A stretch of 46,500 nt of DNA from the IMG/VR virus record IMGVR_UViG_2718218452_000013; one strand, written 5' to 3'. This document shows, piece by piece, positions 1-46,500 of the stretch. The notes beneath the pieces were generated by a model. That model searched no databases, had not been told where the DNA came from, and was given only the letters and a program-made list of their open reading frames with translations. The DNA is from a virus. Its lineage: Duplodnaviria > Heunggongvirae > Uroviricota > Caudoviricetes. The translations under genes were made by a program, and so were the position numbers. Positions within the stretch are counted from its first letter, which is position 1, and each line of letters opens with the position of its first letter.

Positions 1-97
1 AAATAATCTCGGTGTGAGATTCCTTACGTTTTCCAAGCCCCCCTTCCTAGCCTTAAATGGAAAGATACTTCTAATTATAGAATTTATATATCTTACC

Positions 98-673
98 CTA
101 CGGTAGGGCTGGCCATTCAATATCCGGTGCAGTTGATGTATCAACACGGTTCAGCAACACCCGATACTTTTTCCAGGCTTCCAGCAACAAGGTTTCTTCC
201 TCCGTTGCGATCTCCAGATCCACAGCATCCTGAAGCGGCGCAATATGCTCACTGGCTACCTGCATCAGGCTGTTTTTTGTTTCTTCCGCCTCCCGGATCC
301 GGAACAGTTTTTCTGCTTCCGTATCCTTCACCCAGGCTGTGCCGTTCCACTTCTGATATTCCCCTCCCGGCGATAACCAGGTAACATTTTCCGGTAACGG
401 ACCGAGTTCAGAAATAAATAACGCGTCGCCGGAAGCCACGTCATAAACCGTTTTACCCCGATGATCTTCAACGAGATGCCACGATGCCTCATCACTGTTG
501 AAAACAGCCACGAAGCCTGCCGGAATATCTGGCGGTGCAATATCGATACTGTTTGCTGGCAGACCTGTATGAGGCGGAATATATGCGTCACCTTCACCAA
601 TAAATTCATTAGTTCCTGCCAGCAGATTATAAATTTTTATGGTCCGTGGTTGTTCACTCATTCTGAATGCCAT
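98..673 (-). CDS. tfa: tail fiber assembly protein Tfa
   Basis: 191-aa ORF beginning [18 protein letters not shown], recalled as lambda Tfa; start overlaps the stf stop codon. Confidence 0.85.
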
Positions 674-3593
674 TATGCAAGCCTCACAATGTAGTTAAAT
701 GCGATGTTTTTGACAGTGTTTTCCGCGTTACCAGCAGCGTTAACGGTGATGGTGTGTCCATGTGAGCCAATCGCAACAGAGTGCGTATGAGCACCAATAC
801 CGACAGTATGTGCGTGAGCACCTGCAGATGCAGCTGTGCCGCTGACACTATGAGTGTGCGCTCCTGCAGCACTTGTATTCACACTGGCCGCAGACACTAC
901 CTTATGTACTGACCCATTTTGTGACCACTGGCTGACTGCTGATGCGCCTGTGACACTATGAGTATGGTTTCCGGCACTTGCGGCTGTACCGCTCACACTG
1001 TGCGTATGCGCCCCGGTGTTATTCGTGGATTTAGTGCCGTAATCAAACGACGATGTGGTTTTCGTCCCCAAATCCGTACTGGATGCACTGGCGCTGTGGG
1101 TGTGCGATTTAATGCCGTCCTGTTCCTGAGACAATACGGCCCGACCACTGGCAGGTTTGCCCTTAATCGTCCAGCCACGCATATCAGGGATCACGCCTGA
1201 CGGATAAGCGGTTGCAAGTTTCGGGTAAGCGGATTTGTCAAAAGTCTGCCCCTGCATCAGGGCATAACCAGACGGAACGGTATCTGATGGCCACGGGATT
1301 GGTGCGCCAGGCGGATAAAACTGCTCTGATGGTGTATAGAGTGAATAAACTGTACCGTCCGTTAACCCTTCCGGCTTATTAGCAGAATATGCTGGTGACG
1401 TATGAATAGTCACGCTGGCATTACTGGTATAATCCCATTGAATATTTACACCAGTCGCATAATTTCCGATTGCAACGTAAATATCGTAAGTATCACCAGA
1501 TGTATTGACCCAGGCAAAATTTGTAAACCCTGTCGATGTGCGCTGCCATAAAGCACCAGTAATCCCCTTCGGATTACCATTACCTGCACGCAAAACAAGT
1601 TCAGATATACCTGCCTGTTGAGGTGACCCCACGTTAAATCCCGCGCCACCAATCAACGTAATTGAAACAACAGAACTCGCCTGTGGCATGGTTACCGTTG
1701 CTAATTTGAACCAACCAGCACCACCGCTGAATGACATTGTTGTTGAGTTAAGCGTACCAATATCTTTCGGCGTCAGTGTTATATCCGCTGAAAGCGCCTT
1801 ACCATTCACCTTACGGGCAGAAGGTACCCGACCATTCGCATTATCATTAGCTGCTTTCACTGCTTTCGGTGTCGCGGCAAGCGTTTCAGATGCGCTGTTG
1901 GTTGCACTACTGAGCTGGACAATTCCTTTTTGTGCTGTCGTAGCGTCCTGAGCAGTATATTTCCCGTTAGCAAGGTCATAGGCTGCCTTTACCGACTTTG
2001 GCGTTGCCGCCAGCATTTCAGATGTGCTGTTGGTCGCGCTGCTGAGCTGAACTATCCCTTTCTGTGCTGTCGTTGCATCCTGTGCGGTGTATTTCCCGTT
2101 AGCCAGCTCATACGCGGCCTTAACGGCTTTTGGCGTTGCCGCCAGTGACTCGGAAGTGCTGTTAGTCGCACTGCTGAGCTGTACTATCCCCTTTTTCGTC
2201 GTGCTCGCATCCTCAAGCGCCACGGCGGATGCAATATCCTCTGCCCGTTTTGCCGCTGTCTCGGCGCGCGTTGCCGCGGATTCCGCCGTACTTTTGCTCT
2301 GAGCTGCCGCCGTCGCACTGCCAGCTGCCTCTGTCGCCTTCGTGGATGCCGTCGTGGCGCTGCCCTTTGCTGCTGACGCCTGTCTGGTCGCCTCATCTTT
2401 TGAAGCAGACGCAGATGATGCCGATGACGCCGCCGAACTGGCGGACGATGCGGCAGCCGTTTTTGAGGATTCTGCGCTGGTTTCCGACGCTTTCGCGTTC
2501 GTCTCGGATGTCTTCGCTGCGGAAGCAGACCTCGCTGCTGCGCTGGCCTGTTCAGTGGCTTCGCCAGCCTTCGTTGTGGCTGTTGAAGCGGACGATGCGG
2601 CGCTTTCTGCCGATTTTCCGGCAGCGGTGGCACTGGCTGAGGCCTGCCCGGCACTTGTTGACGCGGCACTGGCAGACGACGCAGCCGCTGTTTTTGAGCC
2701 TGCCGCAGCTGAGGCGCTCTGTCCCGCTGCCGTCTCAGAAGACCTGGCGTTCGTCTCGGACGTTTTTGCCGCCTTCGCGGAATTTGCTGCCGCCGTTGCC
2801 GAGGAAGCTGCGCTACTGGCGCTCGAGGATGCGTTCGTTTCTGATGATTTTGCCGCCTCTTTTGAAGCCGACGCATCCCGGGCTGAGGTGGCAGCTTCTG
2901 ACGCTTTCGTGGTCGCGGTGGATGCAGAAGTGGCGGCTGATTGTTGTGACGCTGCAGCATTCGTTCTGACGTTTTCGCGGCAGCGGCACTGGTAGCTGCC
3001 GCGCTTTTTGAGGACTCTGCAGCGGCAGCACTTTTTTCCGCTTCAGTGGCCTTTGTTGATGCCGTTCCTGCGCTGGAAGACGCTGACTGAGCCGACGAAG
3101 CGGCCTGTCCGGCTGACGTGCTGGCTGCACGTGCTGAATCTGCAGCATCAGTCGCATGGGTTGCCGCCTCACGGGCAGATGTGCCGGCATCACTGGCTGA
3201 CTTCTTCGCGGCTGCCGTGTTCTGTGCCACCACGGACGCGTTACGCGCCACCTCTTCCACCATCTGTTCAAAACGGCGCAGTGCCTCCGGACGGGCATCA
3301 TCCTCCGTCATGGCACCGAGAAAATCATTCAGCGTACCCGGCTGAGAATCTTCATACACGGTGATGGTCCCGGCATGTGACGGCGGGAATCCTTCCACCA
3401 ACAGAATAACGCTGTACTGACCGTACTCAACGTCCATGCTGTAACGCCCGGCTTCATCCGGATTTTCTGAGGCCAGCGTGTTCACCACCACCGTGGTGCT
3501 GTTACGTTTTGCTTTCAGCTGGATTGTGCAGTTCTGTACCGGTTTTCCTGTGCCGTCTTTCAGTACACCTGAAATCTTTACTGCCATATTCAC
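673..3593 (-). pseudogene. stf: side tail fiber Stf, reading frame broken by a 1-nt frameshift near 2963-2966
   Basis: N-terminal about 205 codons (MAVKISGVLKDGTGKPVQNC..., lambda Stf-like) run from 3593 in one frame; the Ala/Ser/Thr-rich repeat region and C-terminal His-rich (GAHTHS) fibre tip continue to 673 in another frame. Hand translation shows ...AAAAKTSE then a shift at plus-strand gttc (TT where TTT would keep frame). Confidence 0.65.
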
Positions 3594-3596
3594 CCC

Positions 3597-3625
3597 ACAA
3601 AAAAGCCCGCCTGAACCGGCGGGCT
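3597..3625 (-). terminator. rho-independent terminator downstream of lom
   Basis: minus-strand hairpin agcccgcc/ggcgggct followed by a U-run. Confidence 0.5.
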
Positions 3626-3651
3626 GTCATAACACTGTGTTACCTGGCTAA

Positions 3652-4251
3652 TCAGAACTTATAACCGACACCCACGATGAAACCGTCAGTGCGCCAGTCG
3701 CCACTGCCGGAGCCTTCATAAGCAATATCAATGGCCACGGATTCGGTCGGGTTAAACTGCACGCCAGCTCCCCACGCCAGAGACGTGTTGCTGTGGCGAC
3801 CGTCATCACTTCCGGTCAGCACGTCGTGCGTTTTCCCCTTGTTGTCAGTTACGCGGAGATAATCCCCGGAGAAAGTCGACACACGGCTGTAAGCCATACC
3901 CGCCATCGCATACGCGCTGAACCATTCATTCACGCGCACAGACGGCCCCACCATCACGCTGAACCAGCGGTTACGCACGGAATCTTCATGCCAGCGGGTA
4001 TCGCTGTAACGGGTAAGCTGGCGATTCTTGTCTCCTGCATAGCTGAACGACGTCACCATCCCCAGTGTGTCCGTAAACTCATAACGGTATTTCACGTTAA
4101 TCCCGTTCAGTTCATCGCTGCCAGGAACGTTCGTCGAGACATGAAGATACCCCGCGCTCAGCGTGGACTGATGTTCAGACGCCCATGCAGGCGCACCGGA
4201 TACGGCCAGACAAATGGCTGCGGACAAAATGGCGGCATAAAGTTTACGCAT
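3652..4251 (-). CDS. lom: outer membrane protein Lom (Ail/OmpX family moron)
   Basis: 199-aa ORF with signal peptide [24 protein letters not shown] and beta-barrel-like body, recalled as lambda Lom. Confidence 0.9.
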
Positions 4252-4274
4252 AATTACCTCTCGCTTTTCTGCAA

Positions 4275-4299
4275 TAAAAAAGGCGCCATTTCTGGCGCC
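4275..4299 (-). terminator. rho-independent terminator between J and lom
   Basis: minus-strand hairpin ggcgcc-agaaat-ggcgcc followed by a U-run, immediately upstream of the lom RBS. Confidence 0.5.
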
Positions 4300-4318
4300 C
4301 GTATATGGGTTATAAAAT

Positions 4319-7300
4319 TCAGCTGATACTGATGCCTGCGGTGGCTTTCTTCATCACCACAACCAGCAAATCGCTGATACTTGCTGTGGGATACCAGTTA
4401 TTCACTAGCCATGCTGATACCGAAAACTCCAGCGTCATGTGACCGTGACCGGCAGGCATATCAATAACGCCACTGTAAATCAGCGTATTATCCAGCGCGG
4501 TACGGTTATAAATTTCAGCACCGTTTTTCCGCACTATCAGACGGCATGAGGAGTAAATATCAGTATGCTCTCTCTCATGCTTAGCGCCACTGAATGCCAC
4601 CGCCGGAATAACAATCTGCCGGTCAAACGGCTGATCGTCATAAACCCTGACGGTAATGGTCCCTGATGGCCACCGCTCCGGTGCCCGGGAGTCCCGCGGA
4701 AAAGCCTTACCCACTGTTTTGACTATATCGCCTTCAATCTGGTTGGCTGACAGTTTCCCCTTAATCTGACAGTTCTCATTAATTGTGACATTGTTGAGCG
4801 TCCCGGCGTTCGCATTCACACTGCCACTGATATCTGCATTTTTAGCGGTCAGCTTTCCGTCCGGTGTCAGGGAAAATGCCGGAGGATTACCGCCGCTGGT
4901 AATGGTGGGAGCCGTCAGGCGCTTCAGGAACACGTCGTTCATGAATATCTGGTTGCCCTGCGCCACAAACATCGGCGTTTCATTCCCGTTTGCCGGGTCA
5001 ATAAACGCGATACGATTGGCGGCAACCAGAAACTGGCTCAGTTTGCCTTCCTCCGCGTCCTCCATGCTGAGGCCAATACCCGCGACATAATGTTTGCCGT
5101 CTTTGGTCTGCTCAATTTTGACGCCCCACATGGCATTCCACTTATCGTTGGCGTCCTTCCACTCTTTCGAAAACTCCTCCAGTCTGCTGGCGTTATCCTC
5201 CGTCAGGTCGACTTTTTCCAGCAACTCCTTGCCGAGATGGGATTCGGTTATCTGGCCTTTGAAAAAATCCAGATAGCCGGATGCATCATCACTCGGCTGG
5301 CCAACAGCCTCCACAAATGCCGATTTGCCAACGGTGTTCACACTGCGGATGTAAAAATAATAATCATGGTCCGGTTTGATATTGATACTGGCGGCTATCC
5401 AGTACAGCGCCGTGCCAAGATAGCGGGCTGTGGTTTCAACCTGCCTGATATCGGTAATCCGCGTTTCCGAGAACCAGAACTCAAACTGTACCGTCGGGTC
5501 ATAAACCGCAAGATGCGGCGTGGCGGTTATCTGAAAATAGCCCGGCGTCAGCTCAATCTGTGACGGCGCTGCCGGTGCGGCAATCCTGAACGATACCGAT
5601 GCCGGATCGCCCTGCTGCCCCCACGCATTTACTGCCCGGACTGTCAGCCTGTAGTTCCCCGGCGCCAGTTGTGTGAAGCGGTATGTGGTTTCCGCCGTCC
5701 GGGCTGTGCTGACCAGCCGCTCACTGCCGTCATCCGCGGCCACGGTCAGGCGAAGCATGAAACTCACGCCCTTCACCACCTTCGGCGTATCCCAGCGGGC
5801 CAGTACCTGATACTCCCCGCTGTCTGCGGTGACTTCGGCAGTCAGGTGCTGCACTGCTGGCGGCGTGACACCATTCACCGTGCCGCTCTGGTCGCCGTCA
5901 AAGTGCGCCCCGTTATCCACGATGGCTTCTTTTTCCGGTACATGCTGCACGGCGGTGATAGCATACGTGCCGTCATCGTTCTCACGGATACTCACACAGC
6001 GGAACAGGCGCTGGCGCAACGTCGGCAACTTCAGCCCCCACACGCTGTATTCAGCAACACCGTCAGGAACACGGCTCACTTTCACCTTCACGCCGTCGGT
6101 GACGGACTGAACCTCCACGCTGATCGGATTGCCACTTCCGTCAACCAGGCTTATCAGCGTGGTACCGGAGGATGGCAGCGTGATTTCACGGTCGAGCGTC
6201 AGCGTCCGGGTCTGGCTGTTTACCGCCAGCACGCGCCCGCCGGTGCTGATACCGGCATAGTCATCATCACAGATTTCAATGACATCGCCCGGCACATGGC
6301 GAAGCCCTTCGGCACCCACGCTGAAGTCCACGGTCTGCGTTTCCAGCAGTTCTGTTTTAATCAGCCACAGCCCGGCGCGGTGTGCCTGCCCCCGGCTGGT
6401 ACAGCCAAAGGCATCCATCTTCGTGACGTTACGACCGTAACGGGCAATGGCCTGCGTGTCCTCCACAAGCTCTGTCGCCGTCTCCCAGCCGTTATTCGGG
6501 TCAATCCAGTTCACCTCAACGGCATTATGGCGGTCCTTCAGGGCGCTGAAGCTGTAGCGGAACGGCGCGCCATCATCCGGCATCACCACATTACTGCGGT
6601 TATAGGTCCACACCTTATCCGACGGTCGGTCCTGCACGAACGTCAGCGTCTGCCCGTTCCATACCGGCATACAGCGCATCGCCGAGCAGAAATCACTGAG
6701 CACATCCCACGCCTTGCGCTGTGTGGTCAGGTACGCATTACAGGTGATGCGCGGCTCCGTGCCACCAGAGCCGTCCGGCACCGACTGGTCGCAGTACTGG
6801 CCGATGACATACAGCGCCCATTTATCCACATCCGCTGCACCAAGACGTTTCCCCATGCCATAACGCGGATGGGTCAGCATATCCCACAGACACCAGGCTA
6901 TGTTGTTGCTGTATGCCGGTTTAAGCGTTCCGTCCCAGATACCGCTGTATGTGCGTTTTTCCGGGTCGTAATTCGACGGCACCTGCAGAATGCGTCCGCG
7001 CAGATGATAATTACGGCTCACCTGCTGGCTGCCGAACTGCTCCGAATCCACCTGTACGCCGACCAGTGCCGTGTTCGGGTAGCCCTGTTTCACATCGATG
7101 ATTTCGGTGTATGACGACCAGAGCGTTTTGTTCTGCAGCTGGTCTGTGGTGCTGTCCGGCGTCATTCTGCGCATCCGGATATTAAACGGGCGCGGCGGCA
7201 GGTTATCCACCACCACCGAGGCCAGATACTGCGAGGTGGTTTTGCCCTTAATGGTGATGTCTTTTTCCGTCACCCAGCCACCATTACGCTGTATCTGAAC

Positions 7301-7714
7301 CAGCAGGCGAACTTCCGACGGATTCCGGTCCCCCTTTGAGGTGGTTTCCACCAGTGCCTGCACACCGAAGGTAAAGCGCAGTCGGTCGATGTTTGCCGAC
7401 GTGATGGCGCGGGTGATCGGCGTGTCATATTTCACTTCTGTACCGAGCACCGTCTCGGAGCCGGAGGATTCAAATCCCTCCGGCGGTGTCTGCTCCTGCT
7501 CACCGGCCCGGAACACCACCGTGACGCCGGATATATTGGTATTCCCCTCACTGTCCAGCACCGGCGTACTGTTCAGCAGCACGCTTTTTAATCCATCCAC
7601 CGGACCTTCAACCGGCCCTTCGCTGATGGCATCGATCACACTCAGCAGCTGCGTGGACTTCAGGTTGTCCTTCGCTTCGCGCGGGGTATGCCCCTTACTG
7701 CTGCCTTTACCCAT
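4319..7714 (-). CDS. J: tail tip host-specificity protein J, full length, lambda-type receptor-binding C-terminus
   Basis: 1131-aa [23 protein letters not shown]... ending ...[42 protein letters not shown], recalled as lambda J. Confidence 0.95.
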
Positions 7715-7774
7715 TCCTCACGCTCCATAAACGATAAAACCGCCCGGAGGCGGTTTCACATAAAACATTTTGCA

Positions 7775-8422
7775 TCAGCGACCAATCACCACAACCTGAC
7801 CACCATCCCCTTCGTCTGCCGTGCTGATCTCCTGAGAAACCACACGTGACCCCACGCGCATTTCACCGTACAGAACAGGCAGAACATTGCCCTGGGCAAC
7901 CATGTTATCCAGTGAGGAGAAATAGGTGTTCTGTTTGCCGTTATCTGTACTGGCTGCCGTGGGCGTCCTGGCTTTCGGTGCCAGCATCTGCGCCACTCCG
8001 CCCAGGATCATACTGGCCCCTGCCGCATACATGCCCGATACAGCCGCGGCCCCCAGCCAGCCCACAGGGTTCCACCATGCCACCGCAATCAGCGCCGCCC
8101 CAAGCACCACCTGAAACACACCGCCACTTTTAGCTCCCGCCAGACGCGGCACGATGTGGATCACGGCACCATTTGCCAGCGGCTCATTAAGACGGGCAGA
8201 TAATTCATTTTCGCCTGCATCACGCCCGGCAATGCGCACCTGATACCAGCCCTCATTCAGTTTCTGACGAAACACCGGGAGCTGTGTGGCCAGTGCCCGG
8301 ATGGCTTCAGCCCCCGTTTTCACACGAAGGTCGATACGGCGACCAAATCGTTGCAAATCCCCGTAAAGGCAGATGCGTGCCATGCCCGGTGACGCCAGAG
8401 GGAGTGTGTGCGTCGCTGCCAT
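7775..8422 (-). CDS. I: tail tip assembly protein I
   Basis: 215-aa ORF MAATHTLPLASPGMARICLYGDLQRFGRRIDLRVKTG, lambda I-like; overlaps K 3' end. Confidence 0.85.
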   Translation of the reverse strand: MAATHTLPLASPGMARICLYGDLQRFGRRIDLRVKTGAEAIRALATQLPVFRQKLNEGWYQVRIAGRDAGENELSARLNEPLANGAVIHIVPRLAGAKSGGVFQVVLGAALIAVAWWNPVGWLGAAAVSGMYAAGASMILGGVAQMLAPKARTPTAASTDNGKQNTYFSSLDNMVAQGNVLPVLYGEMRVGSRVVSQEISTADEGDGGQVVVIGR

Positions 8423-9063
8423 TTGTCGGTGTACCTCTCTCGTTTACTCAGTTGTTCAGGAATATGGTGCAGCAGCTCGCCGTCGCCACAGTAAATGGCG
8501 GCATGATTCGGCACCGATGAACCAAAACAGCACAGCAGCACATCGCCCGGCTGGGCCGCTGACAACGGCACCTGATACAACCCCGTTGCCTCCATATTAT
8601 CCAGATAGAGATTCTGGCCGTGACGCCACCAGTCATCCCCGCGATGAAAATCCGGCATCTCAATTCCCGCCAGATGGTAAGCGTCCCGGAACAGCGTGTA
8701 ACAGTCCGTCACCCCGTGCTCAAAGCGCCGCCCGGTGAGATGCGGCACACAGCGGAATTTATGAATCGCCCCCCGGCAGACCAGCCACCACGGCAAATCA
8801 CTCTGCACCTGCAGCCGCCGGTCGGCCTCACTCAGCCAGGGCAGACCACCGGGGTGGCTGTGGACCAGCGCCACAATCTCTCCCTGCATTTCTGCACTCA
8901 GCCAGTCCTCCGGCGACATCCGGAAATACGCCTCCGGCTCACCAGAGATATTCACGCAGGGAAAATATCTTTCCCCCTCCGGTGTTCTCACCACGAAGCC
9001 GCACGACTCCGCTGGCGCACATCGCCGGGCGTGCGCCAGAATCGCTGATTCTGTCTCTGTCAT
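8320..9063 (-). CDS. K: tail tip assembly protein K
   Basis: ORF with ATG at 9063 (MTETESAILAHARRCAPAESCGF...), HSHP metal motif and Cys/His peptidase-like C-terminus, lambda K-like by position and sequence. Confidence 0.8.
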   Translation of the reverse strand: MTETESAILAHARRCAPAESCGFVVRTPEGERYFPCVNISGEPEAYFRMSPEDWLSAEMQGEIVALVHSHPGGLPWLSEADRRLQVQSDLPWWLVCRGAIHKFRCVPHLTGRRFEHGVTDCYTLFRDAYHLAGIEMPDFHRGDDWWRHGQNLYLDNMEATGLYQVPLSAAQPGDVLLCCFGSSVPNHAAIYCGDGELLHHIPEQLSKRERYTDKWQRRTHSLWRHRAWHASAFTGICNDLVAVSTFV

Positions 9064-9068
9064 GGGAT

Positions 9069-9767
9069 TCACTGCGAAAGTTTGTTAATGGAAAGGAAGC
9101 CGCCAAAGTTGCCGACGTTATTGCGAAACTTACAGCCGCTCAGGCATTTGCTGCATTTATCCTTCGTGATATCGGACGTCGGCTGATCATATTCATCCGC
9201 GACCGCCGGACCGTGATAACCGCACTCGTCACCGCGATAGGTCCAGGTGCAGGTGTTGGCCAGCATGATGCGCCCCGGAAAAACGGCACCGTCCGTTTCC
9301 GTCGGCGTGGACAGTACAAAAGAGGCACTCACCGCGCTCAGTTCGCTGCACTGCTCGATGCGCCAGCGGCTGATCACCTCCTGCTCCGGATCGGCGTAAC
9401 TGTTTCCGTTGACGAAGTTCACCGCATCCAGAAAACGGGCGTAAACCTTACGCCGGACCACCGTTCCGCCGACCAGACTCTGCATATCTTCCGCCATCCC
9501 GGTGACCATACCGTACAGGTTAGAAACCGTCAGCGTGGGGCGCGTACTGGTGCCTTTGCCATTCAGTTCAAAACCGCTCCCCTGAATGGGATACGGCTGA
9601 TACTGTCGCCCCTGCCAGGTGACCGGCTCACCTTTTTCGTTCTGCTCATTACAGAAAAAATAACGTTCTCCACCGACCTCTGTCAGGTCGATTTCCCAGA
9701 GCACCACGCTGGCCGACTGCTCCGCACGGGTGCATTCATTCAGTGTTTCCTGCCGGATATCCTGCAT
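9069..9767 (-). CDS. L: tail tip protein L
   Basis: 232-aa ORF MQDIRQETLNECTRAEQSASVVLWEIDLTEVGGERYFF, lambda L-like. Confidence 0.9.
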   Translation of the reverse strand: MQDIRQETLNECTRAEQSASVVLWEIDLTEVGGERYFFCNEQNEKGEPVTWQGRQYQPYPIQGSGFELNGKGTSTRPTLTVSNLYGMVTGMAEDMQSLVGGTVVRRKVYARFLDAVNFVNGNSYADPEQEVISRWRIEQCSELSAVSASFVLSTPTETDGAVFPGRIMLANTCTWTYRGDECGYHGPAVADEYDQPTSDITKDKCSKCLSGCKFRNNVGNFGGFLSINKLSQ

Positions 9768-10095
9768 CAGTTCACCACCTGTTCAAACTCTGCGCTGAAC
9801 TCAACACGCAGCATACTGACCCGCGACGACCATTTTGCGCAGGTCACCTTTATCTGCCGCCACTCATAAGGCGGCGTCCACAGAAAGGCTTTCCAGCCCC
9901 CGTGCTCTTCCAGAAACGACTCCAGTACCGTGGCCTCCTCACGGGGGACAGAAAGCGTCACGCTGTACGTTTTCAGGTTGGCATTCAGCCCGGCAGGCGC
10001 TCGCTGAACAGCCATCACCAAAGCGCACCTTTCTTACAGAAGGGGCCGAAGCCACATCCATACCGGGTTTCACTTTCCAGCGGAAGGTTTTCATC
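9767..10095 (-). pseudogene. M: tail tip protein M, frameshifted
   Basis: ATG at 10095 encodes MKTFRWKVKPGMDVASAPSVRKVRFGDG then leaves frame and hits a stop after about 51 codons; the remaining M sequence (QRAPAGLNANLKTYSVTLSV...EFEQVVN) is in a different frame (ORF 9767..10021). Confidence 0.6.
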
Positions 10096-11317
10096 GTCCA
10101 CCTCCGGAGAACAGACCACCATCACGCATCTGCCCGGTCACAACATCCATTGCCGCCTTACGGGCTACGTCATAAACAGCCTTCAGCGCCTGTGGCCCTA
10201 TCTGACCGTTCGTGCCGTCGTTGTTAATCACCACATGGTTATTCTGCTCAAACGTCCCGGACGCCTGCGACCGACTGTCCGCCATGCTGCCCGGTGTACC
10301 GACATAACCGCCGGTGGCATAGCCGCGCATCAGCCGGTAAAGATTCCCCACGCCAATCCGGCTGGTTGCCTCCTTCGTGAAGACAAACTCACCACGGTGA
10401 ACAATCCCCGCTGGCTCATATTTGCCGCCGGTTCCCGTAAATCCTCCGGTTGCAAAATGGAATTTCGCCGCAGCGGCCTGAATGGCTGTACCGCCTGACG
10501 CGGATGCGCCGCCACCAACAGCCCCGCCAATGGCGCTGCCGATACTCCCGACAATCCCCACCATTGCCTGCTTAAGCAGAATTTCTGTCATCATGGACAG
10601 CACGGAACGGGTGAAGCTGCGCCAGTTCTGCTCACTGCCGGTCAGCATCGCCGCCATATTCTGTGCAATACCATCAAAGGTCTGCGTGGCTGCACTTTTT
10701 ACCTGCGACATACTGTCCGTGGCGCTCTCTTCCCACTCACTCCAGCCGGACTTCAGGCCTGCCATCCAGTTCCCGCGAAGCTGGTCTTCAGCCGCCCAGG
10801 TCTTTTTCTGCTCTGACATGACGTTATTCAGCGCCAGCGGATTATCGCCATACTGTTCCTTCAGGCGCTGTTCCGTGGCTTCCCGTTCTGCCTGCCGGTC
10901 AGTCAGCCCCCGGCTTTTCGCATCAATGGCGGCCCGTTTTGCCCGTTGCTGCTGTGCGAATTTATCCGCCTGCTGCGCCAGCGCGTTCAGGCGCTCCTGA
11001 TACGTAACCTTGTCGCCAAGTGCAGCCAGCTGGCGTTTGTACTCCAGCGTCTCATCTTTATGCGCCAGCAGGGATTTCTCCTGTGCAGACAGCTGGCGAC
11101 GTTGCGCCGCCTCCTCCAGTACCGCGAACTGACTCTCCGCCTTCCACAAATCCCGGCGCTGCTGGCTGATTTTCTCATTTGCTCCGGCATGCTTCTCCAG
11201 CGTCCGGAGTTCTGCCTGAAGCGTCAGCAGGGCAGCATGAGCACTGTCTTCCTGACGATCGCCCGCAGACACCTTCACGCCGGACTGTTTCGGCTTTTTC
11301 AGCGTCGCTTCATAATG

Positions 11318-19015
<7,698 letters not shown>

Positions 19016-19034
<19 letters not shown>

Positions 19035-19438
19035 TTTCCCGCAGAAACAGGCTCTGCGGGCCCGGCGTCCTCTGTCTGTTCAGGGGCATTATTCACCACA
19101 AACTCATACATACCAGACAGCCGGTACACCACGTTTTCAGCATGAGAAATTGCCTCCGTGGGCCAGGTGGTAAGCACTTCCTGCTCAATCTGTTTAACGG
19201 CTTCATTCATGGACGGCATCTGCGTCTTCTGCGGATGGTTATGCCACAGGGACATCGCCACCAGAAACGCGCCGGTTCTGATGGCGTCTTCCACAGTAAA
19301 CTTCCGGTTGCTGTCTGACTCCGCCTGTTCTGCCTGCCGTTTCATCAGGGCGAGATGCTCAATGCGCTGCAGGGCTGACAGTTCAGAAAGCGTGACGGTC
19401 ACACCGTTATGTTCAAATGATTCGGTTTTCAGGAACAT
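19016..19438 (-). CDS. G: tail assembly chaperone G
   Basis: 140-aa ORF MFLKTESFEHNGVTVTLSELSALQRIEHLALMKRQ... ending SAGKCSTVS. Confidence 0.9.
19034..19040 (-). promoter_or_regulatory. programmed -1 ribosomal frameshift slippery heptamer G GGA AAG for the G-T fusion
   Basis: minus-strand GGGAAAG in the G frame (gcg GGA AAG tgt) 7 codons before the G stop, exactly where the T frame opens. Confidence 0.75.
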
Positions 19439-19453
19439 CGCTGACTCTCCGGA

Positions 19454-20194
19454 TTAACTGGCGGTGACGGTAATTTCTGCAACCGCAGCAAACTCACCAT
19501 TACCGGATACAACCGGAATGTTGACCTTGCCTGCAGCAACGCCGTTCACGGTGATGGTCATACCACTGACCGACACGGTGGCTTTTGTTTTATCCGCAGA
19601 CACCGCACGAAAGCTCTTGTCGGTTACGCCCTCCGGCTGGAAGGCCACGGTCAGCGTGGTGCTCTGCCCTTTCACCACCGAGGTGCTGGAAGGCGTCACG
19701 GTCATGCCGGTTGCCGCTGTTACCGTGCTGCGATCTTCTGCCATCGACGGACGTCCCACATTGGTGACTTTCACCGTGCGGGTGATCACTTCCTTCGCCG
19801 TCACCGCCTTACCGATACTGCTGACCCAGCCACGGAACACATCGACCGTGCCGTTCGGGAAGCGGATTTTATAGGCACGGGTATCGCCTTCATTAAACCA
19901 CGCCAGCAGCGCCTGCTGCCCCTGCTCTCCGGGCATCCACGCCAGCGTGAAGCTGGTATCTCCGGCAGATTTCTGCCCCTGCCCGGTCGCAGTCCAGTCT
20001 GCATCTTCATCATCGAGATAGCTGTCGTCATAGGACTCAGCGGTCAGTTCGCCGGGCGTCAGGTCTTTAACTTTTGCCAGACGCGACCAGTCAACGTCTG
20101 AAAGCGGATTCGCATAAGGGTCACCGCTCCCCTTATAAACCCACAGGGTGGTCCCGGCACCTTTCACCGGCATTGTAGGATTTGGTACAGGCAT
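19454..20194 (-). CDS. V: major tail tube protein V
   Basis: [39 protein letters not shown]..., 246 aa from this Met; lambda V-like. Confidence 0.9.
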
Positions 20195-20201
20195 AGCGTC
20201 C

Positions 20202-20597
20202 TCACATTTCATAGGTAATGACATAAGTCAGATCGGCTGAACTCCACAGGCCCGCATCATCGTCGCGCCGGTAGTCATAGCCACTGGCCACCATACTGGT
20301 GATCAAATCTGACAGTGCCGGGATATCGCTCATCACCGGATAAATCCGGGACTCCATCCACGCATCCAGCTCTGAATCCGGCACCTGAGCAGGCAGGAAA
20401 ACTTCGATATGCAGCTCCGCCTGCCAGGTATCGCTGTCCAGCTCTTCGCCCGTGTATTCAGCGCCGGTGAGATAAACGGCAACTGCCGGAAAATCCGCCT
20501 CATCAAAAACAGCGGGGCGACCATCAAAAAACGTCGCCCCGGTGTCATGCTTCTCCAGTGCATCCAGTACGGCTGCACGGAGTTCAGTATGTTTCAT
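20202..20597 (-). CDS. U: tail tube terminator protein U
   Basis: 131-aa [34 protein letters not shown], lambda U-like. Confidence 0.9.
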
Positions 20598-21172
20598 CGC
20601 TTTATTACCATCCTCAGTTGATGCTGCAGCGCATAGCCCAGCTCTTTCGGAAGACGTTCACGCCGTATCCGCTCAATATTTTGTTTAAACGCCGTGGTCA
20701 GCGGCACCGCCATCGGGATTTTCACCACATCAATGGGGTAACGGTTTTTCCCGGCCACACGCTGCATGACATGCCACCGGCCATTTTTCAGTTGCTGAAT
20801 AAACGCGCCGGGAATACGACGGTTACCCACCACAAGCACGCTGCCGCCACCTTTCAGGGATGAACGCTGCCCCTTTTTACGACGCCTGCGGCGCGAAAGG
20901 ACAACCCGCGCATTACCCAGCTTGATTACGGGCAAATCCCCCCGGTTAACTTTGATTCTGGCCTGCGGATTTTTGACCGTGGCCCTTTTCAGCCTGGCCC
21001 TTTCCTTTACCAGTTTCCGGCGTACCTTTGTCTCACGGGCAACCTGTGACGCCGACTGCGATATCGCGGATGAAGCAACGCGGTTAATGGCCATTGCGGC
21101 GGCACCAGGCACCGCCGTTTTGCTGATACGGCTGAGGTTTTCAACGGCCTGCTCAAGACCTTTTATGGCCAT
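20594..21172 (-). CDS. Z: tail completion protein Z
   Basis: 192-aa ORF MAIKGLEQAVENLSRISKTAVPGAAAMAINRV, lambda Z-like. Confidence 0.9.
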   Translation of the reverse strand: MAIKGLEQAVENLSRISKTAVPGAAAMAINRVASSAISQSASQVARETKVRRKLVKERARLKRATVKNPQARIKVNRGDLPVIKLGNARVVLSRRRRRKKGQRSSLKGGGSVLVVGNRRIPGAFIQQLKNGRWHVMQRVAGKNRYPIDVVKIPMAVPLTTAFKQNIERIRRERLPKELGYALQHQLRMVIKR

Positions 21173-21183
21173 ACATCCCCCTT

Positions 21184-21537
21184 TCAGCGGCGACGGTTAA
21201 CGGCAGGCGGTACGCCCCGTCCAAGCCAGAGATGACAACTTCCGCCATCATCCGGCGAAACCCGATCTACCCAGAAATTTTCCTCACCGATGGTCAGCGT
21301 GTCTCCACGCCGCAGCTGCCGCACCTCATCAGTCCGGACAAACAGGGACGGGCTGGAGCCTTCAACGCGCACGCCCTGTCCGGCATAGCTGATATTTTCA
21401 GGGTCATCAAAAACACCACGTATCACCGCACCTGACTGCTCACCGGATGTAATGGTGGCTGACGTTCCCATGTACCCGCGTATCGTTTCATCGGCGCGGG
21501 CAATGGCAGCATCGAACAGGTTATCGAAATCAGCCAC
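21184..21537 (-). CDS. FII: head-tail joining protein FII
   Basis: 117-aa ORF MADFDNLFDAAIARADETIRGYMGTSATITSGEQ, lambda FII-like. Confidence 0.9.
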   Translation of the reverse strand: MADFDNLFDAAIARADETIRGYMGTSATITSGEQSGAVIRGVFDDPENISYAGQGVRVEGSSPSLFVRTDEVRQLRRGDTLTIGEENFWVDRVSPDDGGSCHLWLGRGVPPAVNRRR

Positions 21538-21548
21538 AGCGCCTCCCG

Positions 21549-21947
21549 TTATTGCATTCTGGCCAGGCCGCGCTCTGTCATTTCGGCTGCCACACCGGCA
21601 GAGACACGAAACGCCGTTCCCGGCAGCACAAATGCCACAGGTTCATCCCGCGTGGCGTGAAGTGCATCAGTATGCAGCTTCACCAGTGCCACGACCGTGA
21701 CCAGTTCAGACGTATCCAGAATCACGGTATCCGGCTGCGCTGATCCCACCTCATTTTCATGTCCGGTCAGCACATTTTCCCGGCTGAGAGGGGTGTCCTG
21801 ACCGGCAGTTTCATCCGTGTCATCAAGCTCCTCTTCCAGCTCTGCCACACGGAGCGCCAGTTCTTCTTTCGTCCCCGTCAGGCTGACATCACGGTTCAGT
21901 TGTTCACCCAGCGAGCGGAGACGGGCAATCAGTTCATCTTTCGTCAT
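21549..21947 (-). CDS. FI: DNA packaging protein FI
   Basis: MTKDELIARLRSLGEQLNRDVSLTGTKEELALRVAELEEELDD..., 132 aa from this Met. Confidence 0.85.
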   Translation of the reverse strand: MTKDELIARLRSLGEQLNRDVSLTGTKEELALRVAELEEELDDTDETAGQDTPLSRENVLTGHENEVGSAQPDTVILDTSELVTVVALVKLHTDALHATRDEPVAFVLPGTAFRVSAGVAAEMTERGLARMQ

Positions 21948-21988
21948 GGACTCCTCCACAGAGAAACAATGGCCCCGAAGGGCCATGA

Positions 21989-23014
21989 TTACGCCAGTTG
22001 TACGGACACGAACTCATCAGGGTCAGCCAGCAGCATCAGCGGTGCTGACTGAATCATGGTGAACTCACGCGCCGGATCGCCGGTGGTCACCCAGTTTTTC
22101 GGGTAACGGGCAGAGGCGTTAATGCCTTCGCGCTGTGCGTCCGCATCCTGAATGCAGCCATAGGTGCGCAGACCGCGTGCCTGAGTGTTCCCCAGCACCA
22201 TCGTGTTGTCCGGCAGGAAGTTCTTTTTGACGCCGTTTTCCACGTACTGTCCGGAATACACGACGATGGCCACATCGCCATACATCCCCTTATAGGACAC
22301 CGCTTTACCTAGGTCTTTCACCGCTGTCTCCAGCTCGGAATTAGAGCCACGACGGGTATCCAGCTTCTCCTTGACGGCTTTGAAGGAACGGAACAGCGCC
22401 CAGCCTTTCGGATCGAACACGATGATATTCACCACACCGCTGGCGTTCAGCGCGTAGGCTTCGATATCGTCGGTCGGGTCATACGTGGACTTGTCACGCT
22501 TGCTCCACTCCGTGCCGCCGGACTGCGTGATGTTATTCTCCTCACTGCGGCCCATATCCACCTCAACCGGATCGAAGGCTTCACCGGTCATGGTGTATTT
22601 GCCCTTAAGCACGGCAGAAACTGCCTGCATCTCTTCGACCTGAGCAATGGCCAGCTCTTCGTCACGCATGTTCTGCATGATGATGCGACGGCGGCGGTAA
22701 GCCGGGTCCGCCAGATTCTGCGGATCTTCATCCGGCAGGCGACGCAGGGTCATCTGCGGATTCACTTCATGCTTCGGCTTGACATATCCCGGCGTAAATT
22801 CAGAGGTGGAGCCGCCACGGGAACGGATAACCTCACCGGAAACAATCGGCGAAACGTACAGCGCCATGTTTACCAGTCCCGGAATTTGTGAGAGATAGAC
22901 TTTCTCCGTGGTGAAGGGATAGCTCTCACGGAAAAAGAGACGCAGAAACAGCGGATCAAACTTAAATTTCTGCTCATTTGCCGCCAGCAGTTGGGCGGTT
23001 GTGTACATCGACAT
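21989..23014 (-). CDS. E: major capsid protein E
   Basis: MSMYTTAQLLAANEQKFKFDPLFLRLFFRESYPFTTEKVY..., 341 aa from this Met; lambda E-like. Confidence 0.9.
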   Translation of the reverse strand: MSMYTTAQLLAANEQKFKFDPLFLRLFFRESYPFTTEKVYLSQIPGLVNMALYVSPIVSGEVIRSRGGSTSEFTPGYVKPKHEVNPQMTLRRLPDEDPQNLADPAYRRRRIIMQNMRDEELAIAQVEEMQAVSAVLKGKYTMTGEAFDPVEVDMGRSEENNITQSGGTEWSKRDKSTYDPTDDIEAYALNASGVVNIIVFDPKGWALFRSFKAVKEKLDTRRGSNSELETAVKDLGKAVSYKGMYGDVAIVVYSGQYVENGVKKNFLPDNTMVLGNTQARGLRTYGCIQDADAQREGINASARYPKNWVTTGDPAREFTMIQSAPLMLLADPDEFVSVQLA

Positions 23015-23069
23015 AAAAAAATCCCGTAAAAAAAGCCGCACAGGCGGCCTTTAGTGATGAAGGGTAAAG

Positions 23070-23402
23070 TTAAACGATGCTGATTGCCGTTCCGGCAAAC
23101 GCGGTCCGTTTTTTCGTCTCGTCGCTGGCAGCCTCCGGCCAGAGCACATCCTCATAACGGAACGTGCCGGACTTGTAGAACGTCAGCGTGGTGCTGGTCT
23201 GGTCAGCAGCAACCGCAAGAATGCCAACGGCAGCACCGTCGGTGGTGCCATCCCACGCAACCAGCTTACGGCTGGAGGTGTCCAGCATCAGCGGGGTCAT
23301 TGCAGGCGCTTTCGCACTCAATCCGCCGGGCGCGGTTGCGGTATGAGCCGGGTCACTGTTGCCCTGCGGCTGGTAATGGGTAAAGGTTTCTTTGCTCGTC
23401 AT
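23070..23402 (-). CDS. D: capsid decoration protein D
   Basis: [40 protein letters not shown]..., 110 aa. Confidence 0.9.
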
Positions 23403-23411
23403 AAACATCCC

Positions 23412-24017
23412 TTACACTGGTGTGTTCAGCAAATCGTTAACGGCATCAGATGCCGGGTTACCTGCAGCCAGCGGTGCCGGTGCCCCCTGCATCAGACGAT
23501 CCAGCGCAGTGTCACTGCGCGCCTGTGCACTCTGTGGTGCTGCGGCCAGAATGCGGCGGGCCGTTTTCACGGTCATACCGGGGGTTTCTGCCAGCACGCG
23601 TGCCTGTTCTTCGCGTCCGTGAGCCTCCTCACAGTTGAGGATCCCCATAATGCGGCTGTTTTCTGCCGCAACCGCTGCGGTGATCTGCGCGTTCACGTCC
23701 GGCTGCGCCGCGCTGGCGTTCTCGCCCTCCGTCGCTGGCCCCACGTCAGTAACGTCAGCCTGCGAAGCAGTGGCTGAAACAGTTGTTGATTGAGTCTCTT
23801 TGGTCATTCGCCCTCCTGAGAGACGGGATTTACGTGCATCCAGTGCATCACGCATGACGGTGATCGCATCGGTGCTGTTAACAAGTTCATCAGCCAGTCC
23901 GGCATCAATGGCCTCCTGACCGCTGTACACTGCAGCCTCGGTATCCAGCACAGCCTGCACGGACAGGCCGGTATATGCCGACACCTTCTGCGCAAACATC
24001 CGGCGGGTTGCGTCCAT
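23412..24017 (-). CDS. Nu3: capsid scaffolding protein Nu3 (internal in-frame start within C)
   Basis: in-frame ATG at 24017 (MDATRRMFAQKVSAYTGLSV...) sharing the C-terminal frame with C, as in lambda. Confidence 0.5.
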   Translation of the reverse strand: MDATRRMFAQKVSAYTGLSVQAVLDTEAAVYSGQEAIDAGLADELVNSTDAITVMRDALDARKSRLSGGRMTKETQSTTVSATASQADVTDVGPATEGENASAAQPDVNAQITAAVAAENSRIMGILNCEEAHGREEQARVLAETPGMTVKTARRILAAAPQSAQARSDTALDRLMQGAPAPLAAGNPASDAVNDLLNTPV

Positions 24018-24711
24018 CCGGGACTGCAGTGTCTCCCGGACGTCATCCGGAAGATGGCTGTAGGGGTTGCCATCCACCTTATGGCTGCCGCTGTAAATCA
24101 GCGTGATTTCCACACCCTGTTTCTCCAGCGCAGCACCGTAATTACTGTGAGCCATCATGACGCCGATGGAGCCTGTCCGGGCGGTCTGCGTGACCAGACG
24201 CCGGGAGGCGGCACTGGCAAGCAACTGACCTGCACTGCAGTTCATGTCGTTGGCAAGCGCCCATACCGGTTTTATGTCACGCACACGGGCGATGATGTCA
24301 GCGCAGTCAAATGCCCCCGCCACCATCCCGCCGGGCGTGTCCATATCGAGCAGAATGCCGTCCACCATCGGATCGCTGGCAGCCTGTTGCAGACGGGCGA
24401 TAATGCCGTTGTAACCGGTCATCCCCGAGTACGGCTGCAGCGCCCGCGTCCGGCTGACCAGCGTGCCGGACACCGGCAGCACGGCGATGCCGTTCATGAC
24501 CTGATAACTGCGGGCCTGTCGTGGTCCGTCATCATCACCGGATAATGCCAGCGTCGCGAGTGCCTCCTGGGCAGTCAGGCTGTCGCCGGACACCGCATCC
24601 GTCAGGCGGCTGATCCCAAGCTGGCCTGCAAGCGCACAAAAGAAAACCCGCGCATAGGCGGGTTCAAGCATCAGCGGCTCATTAAAGGCCATGCTGGCAA
24701 TATGCGGGAGA

Positions 24712-24731
<20 letters not shown>
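23412..24731 (-). CDS. C: capsid assembly protease C
   Basis: ORF containing VTAELRNLPHIASMAFNEPLMLEPAYARVFF... (GTG start as in lambda C, 439 aa); S49/ClpP-like body. Confidence 0.85.
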
Positions 24732-28412
<3,681 letters not shown>

Positions 28413-28438
<26 letters not shown>

Positions 28439-28958
28439 TCAGCAACCCCGGTATCAGTTCATCCAGCGCGGCTGCTTTGTTCATGGCTTTGATGATATCC
28501 CGTTTCAGGAAATCAACATGTCGGTTTTCCAGTTCCGGAAAACGCCGCTGCACCGACAGGGGGAGCCCGTCGAGAATACTGGCAATTTCACCTGCGATCC
28601 GCGACAACACGAAAGTACAGAATGCGGTTTCCACCACTTCAGCGGAGTCTCTGGCATTCTTCAGTTCCTGTGCGTCGGCCTGCGCACGCGTAAGTCGATG
28701 GCGTTCGTACTCAATAGTTCCTGGCTGGAGATCTGCCTCGCTGGCCTGCCGCAGTTCTTCAACCTCCCGGCGCAGCTTTTCGTTCTCAATTTCAGCATCC
28801 CTTTCGGCATACCATTTTATGACGGCGGCAGAGTCATAAAGCACCTCATTACCCTTGCCACCGCCTCGCAGAACGGGCATTCCCTGTTCCTGCCAGTTCT
28901 GAATGGTACGGATACTCGCACCGAAAATGTCAGCCAGCTGCTTTTTGTTGACTTCCAT
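28413..28958 (-). CDS. Nu1: terminase small subunit Nu1
   Basis: 181-aa ORF MEVNKKQLADIFGASIRTIQNWQEQGMPVLRGGGKGNEVLYDSAAVIKWYAERDAE..., recalled as matching lambda Nu1. Confidence 0.95.
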
Positions 28959-29048
28959 TGTTCATTCCACGGCCAAAAACAGAGAAAGGAAACGACAAAG
29001 GCCCAAAAGTTCGTTTTCAGCACCTGTCGTTTCCTTTCTTTTCAGGGG

Positions 29049-29200
29049 GTATTTTAAATAAAAACATTAAGTTACGACGAAGAAGAACGGAAACGCCTTA
29101 AACCGGAAAATTTTCATAAATAGCGAAAACCCGCGAGGTCGCCGCCCCGTAACCTGTCGGATCGCCGGAAAGGACCCGCAAAATGATAATAATTATCATC
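29049..29200 (-). other. cos: cos site (cosB-cosN-cosQ); cosN 12-nt cohesive end at 29136..29147
   Basis: plus-strand ...ccgcgaggtcgccgccccgtaacctgtcgg... is the reverse complement of the lambda cohesive-end junction CGACAGGTTACG|GGGCGGCGACCTCGCGGG; about 190 bp upstream of the Nu1 start. Confidence 0.85.
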
Positions 29201-29346
29201 TACATGTCACAACGTGCATCTACGCCATCAAACCACGTCAAATAATCAATTATGACGCAGGTATCGTATTAATTGATCCGCATCAACTTAACGTAAAAAC
29301 AACTTCAGACAATACAAATCAGCGACACTGAATACGGGGCAACCTC

Positions 29347-29541
29347 ATGTCAACGAAGAACAGAACCCGCAGAACAACAACCCGCAACATCCGCTTTCCT
29401 AACCAAATGATTGAACAAATTAACATCGCTCTTGATCAAAAAGGGTCCGGGAATTTCTCAGCCTGGGTCATTGAAGCCTGCCGTCGGAGGCTAACGTCAG
29501 AAAAGATAGCATATACATCAATTAAAAGTGATGAAGAATGA
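29347..29541 (+). CDS. small phage protein, DLP12 YlcI-like
   Basis: 64-aa ORF MSTKNRTRRTTTRNIRFPNQMIEQINIALDQKGSGNFSAWVIEACRRRL; position next to cos as in DLP12 and the lambda right end. Confidence 0.6.
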   Translation: MSTKNRTRRTTTRNIRFPNQMIEQINIALDQKGSGNFSAWVIEACRRRLTSEKIAYTSIKSDEE

Positions 29542-29705
29542 ACATCCCGCGTTCTTCCCTCCGAACAGGACGATATTGTAAATTCACTTAATTACGAGGG
29601 CATTGCAGTAATTGAGTTGCAGTTTTACCACTTTCCTGACAGTGACAGACTGCGTGTTGGCTCTGTCACAGGTTAAGTAGTTTGAATGATTAGCAGTTAT
29701 GGTGA

Positions 29706-29912
29706 TCAGTCAACCACCAGGGAATAATCCTTCATATTATTATCGTGCTTCACCAACGCTGCCTCAATTGCCCTGAATGCTTCCAGAGACACCTTATGTT
29801 CTATACATGCAATTACAACATCAGGGTAACTCATAGAAATGGTGCTATTAAGCATATTTTTTACACGAATCAGATCCACGGAGGGATCATCAGCAGATTG
29901 TTCTTTATTCAT
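29706..29912 (-). CDS. small phage protein, DLP12 YbcW-like
   Basis: 68-aa [43 protein letters not shown]. Confidence 0.6.
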
Positions 29913-30197
29913 TTTGTCGCTCCATGCGCTTGCTCTTCATCTAGCGGTTAAAATATTACTTCAAATCTTTCTGTATGAAGATTTGAGCACGTTGGCCTTA
30001 CATACATCTGTCGGTTGTATTTCCCTCCAGAATGCCAGCAGGACCGCACTTTGTTACACAACCAATACTATTAATTGAAAACATTCCTAATATTTGACAT
30101 AAATCATCAACAAAACACAAAGAGGTCAGACCAGATTGAAACGATAAAAACGATAATGCAAACTACGCGCCCTCGTATCACATGGAAGGTTTTACCA

Positions 30198-30608
30198 ATG
30201 GCTCAGGTTGCCATTTTTAAAGAAATATTCGATCAAGTGCGAAAAGATTTAAACTGTGAATTGTTTTATTCTGAACTAAAACGTCACAATGTCTCACATT
30301 ATATTTACTATCTAGCCACAGATAATATTCACATTGTGTTAGAAAACGATAACACTGTGTTAATAAAAGGACTTAAAAAGGTTGTAAATGTTAAATTCTC
30401 AAGAAATACGCATCTTATAGAAACGTCCTTTGATAGGTTGAAATCAAGAGAAATCACATTTCAGCAATACAGGGAAAATCTTGCTAAAGCAGGAGTTTTC
30501 CGATGGGTTACAAATATCCACGAACATAAAAGATATTACTATACCTTTGATAATTCATTACTATTTACTGAGAGCATTCAGAACACTACACAAATCTTTC
30601 CACGCTAA
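30198..30608 (+). CDS. DUF1398-family phage protein, YbcV-like
   Basis: ATG at 30198 ([43 protein letters not shown]...), 136 aa; synteny with bor. Confidence 0.65.
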
Positions 30609-30898
30609 ATCATAACGTCCGGTTTCTTCCGTGTCAGCACCGGGGCGTTGGCATAATGCAATACGTGTACGCGCTAAACCCTGTGTGCATCGTTTTTAAT
30701 TATTCCCGGACACTCCCGCAGAGAAGTTCCCCGTCAGGGCTGTGGACATAGTTAATCCGGGAATACAATGACGATTCATCGCACCTGACATACATTAATA
30801 AATATTAACAATATGAAATTTCAACTCATTGTTTAGGGTTTGTTTAATTTTCTACACATACGATTCTGCGAACTTCAAAAAGCATCGGGAATAACACC

Positions 30899-31192
30899 AT
30901 GAAAAAAATGCTACTCGCTACTGCGCTGGCCCTGCTTATTACAGGATGTGCTCAACAGACGTTTACTGTTCAAAACAAACAGACAGCAGTAGCACCAAAG
31001 GAAACCATCACCCATCATTTCTTCGTTTCTGGAATTGGGCAGAAGAAAACTGTCGATGCAGCCAAAATTTGTGGCGGCGCAGAAAATGTTGTTAAAACAG
31101 AAACCCAGCAAACATTCGTAAATGGATTGCTCGGTTTTATTACTTTAGGCATTTATACTCCGCTGGAAGCGCGTGTGTATTGCTCAAAATAA
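30899..31192 (+). CDS. bor: Bor lipoprotein (serum-resistance moron, Iss homolog)
   Basis: 97-aa ORF MKKMLLATALALLITGCAQQTFTVQNKQTAVAPKETITHHFFVSGIGQKKTVDAAKICGG... with lipobox LITGC; recalled as lambda Bor. Confidence 0.9.
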   Translation: MKKMLLATALALLITGCAQQTFTVQNKQTAVAPKETITHHFFVSGIGQKKTVDAAKICGGAENVVKTETQQTFVNGLLGFITLGIYTPLEARVYCSK

Positions 31193-31223
31193 TTGCATGA
31201 GTTGCCCATCGATATGGTCAGCT

Positions 31224-31685
31224 CTATCTGCACTGCTCATTAATATACTTCTGGGTTCCTTCCAGTTGTTTTTGCATAGTGATCAGCCTCTCTCTGAGGG
31301 TGAAATAATCCCGTTCAGCGGTGTCTGCCAGTCGGGGGGAGGCTGCATTATCCACGCCGGAGGCCGTGGTGGCTTCACGCACTGACTGACAGACTGCTTT
31401 GATGTGCAACCGACGACGACCAGCGGCAACATCATCACGCAGAGCATCATTTTCAGCTTTCGCATCAGCTAACTCCTTCGTGTATTTTGCATCGAGCGCA
31501 GCAACATCACGCTGACGCATCTGCATGTCAGTAATTGCCGCGTTCGCTAGCTTCAGTTCTCTGGCATTTTTGTCGCGCTGGGCTTTGTAGGCGATTGCGT
31601 TATCACGGTAATGATTGACCGCCCATGACAGGCTGACGATGATGCAGATAATCAGAGCGGATATAATCGCGGTTACTCTGCTCAC
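31224..31685 (-). CDS. Rz: i-spanin Rz
   Basis: GTG at 31685 overlapping the endolysin stop ([29 protein letters not shown]...), 153 aa with N-terminal TM segment and coiled coil; the ORF track starts 4 codons earlier at 31697. Confidence 0.8.
31283..31465 (-). CDS. Rz1: o-spanin Rz1 lipoprotein, embedded in the +1 frame of Rz
   Basis: 60-aa [55 protein letters not shown] with lipobox and Pro-rich body, nested wholly inside Rz. Confidence 0.8.
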
Positions 31686-32179
31686 TGTTGCCCCCACAAA
31701 CAGACTTCACGCTCAATCTCACGACGAGTCATCAGGCCTTTCCATTGCTTACCGCCAGCGTATGTCCAGCGACGCAGCTGATCACATGCGCCTTTGATAT
31801 CGCCCTGGTTTATTTTGCGAAGAAGCGTCGATGTTCTAAAATTGCCAGCACCCACATTGTAAACGAATGAGTAAAGAGCGCCGCGCGTTGTTTCCGGTAT
31901 ATCAACTTTGATATACGGGTTAATTTGTCTGGCGACAGTGGCAAGGTCTTTATTCAAGAGTGCTTTGCATTCTGCTTTGGTATACGTTTTACCGAGCATG
32001 ATGTCTTTTCCGGTGTGTCCGTGACATACAGTCCATACACCAACAATATCTTTGTATGGTATGTAGCTGACACCTTCCAGACCATCGTTACCACTTGGGC
32101 CAGTGATTAACACTGATGCTATAGCAATTGCTCCGCCACCAATAGCAGCAGCAACGGCTTTTCGTAATGATGGAGGCAT
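31682..32179 (-). CDS. R: SAR endolysin (phage 21 R21-type lysozyme)
   Basis: 165-aa [47 protein letters not shown]... with Gly/Ala-rich N-terminal signal-anchor-release segment. Confidence 0.85.
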
Positions 32180-32394
32180 TATTCACCTCTCGCAGCCTTG
32201 CGCTTATCTTCTTTAATCTTGAAATAAAGGTTTGTCAGGTACGTCAGCAGGCCAAATACCAGGCTACCCAGCACACCTATTGCTGCCCACTGTGAGGGAG
32301 TGACTTTATCGAGCAGCTGTAAAAACCAGTAACCGGCACTACCTGCTGAGGTGCCATAGGCGACTCCAGTTGTTAACTTATCCATGAATTTCAT
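32179..32394 (-). CDS. S: pinholin (phage 21 S21-type class II holin) with dual-start motif
   Basis: ATG at 32394 gives [71 protein letters not shown] (71 aa); MKFM dual start; stop overlaps the endolysin start. Confidence 0.85.
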
Positions 32395-32982
32395 AACCCC
32401 ACCTCGCAGACAAAGCGGGTGTAAATTGAGGGAATACAACGTATCGCAAAAAAGCAGAAACGTAACTGACTCCGAGTCAGTGAATAACTCAGGTATTGAG
32501 TTATCAGCTAATATCGAGACTCAAAAAATGGAAAAACCAGCTCGACGGCGGGTTTAAGCTGTGTGACGAAGTAACCACTCTTAACAGCATAACCAATTTT
32601 TTACGTACGTAAACCACTGAATGATATTTATGAGAATGCTACCGAGTGTTCAAAACATCACCACAAATACATAAGAAAACCTCAACAAATAACCAATAAA
32701 TAATTTCCAGTGTTATTTTTAGCCGGTTTAAATTAAACAGACGAATTATAGAACCACCATAAATAACAGCCATTAATATAAATTAGCTAATAGATTTATT
32801 TTTGTTCAAATAAGAGCCATAAATAGGTTTCGATAGAAAAAGTTCAGATAAAAATAGAGATCTACTTCACAAATTAAATGAGAAACTAAAACTTACATCT
32901 TGAAATAATCACATTGATTAGATGAATATTTATCGCGCAGTGACATCATTTTTTAATAATAGTTCAAAAAAAAGGGCTCACG

Positions 32983-34080
32983 ATGAAAAAATTAACAGTG
33001 GCAATTTCTGCTGTAGCTGCATCAGTACTGATGGCGATGTCTGCTCAGGCAGCTGAAATTTATAATAAAGACAGTAACAAGCTGGATCTGTACGGGAAAG
33101 TTAATGCCAAGCACTACTTTTCCTCTAACGATGCAGATGATGGTGATACTACTTATGTTCGTCTGGGCTTCAAAGGCGAAACCCAAATCAACGATCAGCT
33201 GACTGGTTTCGGTCAGTGGGAATATGAATTCAAAGGCAACCGCGCTGAATCTCAAGGTTCCTCCAAAGACAAAACCCGTCTTGCATTTGCAGGCCTGAAA
33301 TTCGGTGACTACGGCTCAATCGATTACGGCCGTAACTACGGTGTAGCATACGACATCGGTGCGTGGACTGACGTTCTGCCAGAATTCGGTGGCGATACCT
33401 GGACCCAAACAGATGTGTTCATGACTGGTCGCACCACTGGTGTTGCAACCTATCGTAACAACGACTTCTTTGGTCTGGTTGATGGTCTGAACTTTGCTGC
33501 TCAGTACCAAGGCAAAAACGATCGTAGCGATTTCGATAACTACACCGAAGGTAACGGTGATGGCTTCGGTTTCTCTGCTACCTATGAATACGAAGGATTC
33601 GGTATCGGTGCAACTTATGCGAAATCTGATCGTACCGACACTCAAGTTAATGCAGGGAAAGTTCTTCCTGAAGTATTTGCTTCCGGTAAAAATGCAGAAG
33701 TTTGGGCCGCAGGTCTGAAATATGACGCTAACAACATTTACCTGGCCACTACCTATTCTGAAACCCAGAATATGACTGTATTTGCTGATCACTTCGTTGC
33801 TAATAAAGCTCAAAACTTCGAAGCTGTTGCACAATATCAGTTCGATTTCGGTCTGCGTCCGTCCGTTGCTTACCTGCAATCTAAAGGTAAGGATCTTGGA
33901 GTATGGGGCGATCAGGACTTAGTCAAATATGTTGATGTAGGTGCAACCTATTACTTCAACAAAAATATGTCTACTTTCGTTGATTACAAAATCAACCTGC
34001 TTGACAAAAATGACTTCACTAAAGCACTCGGTGTAAGCACTGATGACATCGTTGCTGTAGGTCTGGTTTACCAGTTCTAA
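32983..34080 (+). CDS. nmpC: outer membrane general porin (NmpC/OmpD/OmpC family), phage moron
   Basis: 365-aa [50 protein letters not shown]... ending ...VGLVYQF; sits between Q and the lysis cassette in the opposite orientation, as in DLP12. Confidence 0.85.
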
Positions 34081-34245
34081 TCTGATTACGAAAAAGATAT
34101 GTTGCGGGAGGCGTTGCCTCCCCAACATATAAGTGGCTCCCTCAAGCCACTTCCTTTAGGAGCACAACCTTGCTTCTAACTATATAAACCTTCTGTTATA
34201 TATTACCCTTTATTTTTGGGGGCGTTGCAACGCCCCATTTTTAAT
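34081..34245 (+). ncRNA. candidate IpeX-like sRNA / porin 3' UTR ending in a terminator
   Basis: two GC-rich hairpins (gggaggcgttgcctcccc; gggggcgttgcaacgcccc followed by a T-run) directly downstream of the porin; by analogy to IpeX at the DLP12 nmpC 3' end. Not verified. Confidence 0.3.
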
Positions 34246-34269
34246 AACTTTCAGTAAACAATTGGCATA

Positions 34270-34653
34270 TTAATTAGAGTTATTAACAACGATATCCATC
34301 TCTAACCGGATATCTAATGCCATTAACATCCCTTCAATTATGCCCTCAGCCTTCTGTAACCTTTTCCCGATATAACCATCAGAGCAGCAATGCTTACCTG
34401 CCAGTGACATGAATGTCATACCGACTACATAATAATCTACTAATAAATCGTGCAAATCGCTGTTGTTCTTTTTCAGACGGGCCATGCACCCGCAAATGAT
34501 CATCGCGTCATCGTCACAACATTGCGGGCGAGATTTTACTTTTGAAGGAATTAATCCCTTAAAACCGGCGGCAATGGACGACCAGGTCACATCTTCATGA
34601 TTATTAGCCGCCCACGCTCCCCAACGTTCAAGAACCATCTGAATATCACGCAT
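34270..34653 (-). CDS. Q: late-gene antitermination protein Q (DLP12 QuuD-like)
   Basis: ATG at 34653 gives [33 protein letters not shown]... (127 aa), Cys-rich, immediately upstream of the late region. Confidence 0.8.
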
Positions 34654-34670
34654 TAACTTTCTCCACAAAA

Positions 34671-35666
34671 TCAGGCCAGCACACCAATCGCCAGTGCGCG
34701 ATCGATAAAACGAAATATCAGCTCCAGCTGGGAGCCATACTTCTCTTCAAATGCCACGGTATCCGCATGCAGTTCGTCGTGGTGTTTTCTGCACAAAGGC
34801 AGCACAAAAAGGTCATGCGCTTTTGTACCCATTCCACCCTGACCATGGCCTATCAGATGATGCGGATCATCAGCTGGCTTTCCACAACATGCACACGGCT
34901 GTGTCTTAACCCAGCGCGTGTACTTTTCATTAACCCAGCGGCGACGTTTTGGGCGTAACATAAAAGACTCCGGCGACTCCGGATCCACTTTCAGCGCCAG
35001 CACCTTTTTCGCCTTATCCTGGATGATGCTGGTGGCAGGAACCGAAGGCACAAGGTCACTTTCCCGGGTAACAGACGGCACAACAGGCTTCGGTAATCTC
35101 AGTGCCTTACGGGCTGCACTTTCCGGTAAGGCATCCGCCAGATCATTACGAATCAGCCACCAGCACAGTTCCGGCATTGTCACAACGTGACTGTCATCAA
35201 AACCGAGATCCCGACGCACAACAGACAACACCCAGCGGGCACAGTTATCCGTTGCCATTGATTCCAGCCGTTCCGTGAACTGATCGCGCAGCTGGTTATC
35301 GCAGTGCCAGCACAGACGGATTGCACCCGGAGCGTGTCGCATTGTGGTCATGTTCTCGCTGTGCCAGTCGGAATGAGGCCACTGGCAGCCTTTTTCACGA
35401 AGTAACCAGCTTTCAAGACATTCCACGCCACCAGCACGACGGATCACTGCCTCATTGCGGAACACGGCCCGAACGGCAGGATCATCCGCCAGCGGTTGTG
35501 ATGCCGCCGGAACGGCACCACTGGCGAAAGATGAATAACGCTCCGGCTCAGGCTCCAGCAGGACACGCCCCTGCATAAACAGGGGCATCAGCTCTGAACC
35601 TGGCCTGAACAATACGATCCCCATACGCGGGGCAATTTCAGGGGTCAGTAGTGCTCTCACGGTCAC
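34671..35666 (-). CDS. DUF968-family protein (YdfU-like) with C-terminal HNH-like Cys/His motif
   Basis: 331-aa ORF; C-terminal ...[43 protein letters not shown]. Confidence 0.7.
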
Positions 35667-35667
35667 C

Positions 35668-36477
35668 TCAATGAACGGTATCGAGCAGCTTTAACAGCTC
35701 AGGGAATCGGGATTCGAAGAAATGCGGCTGCGTCTCGCGCGGATTTGCGGGACTGGTGATGTTCTTGCCGAACATGCAACCTTTCGCTGTCAGCGACCAG
35801 AATTTTTTGATGTTGTTAATCGCTGTACGGCTGTATCGTTCGCGCTGCTCGACGATCCCCAGTTTCACCATCTGGTGATATGCCTGATTAGCCGTCAGGC
35901 GTATACCATACTGTTTCAGCAGTGCACTCAGTGACAGTGTCGGGCGACTTGAGCCATCGTGTGCATCAGCAGGAGCATCAATGGCATAGCGCGGTGCCAG
36001 ATTCGGTAAGCCAACAGCCTCCTGGAGTTTCTGACAGGCACCAAGCACTGAAGAGTTAGACAGGTTTAACTCCCGGCGCATAAAGTCCAGCAGGATCACG
36101 CCAGCCTGCATCTTGTCAGCAGCCTGTCCGGATAATTTTTCCGGTGCGCTGGTTACCATATCGAAAGTACGGATCACCTTCAGATGGAATGACGGGCTGA
36201 TCCACATTGCATAGGCATACACCAGTTCCTTGCAGACATACGTTCCCCGTTCATTTCCCCCATGAATCACACTCACCGGGTCAACACCCAAATTCTGGGT
36301 GTTGGTCAATTCATGAACAAGCTCAACAGTTTGTTGGCTGGAAAGAAACTTTCCCGGCTCCTTGGTTCTGGCATTTGCACCAGATGCTACTGCTGCGCGA
36401 TGCAGATCGTTCAGGCTGTAACGCCCATAAGCATCACGACGAACTTCAATACCATCAATGACCATCAGATTATTCAT
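35668..36477 (-). CDS. KilA-N domain protein (antirepressor-like)
   Basis: ATG at 36477 (MNNLMVIDGIEVRRDAYGRYSLNDLHRAAVASG...), KilA-N-like N-terminus. Confidence 0.7.
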   Translation of the reverse strand: MNNLMVIDGIEVRRDAYGRYSLNDLHRAAVASGANARTKEPGKFLSSQQTVELVHELTNTQNLGVDPVSVIHGGNERGTYVCKELVYAYAMWISPSFHLKVIRTFDMVTSAPEKLSGQAADKMQAGVILLDFMRRELNLSNSSVLGACQKLQEAVGLPNLAPRYAIDAPADAHDGSSRPTLSLSALLKQYGIRLTANQAYHQMVKLGIVEQRERYSRTAINNIKKFWSLTAKGCMFGKNITSPANPRETQPHFFESRFPELLKLLDTVH

Positions 36478-36496
36478 ACTTCGTTTCTCCTCTTGA

Positions 36497-36886
36497 TCAG
36501 GCGGCTGCACCCGCCGTTTTCTCGTACTTACTGATAGTGATCTCGACCTTCCCTTTCGGGATAACCGGTCCCCACTCCACCAGCATTCTTTTCACCTGAC
36601 TGTCGTCTTCCCACACACCCGCATGGGTCAGGGCGTCAAACAGCGCCTTGTTATAGTTGTCCAGATCGCGGATCCGGTTATCCGGAGGAAACAACACGAT
36701 CTCCACTGAAGCAGGTGCCGACGTTGGTTTCGGCAGACGACGTAACTGCTCAACTATTGCTGCGCACGCCGCGCTCTGGAATTTGCGCCCCGCTGCGCTT
36801 ATCAGACTCTTACCAGCAAACGCCCCTTTGTTGGGGTGTCGCCAGTACGTGTTCACGCTGGGCGGAAAAGGCAGGATCAGCTTCAT
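36497..36886 (-). CDS. rusA: Holliday junction resolvase RusA
   Basis: 129-aa ORF MKLILPFPPSVNTYWRHPNKGAFAGKSLISAAGRKFQ...DLDNYNKALFDALTHAGVWEDDSQV. Confidence 0.85.
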   Translation of the reverse strand: MKLILPFPPSVNTYWRHPNKGAFAGKSLISAAGRKFQSAACAAIVEQLRRLPKPTSAPASVEIVLFPPDNRIRDLDNYNKALFDALTHAGVWEDDSQVKRMLVEWGPVIPKGKVEITISKYEKTAGAAA

Positions 36887-37209
36887 ACTTTCAGGCCCCT
36901 CTCATGTAACCAGTGGGCTGCACGCAGCCTGGCGTTTTCCTCACCGGCAAGCAGTGCGCGGATAATCCCGACCGCCTCGCTGTCGTCGTCCTTCACCGCG
37001 GTATGAAGAGTTATCCCCCGGGCCACGCCACGCTTTATCGTGATGACGCCTTTTTTCTCCAGTGCGCGAAGATGCTCCACCGCTGCATTCACCGAACGGT
37101 ATCCCAGCATGGTTGCCACCTCCTGATTGGTTGGCGGAAAGCCACGTTCTTGCTGGTAAGAAATCAGCATATCCAGCACCTGCTGCTGGCATTGAGTTAA
37201 CGTCGTCAT
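36883..37209 (-). CDS. LexA N-terminal DNA-binding domain protein (no peptidase domain)
   Basis: 108-aa ORF MTTLTQCQQQVLDMLISYQQERGFPPTNQEVATMLGYRSVNAAVEHLRALEKKGVI... Confidence 0.6.
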   Translation of the reverse strand: MTTLTQCQQQVLDMLISYQQERGFPPTNQEVATMLGYRSVNAAVEHLRALEKKGVITIKRGVARGITLHTAVKDDDSEAVGIIRALLAGEENARLRAAHWLHERGLKV

Positions 37210-37859
37210 GCCGCCATCTCCCTGACCAGTTTTTCCGCCTGCTGGCGAACCTGCGCCAGAAAGGCCTCACCACATGCCTCAAGTTCATCGCGCCCGATGT
37301 AGCTGATTGCCGGTCCCTTCCAGGTCTTGTCGAAAACAGCAATAGCACCAGCGAAGAAAGCGCCTGTCGGCACCTGCTTCTCATCCTTCGGGATAAACCA
37401 GGCAGGCAGTTCAAAACCAATACGCCCGCGAATAAAAGCAATATGGTCCGCATCTTCCGGCCACCACACTTCGCTGGTGGCAGCTTTGATCAGGAAAACA
37501 TAGCGCCCGCCCTTATCACGCATGGCACTGGCATGTTTCATGATGTAACGCATGCCGGTGATGTATTGCCCCTCATGCTGACTGGCGCGGCTGTATGGGG
37601 GATTACCAAAGGCAGCACCTTTAAGCTCCGCAAGACGTTCTGACCAGTCATGCGCCAGCGCGTTGTCTTCCGCCGTGTAATACGCGGCACATTTGGCGTT
37701 ATCACCGTCAGTAAACAGATCCAGAACAAACGGGCCAAACAGGGTGTTAATTCCCCAGAAAATGTTGTCCGGTGTGCGCCACTGATCGCCCACTTCCTTC
37801 AGTTCATGGGCTGGTTTGTTTCGCAACTCCACCAGCGCCTGGCAATATTTATTACTCAT
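37206..37859 (-). CDS. phage DNA N6-adenine methyltransferase (Dam-like)
   Basis: ATG at 37859 (MSNKYCQALVELRNK...), NPPY catalytic motif (AFGNPPYSRA); start overlaps the upstream stop (TAATG). Confidence 0.8.
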   Translation of the reverse strand: MSNKYCQALVELRNKPAHELKEVGDQWRTPDNIFWGINTLFGPFVLDLFTDGDNAKCAAYYTAEDNALAHDWSERLAELKGAAFGNPPYSRASQHEGQYITGMRYIMKHASAMRDKGGRYVFLIKAATSEVWWPEDADHIAFIRGRIGFELPAWFIPKDEKQVPTGAFFAGAIAVFDKTWKGPAISYIGRDELEACGEAFLAQVRQQAEKLVREMAA

Positions 37860-38353
37860 TAAGCCCCCACGTAATTCCCTGACAGATACCACTCTTCACC
37901 CGATGCAGCGCGCTTGCTGCTTTTCCGTAAGCACCGCTCACGACGCGCCAGAAAATTGTTTCGTTCTGGCTGGGAGTGGCTTTCACGGAATGCCGCCATC
38001 CACACCGTTGCAGCACGACGGTATAAGCCCCTGGACTCCAGTTCTTCAGCCTGGCGGGTCAGGCACAAAATCACCCGTGGATCGTTAGTGCCGACATAGA
38101 AATTGCGCACAGGTCTGGTTTCTCGAACTGGTTGTGGTTCCGGTTCCTGCGCTCTCTCAGTCAGGCGCGGGAAATGTCTGCGTGTATCTCCTTCACAACG
38201 GTGAGCCACACGCCCACTCTGACGTAACTTGCTTGCTGACTGCAGAACGCGCTGCCGTGAGTAACCTGCAAAAGCATCCGCAATGTCTCCGGAAGTACAT
38301 CCCGGATGGGCTTCAATGAATTTCTGAACTTCATTCAAAAGACTCATGATCAC
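37859..38353 (-). CDS. putative transcriptional regulator with PerC-like C-terminal region
   Basis: 164-aa ORF; C-terminal ...AEELESRGLYRRAATVWMAAFRESHSQPERNNFLARRERCL resembles the PerC/Pch motif; assignment by motif only. Confidence 0.45.
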   Translation of the reverse strand: MIMSLLNEVQKFIEAHPGCTSGDIADAFAGYSRQRVLQSASKLRQSGRVAHRCEGDTRRHFPRLTERAQEPEPQPVRETRPVRNFYVGTNDPRVILCLTRQAEELESRGLYRRAATVWMAAFRESHSQPERNNFLARRERCLRKSSKRAASGEEWYLSGNYVGA

Positions 38354-39265
38354 CCCCTGAATCCTGCCGGGATCTGGCTGTAGTCCACGTTGTCGTAACT
38401 GGATTTGAAGTACGGGTCTTCGCGTTTTTCGGTGTACGTGCTGACGGACGGTGATAAGCGCAGGGAAAGCTCATCCCATTTTTCCCGCAACTTCGACGGG
38501 CTGAGCACGTTACGGCACCAGAACGGATCGCGGCTGACGCGGCTGTACATCTCGCAGATTTGTTTGTGAGTACGACCATCCTGCACACACATCAGGCGAA
38601 TTTCGTTTGCCCAGGCTGTCCAGTTCGGTTCTTTGGGACGAACCACCTCGCCGTCACATTCGGCGGCTTGCTCGTACAGGGCGATGATTTTTTTCCAGAG
38701 CCACTGTGCGCAGGTCAAATCATCCTGCGTTCCCCACTGGCGCTTTTTAGGGCTGAATACAACCGCATCAGGATGGCGAGTTAAAAAATCCTGTTCATCC
38801 GTCTGCGTGTCCGGTTGCGAAGCGTCCGGACGAGAAGGTTTTTTATCTGACGGATCATGTTTTGATTTTACTGACGGATCCCCGCCAGATTCTGACGGGT
38901 GAAAACCCGCTTTTTTGCCAGATTTCGACGCATCAAATTTTGACGGGTCAGATTTTGATGCGTCAGATTTTGACGGGTCAGAATCTGACAGTTGAGAAAA
39001 TGCCGCTGCCTGGAAGCTTCGCAACGTTAAGCTGATAAACATTCGACGCATTGCGGTTACCCTGGCGACGCGCCTTACGCGTTAACCAGCCTTCTGCTTC
39101 CAGCCGTGCGATAGCCGTCCTGACGGTACTCATCCCCGCGCCAATCTGACAGGCAATGGTTTCAATTGATGGCCAGCACACACCTTCGTCATTACTGAAA
39201 TCAGCCAGGCGGGCCATAATTGCCACGCTGGATAATTCATGCCTGATGCAGCGCAACCATCCCAT
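38350..39265 (-). pseudogene. replication initiator O-like protein, split between two frames near the iteron array
   Basis: N-terminal HTH ORF (38978..39265; ...RLEAEGWLTRKARRQGNRNASNVYQLNV) and C-terminal ORF (38350..39051) overlap in different frames; the iteron-encoded SKSD repeats fall at the junction; plus-strand A4 run at 38997..39000 is the likely frameshift site. Confidence 0.6.
38840..38992. repeat. replication origin iterons (about 6 direct repeats of a 16-17-bp unit, consensus tcAGATTTTGACGgg) inside the O-like gene
   Basis: direct repeats ccagattctgacggg / cagatttcgacgcatc / caaattttgacgggtc / cagattttgatgcgtc / cagattttgacgggtc / cagaatctgacag. Confidence 0.75.
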
Positions 39266-39300
39266 ACATAGCCGGTTAATTTAGTGCTCATGACCGACCT

Positions 39301-39639
39301 CTATTTCCCTGAATTTACGACGAAACTGTTCGAGCGGGCTGAAGCACTCATGCTCATAGCCTTCGCGGAGGTAGATAACTCGTTGTGTTTCCGGCTCCCA
39401 ACGAATGACTCTGACGGGTACTCCGTAGTGATCTTTGAACCAGCGGTTAACTTGTCGCAAAGGACTGTCTCCTTCTGCCGGTTAAAATCACCCACAGCCC
39501 ACTCTGCAAAGCTGTGGGTTACAATTACCCTGCCACCTGGTACATTAACTGCATAGCAATACTCCACCTTCGCTTTTCCACCCGGTACAGGAAGCGCAAT
39601 CAGTTGCGAGCGACGGTAGTGTGTTGTTAAACTGTTCAT
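39301..39639 (-). CDS. hypothetical phage protein (e14 YmfM-like by size and position)
   Basis: 112-aa ORF whose start overlaps the upstream gene stop; an antisense + ORF (39284..39556) also exists; strand chosen by synteny. Confidence 0.45.
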
Positions 39640-40187
39640 GCGTTAGTTTCTCCACAGTCACGACACGCCACGGCGCCCGGAGCTGCACACTCGCGGGCGT
39701 CATTACTTTCTGAAATGCAAAAAATTTTGTAGACCAGTGCTGCATGCTCCTGCAGCTTCGAAATTGAGAGGTACAGCTCGTCGTTAATTGCTGTCTTCTC
39801 ATGCGGTTCCACTACACCGTCTTCAATTGCTGAACGAATCTGTTTTGAATAACTGCCGATCTGTTCAATGACCTCCAGCAGGCGTTGGTTGATATCGGCG
39901 TTGTCCACATCCTCGACATCAGGAAGAGACACAAAGACGCCATTTGCAGACTGCGCCACAGCGTCAGCAATGAAGTGAGTTCCACCAGCACGTTGCAAAA
40001 TCATTGCCCATCCCAGCGGGAAAATCTGATCGCCATCGGCACGAAGGCGGTTAAATAATGCGTTCTCTGTTACATCCAGCCAGTCAGCAGCTTCAGCGTA
40101 CCCCCCCGGCAACGCTGCGATAGTTTTTCTGACAGCTTTCACGTACCACTCAGGCTGTTTTTCTACTTTCCAGTGATGCTTACCCAC
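39636..40187 (-). CDS. CII-like phage regulatory protein (YmfL/CP76 family)
   Basis: 183-aa ORF immediately downstream of the cro-like gene; family assignment from memory, moderate. Confidence 0.5.
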
Positions 40188-40440
40188 GGTTCACCTCCTG
40201 TTCCTGTGGTTTAAACCCATTCTGGTTTTGGCTAGATTGAAAACGTGCCGGATAAAGAATCTGCATTTCGCTGACTTCACCCTTAAAAAAATTGGCTAAA
40301 CGTTCTGCAAGCTCGATAGATGGAATCTGCTCCAGCCTCTCAATACGACTCAACGTCGCTGGATTGACTTGAACACCCGCAGCAACATGCTGCAAAGTGA
40401 AACCATGCGCCTTACGCACATTTCGTAATGGTGATTGCAT
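40180..40440 (-). CDS. cro: Cro-like HTH repressor
   Basis: 86-aa ORF with HTH (GFTLQHVAAGVQVNPATLSRIERLEQIPSIELAERLANFF), divergent from the cI-like gene. Confidence 0.75.
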   Translation of the reverse strand: MQSPLRNVRKAHGFTLQHVAAGVQVNPATLSRIERLEQIPSIELAERLANFFKGEVSEMQILYPARFQSSQNQNGFKPQEQEVNRG

Positions 40441-40537
40441 ACGTCCTCCAAATATTGCGCGTTATGCATGTTATTTCACGCAATTATTTTGCGCAAGTTG
40501 ATTTGCTTATCACGCAATAAAGAAATGTAATAAACGC
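40441..40537. promoter_or_regulatory. OR-like operator/promoter region between the cro-like and cI-like genes
   Basis: repeated operator-like half-sites (tatttcacgcaatt, ttatcacgcaataa, attgcgcgtta, ttttgcgcaagt) in the 97-bp divergent intergenic region. Confidence 0.6.
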
Positions 40538-41230
40538 ATGAACATAGGAAACCGAGTCAGACAACTTCGCCAAGCGAAGAACATGAAAATCGCCGATCTC
40601 GCTGAAGCGATAGGAGTAGATGCGGCGAACATCTCGCGCTTAGAAACGGGTAAGCAAAAACAATTTACCGAACAAACACTGAGTAATATTGCCAAGAGCT
40701 TAGGTGTTGATATTGCTGATCTCTTTACCTCTGCCCACAAAAGTAATACTGTATATAAAAACAGTAATAATGAGGATGTTGCGCAGGTGAAGGATGTGTT
40801 CCGTATTGAAATGCTGGATATCAGTGCCAGTGCGGGAAATGGCCTTATCCAGGGCGGTGATGTCATTGATGTGATTCATGCCATCGAATACAGAACTGAT
40901 AATGCTGTATCAATGTTCGGCGGACGACCAGCCAATCACATCAAAGTTATCAACGTTCGTGGGGACAGTATGTGTCCAACCATTGAGCCAGGAGATCTCA
41001 TCTTCGTTGATGTCAGCATCAATCAGTTTGATGGTGATGGTATATATGTCTTTGGTTTTGATGACAAAATATACGTTAAAAGACTTCAAATGATTCCTGA
41101 CAAACTGCTGGTGATTTCTGATAACCAGATTTACCGTGAATGGGGAATTACTAGCGAAAACGAACACCGATTCATGGTCTTTGGAAAGGTCTTAATCAGT
41201 CAGTCGCAAACCCTTAAGAGACATAATTAA
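40538..41230 (+). CDS. cI: CI-like prophage repressor (HTH-XRE + S24 LexA-like peptidase domain)
   Basis: 230-aa ORF MNIGNRVRQLRQAKNMKIADLAEAIGVDAANISRLETGKQ...; C-terminal peptidase-like region (VRGDSMCPTIEPGDLIFVD). Confidence 0.85.
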   Translation: MNIGNRVRQLRQAKNMKIADLAEAIGVDAANISRLETGKQKQFTEQTLSNIAKSLGVDIADLFTSAHKSNTVYKNSNNEDVAQVKDVFRIEMLDISASAGNGLIQGGDVIDVIHAIEYRTDNAVSMFGGRPANHIKVINVRGDSMCPTIEPGDLIFVDVSINQFDGDGIYVFGFDDKIYVKRLQMIPDKLLVISDNQIYREWGITSENEHRFMVFGKVLISQSQTLKRHN

Positions 41231-41250
41231 CCTCAATATCCCATCCATCG

Positions 41251-41272
41251 GCCACCGAAAGGTGGCTTTTTA
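41251..41272 (+). terminator. rho-independent terminator after the cI-like gene
   Basis: gccacc-gaaa-ggtggc followed by ttttta. Confidence 0.7.
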
Positions 41273-41280
41273 TTACCTAT

Positions 41281-41340
41281 AAATTTGCATATCACGCAAA
41301 TATCACTTGCATATCTCGCAATTTAATTTTATCTTTTGTT
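41281..41340 (+). promoter_or_regulatory. OL/pL-like operator-promoter region
   Basis: operator half-sites matching OR (atatcacgcaaat, atatctcgcaatt) overlapping a candidate -35 TTGCAT / -10 TATCTT promoter. Confidence 0.5.
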
Positions 41341-41486
41341 CCAGACCAACTACAGGATTACAACAAAATCTGGTTGCAACACGGTGCATGTGTCGTAAGC
41401 AGTCAGTAAATGTCAAAAACGAACAGGCAGGACGCCCACGAAGTAGCCGCCTGGGGCATATGAAGTCCAGGATGATTCGTTAGCAA

Positions 41487-41511
41487 CAAAAAAGCGCCCT
41501 ACAGGACGCTT
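41487..41511 (-). terminator. candidate rho-independent terminator of the 41550..42041 gene
   Basis: minus-strand hairpin (one mismatch) followed by a U-run, about 40 nt after the stop. Confidence 0.4.
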
Positions 41512-41549
41512 AGCTCTTTAACAATCTGGATATCCACAACAGTAGTAAT

Positions 41550-42041
41550 CTACAGATTGCCGTTAAGTTTTCTGGACAACTCCTCAATGGATGGAGGCGA
41601 TACGTAATCCGGATTTTTATTCATCAGAAACTTATTTTCACAGTGGAGGCACCTGCTTTTATGAAAAAGCTCATCTTCGCTAACCGGGAATGGTTGAAGT
41701 ATCGATACTATCTTTTGTCCAAAACATTTTGGGCAAAGATGCATGGTTATGCTGCCACCGTTCACGATTACCTCCTTCGAGTATACAAAAGTACCCGACT
41801 CAAGTTGGTTAAGGATATAGCCTTCCGTCTGAGCCTCAAAGTTTTCGAATTCTGCAATTTTAGCTTTGAGAGAAGCATTTATTTCTTGATAAGAGCCCAC
41901 CAGTTCAACGAGAGACACGCATTCGCGCTGAATAGACGCAAGCTTTGAGTTCAGCTCACCAATAGCCGCATTTACTTCAGCTTGAGTTTTTGCCTCGTTC
42001 ATTAGTTTTGCAATCTGGGCTGTTTCACGAATAGCCGTCAT
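41550..42041 (-). CDS. hypothetical protein: N-terminal coiled-coil, C-terminal CxxC...CxxC zinc-ribbon
   Basis: ATG at 42041 (MTAIRETAQIAKLMNEAKTQAEVNAAIGELNSKLASIQRECVSL...HLCPKCFGQK...CLHCENKF), 164 aa; the upstream part of the 259-aa track ORF is Arg-rich low complexity and probably untranslated. Confidence 0.55.
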   Translation of the reverse strand: MTAIRETAQIAKLMNEAKTQAEVNAAIGELNSKLASIQRECVSLVELVGSYQEINASLKAKIAEFENFEAQTEGYILNQLESGTFVYSKEVIVNGGSITMHLCPKCFGQKIVSILQPFPVSEDELFHKSRCLHCENKFLMNKNPDYVSPPSIEELSRKLNGNL

Positions 42042-42352
42042 TGCTGCCGTTAATTCAGCGATCACATTGAATACTCTTATTGTTGTTGGGGATATCCAGA
42101 TTAACCGAATCCTTGTTGTTGGGGAATAACCAGGTCCACCTCGCCTGATGTGGCTAAAAGCAGGCACATAACAGCTAAGTATTTTCAACCAGAGAGAATC
42201 CTTAGCGTTGTGGTGAATGCGGCTCAGCGCACGCGGGTTAAGGTTGAGGCTGACAGTCGACCTTCTGTGGATACCCACCCGCCTGGTGTGCAACCTTCGC
42301 CAGGCACCGGGAGGCACCCGGCACCACAACTTTATGCTGTGTGTAGTCCTGG

Positions 42353-42398
42353 CGGTACCAGTTTGTACCCTTGCTTCCGGCTGGTACCGTCCTTTTTT
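42353..42398 (+). terminator. rho-independent terminator (tL1-like) on the + strand
   Basis: cggtaccag ... ctggtaccg stem followed by tcctttttt. Confidence 0.55.
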
Positions 42399-42535
42399 GC
42401 AAAACAGAGAAGAGCATCACCGGACGACGGGCTCATAACCCAATCCATCCGGGCGGCTGCCACCGCAGGTGTTCTTCTCTGTTTTGTGGAGAAACCAACC
42501 GACCTTGCAGGGTCGATATGATGAGGAGCAGCAAA

Positions 42536-42898
42536 ATGGCTAGCGAACGCAGTACTGATGTGCAGGCATTTATCGGGGAGCTGGACGGCGGCGTATTTGA
42601 AACCAAAATCGGCGCAGTTCTCAGTGAGGTCGCTTCCGGTGTGATGAACACGAAAACCAAAGGGAAGGTCTCACTCAATCTGGAAATCGAACCGTTTGAT
42701 GAGAACCGTGTGAAAATCAAACACAAACTCTCATATGTTCGCCCAACTAACCGCGGGAAAATTTCCGAAGAAGACACCACCGAAACGCCGATGTATGTCA
42801 ATCGCGGTGGTCGCCTGACTATTCTGCAGGAAGACCAGGGACAATTACTGACTCTTGCCGGTGAACCTGACGGAAAACTCCGCGCAGCAGGTCGTTAA
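42536..42898 (+). CDS. phage protein, CPS-53 YfdP-like
   Basis: ATG at 42536 preceded by GAGGAG RBS (MASERSTDVQAFIGELDGGVFETKIG...), 120 aa. Confidence 0.6.
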   Translation: MASERSTDVQAFIGELDGGVFETKIGAVLSEVASGVMNTKTKGKVSLNLEIEPFDENRVKIKHKLSYVRPTNRGKISEEDTTETPMYVNRGGRLTILQEDQGQLLTLAGEPDGKLRAAGR

Positions 42899-42963
42899 TA
42901 TCGTTCGTAATAAACTGATTATTTATCTCATCACTGAATATCTTTATATAGTGAGGACTTATT

Positions 42964-43788
42964 ATGTCTCAGAACTTAGACGCAACCGCAATTAATCAAA
43001 TCCATGCCCTTATTTCTGCTCAGGGTGTTAATGAAATTATCAGTAAGATTGGTGCCGATGCTGTGGCATTGCCTGAGAATTTCCGCATTCATGATCTGGA
43101 AAAATTTAATTTAAATCGCTTCCGTTTCCGTGGTGCACTTTCCACTGCCAGCATCGATGATTTTACCCGTTATTCTAAAGATCTTGCAGATGAAGGCACC
43201 CGCTGCTTTATCGATGCCGATAATATGCGTGCCGTCAGTGTGCTTAACCTGGGTACTATTGATGAGCCAGGTCACGCAGATAACACTGCCACTCTCAAAC
43301 TGAAAAAGACAGCACCGTTCTCTGCTCTGTTGTCTGTTAACGGCGAGCGTAACTCCCAGAAGTCACTGGCAGAATGGATCGAAGACTGGGCCGACTACCT
43401 TGTGGGCTTTGATGCTAATGGTGACGCCATTCAAGCAACAAAAGCGGCTGCGGCAGTCCGTAAAATCACGATTGAAGCAAACCAGACCGCTGATTTTGAA
43501 GATAATGACTTCAGCGGCAAACGCTCCCTGATGGAGTCTGTCGAAGCGAAGACCAAAGACATTATGCCAGTGGCATTTGAATTTAAATGCGTTCCGTTTG
43601 AAGGTCTGAAAGAACGTCCGTTTAAATTACGCCTCAGCATTATCACTGGCGATCGTCCTGTACTGGTTCTGCGCATTATTCAGCTGGAAGCGGTGCAGGA
43701 AGAAATGGCTAACGAATTTCGTGATCTGCTTGTTGAGAAATTCAAAGACAGCAAAGTAGAAACCTTTATTGGTACTTTCACCGCCTGA
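42964..43788 (+). CDS. DUF2303-family protein, YfdQ-like
   Basis: 274-aa [51 protein letters not shown]. Confidence 0.65.
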
Positions 43789-43915
43789 TTTCATTACTGC
43801 AAATGCCCCTGCGGGGGCATTTATGGAAACGTAATTAACTCAATAATCACCGGATGGTGAGGGCTTCCTTTTACCAGAATTCAGCGCGGTGCAGTGCATA
43901 TACGTGGAGAACAAA

Positions 43916-44452
43916 ATGTCATTTATTAAAACTTTTTCCGGGAAGCATTTTTATTATGACAAGATAAATAAAGACGACATCGATATTAACGATATCGCGG
44001 TTTCCCTTTCAAATATCTGTCGCTTTGCCGGTCATCTTTCGCACTTCTACAGCGTCGCCCAACATGCGGTTCTTTGCAGCCAGCTGGTGCCGCAGGAATT
44101 TGCTTTTGAAGCGTTAATGCATGATGCAACAGAAGCGTATTGCCAGGACATTCCCGCACCACTGAAACGCCTTCTTCCTGACTATAAACGGATGGAAGAA
44201 AAAATAGACGCCGTAATCCGTGAGAAATACGGGTTACCCCCAGTTATGAGTACACCCGTGAAATATGCCGATCTCATCATGCTGGCAACCGAACGCCGCG
44301 ATCTCGGGCTTGATGATGGCTCTTTCTGGCCTGTACTGGAAGGCATCCCGGCAACAGAAATGTTCAACGTGATTCCACTGGCACCGGGTCATGCCTACGG
44401 GATGTTTATGGAACGTTTTAACGATTTATCGGAGTTACGCAAATGCGCATGA
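43916..44452 (+). CDS. HD-domain phosphohydrolase, YfdR-like (5'-deoxynucleotidase family)
   Basis: ATG at 43916 with GGAGA RBS (MSFIKTFSGKHFYYDKINKDDIDINDIAVSLSNICRFAGHLSHFYSVAQHAVL...MHDATEAYCQDIP), HD motifs; 178 aa. Confidence 0.7.
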   Translation: MSFIKTFSGKHFYYDKINKDDIDINDIAVSLSNICRFAGHLSHFYSVAQHAVLCSQLVPQEFAFEALMHDATEAYCQDIPAPLKRLLPDYKRMEEKIDAVIREKYGLPPVMSTPVKYADLIMLATERRDLGLDDGSFWPVLEGIPATEMFNVIPLAPGHAYGMFMERFNDLSELRKCA

Positions 44453-44805
44453 ATGTTTTCGAAATGGAAGGGTTTCTTCGCGGGAAATGTGTACCGCGAG
44501 ATCTGAAAGTGAACGAAACAAATGCTGAGTACCTGTTACGTAAATTCGACGCGCTTGAAGCTAAATGTGCGGCACTGGAAAACAAAATAATACCAGTGTC
44601 AGCTGAACTGCCACCAGCAAATGAAAGTGTTCTGTTATTTGATGCTAATGGAGAAGGCTGGCTGATTGGCTGGCGTTCTCTCTGGTACACCTGGGGACAA
44701 AAAGAAACCGGAGAATGGCAGTGGACATTTCAGGTCGGGGACCTTGAAAACGTCAATATCACTCACTGGGCAGTAATGCCAAAAGCACCGGAGGCTGGAG
44801 CATAA
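44443..44805 (+). CDS. DUF551-family protein, YfdS-like
   Basis: 120-aa ORF MRMNVFEMEGFLRGKCVPRDLKVNETNAEYLLRKF...WTFQVGDLENVNITHWAVMPKAP. Confidence 0.6.
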   Translation: MRMNVFEMEGFLRGKCVPRDLKVNETNAEYLLRKFDALEAKCAALENKIIPVSAELPPANESVLLFDANGEGWLIGWRSLWYTWGQKETGEWQWTFQVGDLENVNITHWAVMPKAPEAGA

Positions 44806-45110
44806 TGACCACATTTACCAATAAAGAACTGATTAAAGAAATCAAAGAACGAATCAGCAGCCTAGAGGTTCGAGACGATATTGAGCGCCGTGCTTATGAA
44901 ATCGCACTCGTATCTCTGGAAGTAGAGCCAGATGAACGCGAAGCCTATGAATTATTCATGGAAAAGCGTTTCGGTGACTTAGTAGATCGTCGGAGAGCAA
45001 AAAACGGCGATAACGAATACATGGCATGGGATATGACTCTCGGTTGGATCGTCTGGCAGCAACGAGCTGGTATCCATTTTTCAACAATGTCACAGCAAGA
45101 GGTGAAATAA
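44805..45110 (+). CDS. hypothetical phage protein, YfdT-like
   Basis: 101-aa ORF, translationally coupled (ATGA/TAATG overlaps) with its neighbours. Confidence 0.55.
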   Translation: MTTFTNKELIKEIKERISSLEVRDDIERRAYEIALVSLEVEPDEREAYELFMEKRFGDLVDRRRAKNGDNEYMAWDMTLGWIVWQQRAGIHFSTMSQQEVK

Positions 45111-45481
45111 TGGAGCCATACAGCCTCACACTCGATGAGGCCTGTCATTTTCTCAAAATATCCAGACCGACTGCCATTAACTGGATACGCACAGGCCGCC
45201 TACAGGCAACACGTAAAGATCCAACCAAGCCAAAATCTCCTTACCTCACAACACGGCAAGCTTGCATTGCGGCGCTTCAGTCTCCGCTGCATACTGTCCA
45301 GGTGAGCGCGGGTGATGGCATAACAGAGGAAAGAAAATGTCACTCTTCCGCAGAAATGAAATATGGTATGCCTCGTATTCGCTCCCGGGCGGGAAACGAA
45401 TTAAGGAATCTCTTGGCACAAAGGACAAGCGGCAAGCTCAGGAGTTGCACGACAAGCGAAAAGCAGAACTCTGGCGAGTAG
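45110..45481 (+). CDS. xis: excisionase-like protein (e14 XisE-like N-terminus)
   Basis: ATG at 45110 ([37 protein letters not shown]...), HTH-like; the frame stays open 145 nt into int, so the 3' end is uncertain. Confidence 0.6.
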
Positions 45482-46500
45482 AAAAGCTAGGGGATTTACC
45501 TGATGTCACTTTTGAAGAGGCCTGCCTAAGATGGCTTGAGGAAAAAGCTGATAAAAAATCTCTCGATTCAGATAAAAGCCGGATTGAGTTCTGGCTTGAA
45601 CATTTTGAGGGTATAAGGCTTAAAGATATCTCGGAGGCAAAGATTTACTCTGCTGTAAGCAGAATGCATAACAGAAAGACGAAAGAAATATGGAAACAGA
45701 AAGTTCAGGCCGCCATCAGGAAAGGTAAAGAACCGCCTGTTTATGAACCAAAGCCAGTATCAACTCAGACAAAGGCAAAGCATCTTGCCATGATAAAGGC
45801 CATTCTCCGTGCTGCAGAACGCGACTGGAAGTGGCTGGAAAAAGCGCCTGTCATCAAGATACCAGCGGTCAGAAACAAGCGAGTCAGATGGCTGGAAAAG
45901 GAGGAAGCAAAACGCCTTATTGATGAGTGCCCCGAACCACTGAAATCTGTCGTCAAGTTTGCGCTGGCAACTGGTCTGAGAAAGTCGAACATCATAAATC
46001 TGGAATGGCAACAAATCGACATGCAGCGACGAGTTGCCTGGGTGAATCCAGAAGAGAGCAAATCAAACCGCGCCATTGGTGTGGCGCTGAACGATACCGC
46101 CTGTAAAGTGTTGCGTGATCAAATAGGCAAGCATCACAAATGGGTGTTTGTACATACCAAGGCGGCTAAGCGAGCAGATGGAACATCAACGCCTGCGGTC
46201 AGGAAGATGCGCATCGACAGCAAGACATCATGGCTATCAGCTTGTCGTCGTGCAGGAATTGAAGATTTCCGTTTCCATGACCTCAGACACACCTGGGCAA
46301 GCTGGCTGATCCAGTCAGGCGTCCCATTATCTGTGCTTCAGGAAATGGGCGGATGGGAGTCCATAGAAATGGTTCGTAGGTATGCTCACCTTGCGCCTAA
46401 TCATTTGACAGAGCATGCAAGGAAAATAGACGACATTTTTGGTGATAATGTCCCAAATATGTCCCACTGTGGAATTATGGAGGATATAAAGAAGGCGTAA
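45337..46500 (+). CDS. int: tyrosine site-specific integrase (e14 IntE-like)
   Basis: 387-aa ORF with C-terminal catalytic region ...[47 protein letters not shown]; stop codon at the window end. Confidence 0.9.

Follow-up and report, generated by a model that had tools for sequence, protein, structure and literature searches.

The side tail fiber gene (stf) of a lambda-like prophage is split by the loss of a single base from a short homopolymer. Very probably, judging from comparison of the sequences, this is a genuine inherited loss-of-function mutation that has spread in a bovine lineage of Escherichia coli and has been copied to a second prophage. The window, meaning the whole 46,500-nucleotide stretch of DNA that was analyzed (IMG/VR virus record IMGVR_UViG_2718218452_000013), has the tail-fiber end of the prophage at its left end, on the minus strand in the order J-lom-stf-tfa, and the annotation of related genomes places the prophage at the argU/DLP12 integration site. 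The proposed course of events is that one A of the coding-strand AAA was lost from stf of the prophage at this site, presumably through replication slippage, and that the mutated allele would have been inherited within a bovine-associated E. coli lineage. Homologous recombination would have copied the broken allele into a second, different prophage of one chromosome.

The frame break in stf

When the minus strand is translated in all three frames, stf (673..3587) is seen to shift frame after codon 208. The frame of the start codon reads as far as ...AAAAKTSE and then runs through 259 out-of-frame codons to a stop at 2184, and a second minus-strand frame carries the native protein uninterrupted to the stop codon at 673-675, as the original prediction had described. 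That prediction placed the shift at plus-strand GTTC, 2963-2966; GTTC is what the window reads at these positions, and the single missing base aligns exactly there. The start codon had been taken to be a GTG at 3593, but annotation puts it at the ATG at 3587.

The nearest intact comparison is the stf gene of E. coli O103:H2 12009, from a prophage at the same argU site with the same neighboring genes. It has 99.9% DNA identity to stf of the window, reads GAAACG at the site, and encodes a single 971-amino acid protein, annotated as intact by the NCBI pipeline PGAP (WP_000279114.1) with an ATG start that corresponds to window position 3587. An alignment of the window, E. coli C7, OkiPb01675, and O103:H2 12009 contains four substitutions and one gap, and this single-base gap at GAAACG is the sole indel relative to the intact ortholog. 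The deletion site lies between codons E208 and T209 (2964..2965), as located by the alignment, by reading the plus strand directly, and by allele-specific searches with a 42-mer and a 43-mer. At 2964-2965 the plus strand reads TT in place of the TTT of intact alleles, the coding strand has GAACG in place of GAAACG, and the intact GTCAGAAACGAATG becomes GTCAGAACGAATG in the window, C7, and OkiPb01675. A repaired reading frame of about 970 codons had been expected from one additional T; insertion of one A on the coding strand in silico gives 2916 nucleotides, with 971 codons plus a stop and zero internal stops. The repaired protein differs from WP_000279114.1 only by A919V. The alignment and the repair together bear out the claim that stf is split by loss of one homopolymer base.

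Because of the 1-nt deletion, stf is a pseudogene, with a repaired product of 971 amino acids. PGAP labels the gene "frameshifted" in both C7 and OkiPb01675; public annotation thus already flags this exact allele in two RefSeq genomes. No single uninterrupted open reading frame (ORF) of the window encodes both the collar domain and the tip of the fiber. The ORF that begins at the stf start (2184..3587, minus strand) encodes 467 amino acids, of which 208 are native and 259 are out of frame; the out-of-frame tail, with 78 Arg, 42 Pro, and 40 Gln residues, has a pI of about 12. The remainder of the native frame (673..2961, minus strand), which covers residues 210-971 and the stop codon, is cut off from the start codon, and its first ATG, GTG, or TTG is a GTG at 2223. 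Exact look-ups of the 467-amino acid and 469-amino acid frameshift products gave nothing on record.

The Ala/Ser-rich shaft region of stf is open in several frames on both strands (2229-2995 on the plus strand and 2184-3040 on the minus strand). Plus-strand ORFs opposite the shaft include, for example, one of 246 and one of 217 amino acids, and an old lambda annotation, "orf206b", spans a similar stretch on the strand opposite stf. The long out-of-frame and opposite-strand ORFs are probably by-products of the GC-rich Ala/Ser codon composition and not genes.

Domains of the repaired fiber and neighboring genes

The identification of the gene as stf is confirmed by the J-lom-stf-tfa order and by Pfam matches of the repaired protein to phage_tail_N, Phage_fiber_2 (three copies), Collar, and Phage_fiber. 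The neighboring genes are all on the minus strand: J (4319..7714) and lom (3652..4251) were taken from the ORF list, while tfa (98..673), encoding the tail fiber assembly chaperone, was recognized by annotation and Pfam (PF02413, E=1.3e-43). The tfa gene is intact, and its start overlaps the stop of stf.

The N-terminal tail-attachment (collar) domain, residues 1-134 (3186..3587, minus strand; PF08400, E=7.5e-72), is still in frame with the start codon. Residues 1-94 match the chain of Ur-lambda Stf in the tail-tip and collar structures PDB 9E7M/9MGH with E=4e-52 (PMC12617516). Downstream of this domain the repaired protein has an Ala/Ser/Thr-rich shaft. Three repeats had been noticed in the fiber, and they correspond to three tandem Phage_fiber_2 repeats of 44 amino acids at residues 462-593 (1810..2205, minus strand; PF03406 in three stretches, E=8.6e-52), with the repeats beginning at residues 466, 510, and 554 when delimited by sequence. 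Residues 539-596 match tail fiber protein S of phage Mu, for which structures have been solved.

The C-terminal region, residues 744-971 (676..1359, minus strand), is a receptor-binding tip homologous to gp37 of phage T4; it aligns end to end with the gp37 tip (PDB 2XGF chain A, E=2.9e-88), and Pfam finds PF07484 (Collar) at residues 761-808 as well as PF03335 (Phage_fiber). The original prediction was right that the tip carries HxH motifs, while its list of three variants fell short: a sequence scan and the 2XGF alignment give seven, at H829, H861, H875, H911, H925, H934, and H943 (754..1104, minus strand), which span residues 829 to 945. In T4 gp37 such motifs coordinate seven iron ions, with octahedral coordination of Fe2+ by the trimer (PMC11705849). 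All seven motifs of the repaired protein are in register with those of gp37, which predicts an iron-binding needle. Since the HxH motifs are iron-binding in T4 gp37, the HxH tip is a textbook property of the family and not a new one. The likeness is confined to the tip, as gp37 belongs to the long tail fiber of a myovirus and its upstream shaft is unrelated to that of Stf. With a PF08400 collar domain, a gene at the end of the tail cluster in the order J-lom-stf-tfa, and a gp37-like tip, the repaired protein is, by sequence, a standard lambda-type side tail fiber.

The split gene had also been likened to that of lambda PaPa, with the break at a different position, and this comparison holds. 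The lambda PaPa gene is the same gene in the same J-lom-stf-tfa context, and in each phage one base of a short homopolymer has been lost, which leaves an N-terminal ORF that ends in an out-of-frame tail and an orphan C-terminal frame. However, lambda reads an intact GAAACG at codons 208-209 and shifts at a C-run after codon 395 (NRKA|HWTV), whereas the window shifts at an A-run at codon 208/209 and not at the PaPa site. The two frameshifts are independent events. The proteins also differ in length (971 amino acids in the window and 774 in lambda Stf), and of the two only the window protein has the three Phage_fiber_2 repeats and an additional central region.

Distribution and inheritance of the deletion allele

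The searches used a 42-mer and a 43-mer specific to the two alleles, so placed that any megablast seed must span the deletion site. Of the 5426 complete E. coli genomes searched, 1192 have the intact allele and two, C7 and OkiPb01675, have the deletion allele. In IMG/VR viral contigs the intact allele was found at least 120 times and the deletion allele zero times, and scans for the deletion allele found none in JGI metagenome contigs or in GTDB species-representative genomes. The stf segment of the window is 100% identical to that of C7, which is from a cow (NZ_CP010240.1), and OkiPb01675, from bovine feces in Okinawa, differs from it by one base. Dozens of other complete genomes match stf at 99.8-99.9% and are one base longer.

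These counts bear on whether two genes, an N-terminal adaptor and a C-terminal fiber, might be the normal state in this lineage, which had been named as one outcome that would overturn the prediction. The two halves of stf in lambda PaPa were long annotated as orf-401 and orf-314, which lends such an arrangement a precedent, but that split arose by mutation in the laboratory (PMC12617516). In the window, about 270 codons of the C-terminal frame pass after the break before a start codon is reached, and the intact form is one base away and about 600 times commoner. The one-gene form is the norm, being intact in the 1192 genomes and the viral contigs, so that the reading as two separate genes is refuted and almost certainly wrong.

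Some full-length Stf might instead be made by recoding, either through a programmed -1 shift of the ribosome or through slippage during transcription. In favor of this, the native frame past the break is the -1 frame, and neither frame is closed over the site, but the sequence at the site (GCG AAA ACG TCA GAA CGA) has no slippery heptamer of the form X XXY YYZ at or near it, nor a long A/T run that would permit polymerase slippage. Relatives almost universally have one ORF (1192 one-frame genomes and 2 split ones), and the split arrangement is therefore not conserved. Programmed frameshifting was rejected on sequence grounds, with neither a slippery heptamer nor a conserved two-frame layout, and recoding of either kind is extremely improbable.

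A more practical concern is that the missing base is a sequencing or assembly error, such as a long-read homopolymer under-call in a gene that is truly intact. Errors of this kind do seem to occur in stf. A protein search turned up about twenty further Stf N-termini truncated by shifts elsewhere, mostly in A6 and A5 runs. Loci sharing the same 516-amino acid C-terminal ORF call (262 blocks indexed) likewise lose single bases in other homopolymer runs of stf, namely A6 (nt 551), A5 (nt 579 and 822), T4 (nt 264), C3 (nt 707), and G3 (nt 1224). J and tfa are shattered as well at several such loci. Fragmentation beside a broken stf is typical of indel-ridden assemblies, and therefore suggests long-read indel errors in those cases; as a class, single-base homopolymer deletions in stf are often artefacts. 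The deletion in the window is of another kind, however. The run is only three bases long, and 1192 genomes read AAA in the same context. The window, C7, and OkiPb01675 are three independent sequences that all have the identical deletion, and C7 and OkiPb01675 each have it at two loci. An error is accordingly a highly unlikely explanation.

The independence of the three carriers can be seen in the rest of the prophage. C7 and OkiPb01675 have the deletion in common, yet 31 substitutions and an indel of 470 bp separate their prophages. Direct comparison shows that the window differs from both of them outside stf, and no full match to window 2900-12000 is present among complete E. coli genomes, which makes the window a third carrier, independent of the other two.

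The deletion junction occurs twice in C7 and twice in OkiPb01675, and the second place was mapped in C7. An exact look-up of the 516-amino acid C-terminal ORF located this copy at 3,594,582-3,597,496 of the C7 chromosome. The lambdoid prophage in question is not the one at argU: it occupies the Qin site, between ydfJ and the tail genes, and has an Arc/Ant insertion. PGAP labels this copy "frameshifted" as well. The two C7 copies of stf have one difference in 2915 nucleotides (99.97% identical), while the genes that flank them are more divergent between the two prophages: 94.5% identical for tfa, 98.3% for lom, and 96.2% for J. This pattern is that of a gene-conversion tract that carried the broken allele across. 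Near-identical stf between divergent flanks argues that the deletion is real and was copied between the prophages by recombination; a read error would not give rise to such a pattern.

Possible rearrangement and mosaicism elsewhere in the window

The tape-measure gene H holds a 6015-bp insertion (11317-17331), which consists of two tandem partial copies of a C7-type segment containing the N-terminus of lom and J. Over 2725 nucleotides the two copies share 100% identity, and they are likewise 100% identical to J of C7. The region contains three fusion ORFs on the minus strand (10091..11509, 11576..14800, and 14867..18607, from the ORF list), with three in-frame junctions: H(1-426)::J(313-1132), Lom(1-64)::J(124-1132), and Lom(1-64)::H(447-853). 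One breakpoint in lom is common to two of these junctions, and microhomology at the junctions is at most a few bases. None of the three junctions was found in the 5426 complete E. coli genomes, and exact look-ups of the three fusion ORFs and their proteins found none on record. The insertion is either a real rearrangement, in which case the prophage would be tail-defective, or a misassembly.

A second difference from C7 is at 4048-7054, which includes the N-terminus of lom and the C-terminal two thirds of J. This segment is a divergent allele: compared with C7 it shows 306 differences, and J is about 95% identical. The remaining tail cluster is identical to that of C7. The exact 1131-amino acid J and 199-amino acid Lom proteins occur in lambdoid prophages that also have genes for NleB, NleH/OspG, Cif, and NleG, which are type III effectors. 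The host-range module seems to have been exchanged here in a mosaic fashion.

Two smaller observations concern other parts of the window. The 470 bp at 35071-35540 are kept in the window and OkiPb01675 and deleted in C7, where a DUF968 gene is annotated as partial. For a small hypothetical gene by yfdP (about 42210-42521, plus strand), the gene at the corresponding position of C7 and of OkiPb01675 carries the label "frameshifted".

Consequences for the phage and its lineage

Translation from the stf start would yield 208 native residues, including the collar domain, followed by 259 meaningless and very basic residues. The shaft, the three fiber repeats, and the gp37-like tip would be disconnected from the tail-attachment part of the protein. 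Particles from the window prophage would then be without side fibers and would adsorb through the central J fiber only. This expectation follows the analogy with lambda PaPa, which lacks side fibers, adsorbs via J alone, and is a precedent for a viable phage without them (PMC12617516). Should the tape-measure gene truly contain the 6-kb insertion, the prophage could build no tails, and the stf lesion would have no consequence of its own.

Whether the loss of fibers might have been favored is a separate question. A real mutation under positive selection, with slower adsorption being of advantage in dense or biofilm-like habitats, for example, would fit the retention of the broken allele and its spread to two prophages of one chromosome. 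It would also fit the reportedly lower fitness of lambda with high Stf-mediated adsorption in biofilm-like conditions (PMC2762979). However, recombination between co-resident prophages copies neutral sequence equally well, the allele is present in just 2 of 5426 genomes, and the tape-measure gene of the window prophage appears disrupted. Positive selection for fiber loss is consequently very unlikely. The somewhat broader proposal that the broken gene was kept and copied because either a fiber-less particle or the collar-only Stf fragment was favored in the bovine lineage is only slightly less doubtful. If it were true, favored fiber loss would parallel, in nature, the selection in the laboratory that produced lambda PaPa.

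The preferred reading remains that of an inherited loss-of-function mutation, and as such it is ordinary prophage tail-fiber decay. For annotation, this means that stf should be called one pseudogene and not two genes. For the biology of these prophages, the homogenization of a pseudogene allele between the two C7 prophages shows that recombination among co-resident lambdoid prophages spreads defects as easily as functions.

Follow-up and report, generated by a model that had tools for sequence, protein, structure and literature searches.

A private 2-nt deletion frameshifts gene M in the sequence of a lambda-like prophage: defective element or consensus error

The window, i.e. the whole 46,500-nt stretch of DNA that was analysed, holds a lambda-like prophage encoded on the minus strand, which extends from the terminase genes at about 28.9 kb down to a tail-fibre assembly gene at about 0.1 kb. 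The right end carries the integrase gene intD, and the prophage occupies the intD (DLP12) attachment site; prophages of this kind at that site are common in O103:H2, O45:H2 and O121 strains. Its nearest relative over most of the element is the prophage of Escherichia coli strain C7; in the early region it is O103:H2 strain 12009, and where the allele of the C-terminal part of J is concerned, 13E0767. The gene order H-M-L-K-I-J is the same as in lambda and 434, and the order around M also matches C7 and RM14721. Gene M is located between the tape-measure gene H and the tail-tip gene L, and its start and stop codons overlap the stop of H and the start of L, respectively. The features of this locus are as follows.

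9767..10094, minus strand: gene M, homologue of lambda gpM (distal tail protein), with a disrupted reading frame; 328 nt instead of 330, from the alignment to the M genes of lambda, 434 and C7
9939..10094, minus strand: ORF 1, 51 codons, MKTFRWKVKPGMDVASAPSVRKVRFGDGCSASACRAECQPENVQRDAFCPP, i.e. M residues 1-30 and 21 out-of-frame residues, then a stop
9767..10021, minus strand: ORF 2, 84 codons from a TTG, i.e. 5 out-of-frame residues followed by M residues 31-109 (QRAPAGLNANLK...EFEQVVN)
9069..9767, minus strand: gene L (tail tip), intact, 100% identical to C7 and called minor tail protein L in relatives

No single ORF of about 109 codons spans the whole M domain in the window; the domain is shared between two ORFs in different frames. 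This is the arrangement that had been described in the original prediction, with the start of M in one frame and the remainder in another, and the peptides reported there agree with ours. The start codon is indeed an ATG, although it lies at 10094-10092 and not at 10095, a shift of one position. It overlaps the stop codon of H as ATGA (10091-10094). At the other end, the stop codon shared by M and ORF 2 overlaps the start codon of L as TGATG (9765-9769), an overlap through which L is normally translationally coupled to M. ORF 2 has two alternative start codons, a GTG at 10018 and an ATG at 10015.

We then located the lesion by a four-way alignment of the M genes of the window, lambda (NC_001416 13100-13429), 434 and E. 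coli C7. A single 2-nt gap was found at columns 89-90 of M, i.e. at 10006/10007 on the minus strand, where relatives read TGTTCCCAGCG and the window reads TGTTCAGCG. This position falls inside the range (10005..10015) in which a small indel had been predicted, and the alignment to lambda M DNA bears out the net loss of 2 nt relative to lambda that had been proposed. In a global alignment of positions 9700-10200 with phage 434, 501 of 503 positions are identical and the 2-nt gap is the sole difference. Gap aside, these 501 nt around M are identical both to phage 434 and to the C7 prophage, and across 7055-11316 the deletion is the sole small difference from C7. The deletion can be read as the loss of CC from a CCC run or, equally, as the loss of a TC unit from the TCTC of a lambda-type allele. 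The deleted bases include the site at which 434-type (TTCCCAG) and lambda-type (TTCTCAG) alleles differ. Being determined by the sequence itself, the frameshift raises no question of chance.

The protein family gives the same picture. When CC is restored, the repaired M of 109 amino acids matches the Pfam family PF05939 (Phage_min_tail) from end to end (129 bits, profile positions 1-108 of 108; gathering cut-off, 39 bits). ORF 1 matches only profile positions 1-28, with 25.3 bits and therefore below the cut-off, while ORF 2 matches positions 30-108 with 90.8 bits, above it. The match thus splits cleanly at profile position 29 between the two fragments, which indicates a clean frameshift and not divergence. 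In addition, the repaired M is identical to lambda gpM (PDB 8iyk chain M) at 106 of 109 residues. Lambda gpM is present in five PDB entries (8iyk, 8iyl, 8k35, 8xcg and 9e7m), with six chains in each.

We searched for the deletion in related sequences. M-like sequence is present in 3746 of 5426 complete E. coli genomes, where a single genome may have as many as seven copies, and 93 phage records also contain it; the best matches all span 503 nt and therefore correspond to the intact form. For the lesions themselves, we used a composite probe made of four 49-50-mers, covering the M deletion and three junctions in gene H (described below), with a 28-nt megablast word forced across each lesion. 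None of the 5426 complete E. coli genomes contained the M deletion or any of the three H junctions, compared with 1832 of the 5426 for the intact-allele control. Exact 49-mer and 22-mer sequences over the deletion were also absent from the species-representative genomes and from the IMG/VR viral contigs. A single metagenome match to the 22-mer was found in any collection (L007 1657-1679, contig Ga0187808_10051680); we rejected it as a shared allele, as it is a 23-nt coincidence in unrelated GC-rich DNA. Moreover, by exact look-up among about 15 billion proteins, we found neither the M fragments of 51, 82, 83 and 84 amino acids nor a 472-amino-acid Lom::H fusion, while the repaired M occurs verbatim on at least 1000 contigs in the same protein collection. 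The genome of origin therefore seems to be missing from the collections searched, and no second sequence of its strain turned up. The original prediction had asked whether related prophages share the indel, and none does in the E. coli genome, viral, metagenome or protein collections. An indel shared by relatives is therefore rejected. The deletion is private to this sequence, being absent, the chance match aside, from genomes, viral contigs, metagenomes and proteins.

The rest of the element was compared with its nearest public relatives. Against the C7 prophage (NZ_CP010240.1), ungapped blocks show 0 mismatches in 32,063 nt, and the M deletion is the sole small difference within them.

1-4047; 7055-10006; 10007-11316; 11317-14607; 14608-17331; 17332-35070: blocks with zero mismatches to C7

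Over the 46.5 kb of the window, we counted 0 private substitutions, 3 private small indels and 3 private junctions. Each patch of substitutions relative to C7 or to O103:H2 12009 is an allele that is 100% identical or intact in other E. coli. The segment 4048-7054 comprises the start of lom and the C-terminal, receptor-binding portion of the resident J; its identity is 100% with 13E0767 and about 95% with C7, and its flanks are those of C7. It is an ordinary homologous mosaic exchange that brought in a natural allele. The side-tail-fibre gene (673-3593, minus strand) consists of two overlapping ORFs, 2184..3593 and 673..2223; C7 has an identical split gene, which its annotation gives as frameshifted, and the gene of O103:H2 strain 129 is intact. 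At 35071-35540, 470 nt of a DUF968 gene are present in the window and in O103:H2 12009 and deleted in C7, so that the window is at this place more intact than its nearest relative.

Gene H is interrupted, as listed below. This rearrangement of H, J and lom lies outside the interval covered by the original prediction and is a more unusual feature than the M frameshift.

14867..18607, minus strand: chimeric ORF H(1-426)::J(312-1132), an in-frame fusion
10091..11509, minus strand: chimeric ORF Lom(1-64)::H(447-853), in which the C-terminal part of H is cut off from its N-terminal part
11317..17331, minus strand: insertion of about 6 kb in H, consisting of two C7-type J'-lom' fragments and replacing 58-60 nt of H
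11317-14607, minus strand: J'-lom' fragment, from C7 J codon 123 to lom codon 65
14608-17331, minus strand: J'-lom' fragment, from C7 J codon 312 to lom codon 65

The order in the interrupted gene is H 1-426, J from 312, lom 1-64, J from 123, lom 1-64 and H from 447. A third fusion ORF, Lom(1-64)::J(123-1132), lies in the middle, and H lacks residues 427-446. The two inserts show 0 mismatches to C7, and self-BLAST finds positions 11316-14040 equal to 14607-17331, with 100% identity over 2725 nt. The three junctions (11316/11317, 14607/14608 and 17329-17332) are illegitimate, with 0-2 nt of microhomology, the junction at 11316/11317 having none. The same lom base (a G at C7 coordinate 17818, a C7-specific SNP) ends two of them, at window positions 11317 and 14608. 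The shared breakpoint being a C7-specific SNP, the inserts were not copied from the resident lom. Each of the three fusions keeps the reading frame, every breakpoint lying after codon position 1, for which chance gives about 1 in 27.

The insert in H is the C7-type version of roughly the segment displaced at 4048-7054, and the lom ends of the resident J/lom allele swap and of the C7-type inserts are 11 nt apart. The true boundary of the allele exchange may be anywhere further left, where the two alleles are identical; we therefore do not press the link between the allele swap and the inserts.

Two further private indels were found in the replication region.

38350..39291, minus strand: replication-region helix-turn-helix gene, 313 amino acids in strain 12009, with two private 1-nt indels

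One of them is a -1 indel at about 39236 (GATAATTTCATG in relatives, GATAATTCATG in the window) and the other a +1 indel at about 39012 (GCCTGAAG in relatives, GCCTGGAAG in the window). They are 225 nt apart, and the stretch between them is out of frame and contains stops. Neither indel was present in any of the 2001 genomes that carry the gene, the best match being 98.9% identical. Between the two indels, the SNPs at 39151 and 39158 match a second prophage of C7. As sequenced, more than one essential phage gene is thus disrupted, the genes concerned being M, H, the replication-region gene and stf.

The effect that the deletion should have on gpM can be deduced from the structure of the lambda tail. 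[quoted passage not shown] At its N-terminus, residues K2 and W6 make resolved contacts (PMC10721106, PMC12617516). The 2-bp deletion after codon 30 shifts the frame, and translation from the normal ATG ends after 51 codons. An M cut at residue 30, or a fragment lacking residues 1-30, should neither fold nor form the ring. In addition, the stop of ORF 1 falls about 170 nt before gene L, and such an early stop should weaken translational coupling into L. The prophage would be unable to build its own tails, and particles would need both M and H from a co-resident lambdoid prophage. With M-like sequence present up to seven times per genome, such a supply of M in trans is plausible. As sequenced, M would be a null allele. 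The original prediction, which called M necessary for tail tip assembly, had it frameshifted by a net 2-nt deletion and left the choice between inactivation and sequencing error; both halves of this statement stand.

On the first and most likely reading, the lesion is real and reflects the recent, unselected decay of a prophage that no longer builds its own tails. Judged from sequence comparison, the chances of this are about equal either way. For the lesion being real by any route, a figure that includes the small share given below to a single template-switching episode, they are even or marginally better. In favour of a real lesion, the deletion is the only small difference in the zero-mismatch alignment to C7 and the only one relative to 434, and all 137 homopolymer runs of at least 5 nt (33 of at least 6 nt) in the C7-identical blocks are intact. 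Therefore, the consensus is accurate and the indels do not resemble classic miscalls in homopolymers, for which the loss of 2 nt from a run of only 3 would also be atypical. The clean Pfam split at position 29, in a single-domain hexameric protein whose 109 residues are all ordered, is consistent with inactivation, as is the plausible supply of M in trans. The element also carries further disruptive lesions, namely the H rearrangement, the replication-gene indels and the stf frameshift that it has in common with C7, and the non-homologous junctions in H do not resemble the products of repeat-driven misassembly. Frameshifts, deletions and trans-complementation are routine in the lambdoid prophages of EHEC (PMC2669165).

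The composition of the private changes argues against decay, however, as all of them are indels or junctions. Substitutions outnumber indels roughly 10 to 1 in mutation-accumulation experiments with E. coli, so three small indels without a single substitution are unexpected for neutral decay. Moreover, the sites of the M deletion and of the -1 indel are both variable among paralogous prophage copies, and the SNPs between the two 1-nt indels agree with a paralogue; a consensus contaminated by paralogue reads would be expected to show this pattern. The deletion occurs in no independent sequence, so that a second observation of it is lacking. If real, the decay would be very recent, since no private substitution is present in the rest of the element.

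The second reading is an error of consensus, assembly or polishing, in which the true M is intact (TGTTCCCAGCG) and reads of paralogous lambdoid prophages of the same genome were mixed. We rate this a serious possibility, falling a little short of an even chance. It extends to the two 1-nt indels of the replication gene and possibly to the H/J/lom chimera. The first argument for it is that the private changes in 46.5 kb amount to three junctions and three small indels, without any substitution. The M deletion removes precisely the base that separates 434-type from lambda-type alleles, paralogues also differ (T vs C) at the base affected by the -1 indel, and a second C7 prophage has the SNPs seen at 39151 and 39158. 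M, H, J, lom and the replication gene are all multi-copy in related genomes, and no lesion was found in the other sequences searched. The window also contains the 2.7-kb exact repeat; a short-read assembler would not be expected to span it, so that a long-read or hybrid assembly is the probable source of the window. The restriction of the small changes to indels, some of them at paralogue-variable sites, makes a consensus or polishing error almost as likely as a defective prophage.

Against such an error, 32 kb are equal to C7 with the 137 homopolymer runs of at least 5 nt intact, and the indels lie in runs of only 3, 3 and 1 nt. A classic homopolymer sequencing error is therefore not supported (137 of 137 such runs in 32 kb are intact), and the loss of 2 nt would be unusual for a read-level error. 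The H structure is a further difficulty. Given its non-homologous junctions, it is unlikely to have originated by repeat-driven misassembly. Such junctions are not something that an assembly graph creates, and chimeric reads used as a backbone would be needed; a backbone of this kind may underlie the H structure.

A third reading would unite the lesions. The M frameshift, the replication-gene indels and the triplicated J'-lom' structure in H would all come from one mutagenic repair or replication episode, which we consider improbable. Break-induced or recombination-dependent replication might have run off a fixed DNA end in lom, then switched template from H to J', from lom' to J' and from lom' to H, and left frameshifts along the copied tract. 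The use of one lom base (C7 17818) as the donor end of two junctions fits such a course, as do the 0-2 nt of microhomology and the inserts that are 100% C7-type, whereas the C-terminal part of the resident J is the other natural allele. Break-induced replication is frameshift-prone, and the private variants are indels only. However, the replication-gene indels are about 21-29 kb away from the H junctions and M, no sequence evidence times the events together, and three in-frame junctions (about 1 in 27 by chance) are not predicted. The same data also fit an artefact. If true, this episode would be a natural bacterial case of clustered indels with a microhomology-mediated complex rearrangement.

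Finally, it is very unlikely that M is still made, either by programmed +1 or -2 frameshifting at the deletion or by an internal start of the 84-codon ORF that would give a functional shortened M. An AGGUG Shine-Dalgarno-like motif is present 4-10 nt upstream of the TTG, GTG and ATG codons at 10021-10013, ORF 2 alone scores above the Pfam cut-off (90.8 bits), and the G/T genes of the same tail operon are annotated as using programmed frameshifting. The AGGUG motif is, however, ordinary coding sequence in all intact alleles, and residues 1-30 belong to the single beta-sandwich and include K2 and W6 with their contacts (PMC10721106, PMC12617516). The motif could allow some internal initiation, but its product, as read from the ORF, would lack part of the only domain. 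Read directly, GGC UGU UCA GCG AGC contains neither an X XXY YYZ heptamer nor a +1 motif of the stop or rare-codon type. There is no sign of a stimulatory RNA structure either: the folding energy of positions 9925-10030 (106 nt) is -36.5 kcal/mol, and shuffled sequences average -36.3 (z = -0.05). Nor is a two-frame arrangement of M conserved: it was found in 0 of 5426 E. coli genomes, in 0 species-representative genomes and in 0 viral sequences, with one chance match in a metagenome. Programmed frameshifting or reinitiation is rejected, as slippery site, RNA structure and conservation are all missing.

The two leading readings have different consequences. If the lesion is real, M, H and the replication-region gene should be annotated as pseudogenes and the prophage could not build its own tails; it would spread only with the help of co-resident lambdoid prophages, which is already documented for EHEC (PMC2669165). 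If it is an artefact, the assembly would be unreliable wherever paralogous prophage sequence occurs, and pseudogene counts and prophage-completeness calls would be affected. The M frameshift by itself matters little beyond annotation.

Compared with known systems, the broken M is of a known kind and not new biology: it is either an assembly error or a pseudogene of a prophage with multiple defects. With lambda gpM and 434 M it shares the place of the gene, the ATGA and TGATG overlaps and, gap aside, the DNA of 434 M, but the frame is here broken after codon 30 and the domain is in no single ORF. The split side-tail-fibre gene parallels the stf frameshift of laboratory lambda. Lambda G/GT offers a frameshift between two overlapping frames in the same operon, although it uses a -1 shift where M would need +1 or -2, and unlike G/GT the M site has neither slippery site nor stimulatory RNA structure nor conservation. 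The defective lambdoid prophages of EHEC and STEC (e.g. the Sp prophages of O157 Sakai, PMC2669165) resemble this element in their frameshifts in morphogenesis genes, in their rearrangements and in the presence of co-resident paralogous prophages that could complement them. What sets this copy apart from those prophages is that its M deletion, its interrupted H and the indels of its replication gene are all private.

Follow-up and report, generated by a model that had tools for sequence, protein, structure and literature searches.

Three outer-membrane accessory genes of a lambdoid Escherichia coli prophage: an NmpC/Lc-type porin, Bor and Lom

The window analyzed here, the whole stretch of 46,500 nucleotides in IMG/VR record IMGVR_UViG_2718218452_000013, is a lambdoid Escherichia coli prophage that is collinear with phage PhiR29_1 and has its late genes on the minus strand. 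It very probably carries three separate and well-known accessory ("moron") cassettes, each with an outer-membrane protein: a porin of the NmpC/Lc type, the lipoprotein Bor, and the beta-barrel protein Lom. The word moron is used for an accessory cassette, which is reportedly the sense of Juhala et al. in 2000. An earlier note on this DNA had already described the three genes as lysogenic-conversion morons, and the finding is correct and ordinary, as lambda-like E. coli prophages have long been known to carry these accessory genes. All three open reading frames lie exactly where that note had placed them and on the strands it gave, and the identities as an OmpC/NmpC-type porin, Bor and Lom were upheld by profile matches and by identities to known proteins (Table 1). 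The synteny of DLP12 and lambda agrees with the usual moron sites, with the porin gene between Q and the lysis cassette, bor past the spanins, and lom in the tail region. Inactivating mutations, named beforehand as what would speak against the assignment, were absent, as there is neither a frameshift nor a premature stop in porin, bor, or lom. The proteins of PhiR29_1, which is a propagated phage, are 100% identical for the porin and Bor and 96% for Lom. Gene identity, intactness, synteny, and transcription signals were all observed directly.

As a discovery, this carries little weight, since descriptions of nmpC/lc, bor, and lom go back to the 1970s–1990s and the porin segment is matched in about two thirds of the complete E. 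coli genomes (3659 of 5426), with 100% identity in all 25 matches listed. The value is one of annotation: the strain has an intact prophage porin with an IpeX-type 3' region, which together could affect the susceptibility to phages and the porin-dependent uptake of antibiotics, and the porin has been kept intact while the tail genes of the prophage look damaged.

Each of the three genes has its own terminator, at 34219–34236 (a hairpin followed by a T-run) for the porin, at 31251–31265 for bor, and at 3604–3625 for lom. A promoter signal was found for bor, where a site with 9 of 12 consensus matches lies in a lambda-like region, and none at the scan threshold for porin and lom. Compared with their neighbors, the porin gene (44.4% GC, versus 56.7% in the head–tail genes), its upstream region, and bor (42.2%) are low in GC; lom (55.7%) is so close to J (56.6%) that there is no compositional sign of a foreign origin. 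The porin gene is absent from the same site in lambda, and the relatives Turner and PhiR68_2 have no annotated gene of the size of ybcV or ybcW at the position of the ybcV/ybcW segment; most of the relatives do carry bor and lom. Among the accessory proteins, PADLOC matched no defence system, except for one marginal hit for YbcV.

Table 1. Features of the three cassettes and their surroundings (positions in the window).
Feature	Position	Strand	Basis or remark
Intrinsic terminator between lom and stf	3604..3625	-	AGCCCGCCGGTTCAGGCGGGCT, then T-run
lom, Ail/Lom outer-membrane beta-barrel, 199 aa, intact	3652..4251	-	Pfam, PHROG, PDB, phage identities
Intrinsic terminator between J and lom	4281..4300	-	GGGCGCCAGAAATGGCGCC, then T-run
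Truncated lom copy, codons 1-64	11318..11509	-	In-frame fusion to C-terminal part of tape-measure gene H
Truncated lom copy, codons 1-64	14609..14800	-	In-frame fusion to J from about residue 125
ylcI	29347-29541	+	Between bor and nu1; DLP12 order
ybcW	29706-29912	-	Between bor and nu1; DLP12 order
ybcV/DUF1398, 31.6% GC	30201-30608	+	Pfam DUF1398; DLP12 order
bor upstream region	30609..30898	+	Promoter-like site CTGACA-16-AACAAT at 30785-30812; 9/12 consensus match
bor lipoprotein gene, 97 aa, intact	30899..31192	+	Pfam Lambda_Bor; BorD and lambda Bor identity
Lysis cassette, phage-21 type	31224..32394	-	Pfam Phage_holin_2_1, Phage_lysozyme, Phage_lysis, Rz1
Rz	31224-31685	-	Lysis cassette
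Terminator-like hairpin and T-run	31251..31265	+	59 nt past bor stop, inside Rz 3' end (other strand); terminator scan
Rz1, embedded in Rz	31283-31465	-	Lysis cassette
Endolysin R	31682-32179	-	Lysis cassette
Holin S	32179-32394	-	Lysis cassette
AT-rich porin upstream region, also lysis-gene leader on other strand	32440..32982	+	Composition; 97.9% identity to DLP12 counterpart
Porin gene, NmpC/Lc type, 365 aa, intact	32983..34080	+	Pfam, NCBIfam, NmpC and PhiR29_1 identity
Structured porin 3' region, ends in intrinsic terminator	34081..34247	+	184/189 identity to K-12 nmpC-quuD spacer; fold; terminator scan
15-bp bulged hairpin, then CTTTTTCG	34097..34130	-	Sequence reading and fold, z = -4.6
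Late antiterminator Q, QuuD type	34270..34653	-	Pfam Phage_antitermQ; 100% identical to PhiR29_1 Q

The porin gene and its flanking regions

The porin matches the full Pfam profile Porin_1 (PF00267; 1–337 of 337) with 521 bits, against a cut-off of 23.7, and falls into the NCBIfam "porin OmpC" subfamily (NF007841; 527.8 against a cut-off of 484). An identity as PhoE or OmpF was considered and rejected, since the scores stay below the cut-offs of both NCBIfam equivalog models. When K-12 NmpC is rebuilt without IS5, 362 of 365 residues are identical (99.2%), the three differences being V59A, G149Q, and T151A. The signal peptide (...AQA, cleaved before AEIYNKD), the PEFGGD motif of loop 3, and the C-terminal YQF are all present, and an alignment with OmpC, OmpF, OmpN, and PhoE shows that the Lys/Arg and Asp/Glu residues of the channel, whose roles are those in OmpF, are kept. 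Among solved structures, those of OmpC and OmpK36 match best (E about 1e-136 to 5e-136), and the OmpC matches point to a trimeric 16-strand beta-barrel diffusion channel.

OmpC, OmpF, OmpN, and PhoE, whose genes are chromosomal whereas the porin gene here is prophage-borne, are 62–68% identical to the prophage porin and have in common with it the 16-strand family, the PEFGGD motif, the basic channel residues, the cleavage motif, and the terminal Phe. Relative to OmpC, one variable segment of the prophage porin is 11 residues shorter and the next carries an insertion of 5–6 residues; the two segments are presumably loops 4 and 5. The indels fall where the four chromosomal porins vary in length, and by the topology of OmpF and OmpC such segments are presumably external loops.

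The earlier note had also ascribed to the porin gene an AT-rich upstream region of its own, and this was borne out: GC is 31.9% in 32440–32982, against 52.8% in the whole window, and 200-bp windows are as low as 25.5%. This is presumed to be the porin promoter and regulatory region. The promoter prediction that the note had suggested was less rewarding, as the consensus scan gave no sigma-70 match at threshold on the plus strand upstream of the porin gene, and the promoter could therefore not be placed.

What the note overlooked is the structured region behind the porin gene, which matches the IpeX locus. The fold of 34081–34247 has a minimum free energy of -62.4 kcal/mol (z = -8.0 against shuffles), and the porin 3' flank is identical to the nmpC–quuD spacer of DLP12 at 184 of 189 bases. 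By the K-12 coordinates and the length of IpeX, we take 34081–34247 to be its interval. At gathering thresholds, no Rfam model matched this region. IpeX has a length of 167 nt (PMC12197685) and is reported to lower OmpC and OmpF (PMC8065619, PMC12197685). Another prophage sRNA, svsR, was considered as kin of the porin 3' region and is unrelated, as it sits at the 3' end of cI (PMC12803456).

In the explanation we prefer, the porin cassette is the NmpC/Lc porin of DLP12 and PA-2. Transcription would start in the AT-rich stretch ahead of the gene, run against the late transcripts, and stop at the cassette's own terminator, and the 3' region matches the part of DLP12 from which IpeX, an sRNA, is made. 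On expression of the cassette, OmpC/OmpF would be lost from the lysogen in exchange for a new general porin whose surface loops differ, and this swap would alter permeability and remove the receptors of porin-dependent phages. An intact porin frame does not prove expression, since intact nmpC was called "quiescent" in E. coli B, in the title of Prilipov et al. (1998) as it stands in the reference list of PMC3333887. It is conceivable but unlikely that all these genes are intact yet silent passengers, the AT-rich porin promoter being silenced (e.g., by H-NS) and lom being read only in lytic growth, so that no phenotype is converted. Such silence would be in keeping with that title, with the 25–32% GC of the porin upstream region, with the lack of a consensus promoter for porin or lom in the scan, and with the fact that K-12 tolerates an IS5-inactivated nmpC and PhiR68_2 a split porin. 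However, prophage NmpC is transcribed 10-fold over background in an LF82 lysogen, in a study of the expression of NmpC and Bor of prophage Perceval (PMC9928086), and the small set of genes that the lambda prophage expresses in lysogens includes lom and bor (PMC7067206). The porin frame is, moreover, found at 100% identity in many genomes (all 25 matches listed) and is whole in this prophage in spite of the damage to three tail genes, which likewise argues against silent passengers.

Q, the lysis cassette and bor

Q is a distant match to the structures of phage 21 Q (E = 7e-8). There are two possible sites for the late promoter, one adjoining Q, followed by the hairpin at 34097–34130, and the other near the porin 5' end. 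The hairpin, on the minus strand, is by its sequence and fold a candidate terminator for a short transcript of the pR' type coming out of the Q gene, and the site near the porin 5' end is hinted at by a DLP12 promoter fragment given as -121 to +650 (PMC7918800). Relaxed sigma-70 and sigma-E scans returned weak candidates only.

The bor gene adjoins Rz/Rz1 in opposite orientation. Its product matches Pfam Lambda_Bor (PF06291) with 105.6 bits, against a cut-off of 25, and the PHROG "Bor-like outer membrane protein" over its full length, and has the lipobox LITG-C at residues 13–17, cleaved before the Cys. As the upstream region is identical to that of lambda at 301 of 303 positions, whatever drives bor in lambda lysogens has been retained. 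The gene encodes the lambda Bor/BorD lipoprotein of the Iss family, with lambda's upstream region kept and with its own terminator. Lambda Bor is tied to serum resistance in work cited in PMC7067206 and PMC8065619, and by analogy Bor may be associated with serum resistance here as well. Beyond the bor upstream region, the three small accessory genes ylcI, ybcW, and ybcV fill 29347..30608, and both the genes and their order are those of DLP12.

Lom and the apparently damaged tail genes

Lom matches Pfam Ail_Lom (PF06316) from 1 to 199 of 199 with 392.7 bits, the PHROG "Lom outer membrane protein", and chain C of PDB entry 9wso (9wso_C; E = 6.6e-49), an entry that contains maltoporin (LamB) together with Lom. 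A signal peptide is present, and the C-terminal end is GYKF, with the terminal Phe. The gene lies between J (4319–7714, minus strand) and stf; the consensus scan gave no lom promoter, and the lom start codon follows the J terminator by no more than about 25 bp. Located on the late strand between two terminators, lom would yield little product in the lysogen and much of it late in infection. The protein is of the commoner Lom type, that of long-tailed Stx, cdtI, and mEp460-like phages, with at least 90% identity in 150 of 406 phage records.

The earlier note had assigned Lom to adhesion and invasion. We consider surface receptor masking, i.e. self-exclusion, the most likely role, with adhesion as a possible side effect. 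In phi80/N15-type phages, the J-adjacent site is taken by the FhuA blocker cor, and here lom directly follows the receptor-binding gene J on the late strand. Over-expression of lambda Lom blocks lambda-vir and not T7 (bioRxiv 10.1101/2025.02.28.640651), and this block, together with the joint presence of maltoporin and Lom in 9wso, is the basis of the masking interpretation; by analogy, the newer lambda data favor masking over, or in addition to, adhesion. The same observations, and the lowering of OmpC/OmpF by IpeX reported in the papers cited above, also bear on an alternative to which we give a little less than an even chance: that the cassettes benefit the phage and not the virulence of the host, the porin and IpeX replacing OmpC/OmpF and Lom masking a receptor, so that related phages or the phage's own progeny are kept off lysogens and infected cells. 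That this Lom type goes with J receptor-binding domains of at least three widely differing kinds speaks against this alternative, which overlaps with the three-cassette explanation rather than excluding it.

Co-variation of Lom with the J receptor-binding domain was considered and dropped for this clade. In comparison with PhiR29_1, Lom is 96% identical and the J receptor-binding domain only 37%, and in comparison with 2G7b, the C-terminal 249 residues of J are 95% identical and Lom only 85%. This lack of co-variation weighs against the three-cassette explanation, as do the unplaced promoters of porin and lom, the J-like GC content of lom, and the title that calls nmpC quiescent.

Elsewhere in the tail region, a tandem array of J'-lom' fragments, 6 kb in all, splits the tape-measure gene H. 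The array comprises 1.83 tandem units, each running from J nucleotide 373 to the J end and on through the intergenic spacer into lom up to codon 64; it would derive from a foreign allele, and one lom breakpoint was used twice. The rearrangement junctions are 17331/17332, 14606/14607, and 11315/11316. Two of the three were sought among the 5,426 complete E. coli genomes, two in GTDB representative genomes, and one in IMG/VR, and none was found. A Chi-site cause of the repeated breakpoint was dropped, because there is no canonical Chi near the junctions. Frameshifts are present in M (about 10000) and stf (about 2930), and, unless the assembly is wrong, the tail of this prophage is probably defective. 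It seems to us very improbable that the J-adjacent site holds a receptor-masking protein in general, with lom traveling with the receptor-binding end of J as an exchangeable unit, the array being a frozen trace of such exchange and the common Lom type masking a receptor shared by several J variants.

Expected phenotypes and comparison with known prophages

The effects on permeability, serum resistance, and adhesion proposed in the earlier note are textbook phenotypes of the porin, Bor, and Lom families, and the lysogen may show them to the extent that expression and phenotypes at this locus follow those of the homologues, from which we infer them.

The closest counterpart of the region is DLP12 of K-12. 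From Q to nohD, the order is that of DLP12 (Q, the porin gene in opposite orientation, S-R-Rz/Rz1, bor in opposite orientation, ybcV, ybcW, ylcI, nohD), and 28131–34688 is 97.9% identical to it, K-12's IS5 excepted. The nmpC gene of DLP12 likewise lies between Q and the lysis genes and points the same way, with flanks of 97.9% identity, but is interrupted by IS5 after codon 346, whereas the porin gene here is intact; the lysis order essD-rrrD-rzpD/rzoD is also the order here, and BorD is identical to Bor at 97 of 97 residues. The porin is likened as well to the product of the lc gene of phage PA-2, with the identities given being those to K-12 NmpC. In PhiR68_2, the porin is split, in contrast to the intact gene here. 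Unlike this prophage, lambda has no porin between Q and S. Lambda Bor agrees in site and orientation after Rz/Rz1 and in 94 of 97 residues, with no difference of note. Lambda Lom, likewise encoded between J and stf on the late strand and a full-length Ail_Lom match, is 45% identical overall with nearly identical C-terminal beta-strands, and the differences sit between conserved blocks, presumably in loops.

Three intact envelope genes

The prophage is lambdoid and of E. coli origin, with its integrase gene at one end of the window (45337-46500, plus strand), its tail-fibre assembly gene at the other (98-673, minus strand), while the minus strand carries the late genes. The open reading frames of porin, bor and lom were found exactly at the positions and on the strands given in the earlier note, and none of the three carries a frameshift or a premature stop. 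The observation of the note is confirmed, and its interpretation, that these genes could alter the envelope of the lysogen, is supported; since everything in the observation is established knowledge, all of it was already known.

Features of the envelope genes and of the rearranged tail region
Feature	Position	Strand	Details
porin (nmpC)	32983-34080	+	365 aa; Pfam Porin_1 across whole profile
bor	30899-31192	+	97 aa; Pfam Lambda_Bor; PHROGs name agrees
promoter-like site 5' of bor	30785-30812		9/12 match
terminator-like hairpin 3' of bor	31251-31265		
lom	3652-4251	-	199 aa; Pfam Ail_Lom 1-199/199; PHROGs name agrees
H'::'J fusion ORF	14867-18607	-	
Lom(1-64)::'J fusion ORF	11576-14800	-	
Lom(1-64)::'H fusion ORF	10091-11509	-	
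junctions of H insert	17331/17332, 14606/14607, 11315/11316	minus-strand genes	3/3 in frame

Among the features expected of morons, terminators of their own are present for all three genes, base composition deviates for porin and bor and not for lom, and absence at the same site in a relative applies to the porin, which has no counterpart in lambda. A promoter of its own is suggested for bor only. The AT-rich region noted upstream of the porin was also recovered, as 32440-32982 has a GC content of 31.9%, with 200-bp windows down to 25.5%, compared with 52.8% for the whole window.

Bor, with the lipobox LITG↓C, is identical to the proteins of the propagated phage PhiR29_1 (100%) and of the K-12 cryptic prophage DLP12 (BorD), and it matches lambda Bor at 94 of 97 positions; the 303 bp upstream of the gene agree with lambda at 301. 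Between bor and nu1 (29347-30608) lie ylcI (DUF3950), ybcW and ybcV (DUF1398), as in DLP12 and lambda. The ybcV gene has 31.6% GC and a terminator-like site of its own downstream (30665-30690), and no annotated counterpart was found in the relatives Turner and PhiR68_2. The PHROGs label of its family, 'head protein', looks like a carried-over misannotation.

Evidence that porin, bor and lom may be expressed is drawn throughout from homologues. In the LF82 prophage Perceval, NmpC is transcribed 10-fold above background and Bor is induced in DMEM (PMC9928086), and lambda lysogens express only a few genes of the phage, bor and lom included (PMC7067206). As counter-evidence, a title cited in PMC3333887 terms nmpC quiescent in E. 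coli B, and the porin of PhiR68_2 is split.

Lom and its possible role in receptor masking

Two strong intrinsic terminators (4300-4281 and 3625-3604) flank lom, a late-strand gene, and the distance from the first of them to the start codon is only about 25 bp. No promoter-like site was found for lom, and its GC content is that of J, the receptor-binding tail gene. The protein is of the type commonest in Stx, cdtI and mEp460-like phages. Its identity to lambda Lom amounts to only 45% and lies mostly in a few blocks, including one of 15 residues and the C-terminal 27 residues, whereas the stretches between the blocks, presumably loops, differ. Lom identity is decoupled from that of the J receptor-binding domain: PhiR29_1 shares 96% identity with the window in Lom and 37% in the last 150 residues of J, and 2G7b shares 95% in the C-terminal 249 residues of J and 85% in Lom.

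The receptor of lambda is maltoporin LamB. PDB entry 9wso, a solved structure, contains both this maltoporin and 'Outer membrane protein lom' (lambda Lom), which we take as support for receptor masking; the entry suggests that lambda Lom may bind the phage's own receptor. Over-expressed lambda Lom blocks lambda-vir and not T7, and a self-exclusion role has been proposed in the same study, which also cites ribosome-profiling data with a steep increase of Lom expression at late times of infection (bioRxiv 10.1101/2025.02.28.640651). The classical role is adhesion, as PMC9928086 cites it from Vica Pacheco 1997.

Relatives of the prophage and its rearranged tail region

PhiR29_1 (PV340556) is collinear with the window at 94-99% identity, the exceptions being its immunity region and a single large insert. 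The repressor/cro region (40215-41415) could not be aligned to PhiR29_1, although its flanks are 98-99% identical, and neither the cI nor the cro-like protein of PhiR29_1 had a match within the window; together these results point to a different immunity type. Canonical Chi sites (GCTGGTGG) number eight in 35028-44618, versus about two expected from shuffles; all are in the early/regulatory half, and the regions for head, tail and lysis contain none. The tail-fibre assembly gene contains a match to Rfam IS009 (RF02111; 224 bits, 132-330, minus strand).

The large insert interrupts the tape-measure gene H at 11316-17331, where 6016 bp replace 52 bp of H. It is built from a 3291-bp unit, present 1.83 times in tandem, that runs from J nt 373 through the J end and a spacer to lom codon 64. 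Its segment 11316-14040 agrees at 100% with 14607-17331. With 94.7% identity to the resident J, and 62% in the receptor-binding domain, the unit is by sequence a piece of a different, foreign J/lom allele. Both lom junctions share one breakpoint, directly after ...ACACTGGGGC. The short phage ORF families phrog_23544 (63 aa) and phrog_21289 (56 aa), corresponding to Lom residues 1-63 and 144-199, and a Lom fragment of about the first 58 residues in PPompW prophages indicate that lom 5' ends cut near codon 60-64, close to this twice-used breakpoint, recur in other phage genomes.

Of the insert junctions, two were searched in 5,426 complete E. coli genomes, two in the GTDB representatives and one in IMG/VR, all without a match, and the H::J fusion protein (WP_073519251.1) occurs on one 5.35-Mb contig; the insert may be either a rearrangement private to this prophage or a product of misassembly. 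Relative to PhiR29_1, 2 bp are missing from the tail gene M (~9996-10006) and 1 bp is missing from an A-run of stf, the side tail fibre gene (~2898-2964), and both losses shift the frame. Taken together, insert and deletions suggest either that the prophage is tail-defective or that errors arose in sequencing. If the lesions are true, the prophage is unable to build tails, yet keeps porin, bor and lom intact; if they are assembly errors, nothing can be concluded from them.

The porin gene, its 3' region and its relatives

From the porin stop codon to that of the late antiterminator gene Q there are 189 bp, of which 184 agree with the K-12 spacer. Read on the plus strand, the initial 167 nt form four hairpins and a terminator (34219-34236), with a minimum free energy of -62.4 kcal/mol (z = -8.0 against shuffles). 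IpeX, an sRNA tied to this spacer in DLP12, would by its K-12 coordinates occupy exactly this interval; no Rfam model matched the region. IpeX reduces OmpC (PMC12197685), and for PA-2 a reduction of both OmpC and OmpF is mentioned (PMC8065619, citing Schnaitman 1975 and Castillo-Keller 2006). On the minus strand of this spacer, a bulged hairpin of 15 bp with CTTTTTCG after it (34097-34130) would suit the terminator of a short Q-controlled leader, in which case antiterminated late transcripts would traverse the porin gene antisense before reaching the holin gene. Relaxed sigma-70 and sigma-E scans for the late promoter turned up no more than weak candidates, and a fragment with the DLP12 promoter, given as -121 to +650 in PMC7918800, hints at a late start near the porin 5' end instead.

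The porin passes the NCBIfam cut-off for the OmpC subfamily and stays below those of the PhoE and OmpF equivalogs, and in PHROGs it is a full-length match to phrog_410, a family without a name. It is 65.5% identical to OmpC, 62.5% to OmpF, 68.4% to OmpN and 66.2% to PhoE. Compared with these four, it retains the cleavage motif of the signal peptide, the PEFGGD loop, the channel's basic and acidic residues and the terminal Phe, and length changes are grouped in a few variable segments, which we take to be surface loops by OmpF/OmpC topology. Relative to OmpC, one such segment lacks 11 residues and the one after it has a 5-6-residue insertion, a pattern that would be expected where the channel is kept and the surface changed.

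The porin is 100% identical to its PhiR29_1 counterpart, and of 5426 complete E. coli genomes, 3659 contain a match to its 1.8-kb segment, with 100% identity in all 25 matches listed. The order Q, porin (opposite strand), holin, endolysin, Rz/Rz1, bor (opposite strand), ybcV, ybcW, ylcI, nu1 bears out the placement of the porin between Q and the lysis genes and of bor past Rz/Rz1, and it is that of DLP12 (quuD-nmpC-essD-rrrD-rzpD/rzoD-borD-ybcV-ybcW-ylcI-nohD), to which 28131-34688 aligns at 97.9% apart from IS5. This element splits nmpC in K-12; the two NmpC fragments, when joined, give 365 residues with three differences from the window porin, whose gene is thus an intact nmpC. A curated record of phage 434B annotates the equivalent gene as 'porin NmpC; IS5 insertion after codon 346'.

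Follow-up and report, generated by a model that had tools for sequence, protein, structure and literature searches.

A lambda-O-type replication initiator gene with internal iterons, interrupted by two single-base frameshifts of opposite sign in the sequence of a lambdoid prophage

The initiator gene examined here belongs to a lambdoid prophage located at the DLP12 (argU/intD) site and encodes a lambda-O-type replication protein. In the 46,500-nucleotide stretch of viral DNA that was analysed (IMG/VR record IMGVR_UViG_2718218452_000013, referred to below as the window), this gene is interrupted by a 1-nt deletion and a 1-nt insertion, which displace the frame of its DNA-binding part. The locus is almost certainly a disrupted gene of a single open reading frame (ORF) rather than a natural two-ORF design, and a real mutation is, on balance, the favoured explanation of the disruption. 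The gene family and its arrangement are already well known, and the double frameshift is private to the window.

Layout of the locus

The ORF list of the minus strand contains a 95-aa ORF with the helix-turn-helix (HTH) part and a 233-aa ORF with the C-terminal part, which lie in different frames and overlap, as a first-pass annotation made from the sequence had correctly described. That annotation let the N-terminal piece begin at 39265 and missed the real start, ATG 39291, which shares its frame with the C-terminal ORF; only codons 19-93 are displaced. The extent of the gene from 39291 to 38350 is based on alignment to the WP_000104954.1 genes of Escherichia coli 2013C-4187 and FWSEC0007. 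The gene, its fragments and its immediate neighbors are as follows.

38350..39291, minus strand: full initiator gene, 942 nt, coding in its intact form for 313 aa and a stop; in the window a pseudogene with two frameshifts
39130..39291, minus strand: product expected from the true start, with 18 native residues, 35 out-of-frame residues and a stop (ORF list, repair translation)
38978..39265, minus strand: 95-aa HTH ORF, with 9 foreign residues, native residues 19-93 and an 11-residue foreign tail
38350..39051, minus strand: 233-aa C-terminal ORF, with 13 foreign residues ahead of native residues 94-313
37859..38353, minus strand: PerC-family gene, yfdN-like, overlapping the initiator stop by 4 nt (GTGA), in the slot held by P in lambda
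39281..39460, minus strand: DUF4222 gene, 59 aa, RefSeq-annotated, overlapping the initiator start by 11 nt

A third ORF, of 53 aa, runs from ATG 39291 to the stop at 39130 and opens with the residues MSTKLTGYVWDGCAASGM; translation from 39291 ends after these 53 codons. A GAGG motif is located 6 nt 5' of this ATG. The ATG at 39265 of the 95-aa ORF is without a Shine-Dalgarno sequence and lies 26 nt inside the frame opened at 39291, while the best motif available to the 233-aa ORF is AGGG, about 9 nt 5' of its ATG. Neither the HTH ORF nor the C-terminal ORF has a convincing ribosome-binding site.

According to Pfam scans and RefSeq, the genes on the 3' side of the initiator are, in order, PerC, a methyltransferase, a LexA-like gene, and RusA. 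On the upstream side, a second candidate gene, a 112-aa ORF (39301-39639, minus strand), overlaps the DUF4222 ORF and has an end-to-end match to phrog_1170; some phage records place a "putative protein YmfM" in this same region.

The two single-base lesions

The alignment to the intact allele locates the two frameshifts at the following positions.

39236..39237, minus strand: frameshift 1, a 1-nt deletion, ATGAAATTA to ATGAATTA, AAA to AA, in codon 19 (alignment)
39012..39013, minus strand: frameshift 2, a 1-nt insertion, GCTTCAGG to GCTTCCAGG, with the original frame regained after codon 93 (alignment)

Read on the plus strand, the TTT of the reference is TT in the window (39236-39237), and its single G is GG (39012-39013). 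Base-by-base alignment gives four differences from the intact allele, namely these two indels and substitutions at 39151 and 39158. The indels are 224 nt apart and of opposite sign, and the gene length stays at 942 nt. Repair of both restores a 313-aa protein whose sole difference is R48C. The displaced segment is the winged-helix DNA-binding part, which is readable in the shifted frame only.

These positions modify the earlier picture of the break. The first-pass annotation had been right that the gene is frameshifted, but two lesions are present rather than one, and neither lies in the A4 run at 38997-39000 where a single lesion had been sought. An extra base in that run, which had been expected to fuse the two ORFs, would give a nonsense frame, whereas removal of one base would fuse them. 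Nor does the break coincide with the iteron array, since the insertion is 23 nt upstream of the first iteron and outside the array; the only overlap of the HTH ORF with the array is its stop codon, in iteron 1. Repeat slippage was considered as a cause of the frameshifts and is ruled out, as both indels fall outside the array and the array is base-for-base the same as in intact alleles.

A further suggestion, that the initiator might genuinely consist of two polypeptides, is contradicted by the homologs, each of which, as far as checked, is one ORF. The comparison that had been proposed with O homologs, covering the e14 and CPS-53 relics and intact phages, reveals no instance of the two-ORF arrangement. 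A programmed recoding, in which a +1 shift near 39237 and a -1 shift near 39013 would yield the full-length protein, has in its favour that the net frame is restored, and nothing else. It would require two opposite shifts, while none of the homologs has either indel and each is read in a single frame. A conserved slippery site is not to be expected in a sequence context found only in the window, and recoding, whose probability is regarded as negligible, is effectively refuted by this lack of conservation.

Protein family and domains

The assignment to the lambda O type is based on profile and pairwise comparisons of the repaired protein, in which two domains are distinguished.

39083..39226, minus strand: winged-helix DNA-binding domain, Pfam HTH_36 (PF13730), repaired residues 23-70 (Pfam)
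38461..38784, minus strand: C-terminal domain, homolog of the corresponding lambda O domain (BLASTP)

A domain search on the repaired protein, which had been recommended at the outset, returned HTH_36 with E=4e-11 (1.6e-10 on the 95-aa ORF) and an end-to-end match of residues 1-313 to phrog_391, "replication initiation O-like", covering profile positions 1-298 of 298 with E=1.2e-135. Phage_rep_O (PF04492) gave no match in the repaired protein at E<=0.1, compared with 5.7e-36 for lambda O itself; the N-terminal domain thus differs from that of lambda O in being HTH_36 and not Phage_rep_O. The C-terminal domain, in contrast to the head, shares homology with its lambda O counterpart. The BLASTP alignment between the two proteins (E=7e-26, 31% identity, residues 70-277, 216 columns) spans the linker and the whole C-terminal domain, and the initiator C-terminal domain matches lambda O residues from about 180 to 270, the P-interacting half. 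In this alignment, PDAVVFS..KRQWGTQDDLTCAQW...RPKEPNWTAWANEIRLM..DGRTHKQIC...FWCRNVLSPSKLREKWDEL of the initiator is set against PDAAIQS..SKWGTAEDLTAAEW...RKPNFAGWANDIRLM..DGRNHRDMC...FWSGNVLSPAKLRDKWTQL of lambda O. An AlphaFold model of the C-terminal domain is a helical bundle with a pLDDT of ~90 over query residues 41-130. This domain is kept behind at least three different N-terminal domains.

The intact form of the gene is widespread. WP_000104954.1 (942 nt, 313 aa) is the gene in E. coli 2013C-4187 and in O103:H2 FWSEC0007, and about half of the complete E. coli genomes carry the gene, under the name "replication protein O / primosomal protein".

Iterons and the origin inside the gene

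The linker-coding part of the gene contains a repeat array followed by an AT-rich stretch.

38884-38989, minus strand: six 13-bp sites with GTCA/TGAC arms (TRF, motif scan), at 38989-38977, 38974-38962, 38959-38947, 38944-38932, 38929-38917, and 38896-38884
38840..38879, minus strand: AT-rich stretch with the gene's GC minimum of 0.325, the presumed unwinding region, directly 3' of the array

About six direct iterons of 16-17 bp had been described in the first pass. The number of six sites stands, but the period reported by TRF is 15 bp, with a 30-bp super-period scoring slightly better; five sites are in tandem at 15-bp spacing and the sixth is 33 bp further on. Each iteron consists of GTCA/TGAC arms around a 5-bp A/T-rich center. 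A scan of the 46.5-kb window for the motif GTCAAAATCTGAC with up to 2 mismatches found 7 matches at 6 sites, all within 38884-38989, against 1.18 expected by chance, and none of 100 shuffles reached 7; the iteron excess over chance is 6-fold, with all of it in one 106-bp stretch. As had also been recognized earlier, the repeats encode a repetitive linker in the downstream frame, which reads DSDPSKSDASKSDPSKFDASKSG.

The AT-rich stretch at 38840-38879 includes two CCGTCAG half-sites, and its relative position matches that of the AT-rich region in ori-lambda. Between iterons 5 and 6, at 38896-38919 on the plus strand, a small GC hairpin with a T-run behind it (CGGGTGAAAACCCG CTTTTTTGCC) has the look of a terminator, in the direction antisense to the initiator gene. 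A literature search on yfdO, oweS, oweE, and ymfN found nothing on the origin.

The 13-bp repeats behave as iterons, and the strongest evidence for this comes from two domain swaps. In the Rep of Citrobacter phage phiNP, this head and these 15-bp repeats are joined to an unrelated C-terminal domain (Phg_2220_C). Conversely, phage mEp460_4F5 combines the same C-terminal domain with a different head, and in place of the array lie 4-5 lambda-like repeats of ~23 bp, CATCGGGTCAAAATGnCCC. The type of repeat thus goes with the DNA-binding head, as expected of cognate sites. In the mEp460_4F5 allele (L010 2886-3062), an AT-rich 12-bp triple repeat follows the CATCGGGTCAAAATGnCCC repeats.

The earlier view of a lambda-O-like initiator gene with internal origin repeats is supported. 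Like the window gene, lambda O is a two-domain initiator with iterons and then an AT-rich stretch in the linker-coding part of its gene; it is also located downstream of cro/cII-like genes, and its stop overlaps the next start by 4 nt. The sites themselves are different: lambda has four, annotated at 18 bp and lying 20-24 bp apart, whereas the window has six of 13 bp, five of them at 15-bp spacing. The number of iterons varies among lambdoid origins, and that of Stx phages has six iterons of 19 bp (PMC7466680). The Stx-phage O resembles the window in having six sites and differs from it in being a true lambda-type O, with 19-bp iterons and with P present (PMC7466680).

With the head, the iterons, and the lesions defined, a functional split can be assessed, in which the 95-aa HTH fragment would be expressed, with or without the 233-aa fragment, and would bind the iterons, serving either in a bipartite initiator or to exclude related phages by blocking their origins. 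The HTH_36 domain is complete within the 95-aa ORF, the iterons are intact, and the indels bracket the HTH domain rather neatly. Against this, the fragment would have to start at an ATG with no Shine-Dalgarno sequence inside the frame of the strong start at 39291, and the arrangement occurs in no homolog among thousands of copies. Moreover, the precedent of lambda O is that a recruiter requires its DNA-binding domain to be linked to its recruiting domain. A functional split is consequently considered very unlikely. Were the double frameshift real and retained, the freed 95-aa winged helix might occupy the GTCAAAATCTGAC iterons of incoming SfII/SfIV/Kati-type phages and exclude them by blocking their origins, which is a very improbable role.

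Mutation or artefact

The occurrence of the lesions elsewhere was examined at several levels. Megablast of positions 38300-39350 against 5,426 complete E. coli genomes found the stretch in 2,724 of them, and the best matches show one "helix-turn-helix domain-containing protein" between the DUF4222 gene and the PerC/yfdN gene. A short query centered on the insertion matched 2,117 places in 1,920 E. coli genomes, and one centered on the deletion matched 2,015 places in 1,833, in neither case with an identity of 99% or more; every E. coli copy is therefore without the indel. The deletion junction had no exact match in IMG/VR and none among 120 fetched IMG/VR loci, and the insertion junction had none in the GTDB species representative genomes or in the JGI metagenomes, while the intact junction, used as a positive control, was recovered in at least 120 IMG/VR contigs. 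None of the three ORF products has an exact counterpart in a 15-billion-protein collection.

Several observations are in favour of a real mutation. At the corresponding position, E. coli 2013C-4187, FWSEC0007, and OkiPb01675 each have an intact single ORF of 942 nt, and the phages SfIV and Kati also have an intact single ORF. Positions 17330-46500 of the window are colinear with the DLP12-site (argU/intD...ompT) prophage of OkiPb01675, with 14 substitutions and 2 indels, and both of these indels over 29 kb fall in the initiator gene; comparison with FWSEC0007 over 22.5 kb yields 13 substitutions and the same 2 indels. With 14 substitutions and no further indel over 29 kb, there is no general indel noise in the sequence. 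The runs at the two indels are short (A3 and C1), which is not typical of homopolymer error.

The tail genes of the same prophage are also irregular. A 2,725-bp direct repeat with 100% identity (11316-14040 = 14607-17331, with junctions at 11316/7, 14607/8, and 17331/2) sets two partial J/lom tail-gene copies inside the tape-measure gene and creates an in-frame tape-measure::J fusion ORF at 14867..18607, of 1,246 aa. None of the complete E. coli genomes spans the tape-measure/J junction at 17331, and the 11316-17331 segment is either a private rearrangement or a misassembly. The tail-fibre gene at 673-3593 (minus strand) is split into overlapping ORFs of 516 and 469 aa, and its OkiPb01675 counterpart is annotated as frameshifted. 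The interrupted tape-measure gene and the split tail-fibre gene, counted as other decay, favour a real mutation of the initiator gene.

The competing explanation is a consensus or assembly artefact, according to which the gene would be intact in the organism and the indels would have arisen from mixed reads of paralogous prophages during assembly or polishing. Neither indel is found in any of the approximately 1,900 E. coli genomes carrying the stretch, so nothing points to their being inherited, and the searches of IMG/VR for the deletion, of the GTDB representatives and JGI metagenomes for the insertion, and of the protein collection for the exact ORF products point the same way. The sole 2 indels in 29 kb lie close together and have opposite signs, by which the exact length of 942 nt is kept. 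They flank a two-SNP patch belonging to another allele, for the substitutions at 39151 and 39158 occur jointly in the second gene copy of E. coli C7, a natural allele, and the deletion itself is at a site where some alleles read AAA and others AAG. Such an A/G allele-variant site is a pattern that consensus calling over mixed paralogous reads can give, and many E. coli genomes hold several copies of the stretch, at up to 4-6 places each. The 2,725-bp repeat, private to the window and with junctions found in no other genome, could likewise be a misassembly. On the other side, an artefact has to contend with the absence of any further indel in the remaining 29 kb relative to the closest relative, with the very short runs, and with the real frameshifts that other prophages have in their initiator gene. 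An artefact is accordingly a quite plausible account of the disruption, and a real mutation is placed slightly ahead of it.

Substitutions relative to the nearest relatives are also clustered elsewhere in the window, with 3 in 12 bp (36863-36874) and 4 in 55 bp (37773-37827) in addition to the 2 in 8 bp at 39151-39158. These clusters look like short patches of recombination or gene conversion from paralogous prophage alleles.

Variation among copies and related systems

Among the 111 IMG/VR copies that are not cut by a contig end, 95 encode 313 aa, and another 7 are full-length with more or fewer whole 15-bp units, giving 308, 318, or 323 aa. The remaining 9 (about 8%) are independently disrupted by 1-nt frameshifts, an insertion in the array, deletions, or fusions. 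Other 1-nt frameshifts are present in L023, L065, and L112, an insertion inside the iterons in L017, and a deletion in L125 fuses the initiator to the end of PerC; loci with altered iteron copy number or disruption also include L018, L036, L047, L048, L060, L081, and L087. In addition, a 285-aa Klebsiella protein (P0120) is a homolog that is apparently frameshifted, its iteron region being read in another frame (LTRQNLTHQNLNRQNLM).

The gene of the window is known, at 98-99% DNA identity, as orf41 ("replication / primosomal protein") of SfII and SfIV, in Kati, and as oweS/oweE in E. coli K-12. The phages and the K-12 relics have the iterons, and the PerC (yfdN) gene on the downstream side, in common with the window. 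The copies in SfII, SfIV, and Kati are intact single ORFs, whereas the window copy is of full length and shifted twice. The K-12 copies are deletion remnants, the C-terminal part being retained as oweS (yfdO, in CPS-53) and the N-terminal part as oweE (ymfN, in e14).

Absence of a loader gene and the C-terminal tail

Where lambda has P as the next gene, the window has the PerC-family gene, and the earlier observation that a PerC-like gene follows without any P/DnaC-like loader agrees with Pfam and RefSeq. No helicase or loader genes are listed between the integrase and Q in the RefSeq annotation of the colinear prophages, and Pfam results for the neighbors agree. This absence had been read as a possible sign of a defective prophage. 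That reading does not hold, because SfIV, SfII, and Kati are viable with the same layout of O followed by PerC. SfIV has a single 313-aa ORF, then PerC, then a LexA-like gene, with Kati and SfII being alike, and SfIV is UV-induced, forms plaques, and is propagated lytically (PMC3851460). The lack of P/DnaC is normal for an O-only module. A 2025 article on lambdoid phages (PMC12315714) reports 34 of 314 as having only an O homolog and calls O-only replication not studied or not understood; in modules such as that of phage LLS the O homolog stands alone, with no helicase or loader, as in the window.

Relatives of the C-terminal domain differ in what follows them. A lambda P homolog is next in L132 (Serratia symbiotica) and L134, and an IstB/DnaC-like AAA+ gene (IstB_IS21) is next in L136, a Rac-like YdaS/YdaT module; no loader follows in the window's own family, L133, L135, L137, L218, and L219/L220. 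The C-terminal domains of the Serratia symbiotica and Logan contigs, with lambda P or a Rac-like module, are 53-73% identical to that of the window. The loader-paired O-like proteins differ from the window protein in being followed by a Phage_lambda_P or IstB_IS21 gene and in their extreme C-terminal tails.

The tails were compared over 10 contexts, comprising 9 loci and the window's own family. The tail is EAW(E/G)NTL in the two P-linked proteins (L132 and L134), and IPxGFRG or a close variant in most relatives with a DnaC-like gene or without a loader. A search for related loci with the C-terminal-domain alignment returned only copies of 98-100% identity, with no diversity for the tail comparison. 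In the window, positions 38350-38380 encode the initiator tail, and among relatives the extreme C-terminus tracks the downstream partner; the phiNP Rep, with its unrelated C-terminal domain, has a similar end, VDYSLPENSGFRS. From this small sample, the C-terminal tail may be a docking peptide for the host DnaB-DnaC complex.

Proposed working of the module and its implications

By analogy with ori-lambda and from the features described above, the module would work in three steps. The N-terminal winged helix would bind the six GTCAAAATCTGAC-type iterons in the linker-coding part of its own gene, as suggested by the repeats travelling with this domain. The flanking AT-rich stretch would then presumably be opened, and the C-terminal domain, whose homology to lambda O is clear, would be the putative recruiter of the helicase. 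Use of the host DnaB-DnaC complex is proposed because the module has no P or DnaC gene, and the small sample of relatives points weakly to recruitment of this complex by O-only modules in general.

In the window, the cis-acting origin would be intact and the trans-acting initiator lost; if the sequence is correct, there is most likely no functional initiator beside the intact origin. Provided that the bases are right, the prophage is unable to initiate replication by itself, and no replication would be expected on induction, a defect that fits a prophage also rearranged in its tail genes. For annotation, one pseudogene should be recorded here, not two genes.

The wider puzzle is that a common initiator with the lambda O C-terminal domain, which binds P in lambda, is found in a module without a P/DnaC-type loader. 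The conserved IPxGFRG tail of O-only modules may dock the host DnaB-DnaC complex directly and, if this is true, it would account for the replication of these phages in the absence of a phage-encoded loader. SfIV and Kati are convenient models for the study of O-only replication.

What the first reader, a model, noticed from the sequence alone, without database searches (positions are those of the whole stretch)
41340..42530. Orphan antisense gene (coiled-coil + zinc-ribbon protein) and a 0.5-kb structured non-coding region between pL and the early-left genes
The 1.3 kb between the OL/pL-like region and the yfdP-like gene has no convincing + strand ORF (no N-like antiterminator gene). It contains a - strand gene (41550..42041, 164 aa, coiled-coil N-terminus, CPKC...CLHC C-terminus) with its own putative terminator, antisense to any pL transcript. 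Upstream of it lies about 490 bp of apparently non-coding DNA with two direct repeats of ttgttgttgggga (about 42071 and about 42112) and a strong + strand terminator (42353..42398). This position, next to the immunity region, is a classic site for exclusion, abortive-infection or defence morons (rexAB in lambda). The protein has no obvious family I can assign.
Basis: inference. Interest (0 to 1): 0.6.

Follow-up and report, generated by a model that had tools for sequence, protein, structure and literature searches.

The report
Rip1-like phage defence gene beside a structured RNA
The lone backwards-facing gene next to this E. coli prophage's repressor is a distant relative of Rip1, a recently described single-protein anti-phage pore, and the non-coding DNA beside it holds a conserved pseudoknotted RNA related to the prophage small RNA STnc100, so both parts are real but belong to known kinds.

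Summary
The - strand gene most likely runs 41550-42065 (171 aa, GTG start). It has its own terminator and a long N-terminal helix followed by a four-cysteine zinc-ribbon domain.

It is not an orphan. It belongs to phrog_1244. A profile of its homologues matches the solved Rip1 protein of phage HK446 (PDB 9oox, E 5.7e-17; Foldseek probability 1.0). It also matches the Pseudomonas Mu-like phage proteins that sit where Rip1 is reported to lie. Rip1 is a pore-forming defence triggered by ring-shaped phage proteins.

In every context read, the gene is a single gene antisense to a phage operon. Here it fills a variable slot (41482-42135). In related prophages that slot holds unrelated antisense genes behind the same upstream module.

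The "non-coding 0.5 kb" has three parts:
- the cargo gene's upstream module;
- a 120-nt five-helix pseudoknotted RNA on the + strand (42209-42328) with strong covariation. It is a divergent relative of Rfam STnc100 (40.3 bits, cut-off 47) and is followed by an intrinsic terminator;
- a very stable conserved hairpin before yfdP.

An exact rrn-type boxA lies on the pL strand inside the cassette. The RNA's function is unresolved.

The parts
41285..41335 (+). OL-type operators (TTGCATATCACGCAA at 41285-41299, TTGCATATCTCGCAA at 41307-41321) and putative pL (-35 TTGCAT 41307-41312, 17-nt spacer, -10 TATCTT 41330-41335). The transcription start would be near 41342.
   Evidence: Direct repeat D3. The promoter was read by eye. 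It scores 7/12, below the scanner's threshold, so it is an inference.
41415..41481 (+). Conserved pL-leader block 1. It is shared with SfV, SfII, PhiR49_1 and ST64B and is the left edge of the variable slot.
   Evidence: One hairpin shows a compensatory change between the window (CCUGG/CCAGG) and ST64B (CCGGU/ACCGG). The fold is not unusually stable.
41492..41511 (-). Intrinsic terminator of the Rip1-like gene. Read on the + strand, the same hairpin precedes boxA.
   Evidence: 8 pairs, 5 G-C, tail TTTTTTGTTGCT. It is conserved in the Citrobacter, Cronobacter and Symbiopectobacterium cassettes.
41513..41524 (+). Exact rrn-type boxA (GCUCUUUAACAA) in the pL transcript, directly after the hairpin.
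   Evidence: The first eleven bases (GCTCTTTAACA) also occur in both HK620 matches: one lies inside the annotated nutL and the other begins at the first base of the annotated nutR. The motif lies upstream of the type-2 RNA on the sense strand in 12 of 83 contexts, and in 0 of 83 on the other strand or downstream.
41523..41548 (.). Left arm of a 26-nt inverted repeat flanking the gene (85% complementary to 42077-42102).
   Evidence: I1. The core AATCTGGATATCC is kept at both ends of the gene in L006, L009 and L014.
41550..42065 (-). Rip1-family gene. It encodes 171 aa (GTG start): a long N-terminal helix followed by a C-terminal four-cysteine zinc-ribbon domain.
42066..42173 (-). Upstream module of the cargo gene. 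It holds the SD AAGAG, the right inverted-repeat arm (42077-42102), two CCCCAACAACAA repeats (42080-42092 and 42113-42125 on the + strand) and a conserved stretch up to about 42173. The promoter is not identified.
   Evidence: The same module precedes unrelated antisense genes in other prophages. No consensus promoter was found.
42209..42328 (+). Type-2 STnc100-like structured RNA. P1 42210-15/42322-27; P2 42218-21/42228-31; P3 42233-38/42277-82; P4 42283-88/42298-42303; P5 42307-11/42317-21. The pseudoknot pairs 42240-46 with the P4 loop 42291-97.
   Evidence: Rfam STnc100 gives 40.3 bits against a cut-off of 47. My own model R1 gives 143 bits. Covariation is shown.
42336..42348 (+). Conserved, probably single-stranded stretch GCUGUGUGUAGUC between the structured domain and the terminator. 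It is a candidate seed if the RNA acts in trans.
   Evidence: Read from the sequences (window, phiES15; ST64B with one change). This is an inference.
42350..42398 (+). Intrinsic terminator (stem-loop 42350-42391, U tract 42392-42398).
   Evidence: It is 93-97% identical in Stx2 phages that carry a different RNA upstream. Among family members, 77-80% have a terminator about 28 nt after the core.
42397..42489 (+). Very stable long hairpin in the leader, with a closing stem of about 22 bp and two inner hairpins.
   Evidence: -61 kcal/mol, z = -5.3, 0 of 200 shuffles fold as well. It is conserved in ST64B and in a Citrobacter prophage where the next gene is xis, with 3 pairs changed on both sides.
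42500..42535 (+). Small hairpin (42500-42515) and the GAGGAG Shine-Dalgarno before yfdP (ATG 42536).
   Evidence: yfdP = phrog_204.

Best explanation
There are two independent modules side by side in the untranslated leader of the early-left (pL) operon of a DLP12-site lambdoid prophage.

(1) 41482-42135 is a swappable cassette. Its cargo is a Rip1-family gene (41550-42065, - strand) with its own upstream module and terminator. By homology, the protein is a single-protein abortive-infection defence. It sits harmlessly in the lysogen. It recognises a ring-shaped oligomer made late by a superinfecting phage (small terminase or portal) through its C-terminal zinc-ribbon domain. It assembles a ring around that oligomer, and its N-terminal helices form a membrane pore that kills the cell before progeny mature.

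The antisense placement is inferred to let lytic pL transcription silence the gene when the prophage itself is induced. The cassette carries a hairpin plus an exact boxA on the pL strand. This is inferred to load NusB/NusE so that pL transcription survives Rho across about 1.2 kb of untranslated RNA.

(2) 42209-42398 encodes a five-helix pseudoknotted RNA of the STnc100/PasD family followed by an intrinsic terminator. The most likely reading is that it is made from pL and released at that terminator as a stable small RNA.

What is shown: the homology, the fold, the covariation, the positions and the slot variability. What is inferred: defence activity, the trigger, self-silencing, boxA function and the RNA's role.
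For: Gene.
- It matches phrog_1244 at E 2e-58.
- The family profile matches PDB 9oox Rip1 at E 5.7e-17 over residues 6-151. The single sequence gives 2.7e-7. Foldseek against 9oox_L and 9oox_M gives probability 1.0, E 6.5e-7.
- HK446 gp37 is that PDB chain.
- It is 29% identical (E 9e-20) to JBD30 gp30, which lies antisense between the genes annotated 'DNA binding protein' (gp29) and terminase large subunit. That is the position where the review places Pseudomonas Rip1, between the small and large terminase genes.
- The four Cys, a VY motif and an IL pair in the SILQ stretch are invariant across the window protein, HK446, HK620 and JBD30.
- The mechanism is taken from the review PMC13434031, section 5, citing Patel et al. 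2026, Nature 651:1060.
- In every context read it is a lone antisense gene: Citrobacter, Cronobacter, Arsenophonus, Symbiopectobacterium, HK446, HK620 and JBD30.

Slot.
- Conservation breaks at 41481 and 42136.
- At least six unrelated antisense ORF families lie directly upstream of the type-2 RNA in other phages. Some sit behind the same upstream module.

boxA.

RNA.
- Across 54 distinct sequences, 96.1% of cells pair. 13 of 26 pairs show changes on both sides. Controls with the partner slid by 1-3 columns pair at 46% or less.
- For the pseudoknot, the longest complementary run is 6.96 nt within a sequence against 4.36 nt between sequences, with about six distinct complementary pairings of 6 nt or more and several shorter ones.
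- Rfam STnc100 gives E 2e-5 over the whole window.
- Type-1 relatives score 68-177 bits.
- Most members are followed by a terminator.
- PasD is reported as an sRNA with RIL-seq targets, and STnc100 as a structurally related prophage sRNA (bioRxiv 10.64898/2026.05.13.724894).
Against: - No experiment exists on this subfamily. It is only 24-29% identical to tested Rip1 proteins.
- N-terminal amphipathicity is only weakly above shuffles (mean muH 0.275 against 0.20 +/- 0.04).
- No consensus promoter was found for the gene, so expression in the lysogen is assumed.
- PADLOC and NCBIfam give nothing. The PADLOC copy dates from 2023, before Rip1 was described.
- The RNA fails the Rfam gathering score and has no promoter of its own. 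A 110-nt pseudoknotted domain is unusual for an Hfq-dependent sRNA. The single-sequence fold is not exceptional (z = -1.6).
- boxA is absent from the SfV, SfII and ST64B leaders. A lone 13-mer match with up to 2 mismatches is expected by chance in a window this size.
Confidence: 0.7

Rival explanations
1. The pseudoknotted RNA (42209-42328) is a cis-acting, factor-independent antiterminator in the manner of HK022 put. Once transcribed, it stays with RNA polymerase and lets the pL transcript read through the terminator at 42350-42398 and later ones. It would replace the missing N protein. Any small RNA seen is only the terminated by-product.
For: - No N-like ORF lies between pL and yfdP. A strong terminator stands between pL and all early-left genes, including xis and int.
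- The RNA always lies on the sense strand just upstream of a terminator.
- In 16 of 61 type-1 variants a TTGACx-17/18-TAAATT promoter ends exactly 7 nt before helix P1, against 2.3% in shuffles. The RNA there starts at the 5' end of the transcript, like putL (PMC9378689).
- Loops and junctions are nearly invariant while helices covary. That pattern suits binding to a conserved host machine.
Against: - There is no sequence similarity to HK022 putL/putR or to the annotated HK639 putL-like RNA.
- The window holds only one copy and none in the pR operon.
- In L038 and L027 the RNA is tandemly repeated, and most family members are followed by a terminator of their own. That suits sRNA genes better.
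- In many late operons it sits next to a Q antiterminator, which already does that job.
- A Citrobacter relative has lost both the RNA and the terminator but keeps the rest of the leader.
Confidence: 0.17
2. The 171-aa protein is not a defence. It is a prophage regulator or housekeeping factor, for example a modulator of induction, replication or packaging that binds the phage's own terminase or portal ring.
For: - The same fold binds small terminase rings.
- The gene sits next to the immunity region or next to terminase genes.
- No defence assay exists for this subfamily.
Against: - The characterised homologues protect against other phages, and escape mutants map to portal or small terminase (review).
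- The gene is dispensable to the phage backbone. SfV, SfII, SfIV and ST64B lack it and carry other genes in its place.
- It moves between unrelated backbones as a single antisense gene.
Confidence: 0.08
3. The + strand ORF 42150-42521 (123 aa), which RefSeq marks as a frameshifted pseudogene, is or was a protein gene, for example a decayed N-like factor. On this view the apparent RNA structure is incidental.
For: An ORF of 123 aa exists. PGAP placed a frameshifted CDS there.
Against: - Substitutions are compensatory in five helices and a pseudoknot across 54 sequences.
- Homologues differ by 1-nt and 5-nt indels inside the region.
- The same RNA occurs in unrelated contexts, such as the P1 ban operon and upstream of kil in phiES15, with no common reading frame.
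Confidence: 0.03

Closest known systems
Rip1 (ring interacting pore 1): HK446 gp37, PDB 9oox; Pseudomonas Mu-like prophage Rip1 (Patel et al. 2026, Nature 651:1060)
   Same: - Size is about 165-171 aa.
- Architecture is a long N-terminal helix followed by a C-terminal beta-rich domain with CxxC...CxxC.
- Sequence and fold homology are significant.
- It is a single gene carried by a prophage and antisense to the surrounding operon. HK446 rip1 lies in the pL operon, as here.
   Different: - Identity to the characterised proteins is only 24-29%. This is a separate subfamily (phrog_1244) found mostly in Enterobacterales.
- It carries its own conserved flanks, not seen at HK446 or HK620: an inverted repeat, CCCCAACAACAA repeats, and a hairpin plus boxA on the opposite strand.
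- Trigger and activity are untested.
STnc100 (Rfam RF02076) and PasD prophage small RNAs
   Same: - The 22-nt core CACCGGGAGGCACCCGGCACCA, the GGUGAAU start, the closing helix P1, the hairpins P4 and P5, and the pseudoknot between the P4 loop and the segment after P2 are shared.
- A terminator usually follows at about 28 nt.
- Both are prophage-borne and lie on the sense strand of a phage operon.
   Different: - It scores 40.3 bits, below the cut-off of 47.
- P2 and P3 are built differently: UGCG/CGCA plus GCGGGU/ACCCGC instead of CCCC/GGGG.
- It lies in the early-left (pL) leader, or the ban operon in P1, and not after Q/pR', stxB or before the esterase and holin genes.
- It has no promoter of its own.
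HK022 / HK639 put antiterminator RNAs
   Same: It is a structured RNA on the sense strand close to an early promoter, upstream of terminators, in a lambdoid phage without N. Type-1 copies start at the transcript's 5' end, like putL.
   Different: There is no sequence similarity. It has five helices and a pseudoknot over about 120 nt rather than two stem-loops over about 70 nt. There is one copy per phage rather than putL plus putR.
Other single-gene or two-gene morons by the immunity region or in the early-left operon (lambda rexAB, P22/Rac sieB)
   Same: It occupies the same place: beside the repressor or in the early-left operon of a lambdoid prophage, with its own signals. In a Rac-like Cronobacter prophage the homologue sits between kilR and the repressor. 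From my own knowledge, not checked here, sieB lies at that place in Rac.
   Different: There is no homology to Rex or SieB, and no transmembrane segment. The proposed sensing (ring oligomers) and effector (self-assembled pore) differ.
rrn / lambda nut boxA (NusB-NusE loading site)
   Same: It is an exact 12-mer GCUCUUUAACAA, preceded by a hairpin as in rrn leaders. The first eleven bases also occur in both HK620 boxA-like matches, one inside the annotated nutL and one starting at the first base of the annotated nutR.
   Different: No N gene and no boxB-like N-binding hairpin follow it. It travels with the antisense cassette rather than with the phage backbone. Function is untested.

Membership tests
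Rip1 (ring interacting pore 1) | Detectable sequence homology to an experimentally characterised Rip1 | tested here: met
   The family profile against 9oox_L gives E 5.7e-17 over residues 6-151. The single sequence gives E 2.7e-7. BLASTP against JBD30 gp30 gives E 9e-20. HK446 gp37 is the 9oox chain.
Rip1 (ring interacting pore 1) | Same fold: a long N-terminal helix plus a C-terminal ring-contacting domain | tested here: met
   The AF2 model has pLDDT 88, with helices 2-79 followed by strands. Foldseek gives probability 1.0 and TM 0.53-0.72 normalised to the target. The next hits have E of 0.09 or worse.
Rip1 (ring interacting pore 1) | Conserved CxxC...CxxC and core motifs shared by characterised members | tested here: met
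   C111, C114, C139, C142, V94-Y95 and I122-L123 are invariant across the window protein, HK446, HK620 HkaP, JBD30 gp30 and three closer homologues.
Rip1 (ring interacting pore 1) | Amphipathic N-terminal helix able to form the pore | tested here: inconclusive
   Mean hydrophobic moment over residues 1-80 is 0.275, against 0.20 +/- 0.04 in shuffles (4% of shuffles are as high). The maximum is not exceptional. There is no transmembrane-like stretch.
Rip1 (ring interacting pore 1) | Prophage-borne single gene that combines sensor and effector | tested here: met
   It is a lone antisense gene inside phage operons in all contexts read.
Rip1 (ring interacting pore 1) | Protects against phages; is activated by oligomeric small terminase or portal; forms a dodecameric ring and pore | not testable with these tools
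   This needs plaque assays, escaper mapping, pull-downs, liposome leakage or cryo-EM.
STnc100 (Rfam RF02076) | Score at or above the curated gathering threshold (47 bits) | tested here: not met
   The score is 40.3 bits, with E 6.4e-7 in 1.5 kb and 2e-5 in the whole window. The type-2 relatives in ST64B, phiES15, P1, L032, L100 and L080 also fall below it. Type-1 copies score 68-177 bits.
STnc100 (Rfam RF02076) | Shared core sequence and helices (closing helix, P4, P5) | tested here: met
   The 22-nt core and GGUGAAU are identical. P1, P4 and P5 covary. The P4-loop pseudoknot is present in both types.
STnc100 (Rfam RF02076) | Discrete Hfq-associated small transcript | not testable with these tools
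   Only literature on relatives is available. No transcript data exist for this locus.
put-type antiterminator RNA | Sequence or structure similarity to HK022 putL/putR or to the HK639 putL-like RNA | tested here: not met
   The core finds no match with up to 3 mismatches in the HK022 immunity region. No shared Rfam hit was found. The HK639 putL-like sequence, read directly, is unrelated. blastn-short finds only 8-10-nt chance matches, though that query was the upstream leader 41340-41530 and not the RNA itself.
put-type antiterminator RNA | Promotes terminator read-through in cis; blocked by RNA polymerase beta-prime zinc-binding-domain mutations | not testable with these tools
   This needs reporter fusions or in vitro transcription.
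N/nut antitermination | An N gene plus boxA-boxB nut sites | tested here: not met
   No N-like ORF lies between pL and yfdP. boxA is present, but it is preceded, not followed, by a hairpin, and there is no N.

The most novel reading that the evidence does not exclude
The type-2 STnc100-like RNA is a new class of cis-acting RNA that modifies RNA polymerase or Nus factors. It would be functionally like put but structurally unrelated. It would let N-less lambdoid phages read through the terminator that gates their early-left operon. The wider STnc100/PasD 'sRNA' family, found right after pR'-like promoters, would be the same device in late operons. The element would also mark the edge of a hotspot where antisense defence genes are swapped in behind a shared expression module that brings its own boxA.
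Probability: 0.15. Interest if true: 0.8.

Novelty: new member of a known kind. Interest (0 to 1): 0.42.

Why it matters
Rip1 was described only in 2026. Here a distant subfamily is carried by many E. coli prophages: most of the 5-kb region is present in 410 of 5,426 complete genomes. These include O103 and other STEC lineages. It sits in the slot beside the repressor. This gives a concrete candidate for phage resistance in such strains and for testing how far ring sensing extends.

The slot is a compact, well-delimited exchange site. It has fixed flanks, a shared upstream module and at least six unrelated antisense cargo families of unknown function. That makes it a short list of candidate new defence genes.

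The neighbouring RNA is a strongly covarying pseudoknotted fold present in hundreds of phage contigs. So far it has been treated only as an sRNA. Its position, before the terminator that gates an N-less early operon and at the 5' end of some late transcripts, makes the sRNA-versus-antiterminator question directly testable.

Tried and rejected
- Pfam, PADLOC and NCBIfam scans of the 171-aa protein gave only weak coiled-coil noise or nothing. The PADLOC copy dates from 2023, before Rip1 was described.
- I considered a DksA/TraR-like reading (coiled coil plus C4 zinc finger). I dropped it because no Pfam hit appeared and Rip1 explains the fold.
- put similarity was tested against HK022 and HK639 and was negative.
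- I considered a tRNA-like reading of the RNA (P1 as acceptor, P5 as T arm). I dropped it because the loop sizes do not fit. I did not run a tRNA scan of the window.
- The weak DicF hit over the terminator (15.7 bits, E 2.8) is noise.
- The MAFFT alignment of type-2 RNAs (A2) misaligned four of eight sequences and was not used. I used an Infernal alignment instead.
- My first comparison of the long hairpin took the Citrobacter locus on the wrong strand. I repeated it correctly.
- I suspected the 164-aa membrane protein in the same slot of L025 to be SieB, but no library supports that.
- Block 1 (41415-41481) was folded and is not unusually stable. I left it uninterpreted.
- The primary Rip1 paper is not in the held library, so the mechanism is cited from a review.
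Full report
**Setting.** The window is a lambdoid prophage of the SfV/SfII/DLP12-site kind. The 5 kb around the finding is 99.9% identical to a prophage next to tRNA-Arg and intD in E. coli O103:H2 12009. On the + strand lie a cI-type repressor (40538-41230; Peptidase_S24 plus HTH) and its terminator (41250-41267). Two 15-nt operator repeats follow (41285-41299 and 41307-41321). Then, after 1.2 kb, come yfdP (42536-42898), yfdQ (DUF2303), yfdR, xis-like genes and int. cro and a CII-like gene run the other way. The + strand is therefore the "leftward" early direction. I place pL at TTGCAT(41307)-17 nt-TATCTT(41335) by eye. It is below the scanner's threshold, so this is an inference.

**The observation.**
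- The - strand ORF ends at 41550. From ATG 42041 it encodes 163 aa.
- The eight codons upstream (MIAELTAA) are conserved in homologues from Escherichia, Salmonella, Citrobacter, Cronobacter, Arsenophonus and Symbiopectobacterium that are only 50-60% identical overall. RefSeq annotates the 171-aa form. I therefore take GTG 42065 as the start, with AAGAG eight bases upstream.
- The gene's terminator is at 41511-41492.
- The 13-mer TTGTTGTTGGGGA is exact at 42080-42092 and 42113-42125.
- The + strand terminator is an 11-13-bp stem over 42350-42391 with a U tract to 42398.
- No + strand ORF in 41340-42535 looks real. The one RefSeq marks as a frameshifted pseudogene lies over an RNA (see below).

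**What the gene is.**
- Pfam, PADLOC and NCBIfam are silent. PHROGs gives phrog_1244, of unknown function, at E 2e-58.
- A search of public proteins found 56 relatives, all unnamed. Aligned, they show four invariant cysteines.
- The AlphaFold model built on that alignment is confident (pLDDT 88). It has a helix from residue 2 to 79, broken once, followed by a beta-rich domain.
- The alignment profile hits one solved structure: "ring interacting pore 1 (Rip1)", PDB 9oox, E 5.7e-17 over residues 6-151. The single sequence gives 2.7e-7.
- Foldseek finds the same entry, "HK446 Rip1 in complex with the T6 small terminase", with probability 1.0. Nothing else scores better than E 0.09.
- HK446 gp37 is that chain.
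- tblastn links the window protein at 27-30% identity to HK446 gp37, to HK620/HK630 HkaP, and to a protein of the Pseudomonas Mu-like phages JBD30, DMS3, D3112 and MP38 (BLASTP to JBD30 gp30, E 9e-20).
- Across all of these, the four cysteines, a VY motif and an IL pair in the SILQ stretch are invariant.

**What Rip1 does.** I could not read the primary paper (Patel et al. 2026, Nature 651:1060). A 2026 review summarises it (PMC13434031, section 5). Rip1 is a prophage-encoded single protein that is harmless alone. Escape mutants map to portal (Pseudomonas phages) or small terminase (E. coli phages). Twelve Rip1 monomers ring an eleven-mer of small terminase. The C-terminal half contacts the ring, and the N-terminal amphipathic helices make a pore. 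The infected cell is lysed prematurely.

**Membership.** I file the window gene as a Rip1-family member on homology, fold and motifs. Activity and trigger are untested. Amphipathicity of its N-terminus is only weakly supported.

**Placement of the gene.** In every context I read, the gene is a single gene pointing against a phage operon:
- between xis and the repressor in a Citrobacter prophage;
- between kilR and the repressor in a Rac-like Cronobacter prophage;
- inside the early-left operon in Symbiopectobacterium;
- between the lysis and terminase genes in Arsenophonus;
- just after N in HK446, and near N in HK620;
- between gp29, annotated "DNA binding protein", and the large terminase gene in JBD30. 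The review puts Pseudomonas Rip1 between the small and large terminase genes.

I infer, without data, that this constant antisense placement lets lytic transcription of the host operon shut the gene down when the prophage itself is induced and starts making its own rings.

**The slot.** Comparison with SfV, SfII, PhiR49_1, ST64B, phiES15 and an Stx2a phage shows conservation up to 41481 and again from 42136, with the stretch between replaced. SfV has a + strand orf33 there and SfII a different small gene.

In 122 distinct contexts of the neighbouring RNA, the ORF immediately upstream on the opposite strand falls into at least six unrelated families. These are proteins of 105, 144, 81, 106 and 77 aa, plus the Rip1-like protein. 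Only the 144-aa one has a name: the ECs1072 family, of unknown function.

Several of these cargoes sit behind the same upstream module as the window gene, with the two CCCCAACAACAA repeats and TTAATCTGG. This is a defined exchange site for antisense genes.

**Features that travel with the cassette.**
1. A 26-nt inverted repeat brackets the gene (41523-41548 and 42077-42102). Its core AATCTGGATATCC is kept at both ends of the gene in three other genera. I cannot tell whether it acts as RNA (5'UTR-3'UTR pairing, or an RNase III site) or as DNA.
2. Read on the + strand, the gene's terminator hairpin is followed at once by GCUCUUUAACAA (41513-41524). This is the rrn boxA consensus. Its first eleven bases also occur in the two HK620 matches, one inside the annotated nutL and one starting at the first base of the annotated nutR.

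One such match in a window is not significant alone. However, hairpin plus boxA occurs on the sense strand upstream of the RNA in 12 of 83 contexts, and never on the other strand or downstream. It is absent from leaders that carry a translated + strand gene instead. I infer that it recruits NusB/NusE and protects the long untranslated pL leader from Rho.

**The RNA.**
- Rfam gives one sub-threshold hit, STnc100 (RF02076), at 42177-42400: 40.3 bits against a cut-off of 47, E 6.4e-7 locally and 2e-5 for the whole window.
- Scanning viral contigs for the shared 22-nt core, and separately for the 5' end of the window's version, returned more than 200 loci.
- They fall into two types. Type 1 is STnc100 proper, scoring 68-177 bits. 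Type 2 is the window's kind. It also occurs in ST64B, phiES15 and the P1 ban operon, and it fails the Rfam cut-off.

A covariance model built from four type-2 sequences found exactly one copy in the window (42209-42328, 143 bits) and aligned 54 distinct sequences. On that alignment 96.1% of cells pair and 13 of 26 pairs show changes on both sides. The covariation score is 0.333, against 0.052 or less when the partners are slid. The alignment is fitted to the model, so this leans towards the structure.

Independently of any alignment, the P4 loop pairs with the segment just after P3's 5' strand. The pairings include AAGGUUG/CAACCUU (here), AAGGCUG/CAGCCUU, UGGUUAU/AUAACCA, CAGUUAA/UUAACUG and AGACUGACAAA/UUUGUCAGUCU. 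The longest complementary run averages 6.96 nt within a sequence and 4.36 nt between sequences. The same holds across type 1. P5 switches between CCGGG/CCCGG and CCUGG/CCAGG, and P1 between GUGGUG/CACCAC and GCGGUG/CACCGC. This is a real, compact, pseudoknotted RNA, not a protein-coding stretch.

**Where the RNA family lives.**
- Type 1 lies in late operons: after Q and a pR'-like promoter, after stxB, or before the nanS-type esterase or holin genes.
- In 16 of 61 type-1 variants a TTGACx-17/18-TAAATT promoter ends 7 nt before P1, against 2.3% of shuffles.
- Some contigs carry two or three tandem copies.
- Type 2 lies in early-left leaders, without a promoter of its own, upstream of yfdP, kil or DUF1482 genes.
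- About 80% of both types are followed, some 28 nt later, by an intrinsic terminator.

The literature treats STnc100 and PasD as prophage sRNAs. PasD has RIL-seq targets, and the two are reported to be structurally related. STnc100 was also detected in vesicles of STEC.

**How the RNA most likely works.** My preferred reading is that the window's RNA is transcribed from pL and released at 42398 as a stable small RNA. The conserved stretch GCUGUGUGUAGUC (42336-42348) would be a candidate pairing region.

The rival is that the folded domain is a put-like antiterminator for an operon that has a terminator but no N. Its position fits, and so does the 5'-end placement of type 1. Against it: there is no similarity to put. 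There is only one copy in the phage. Tandem copies exist, and most copies carry a terminator of their own. I give this rival about 0.17.

**The rest of the leader.** 42397-42489 folds into a very stable hairpin (-61 kcal/mol, z = -5.3). It is conserved in ST64B, and also in the Citrobacter prophage, where the RNA domain and terminator are gone and the next gene is xis. Its role is unknown. A small hairpin and a GAGGAG Shine-Dalgarno precede yfdP.

**Verdict.** The gene is a new, untested member of the recently defined Rip1 defence family. The RNA is a divergent variant of a known prophage RNA family whose function remains open.

The slot architecture is the part I have not seen described. It comprises fixed flanks, a shared upstream module, interchangeable antisense cargo and a cassette-borne boxA. 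It rests on sequence comparison only.

Noticed in passing
window 42066-42173 (- strand); L112, L116, L122, L129, L130, L182, L230, L025: The same upstream module precedes unrelated antisense genes in the same slot of other prophages. The module has two CCCCAACAACAA repeats, TTAATCTGG and a conserved stretch GTGCCTGCTTTTAGCCACATCAGGCGAGGTGGA. The other genes are an ECs1072-family 144-aa protein and a 164-aa membrane protein. It looks like a shared expression platform for swappable cargo.
   Followed up: partly
window 41523-41548 and 42077-42102: A 26-nt inverted repeat brackets the Rip1-like gene. Its core AATCTGGATATCC is conserved at both ends of the gene in the Citrobacter, Cronobacter and Symbiopectobacterium cassettes, although the proteins are only 52-61% identical to the window protein. 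It could be a 5'UTR-3'UTR duplex, an operator pair or cassette ends.
   Followed up: partly
window 41486-41524 (+): A hairpin is followed by an exact rrn-type boxA (GCUCUUUAACAA) on the pL strand. The hairpin doubles as the terminator of the antisense gene. The arrangement is strand-specific across related loci: 12 of 83 against 0 of 83.
   Followed up: yes
window 42397-42489 (+): An exceptionally stable long hairpin (z = -5.3) lies between the terminator and yfdP. It is conserved even where the downstream gene is xis and the RNA domain is absent. Its function is unknown.
   Followed up: partly
window 132-330 (-): A full-length match to Rfam IS009 (RF02111) scores 224 bits, well above the cut-off of 117.
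   Followed up: no
L038 342-1038; L027 1121-1794: There are three (L038) and two (L027) tandem copies of STnc100. In L038 a tRNA gene follows them. tRNA genes also lie next to the element in L024, L143 and the P1 ban operon.
   Followed up: no
L022 (Stx2a_1447) about 2370-2570: At the same place in the pL leader this Stx2a phage has a different RNA. It keeps the first 12 nt (GUGGUGAAUGCG), an ACCAC closing strand and the same terminator, but lacks the 22-nt core. It may be a third variant of the family.
   Followed up: no
window about 42210-42521 (= NC_013353 575946-576257): RefSeq/PGAP annotates a 'frameshifted hypothetical protein' pseudogene over the structured RNA and the long hairpin. This is probably a mis-call of non-coding RNA.
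   Followed up: partly
L021 (phage P1, AF234172 about 70080-70200): The P1 ban operon carries a type-2 copy of the RNA between upl and tciA. It shows compensatory changes in P1 (GCGGUG/CACCGC) and a different pseudoknot pairing. It is not annotated in the record, which does annotate a dicF-like region nearby.
   Followed up: partly
window 41415-41481 (+): This pL-leader block is conserved in SfV, SfII and ST64B, with one compensatory hairpin change (CCUGG/CCAGG against CCGGU/ACCGG). It has no match to known elements, and its fold is not unusually stable.
   Followed up: partly
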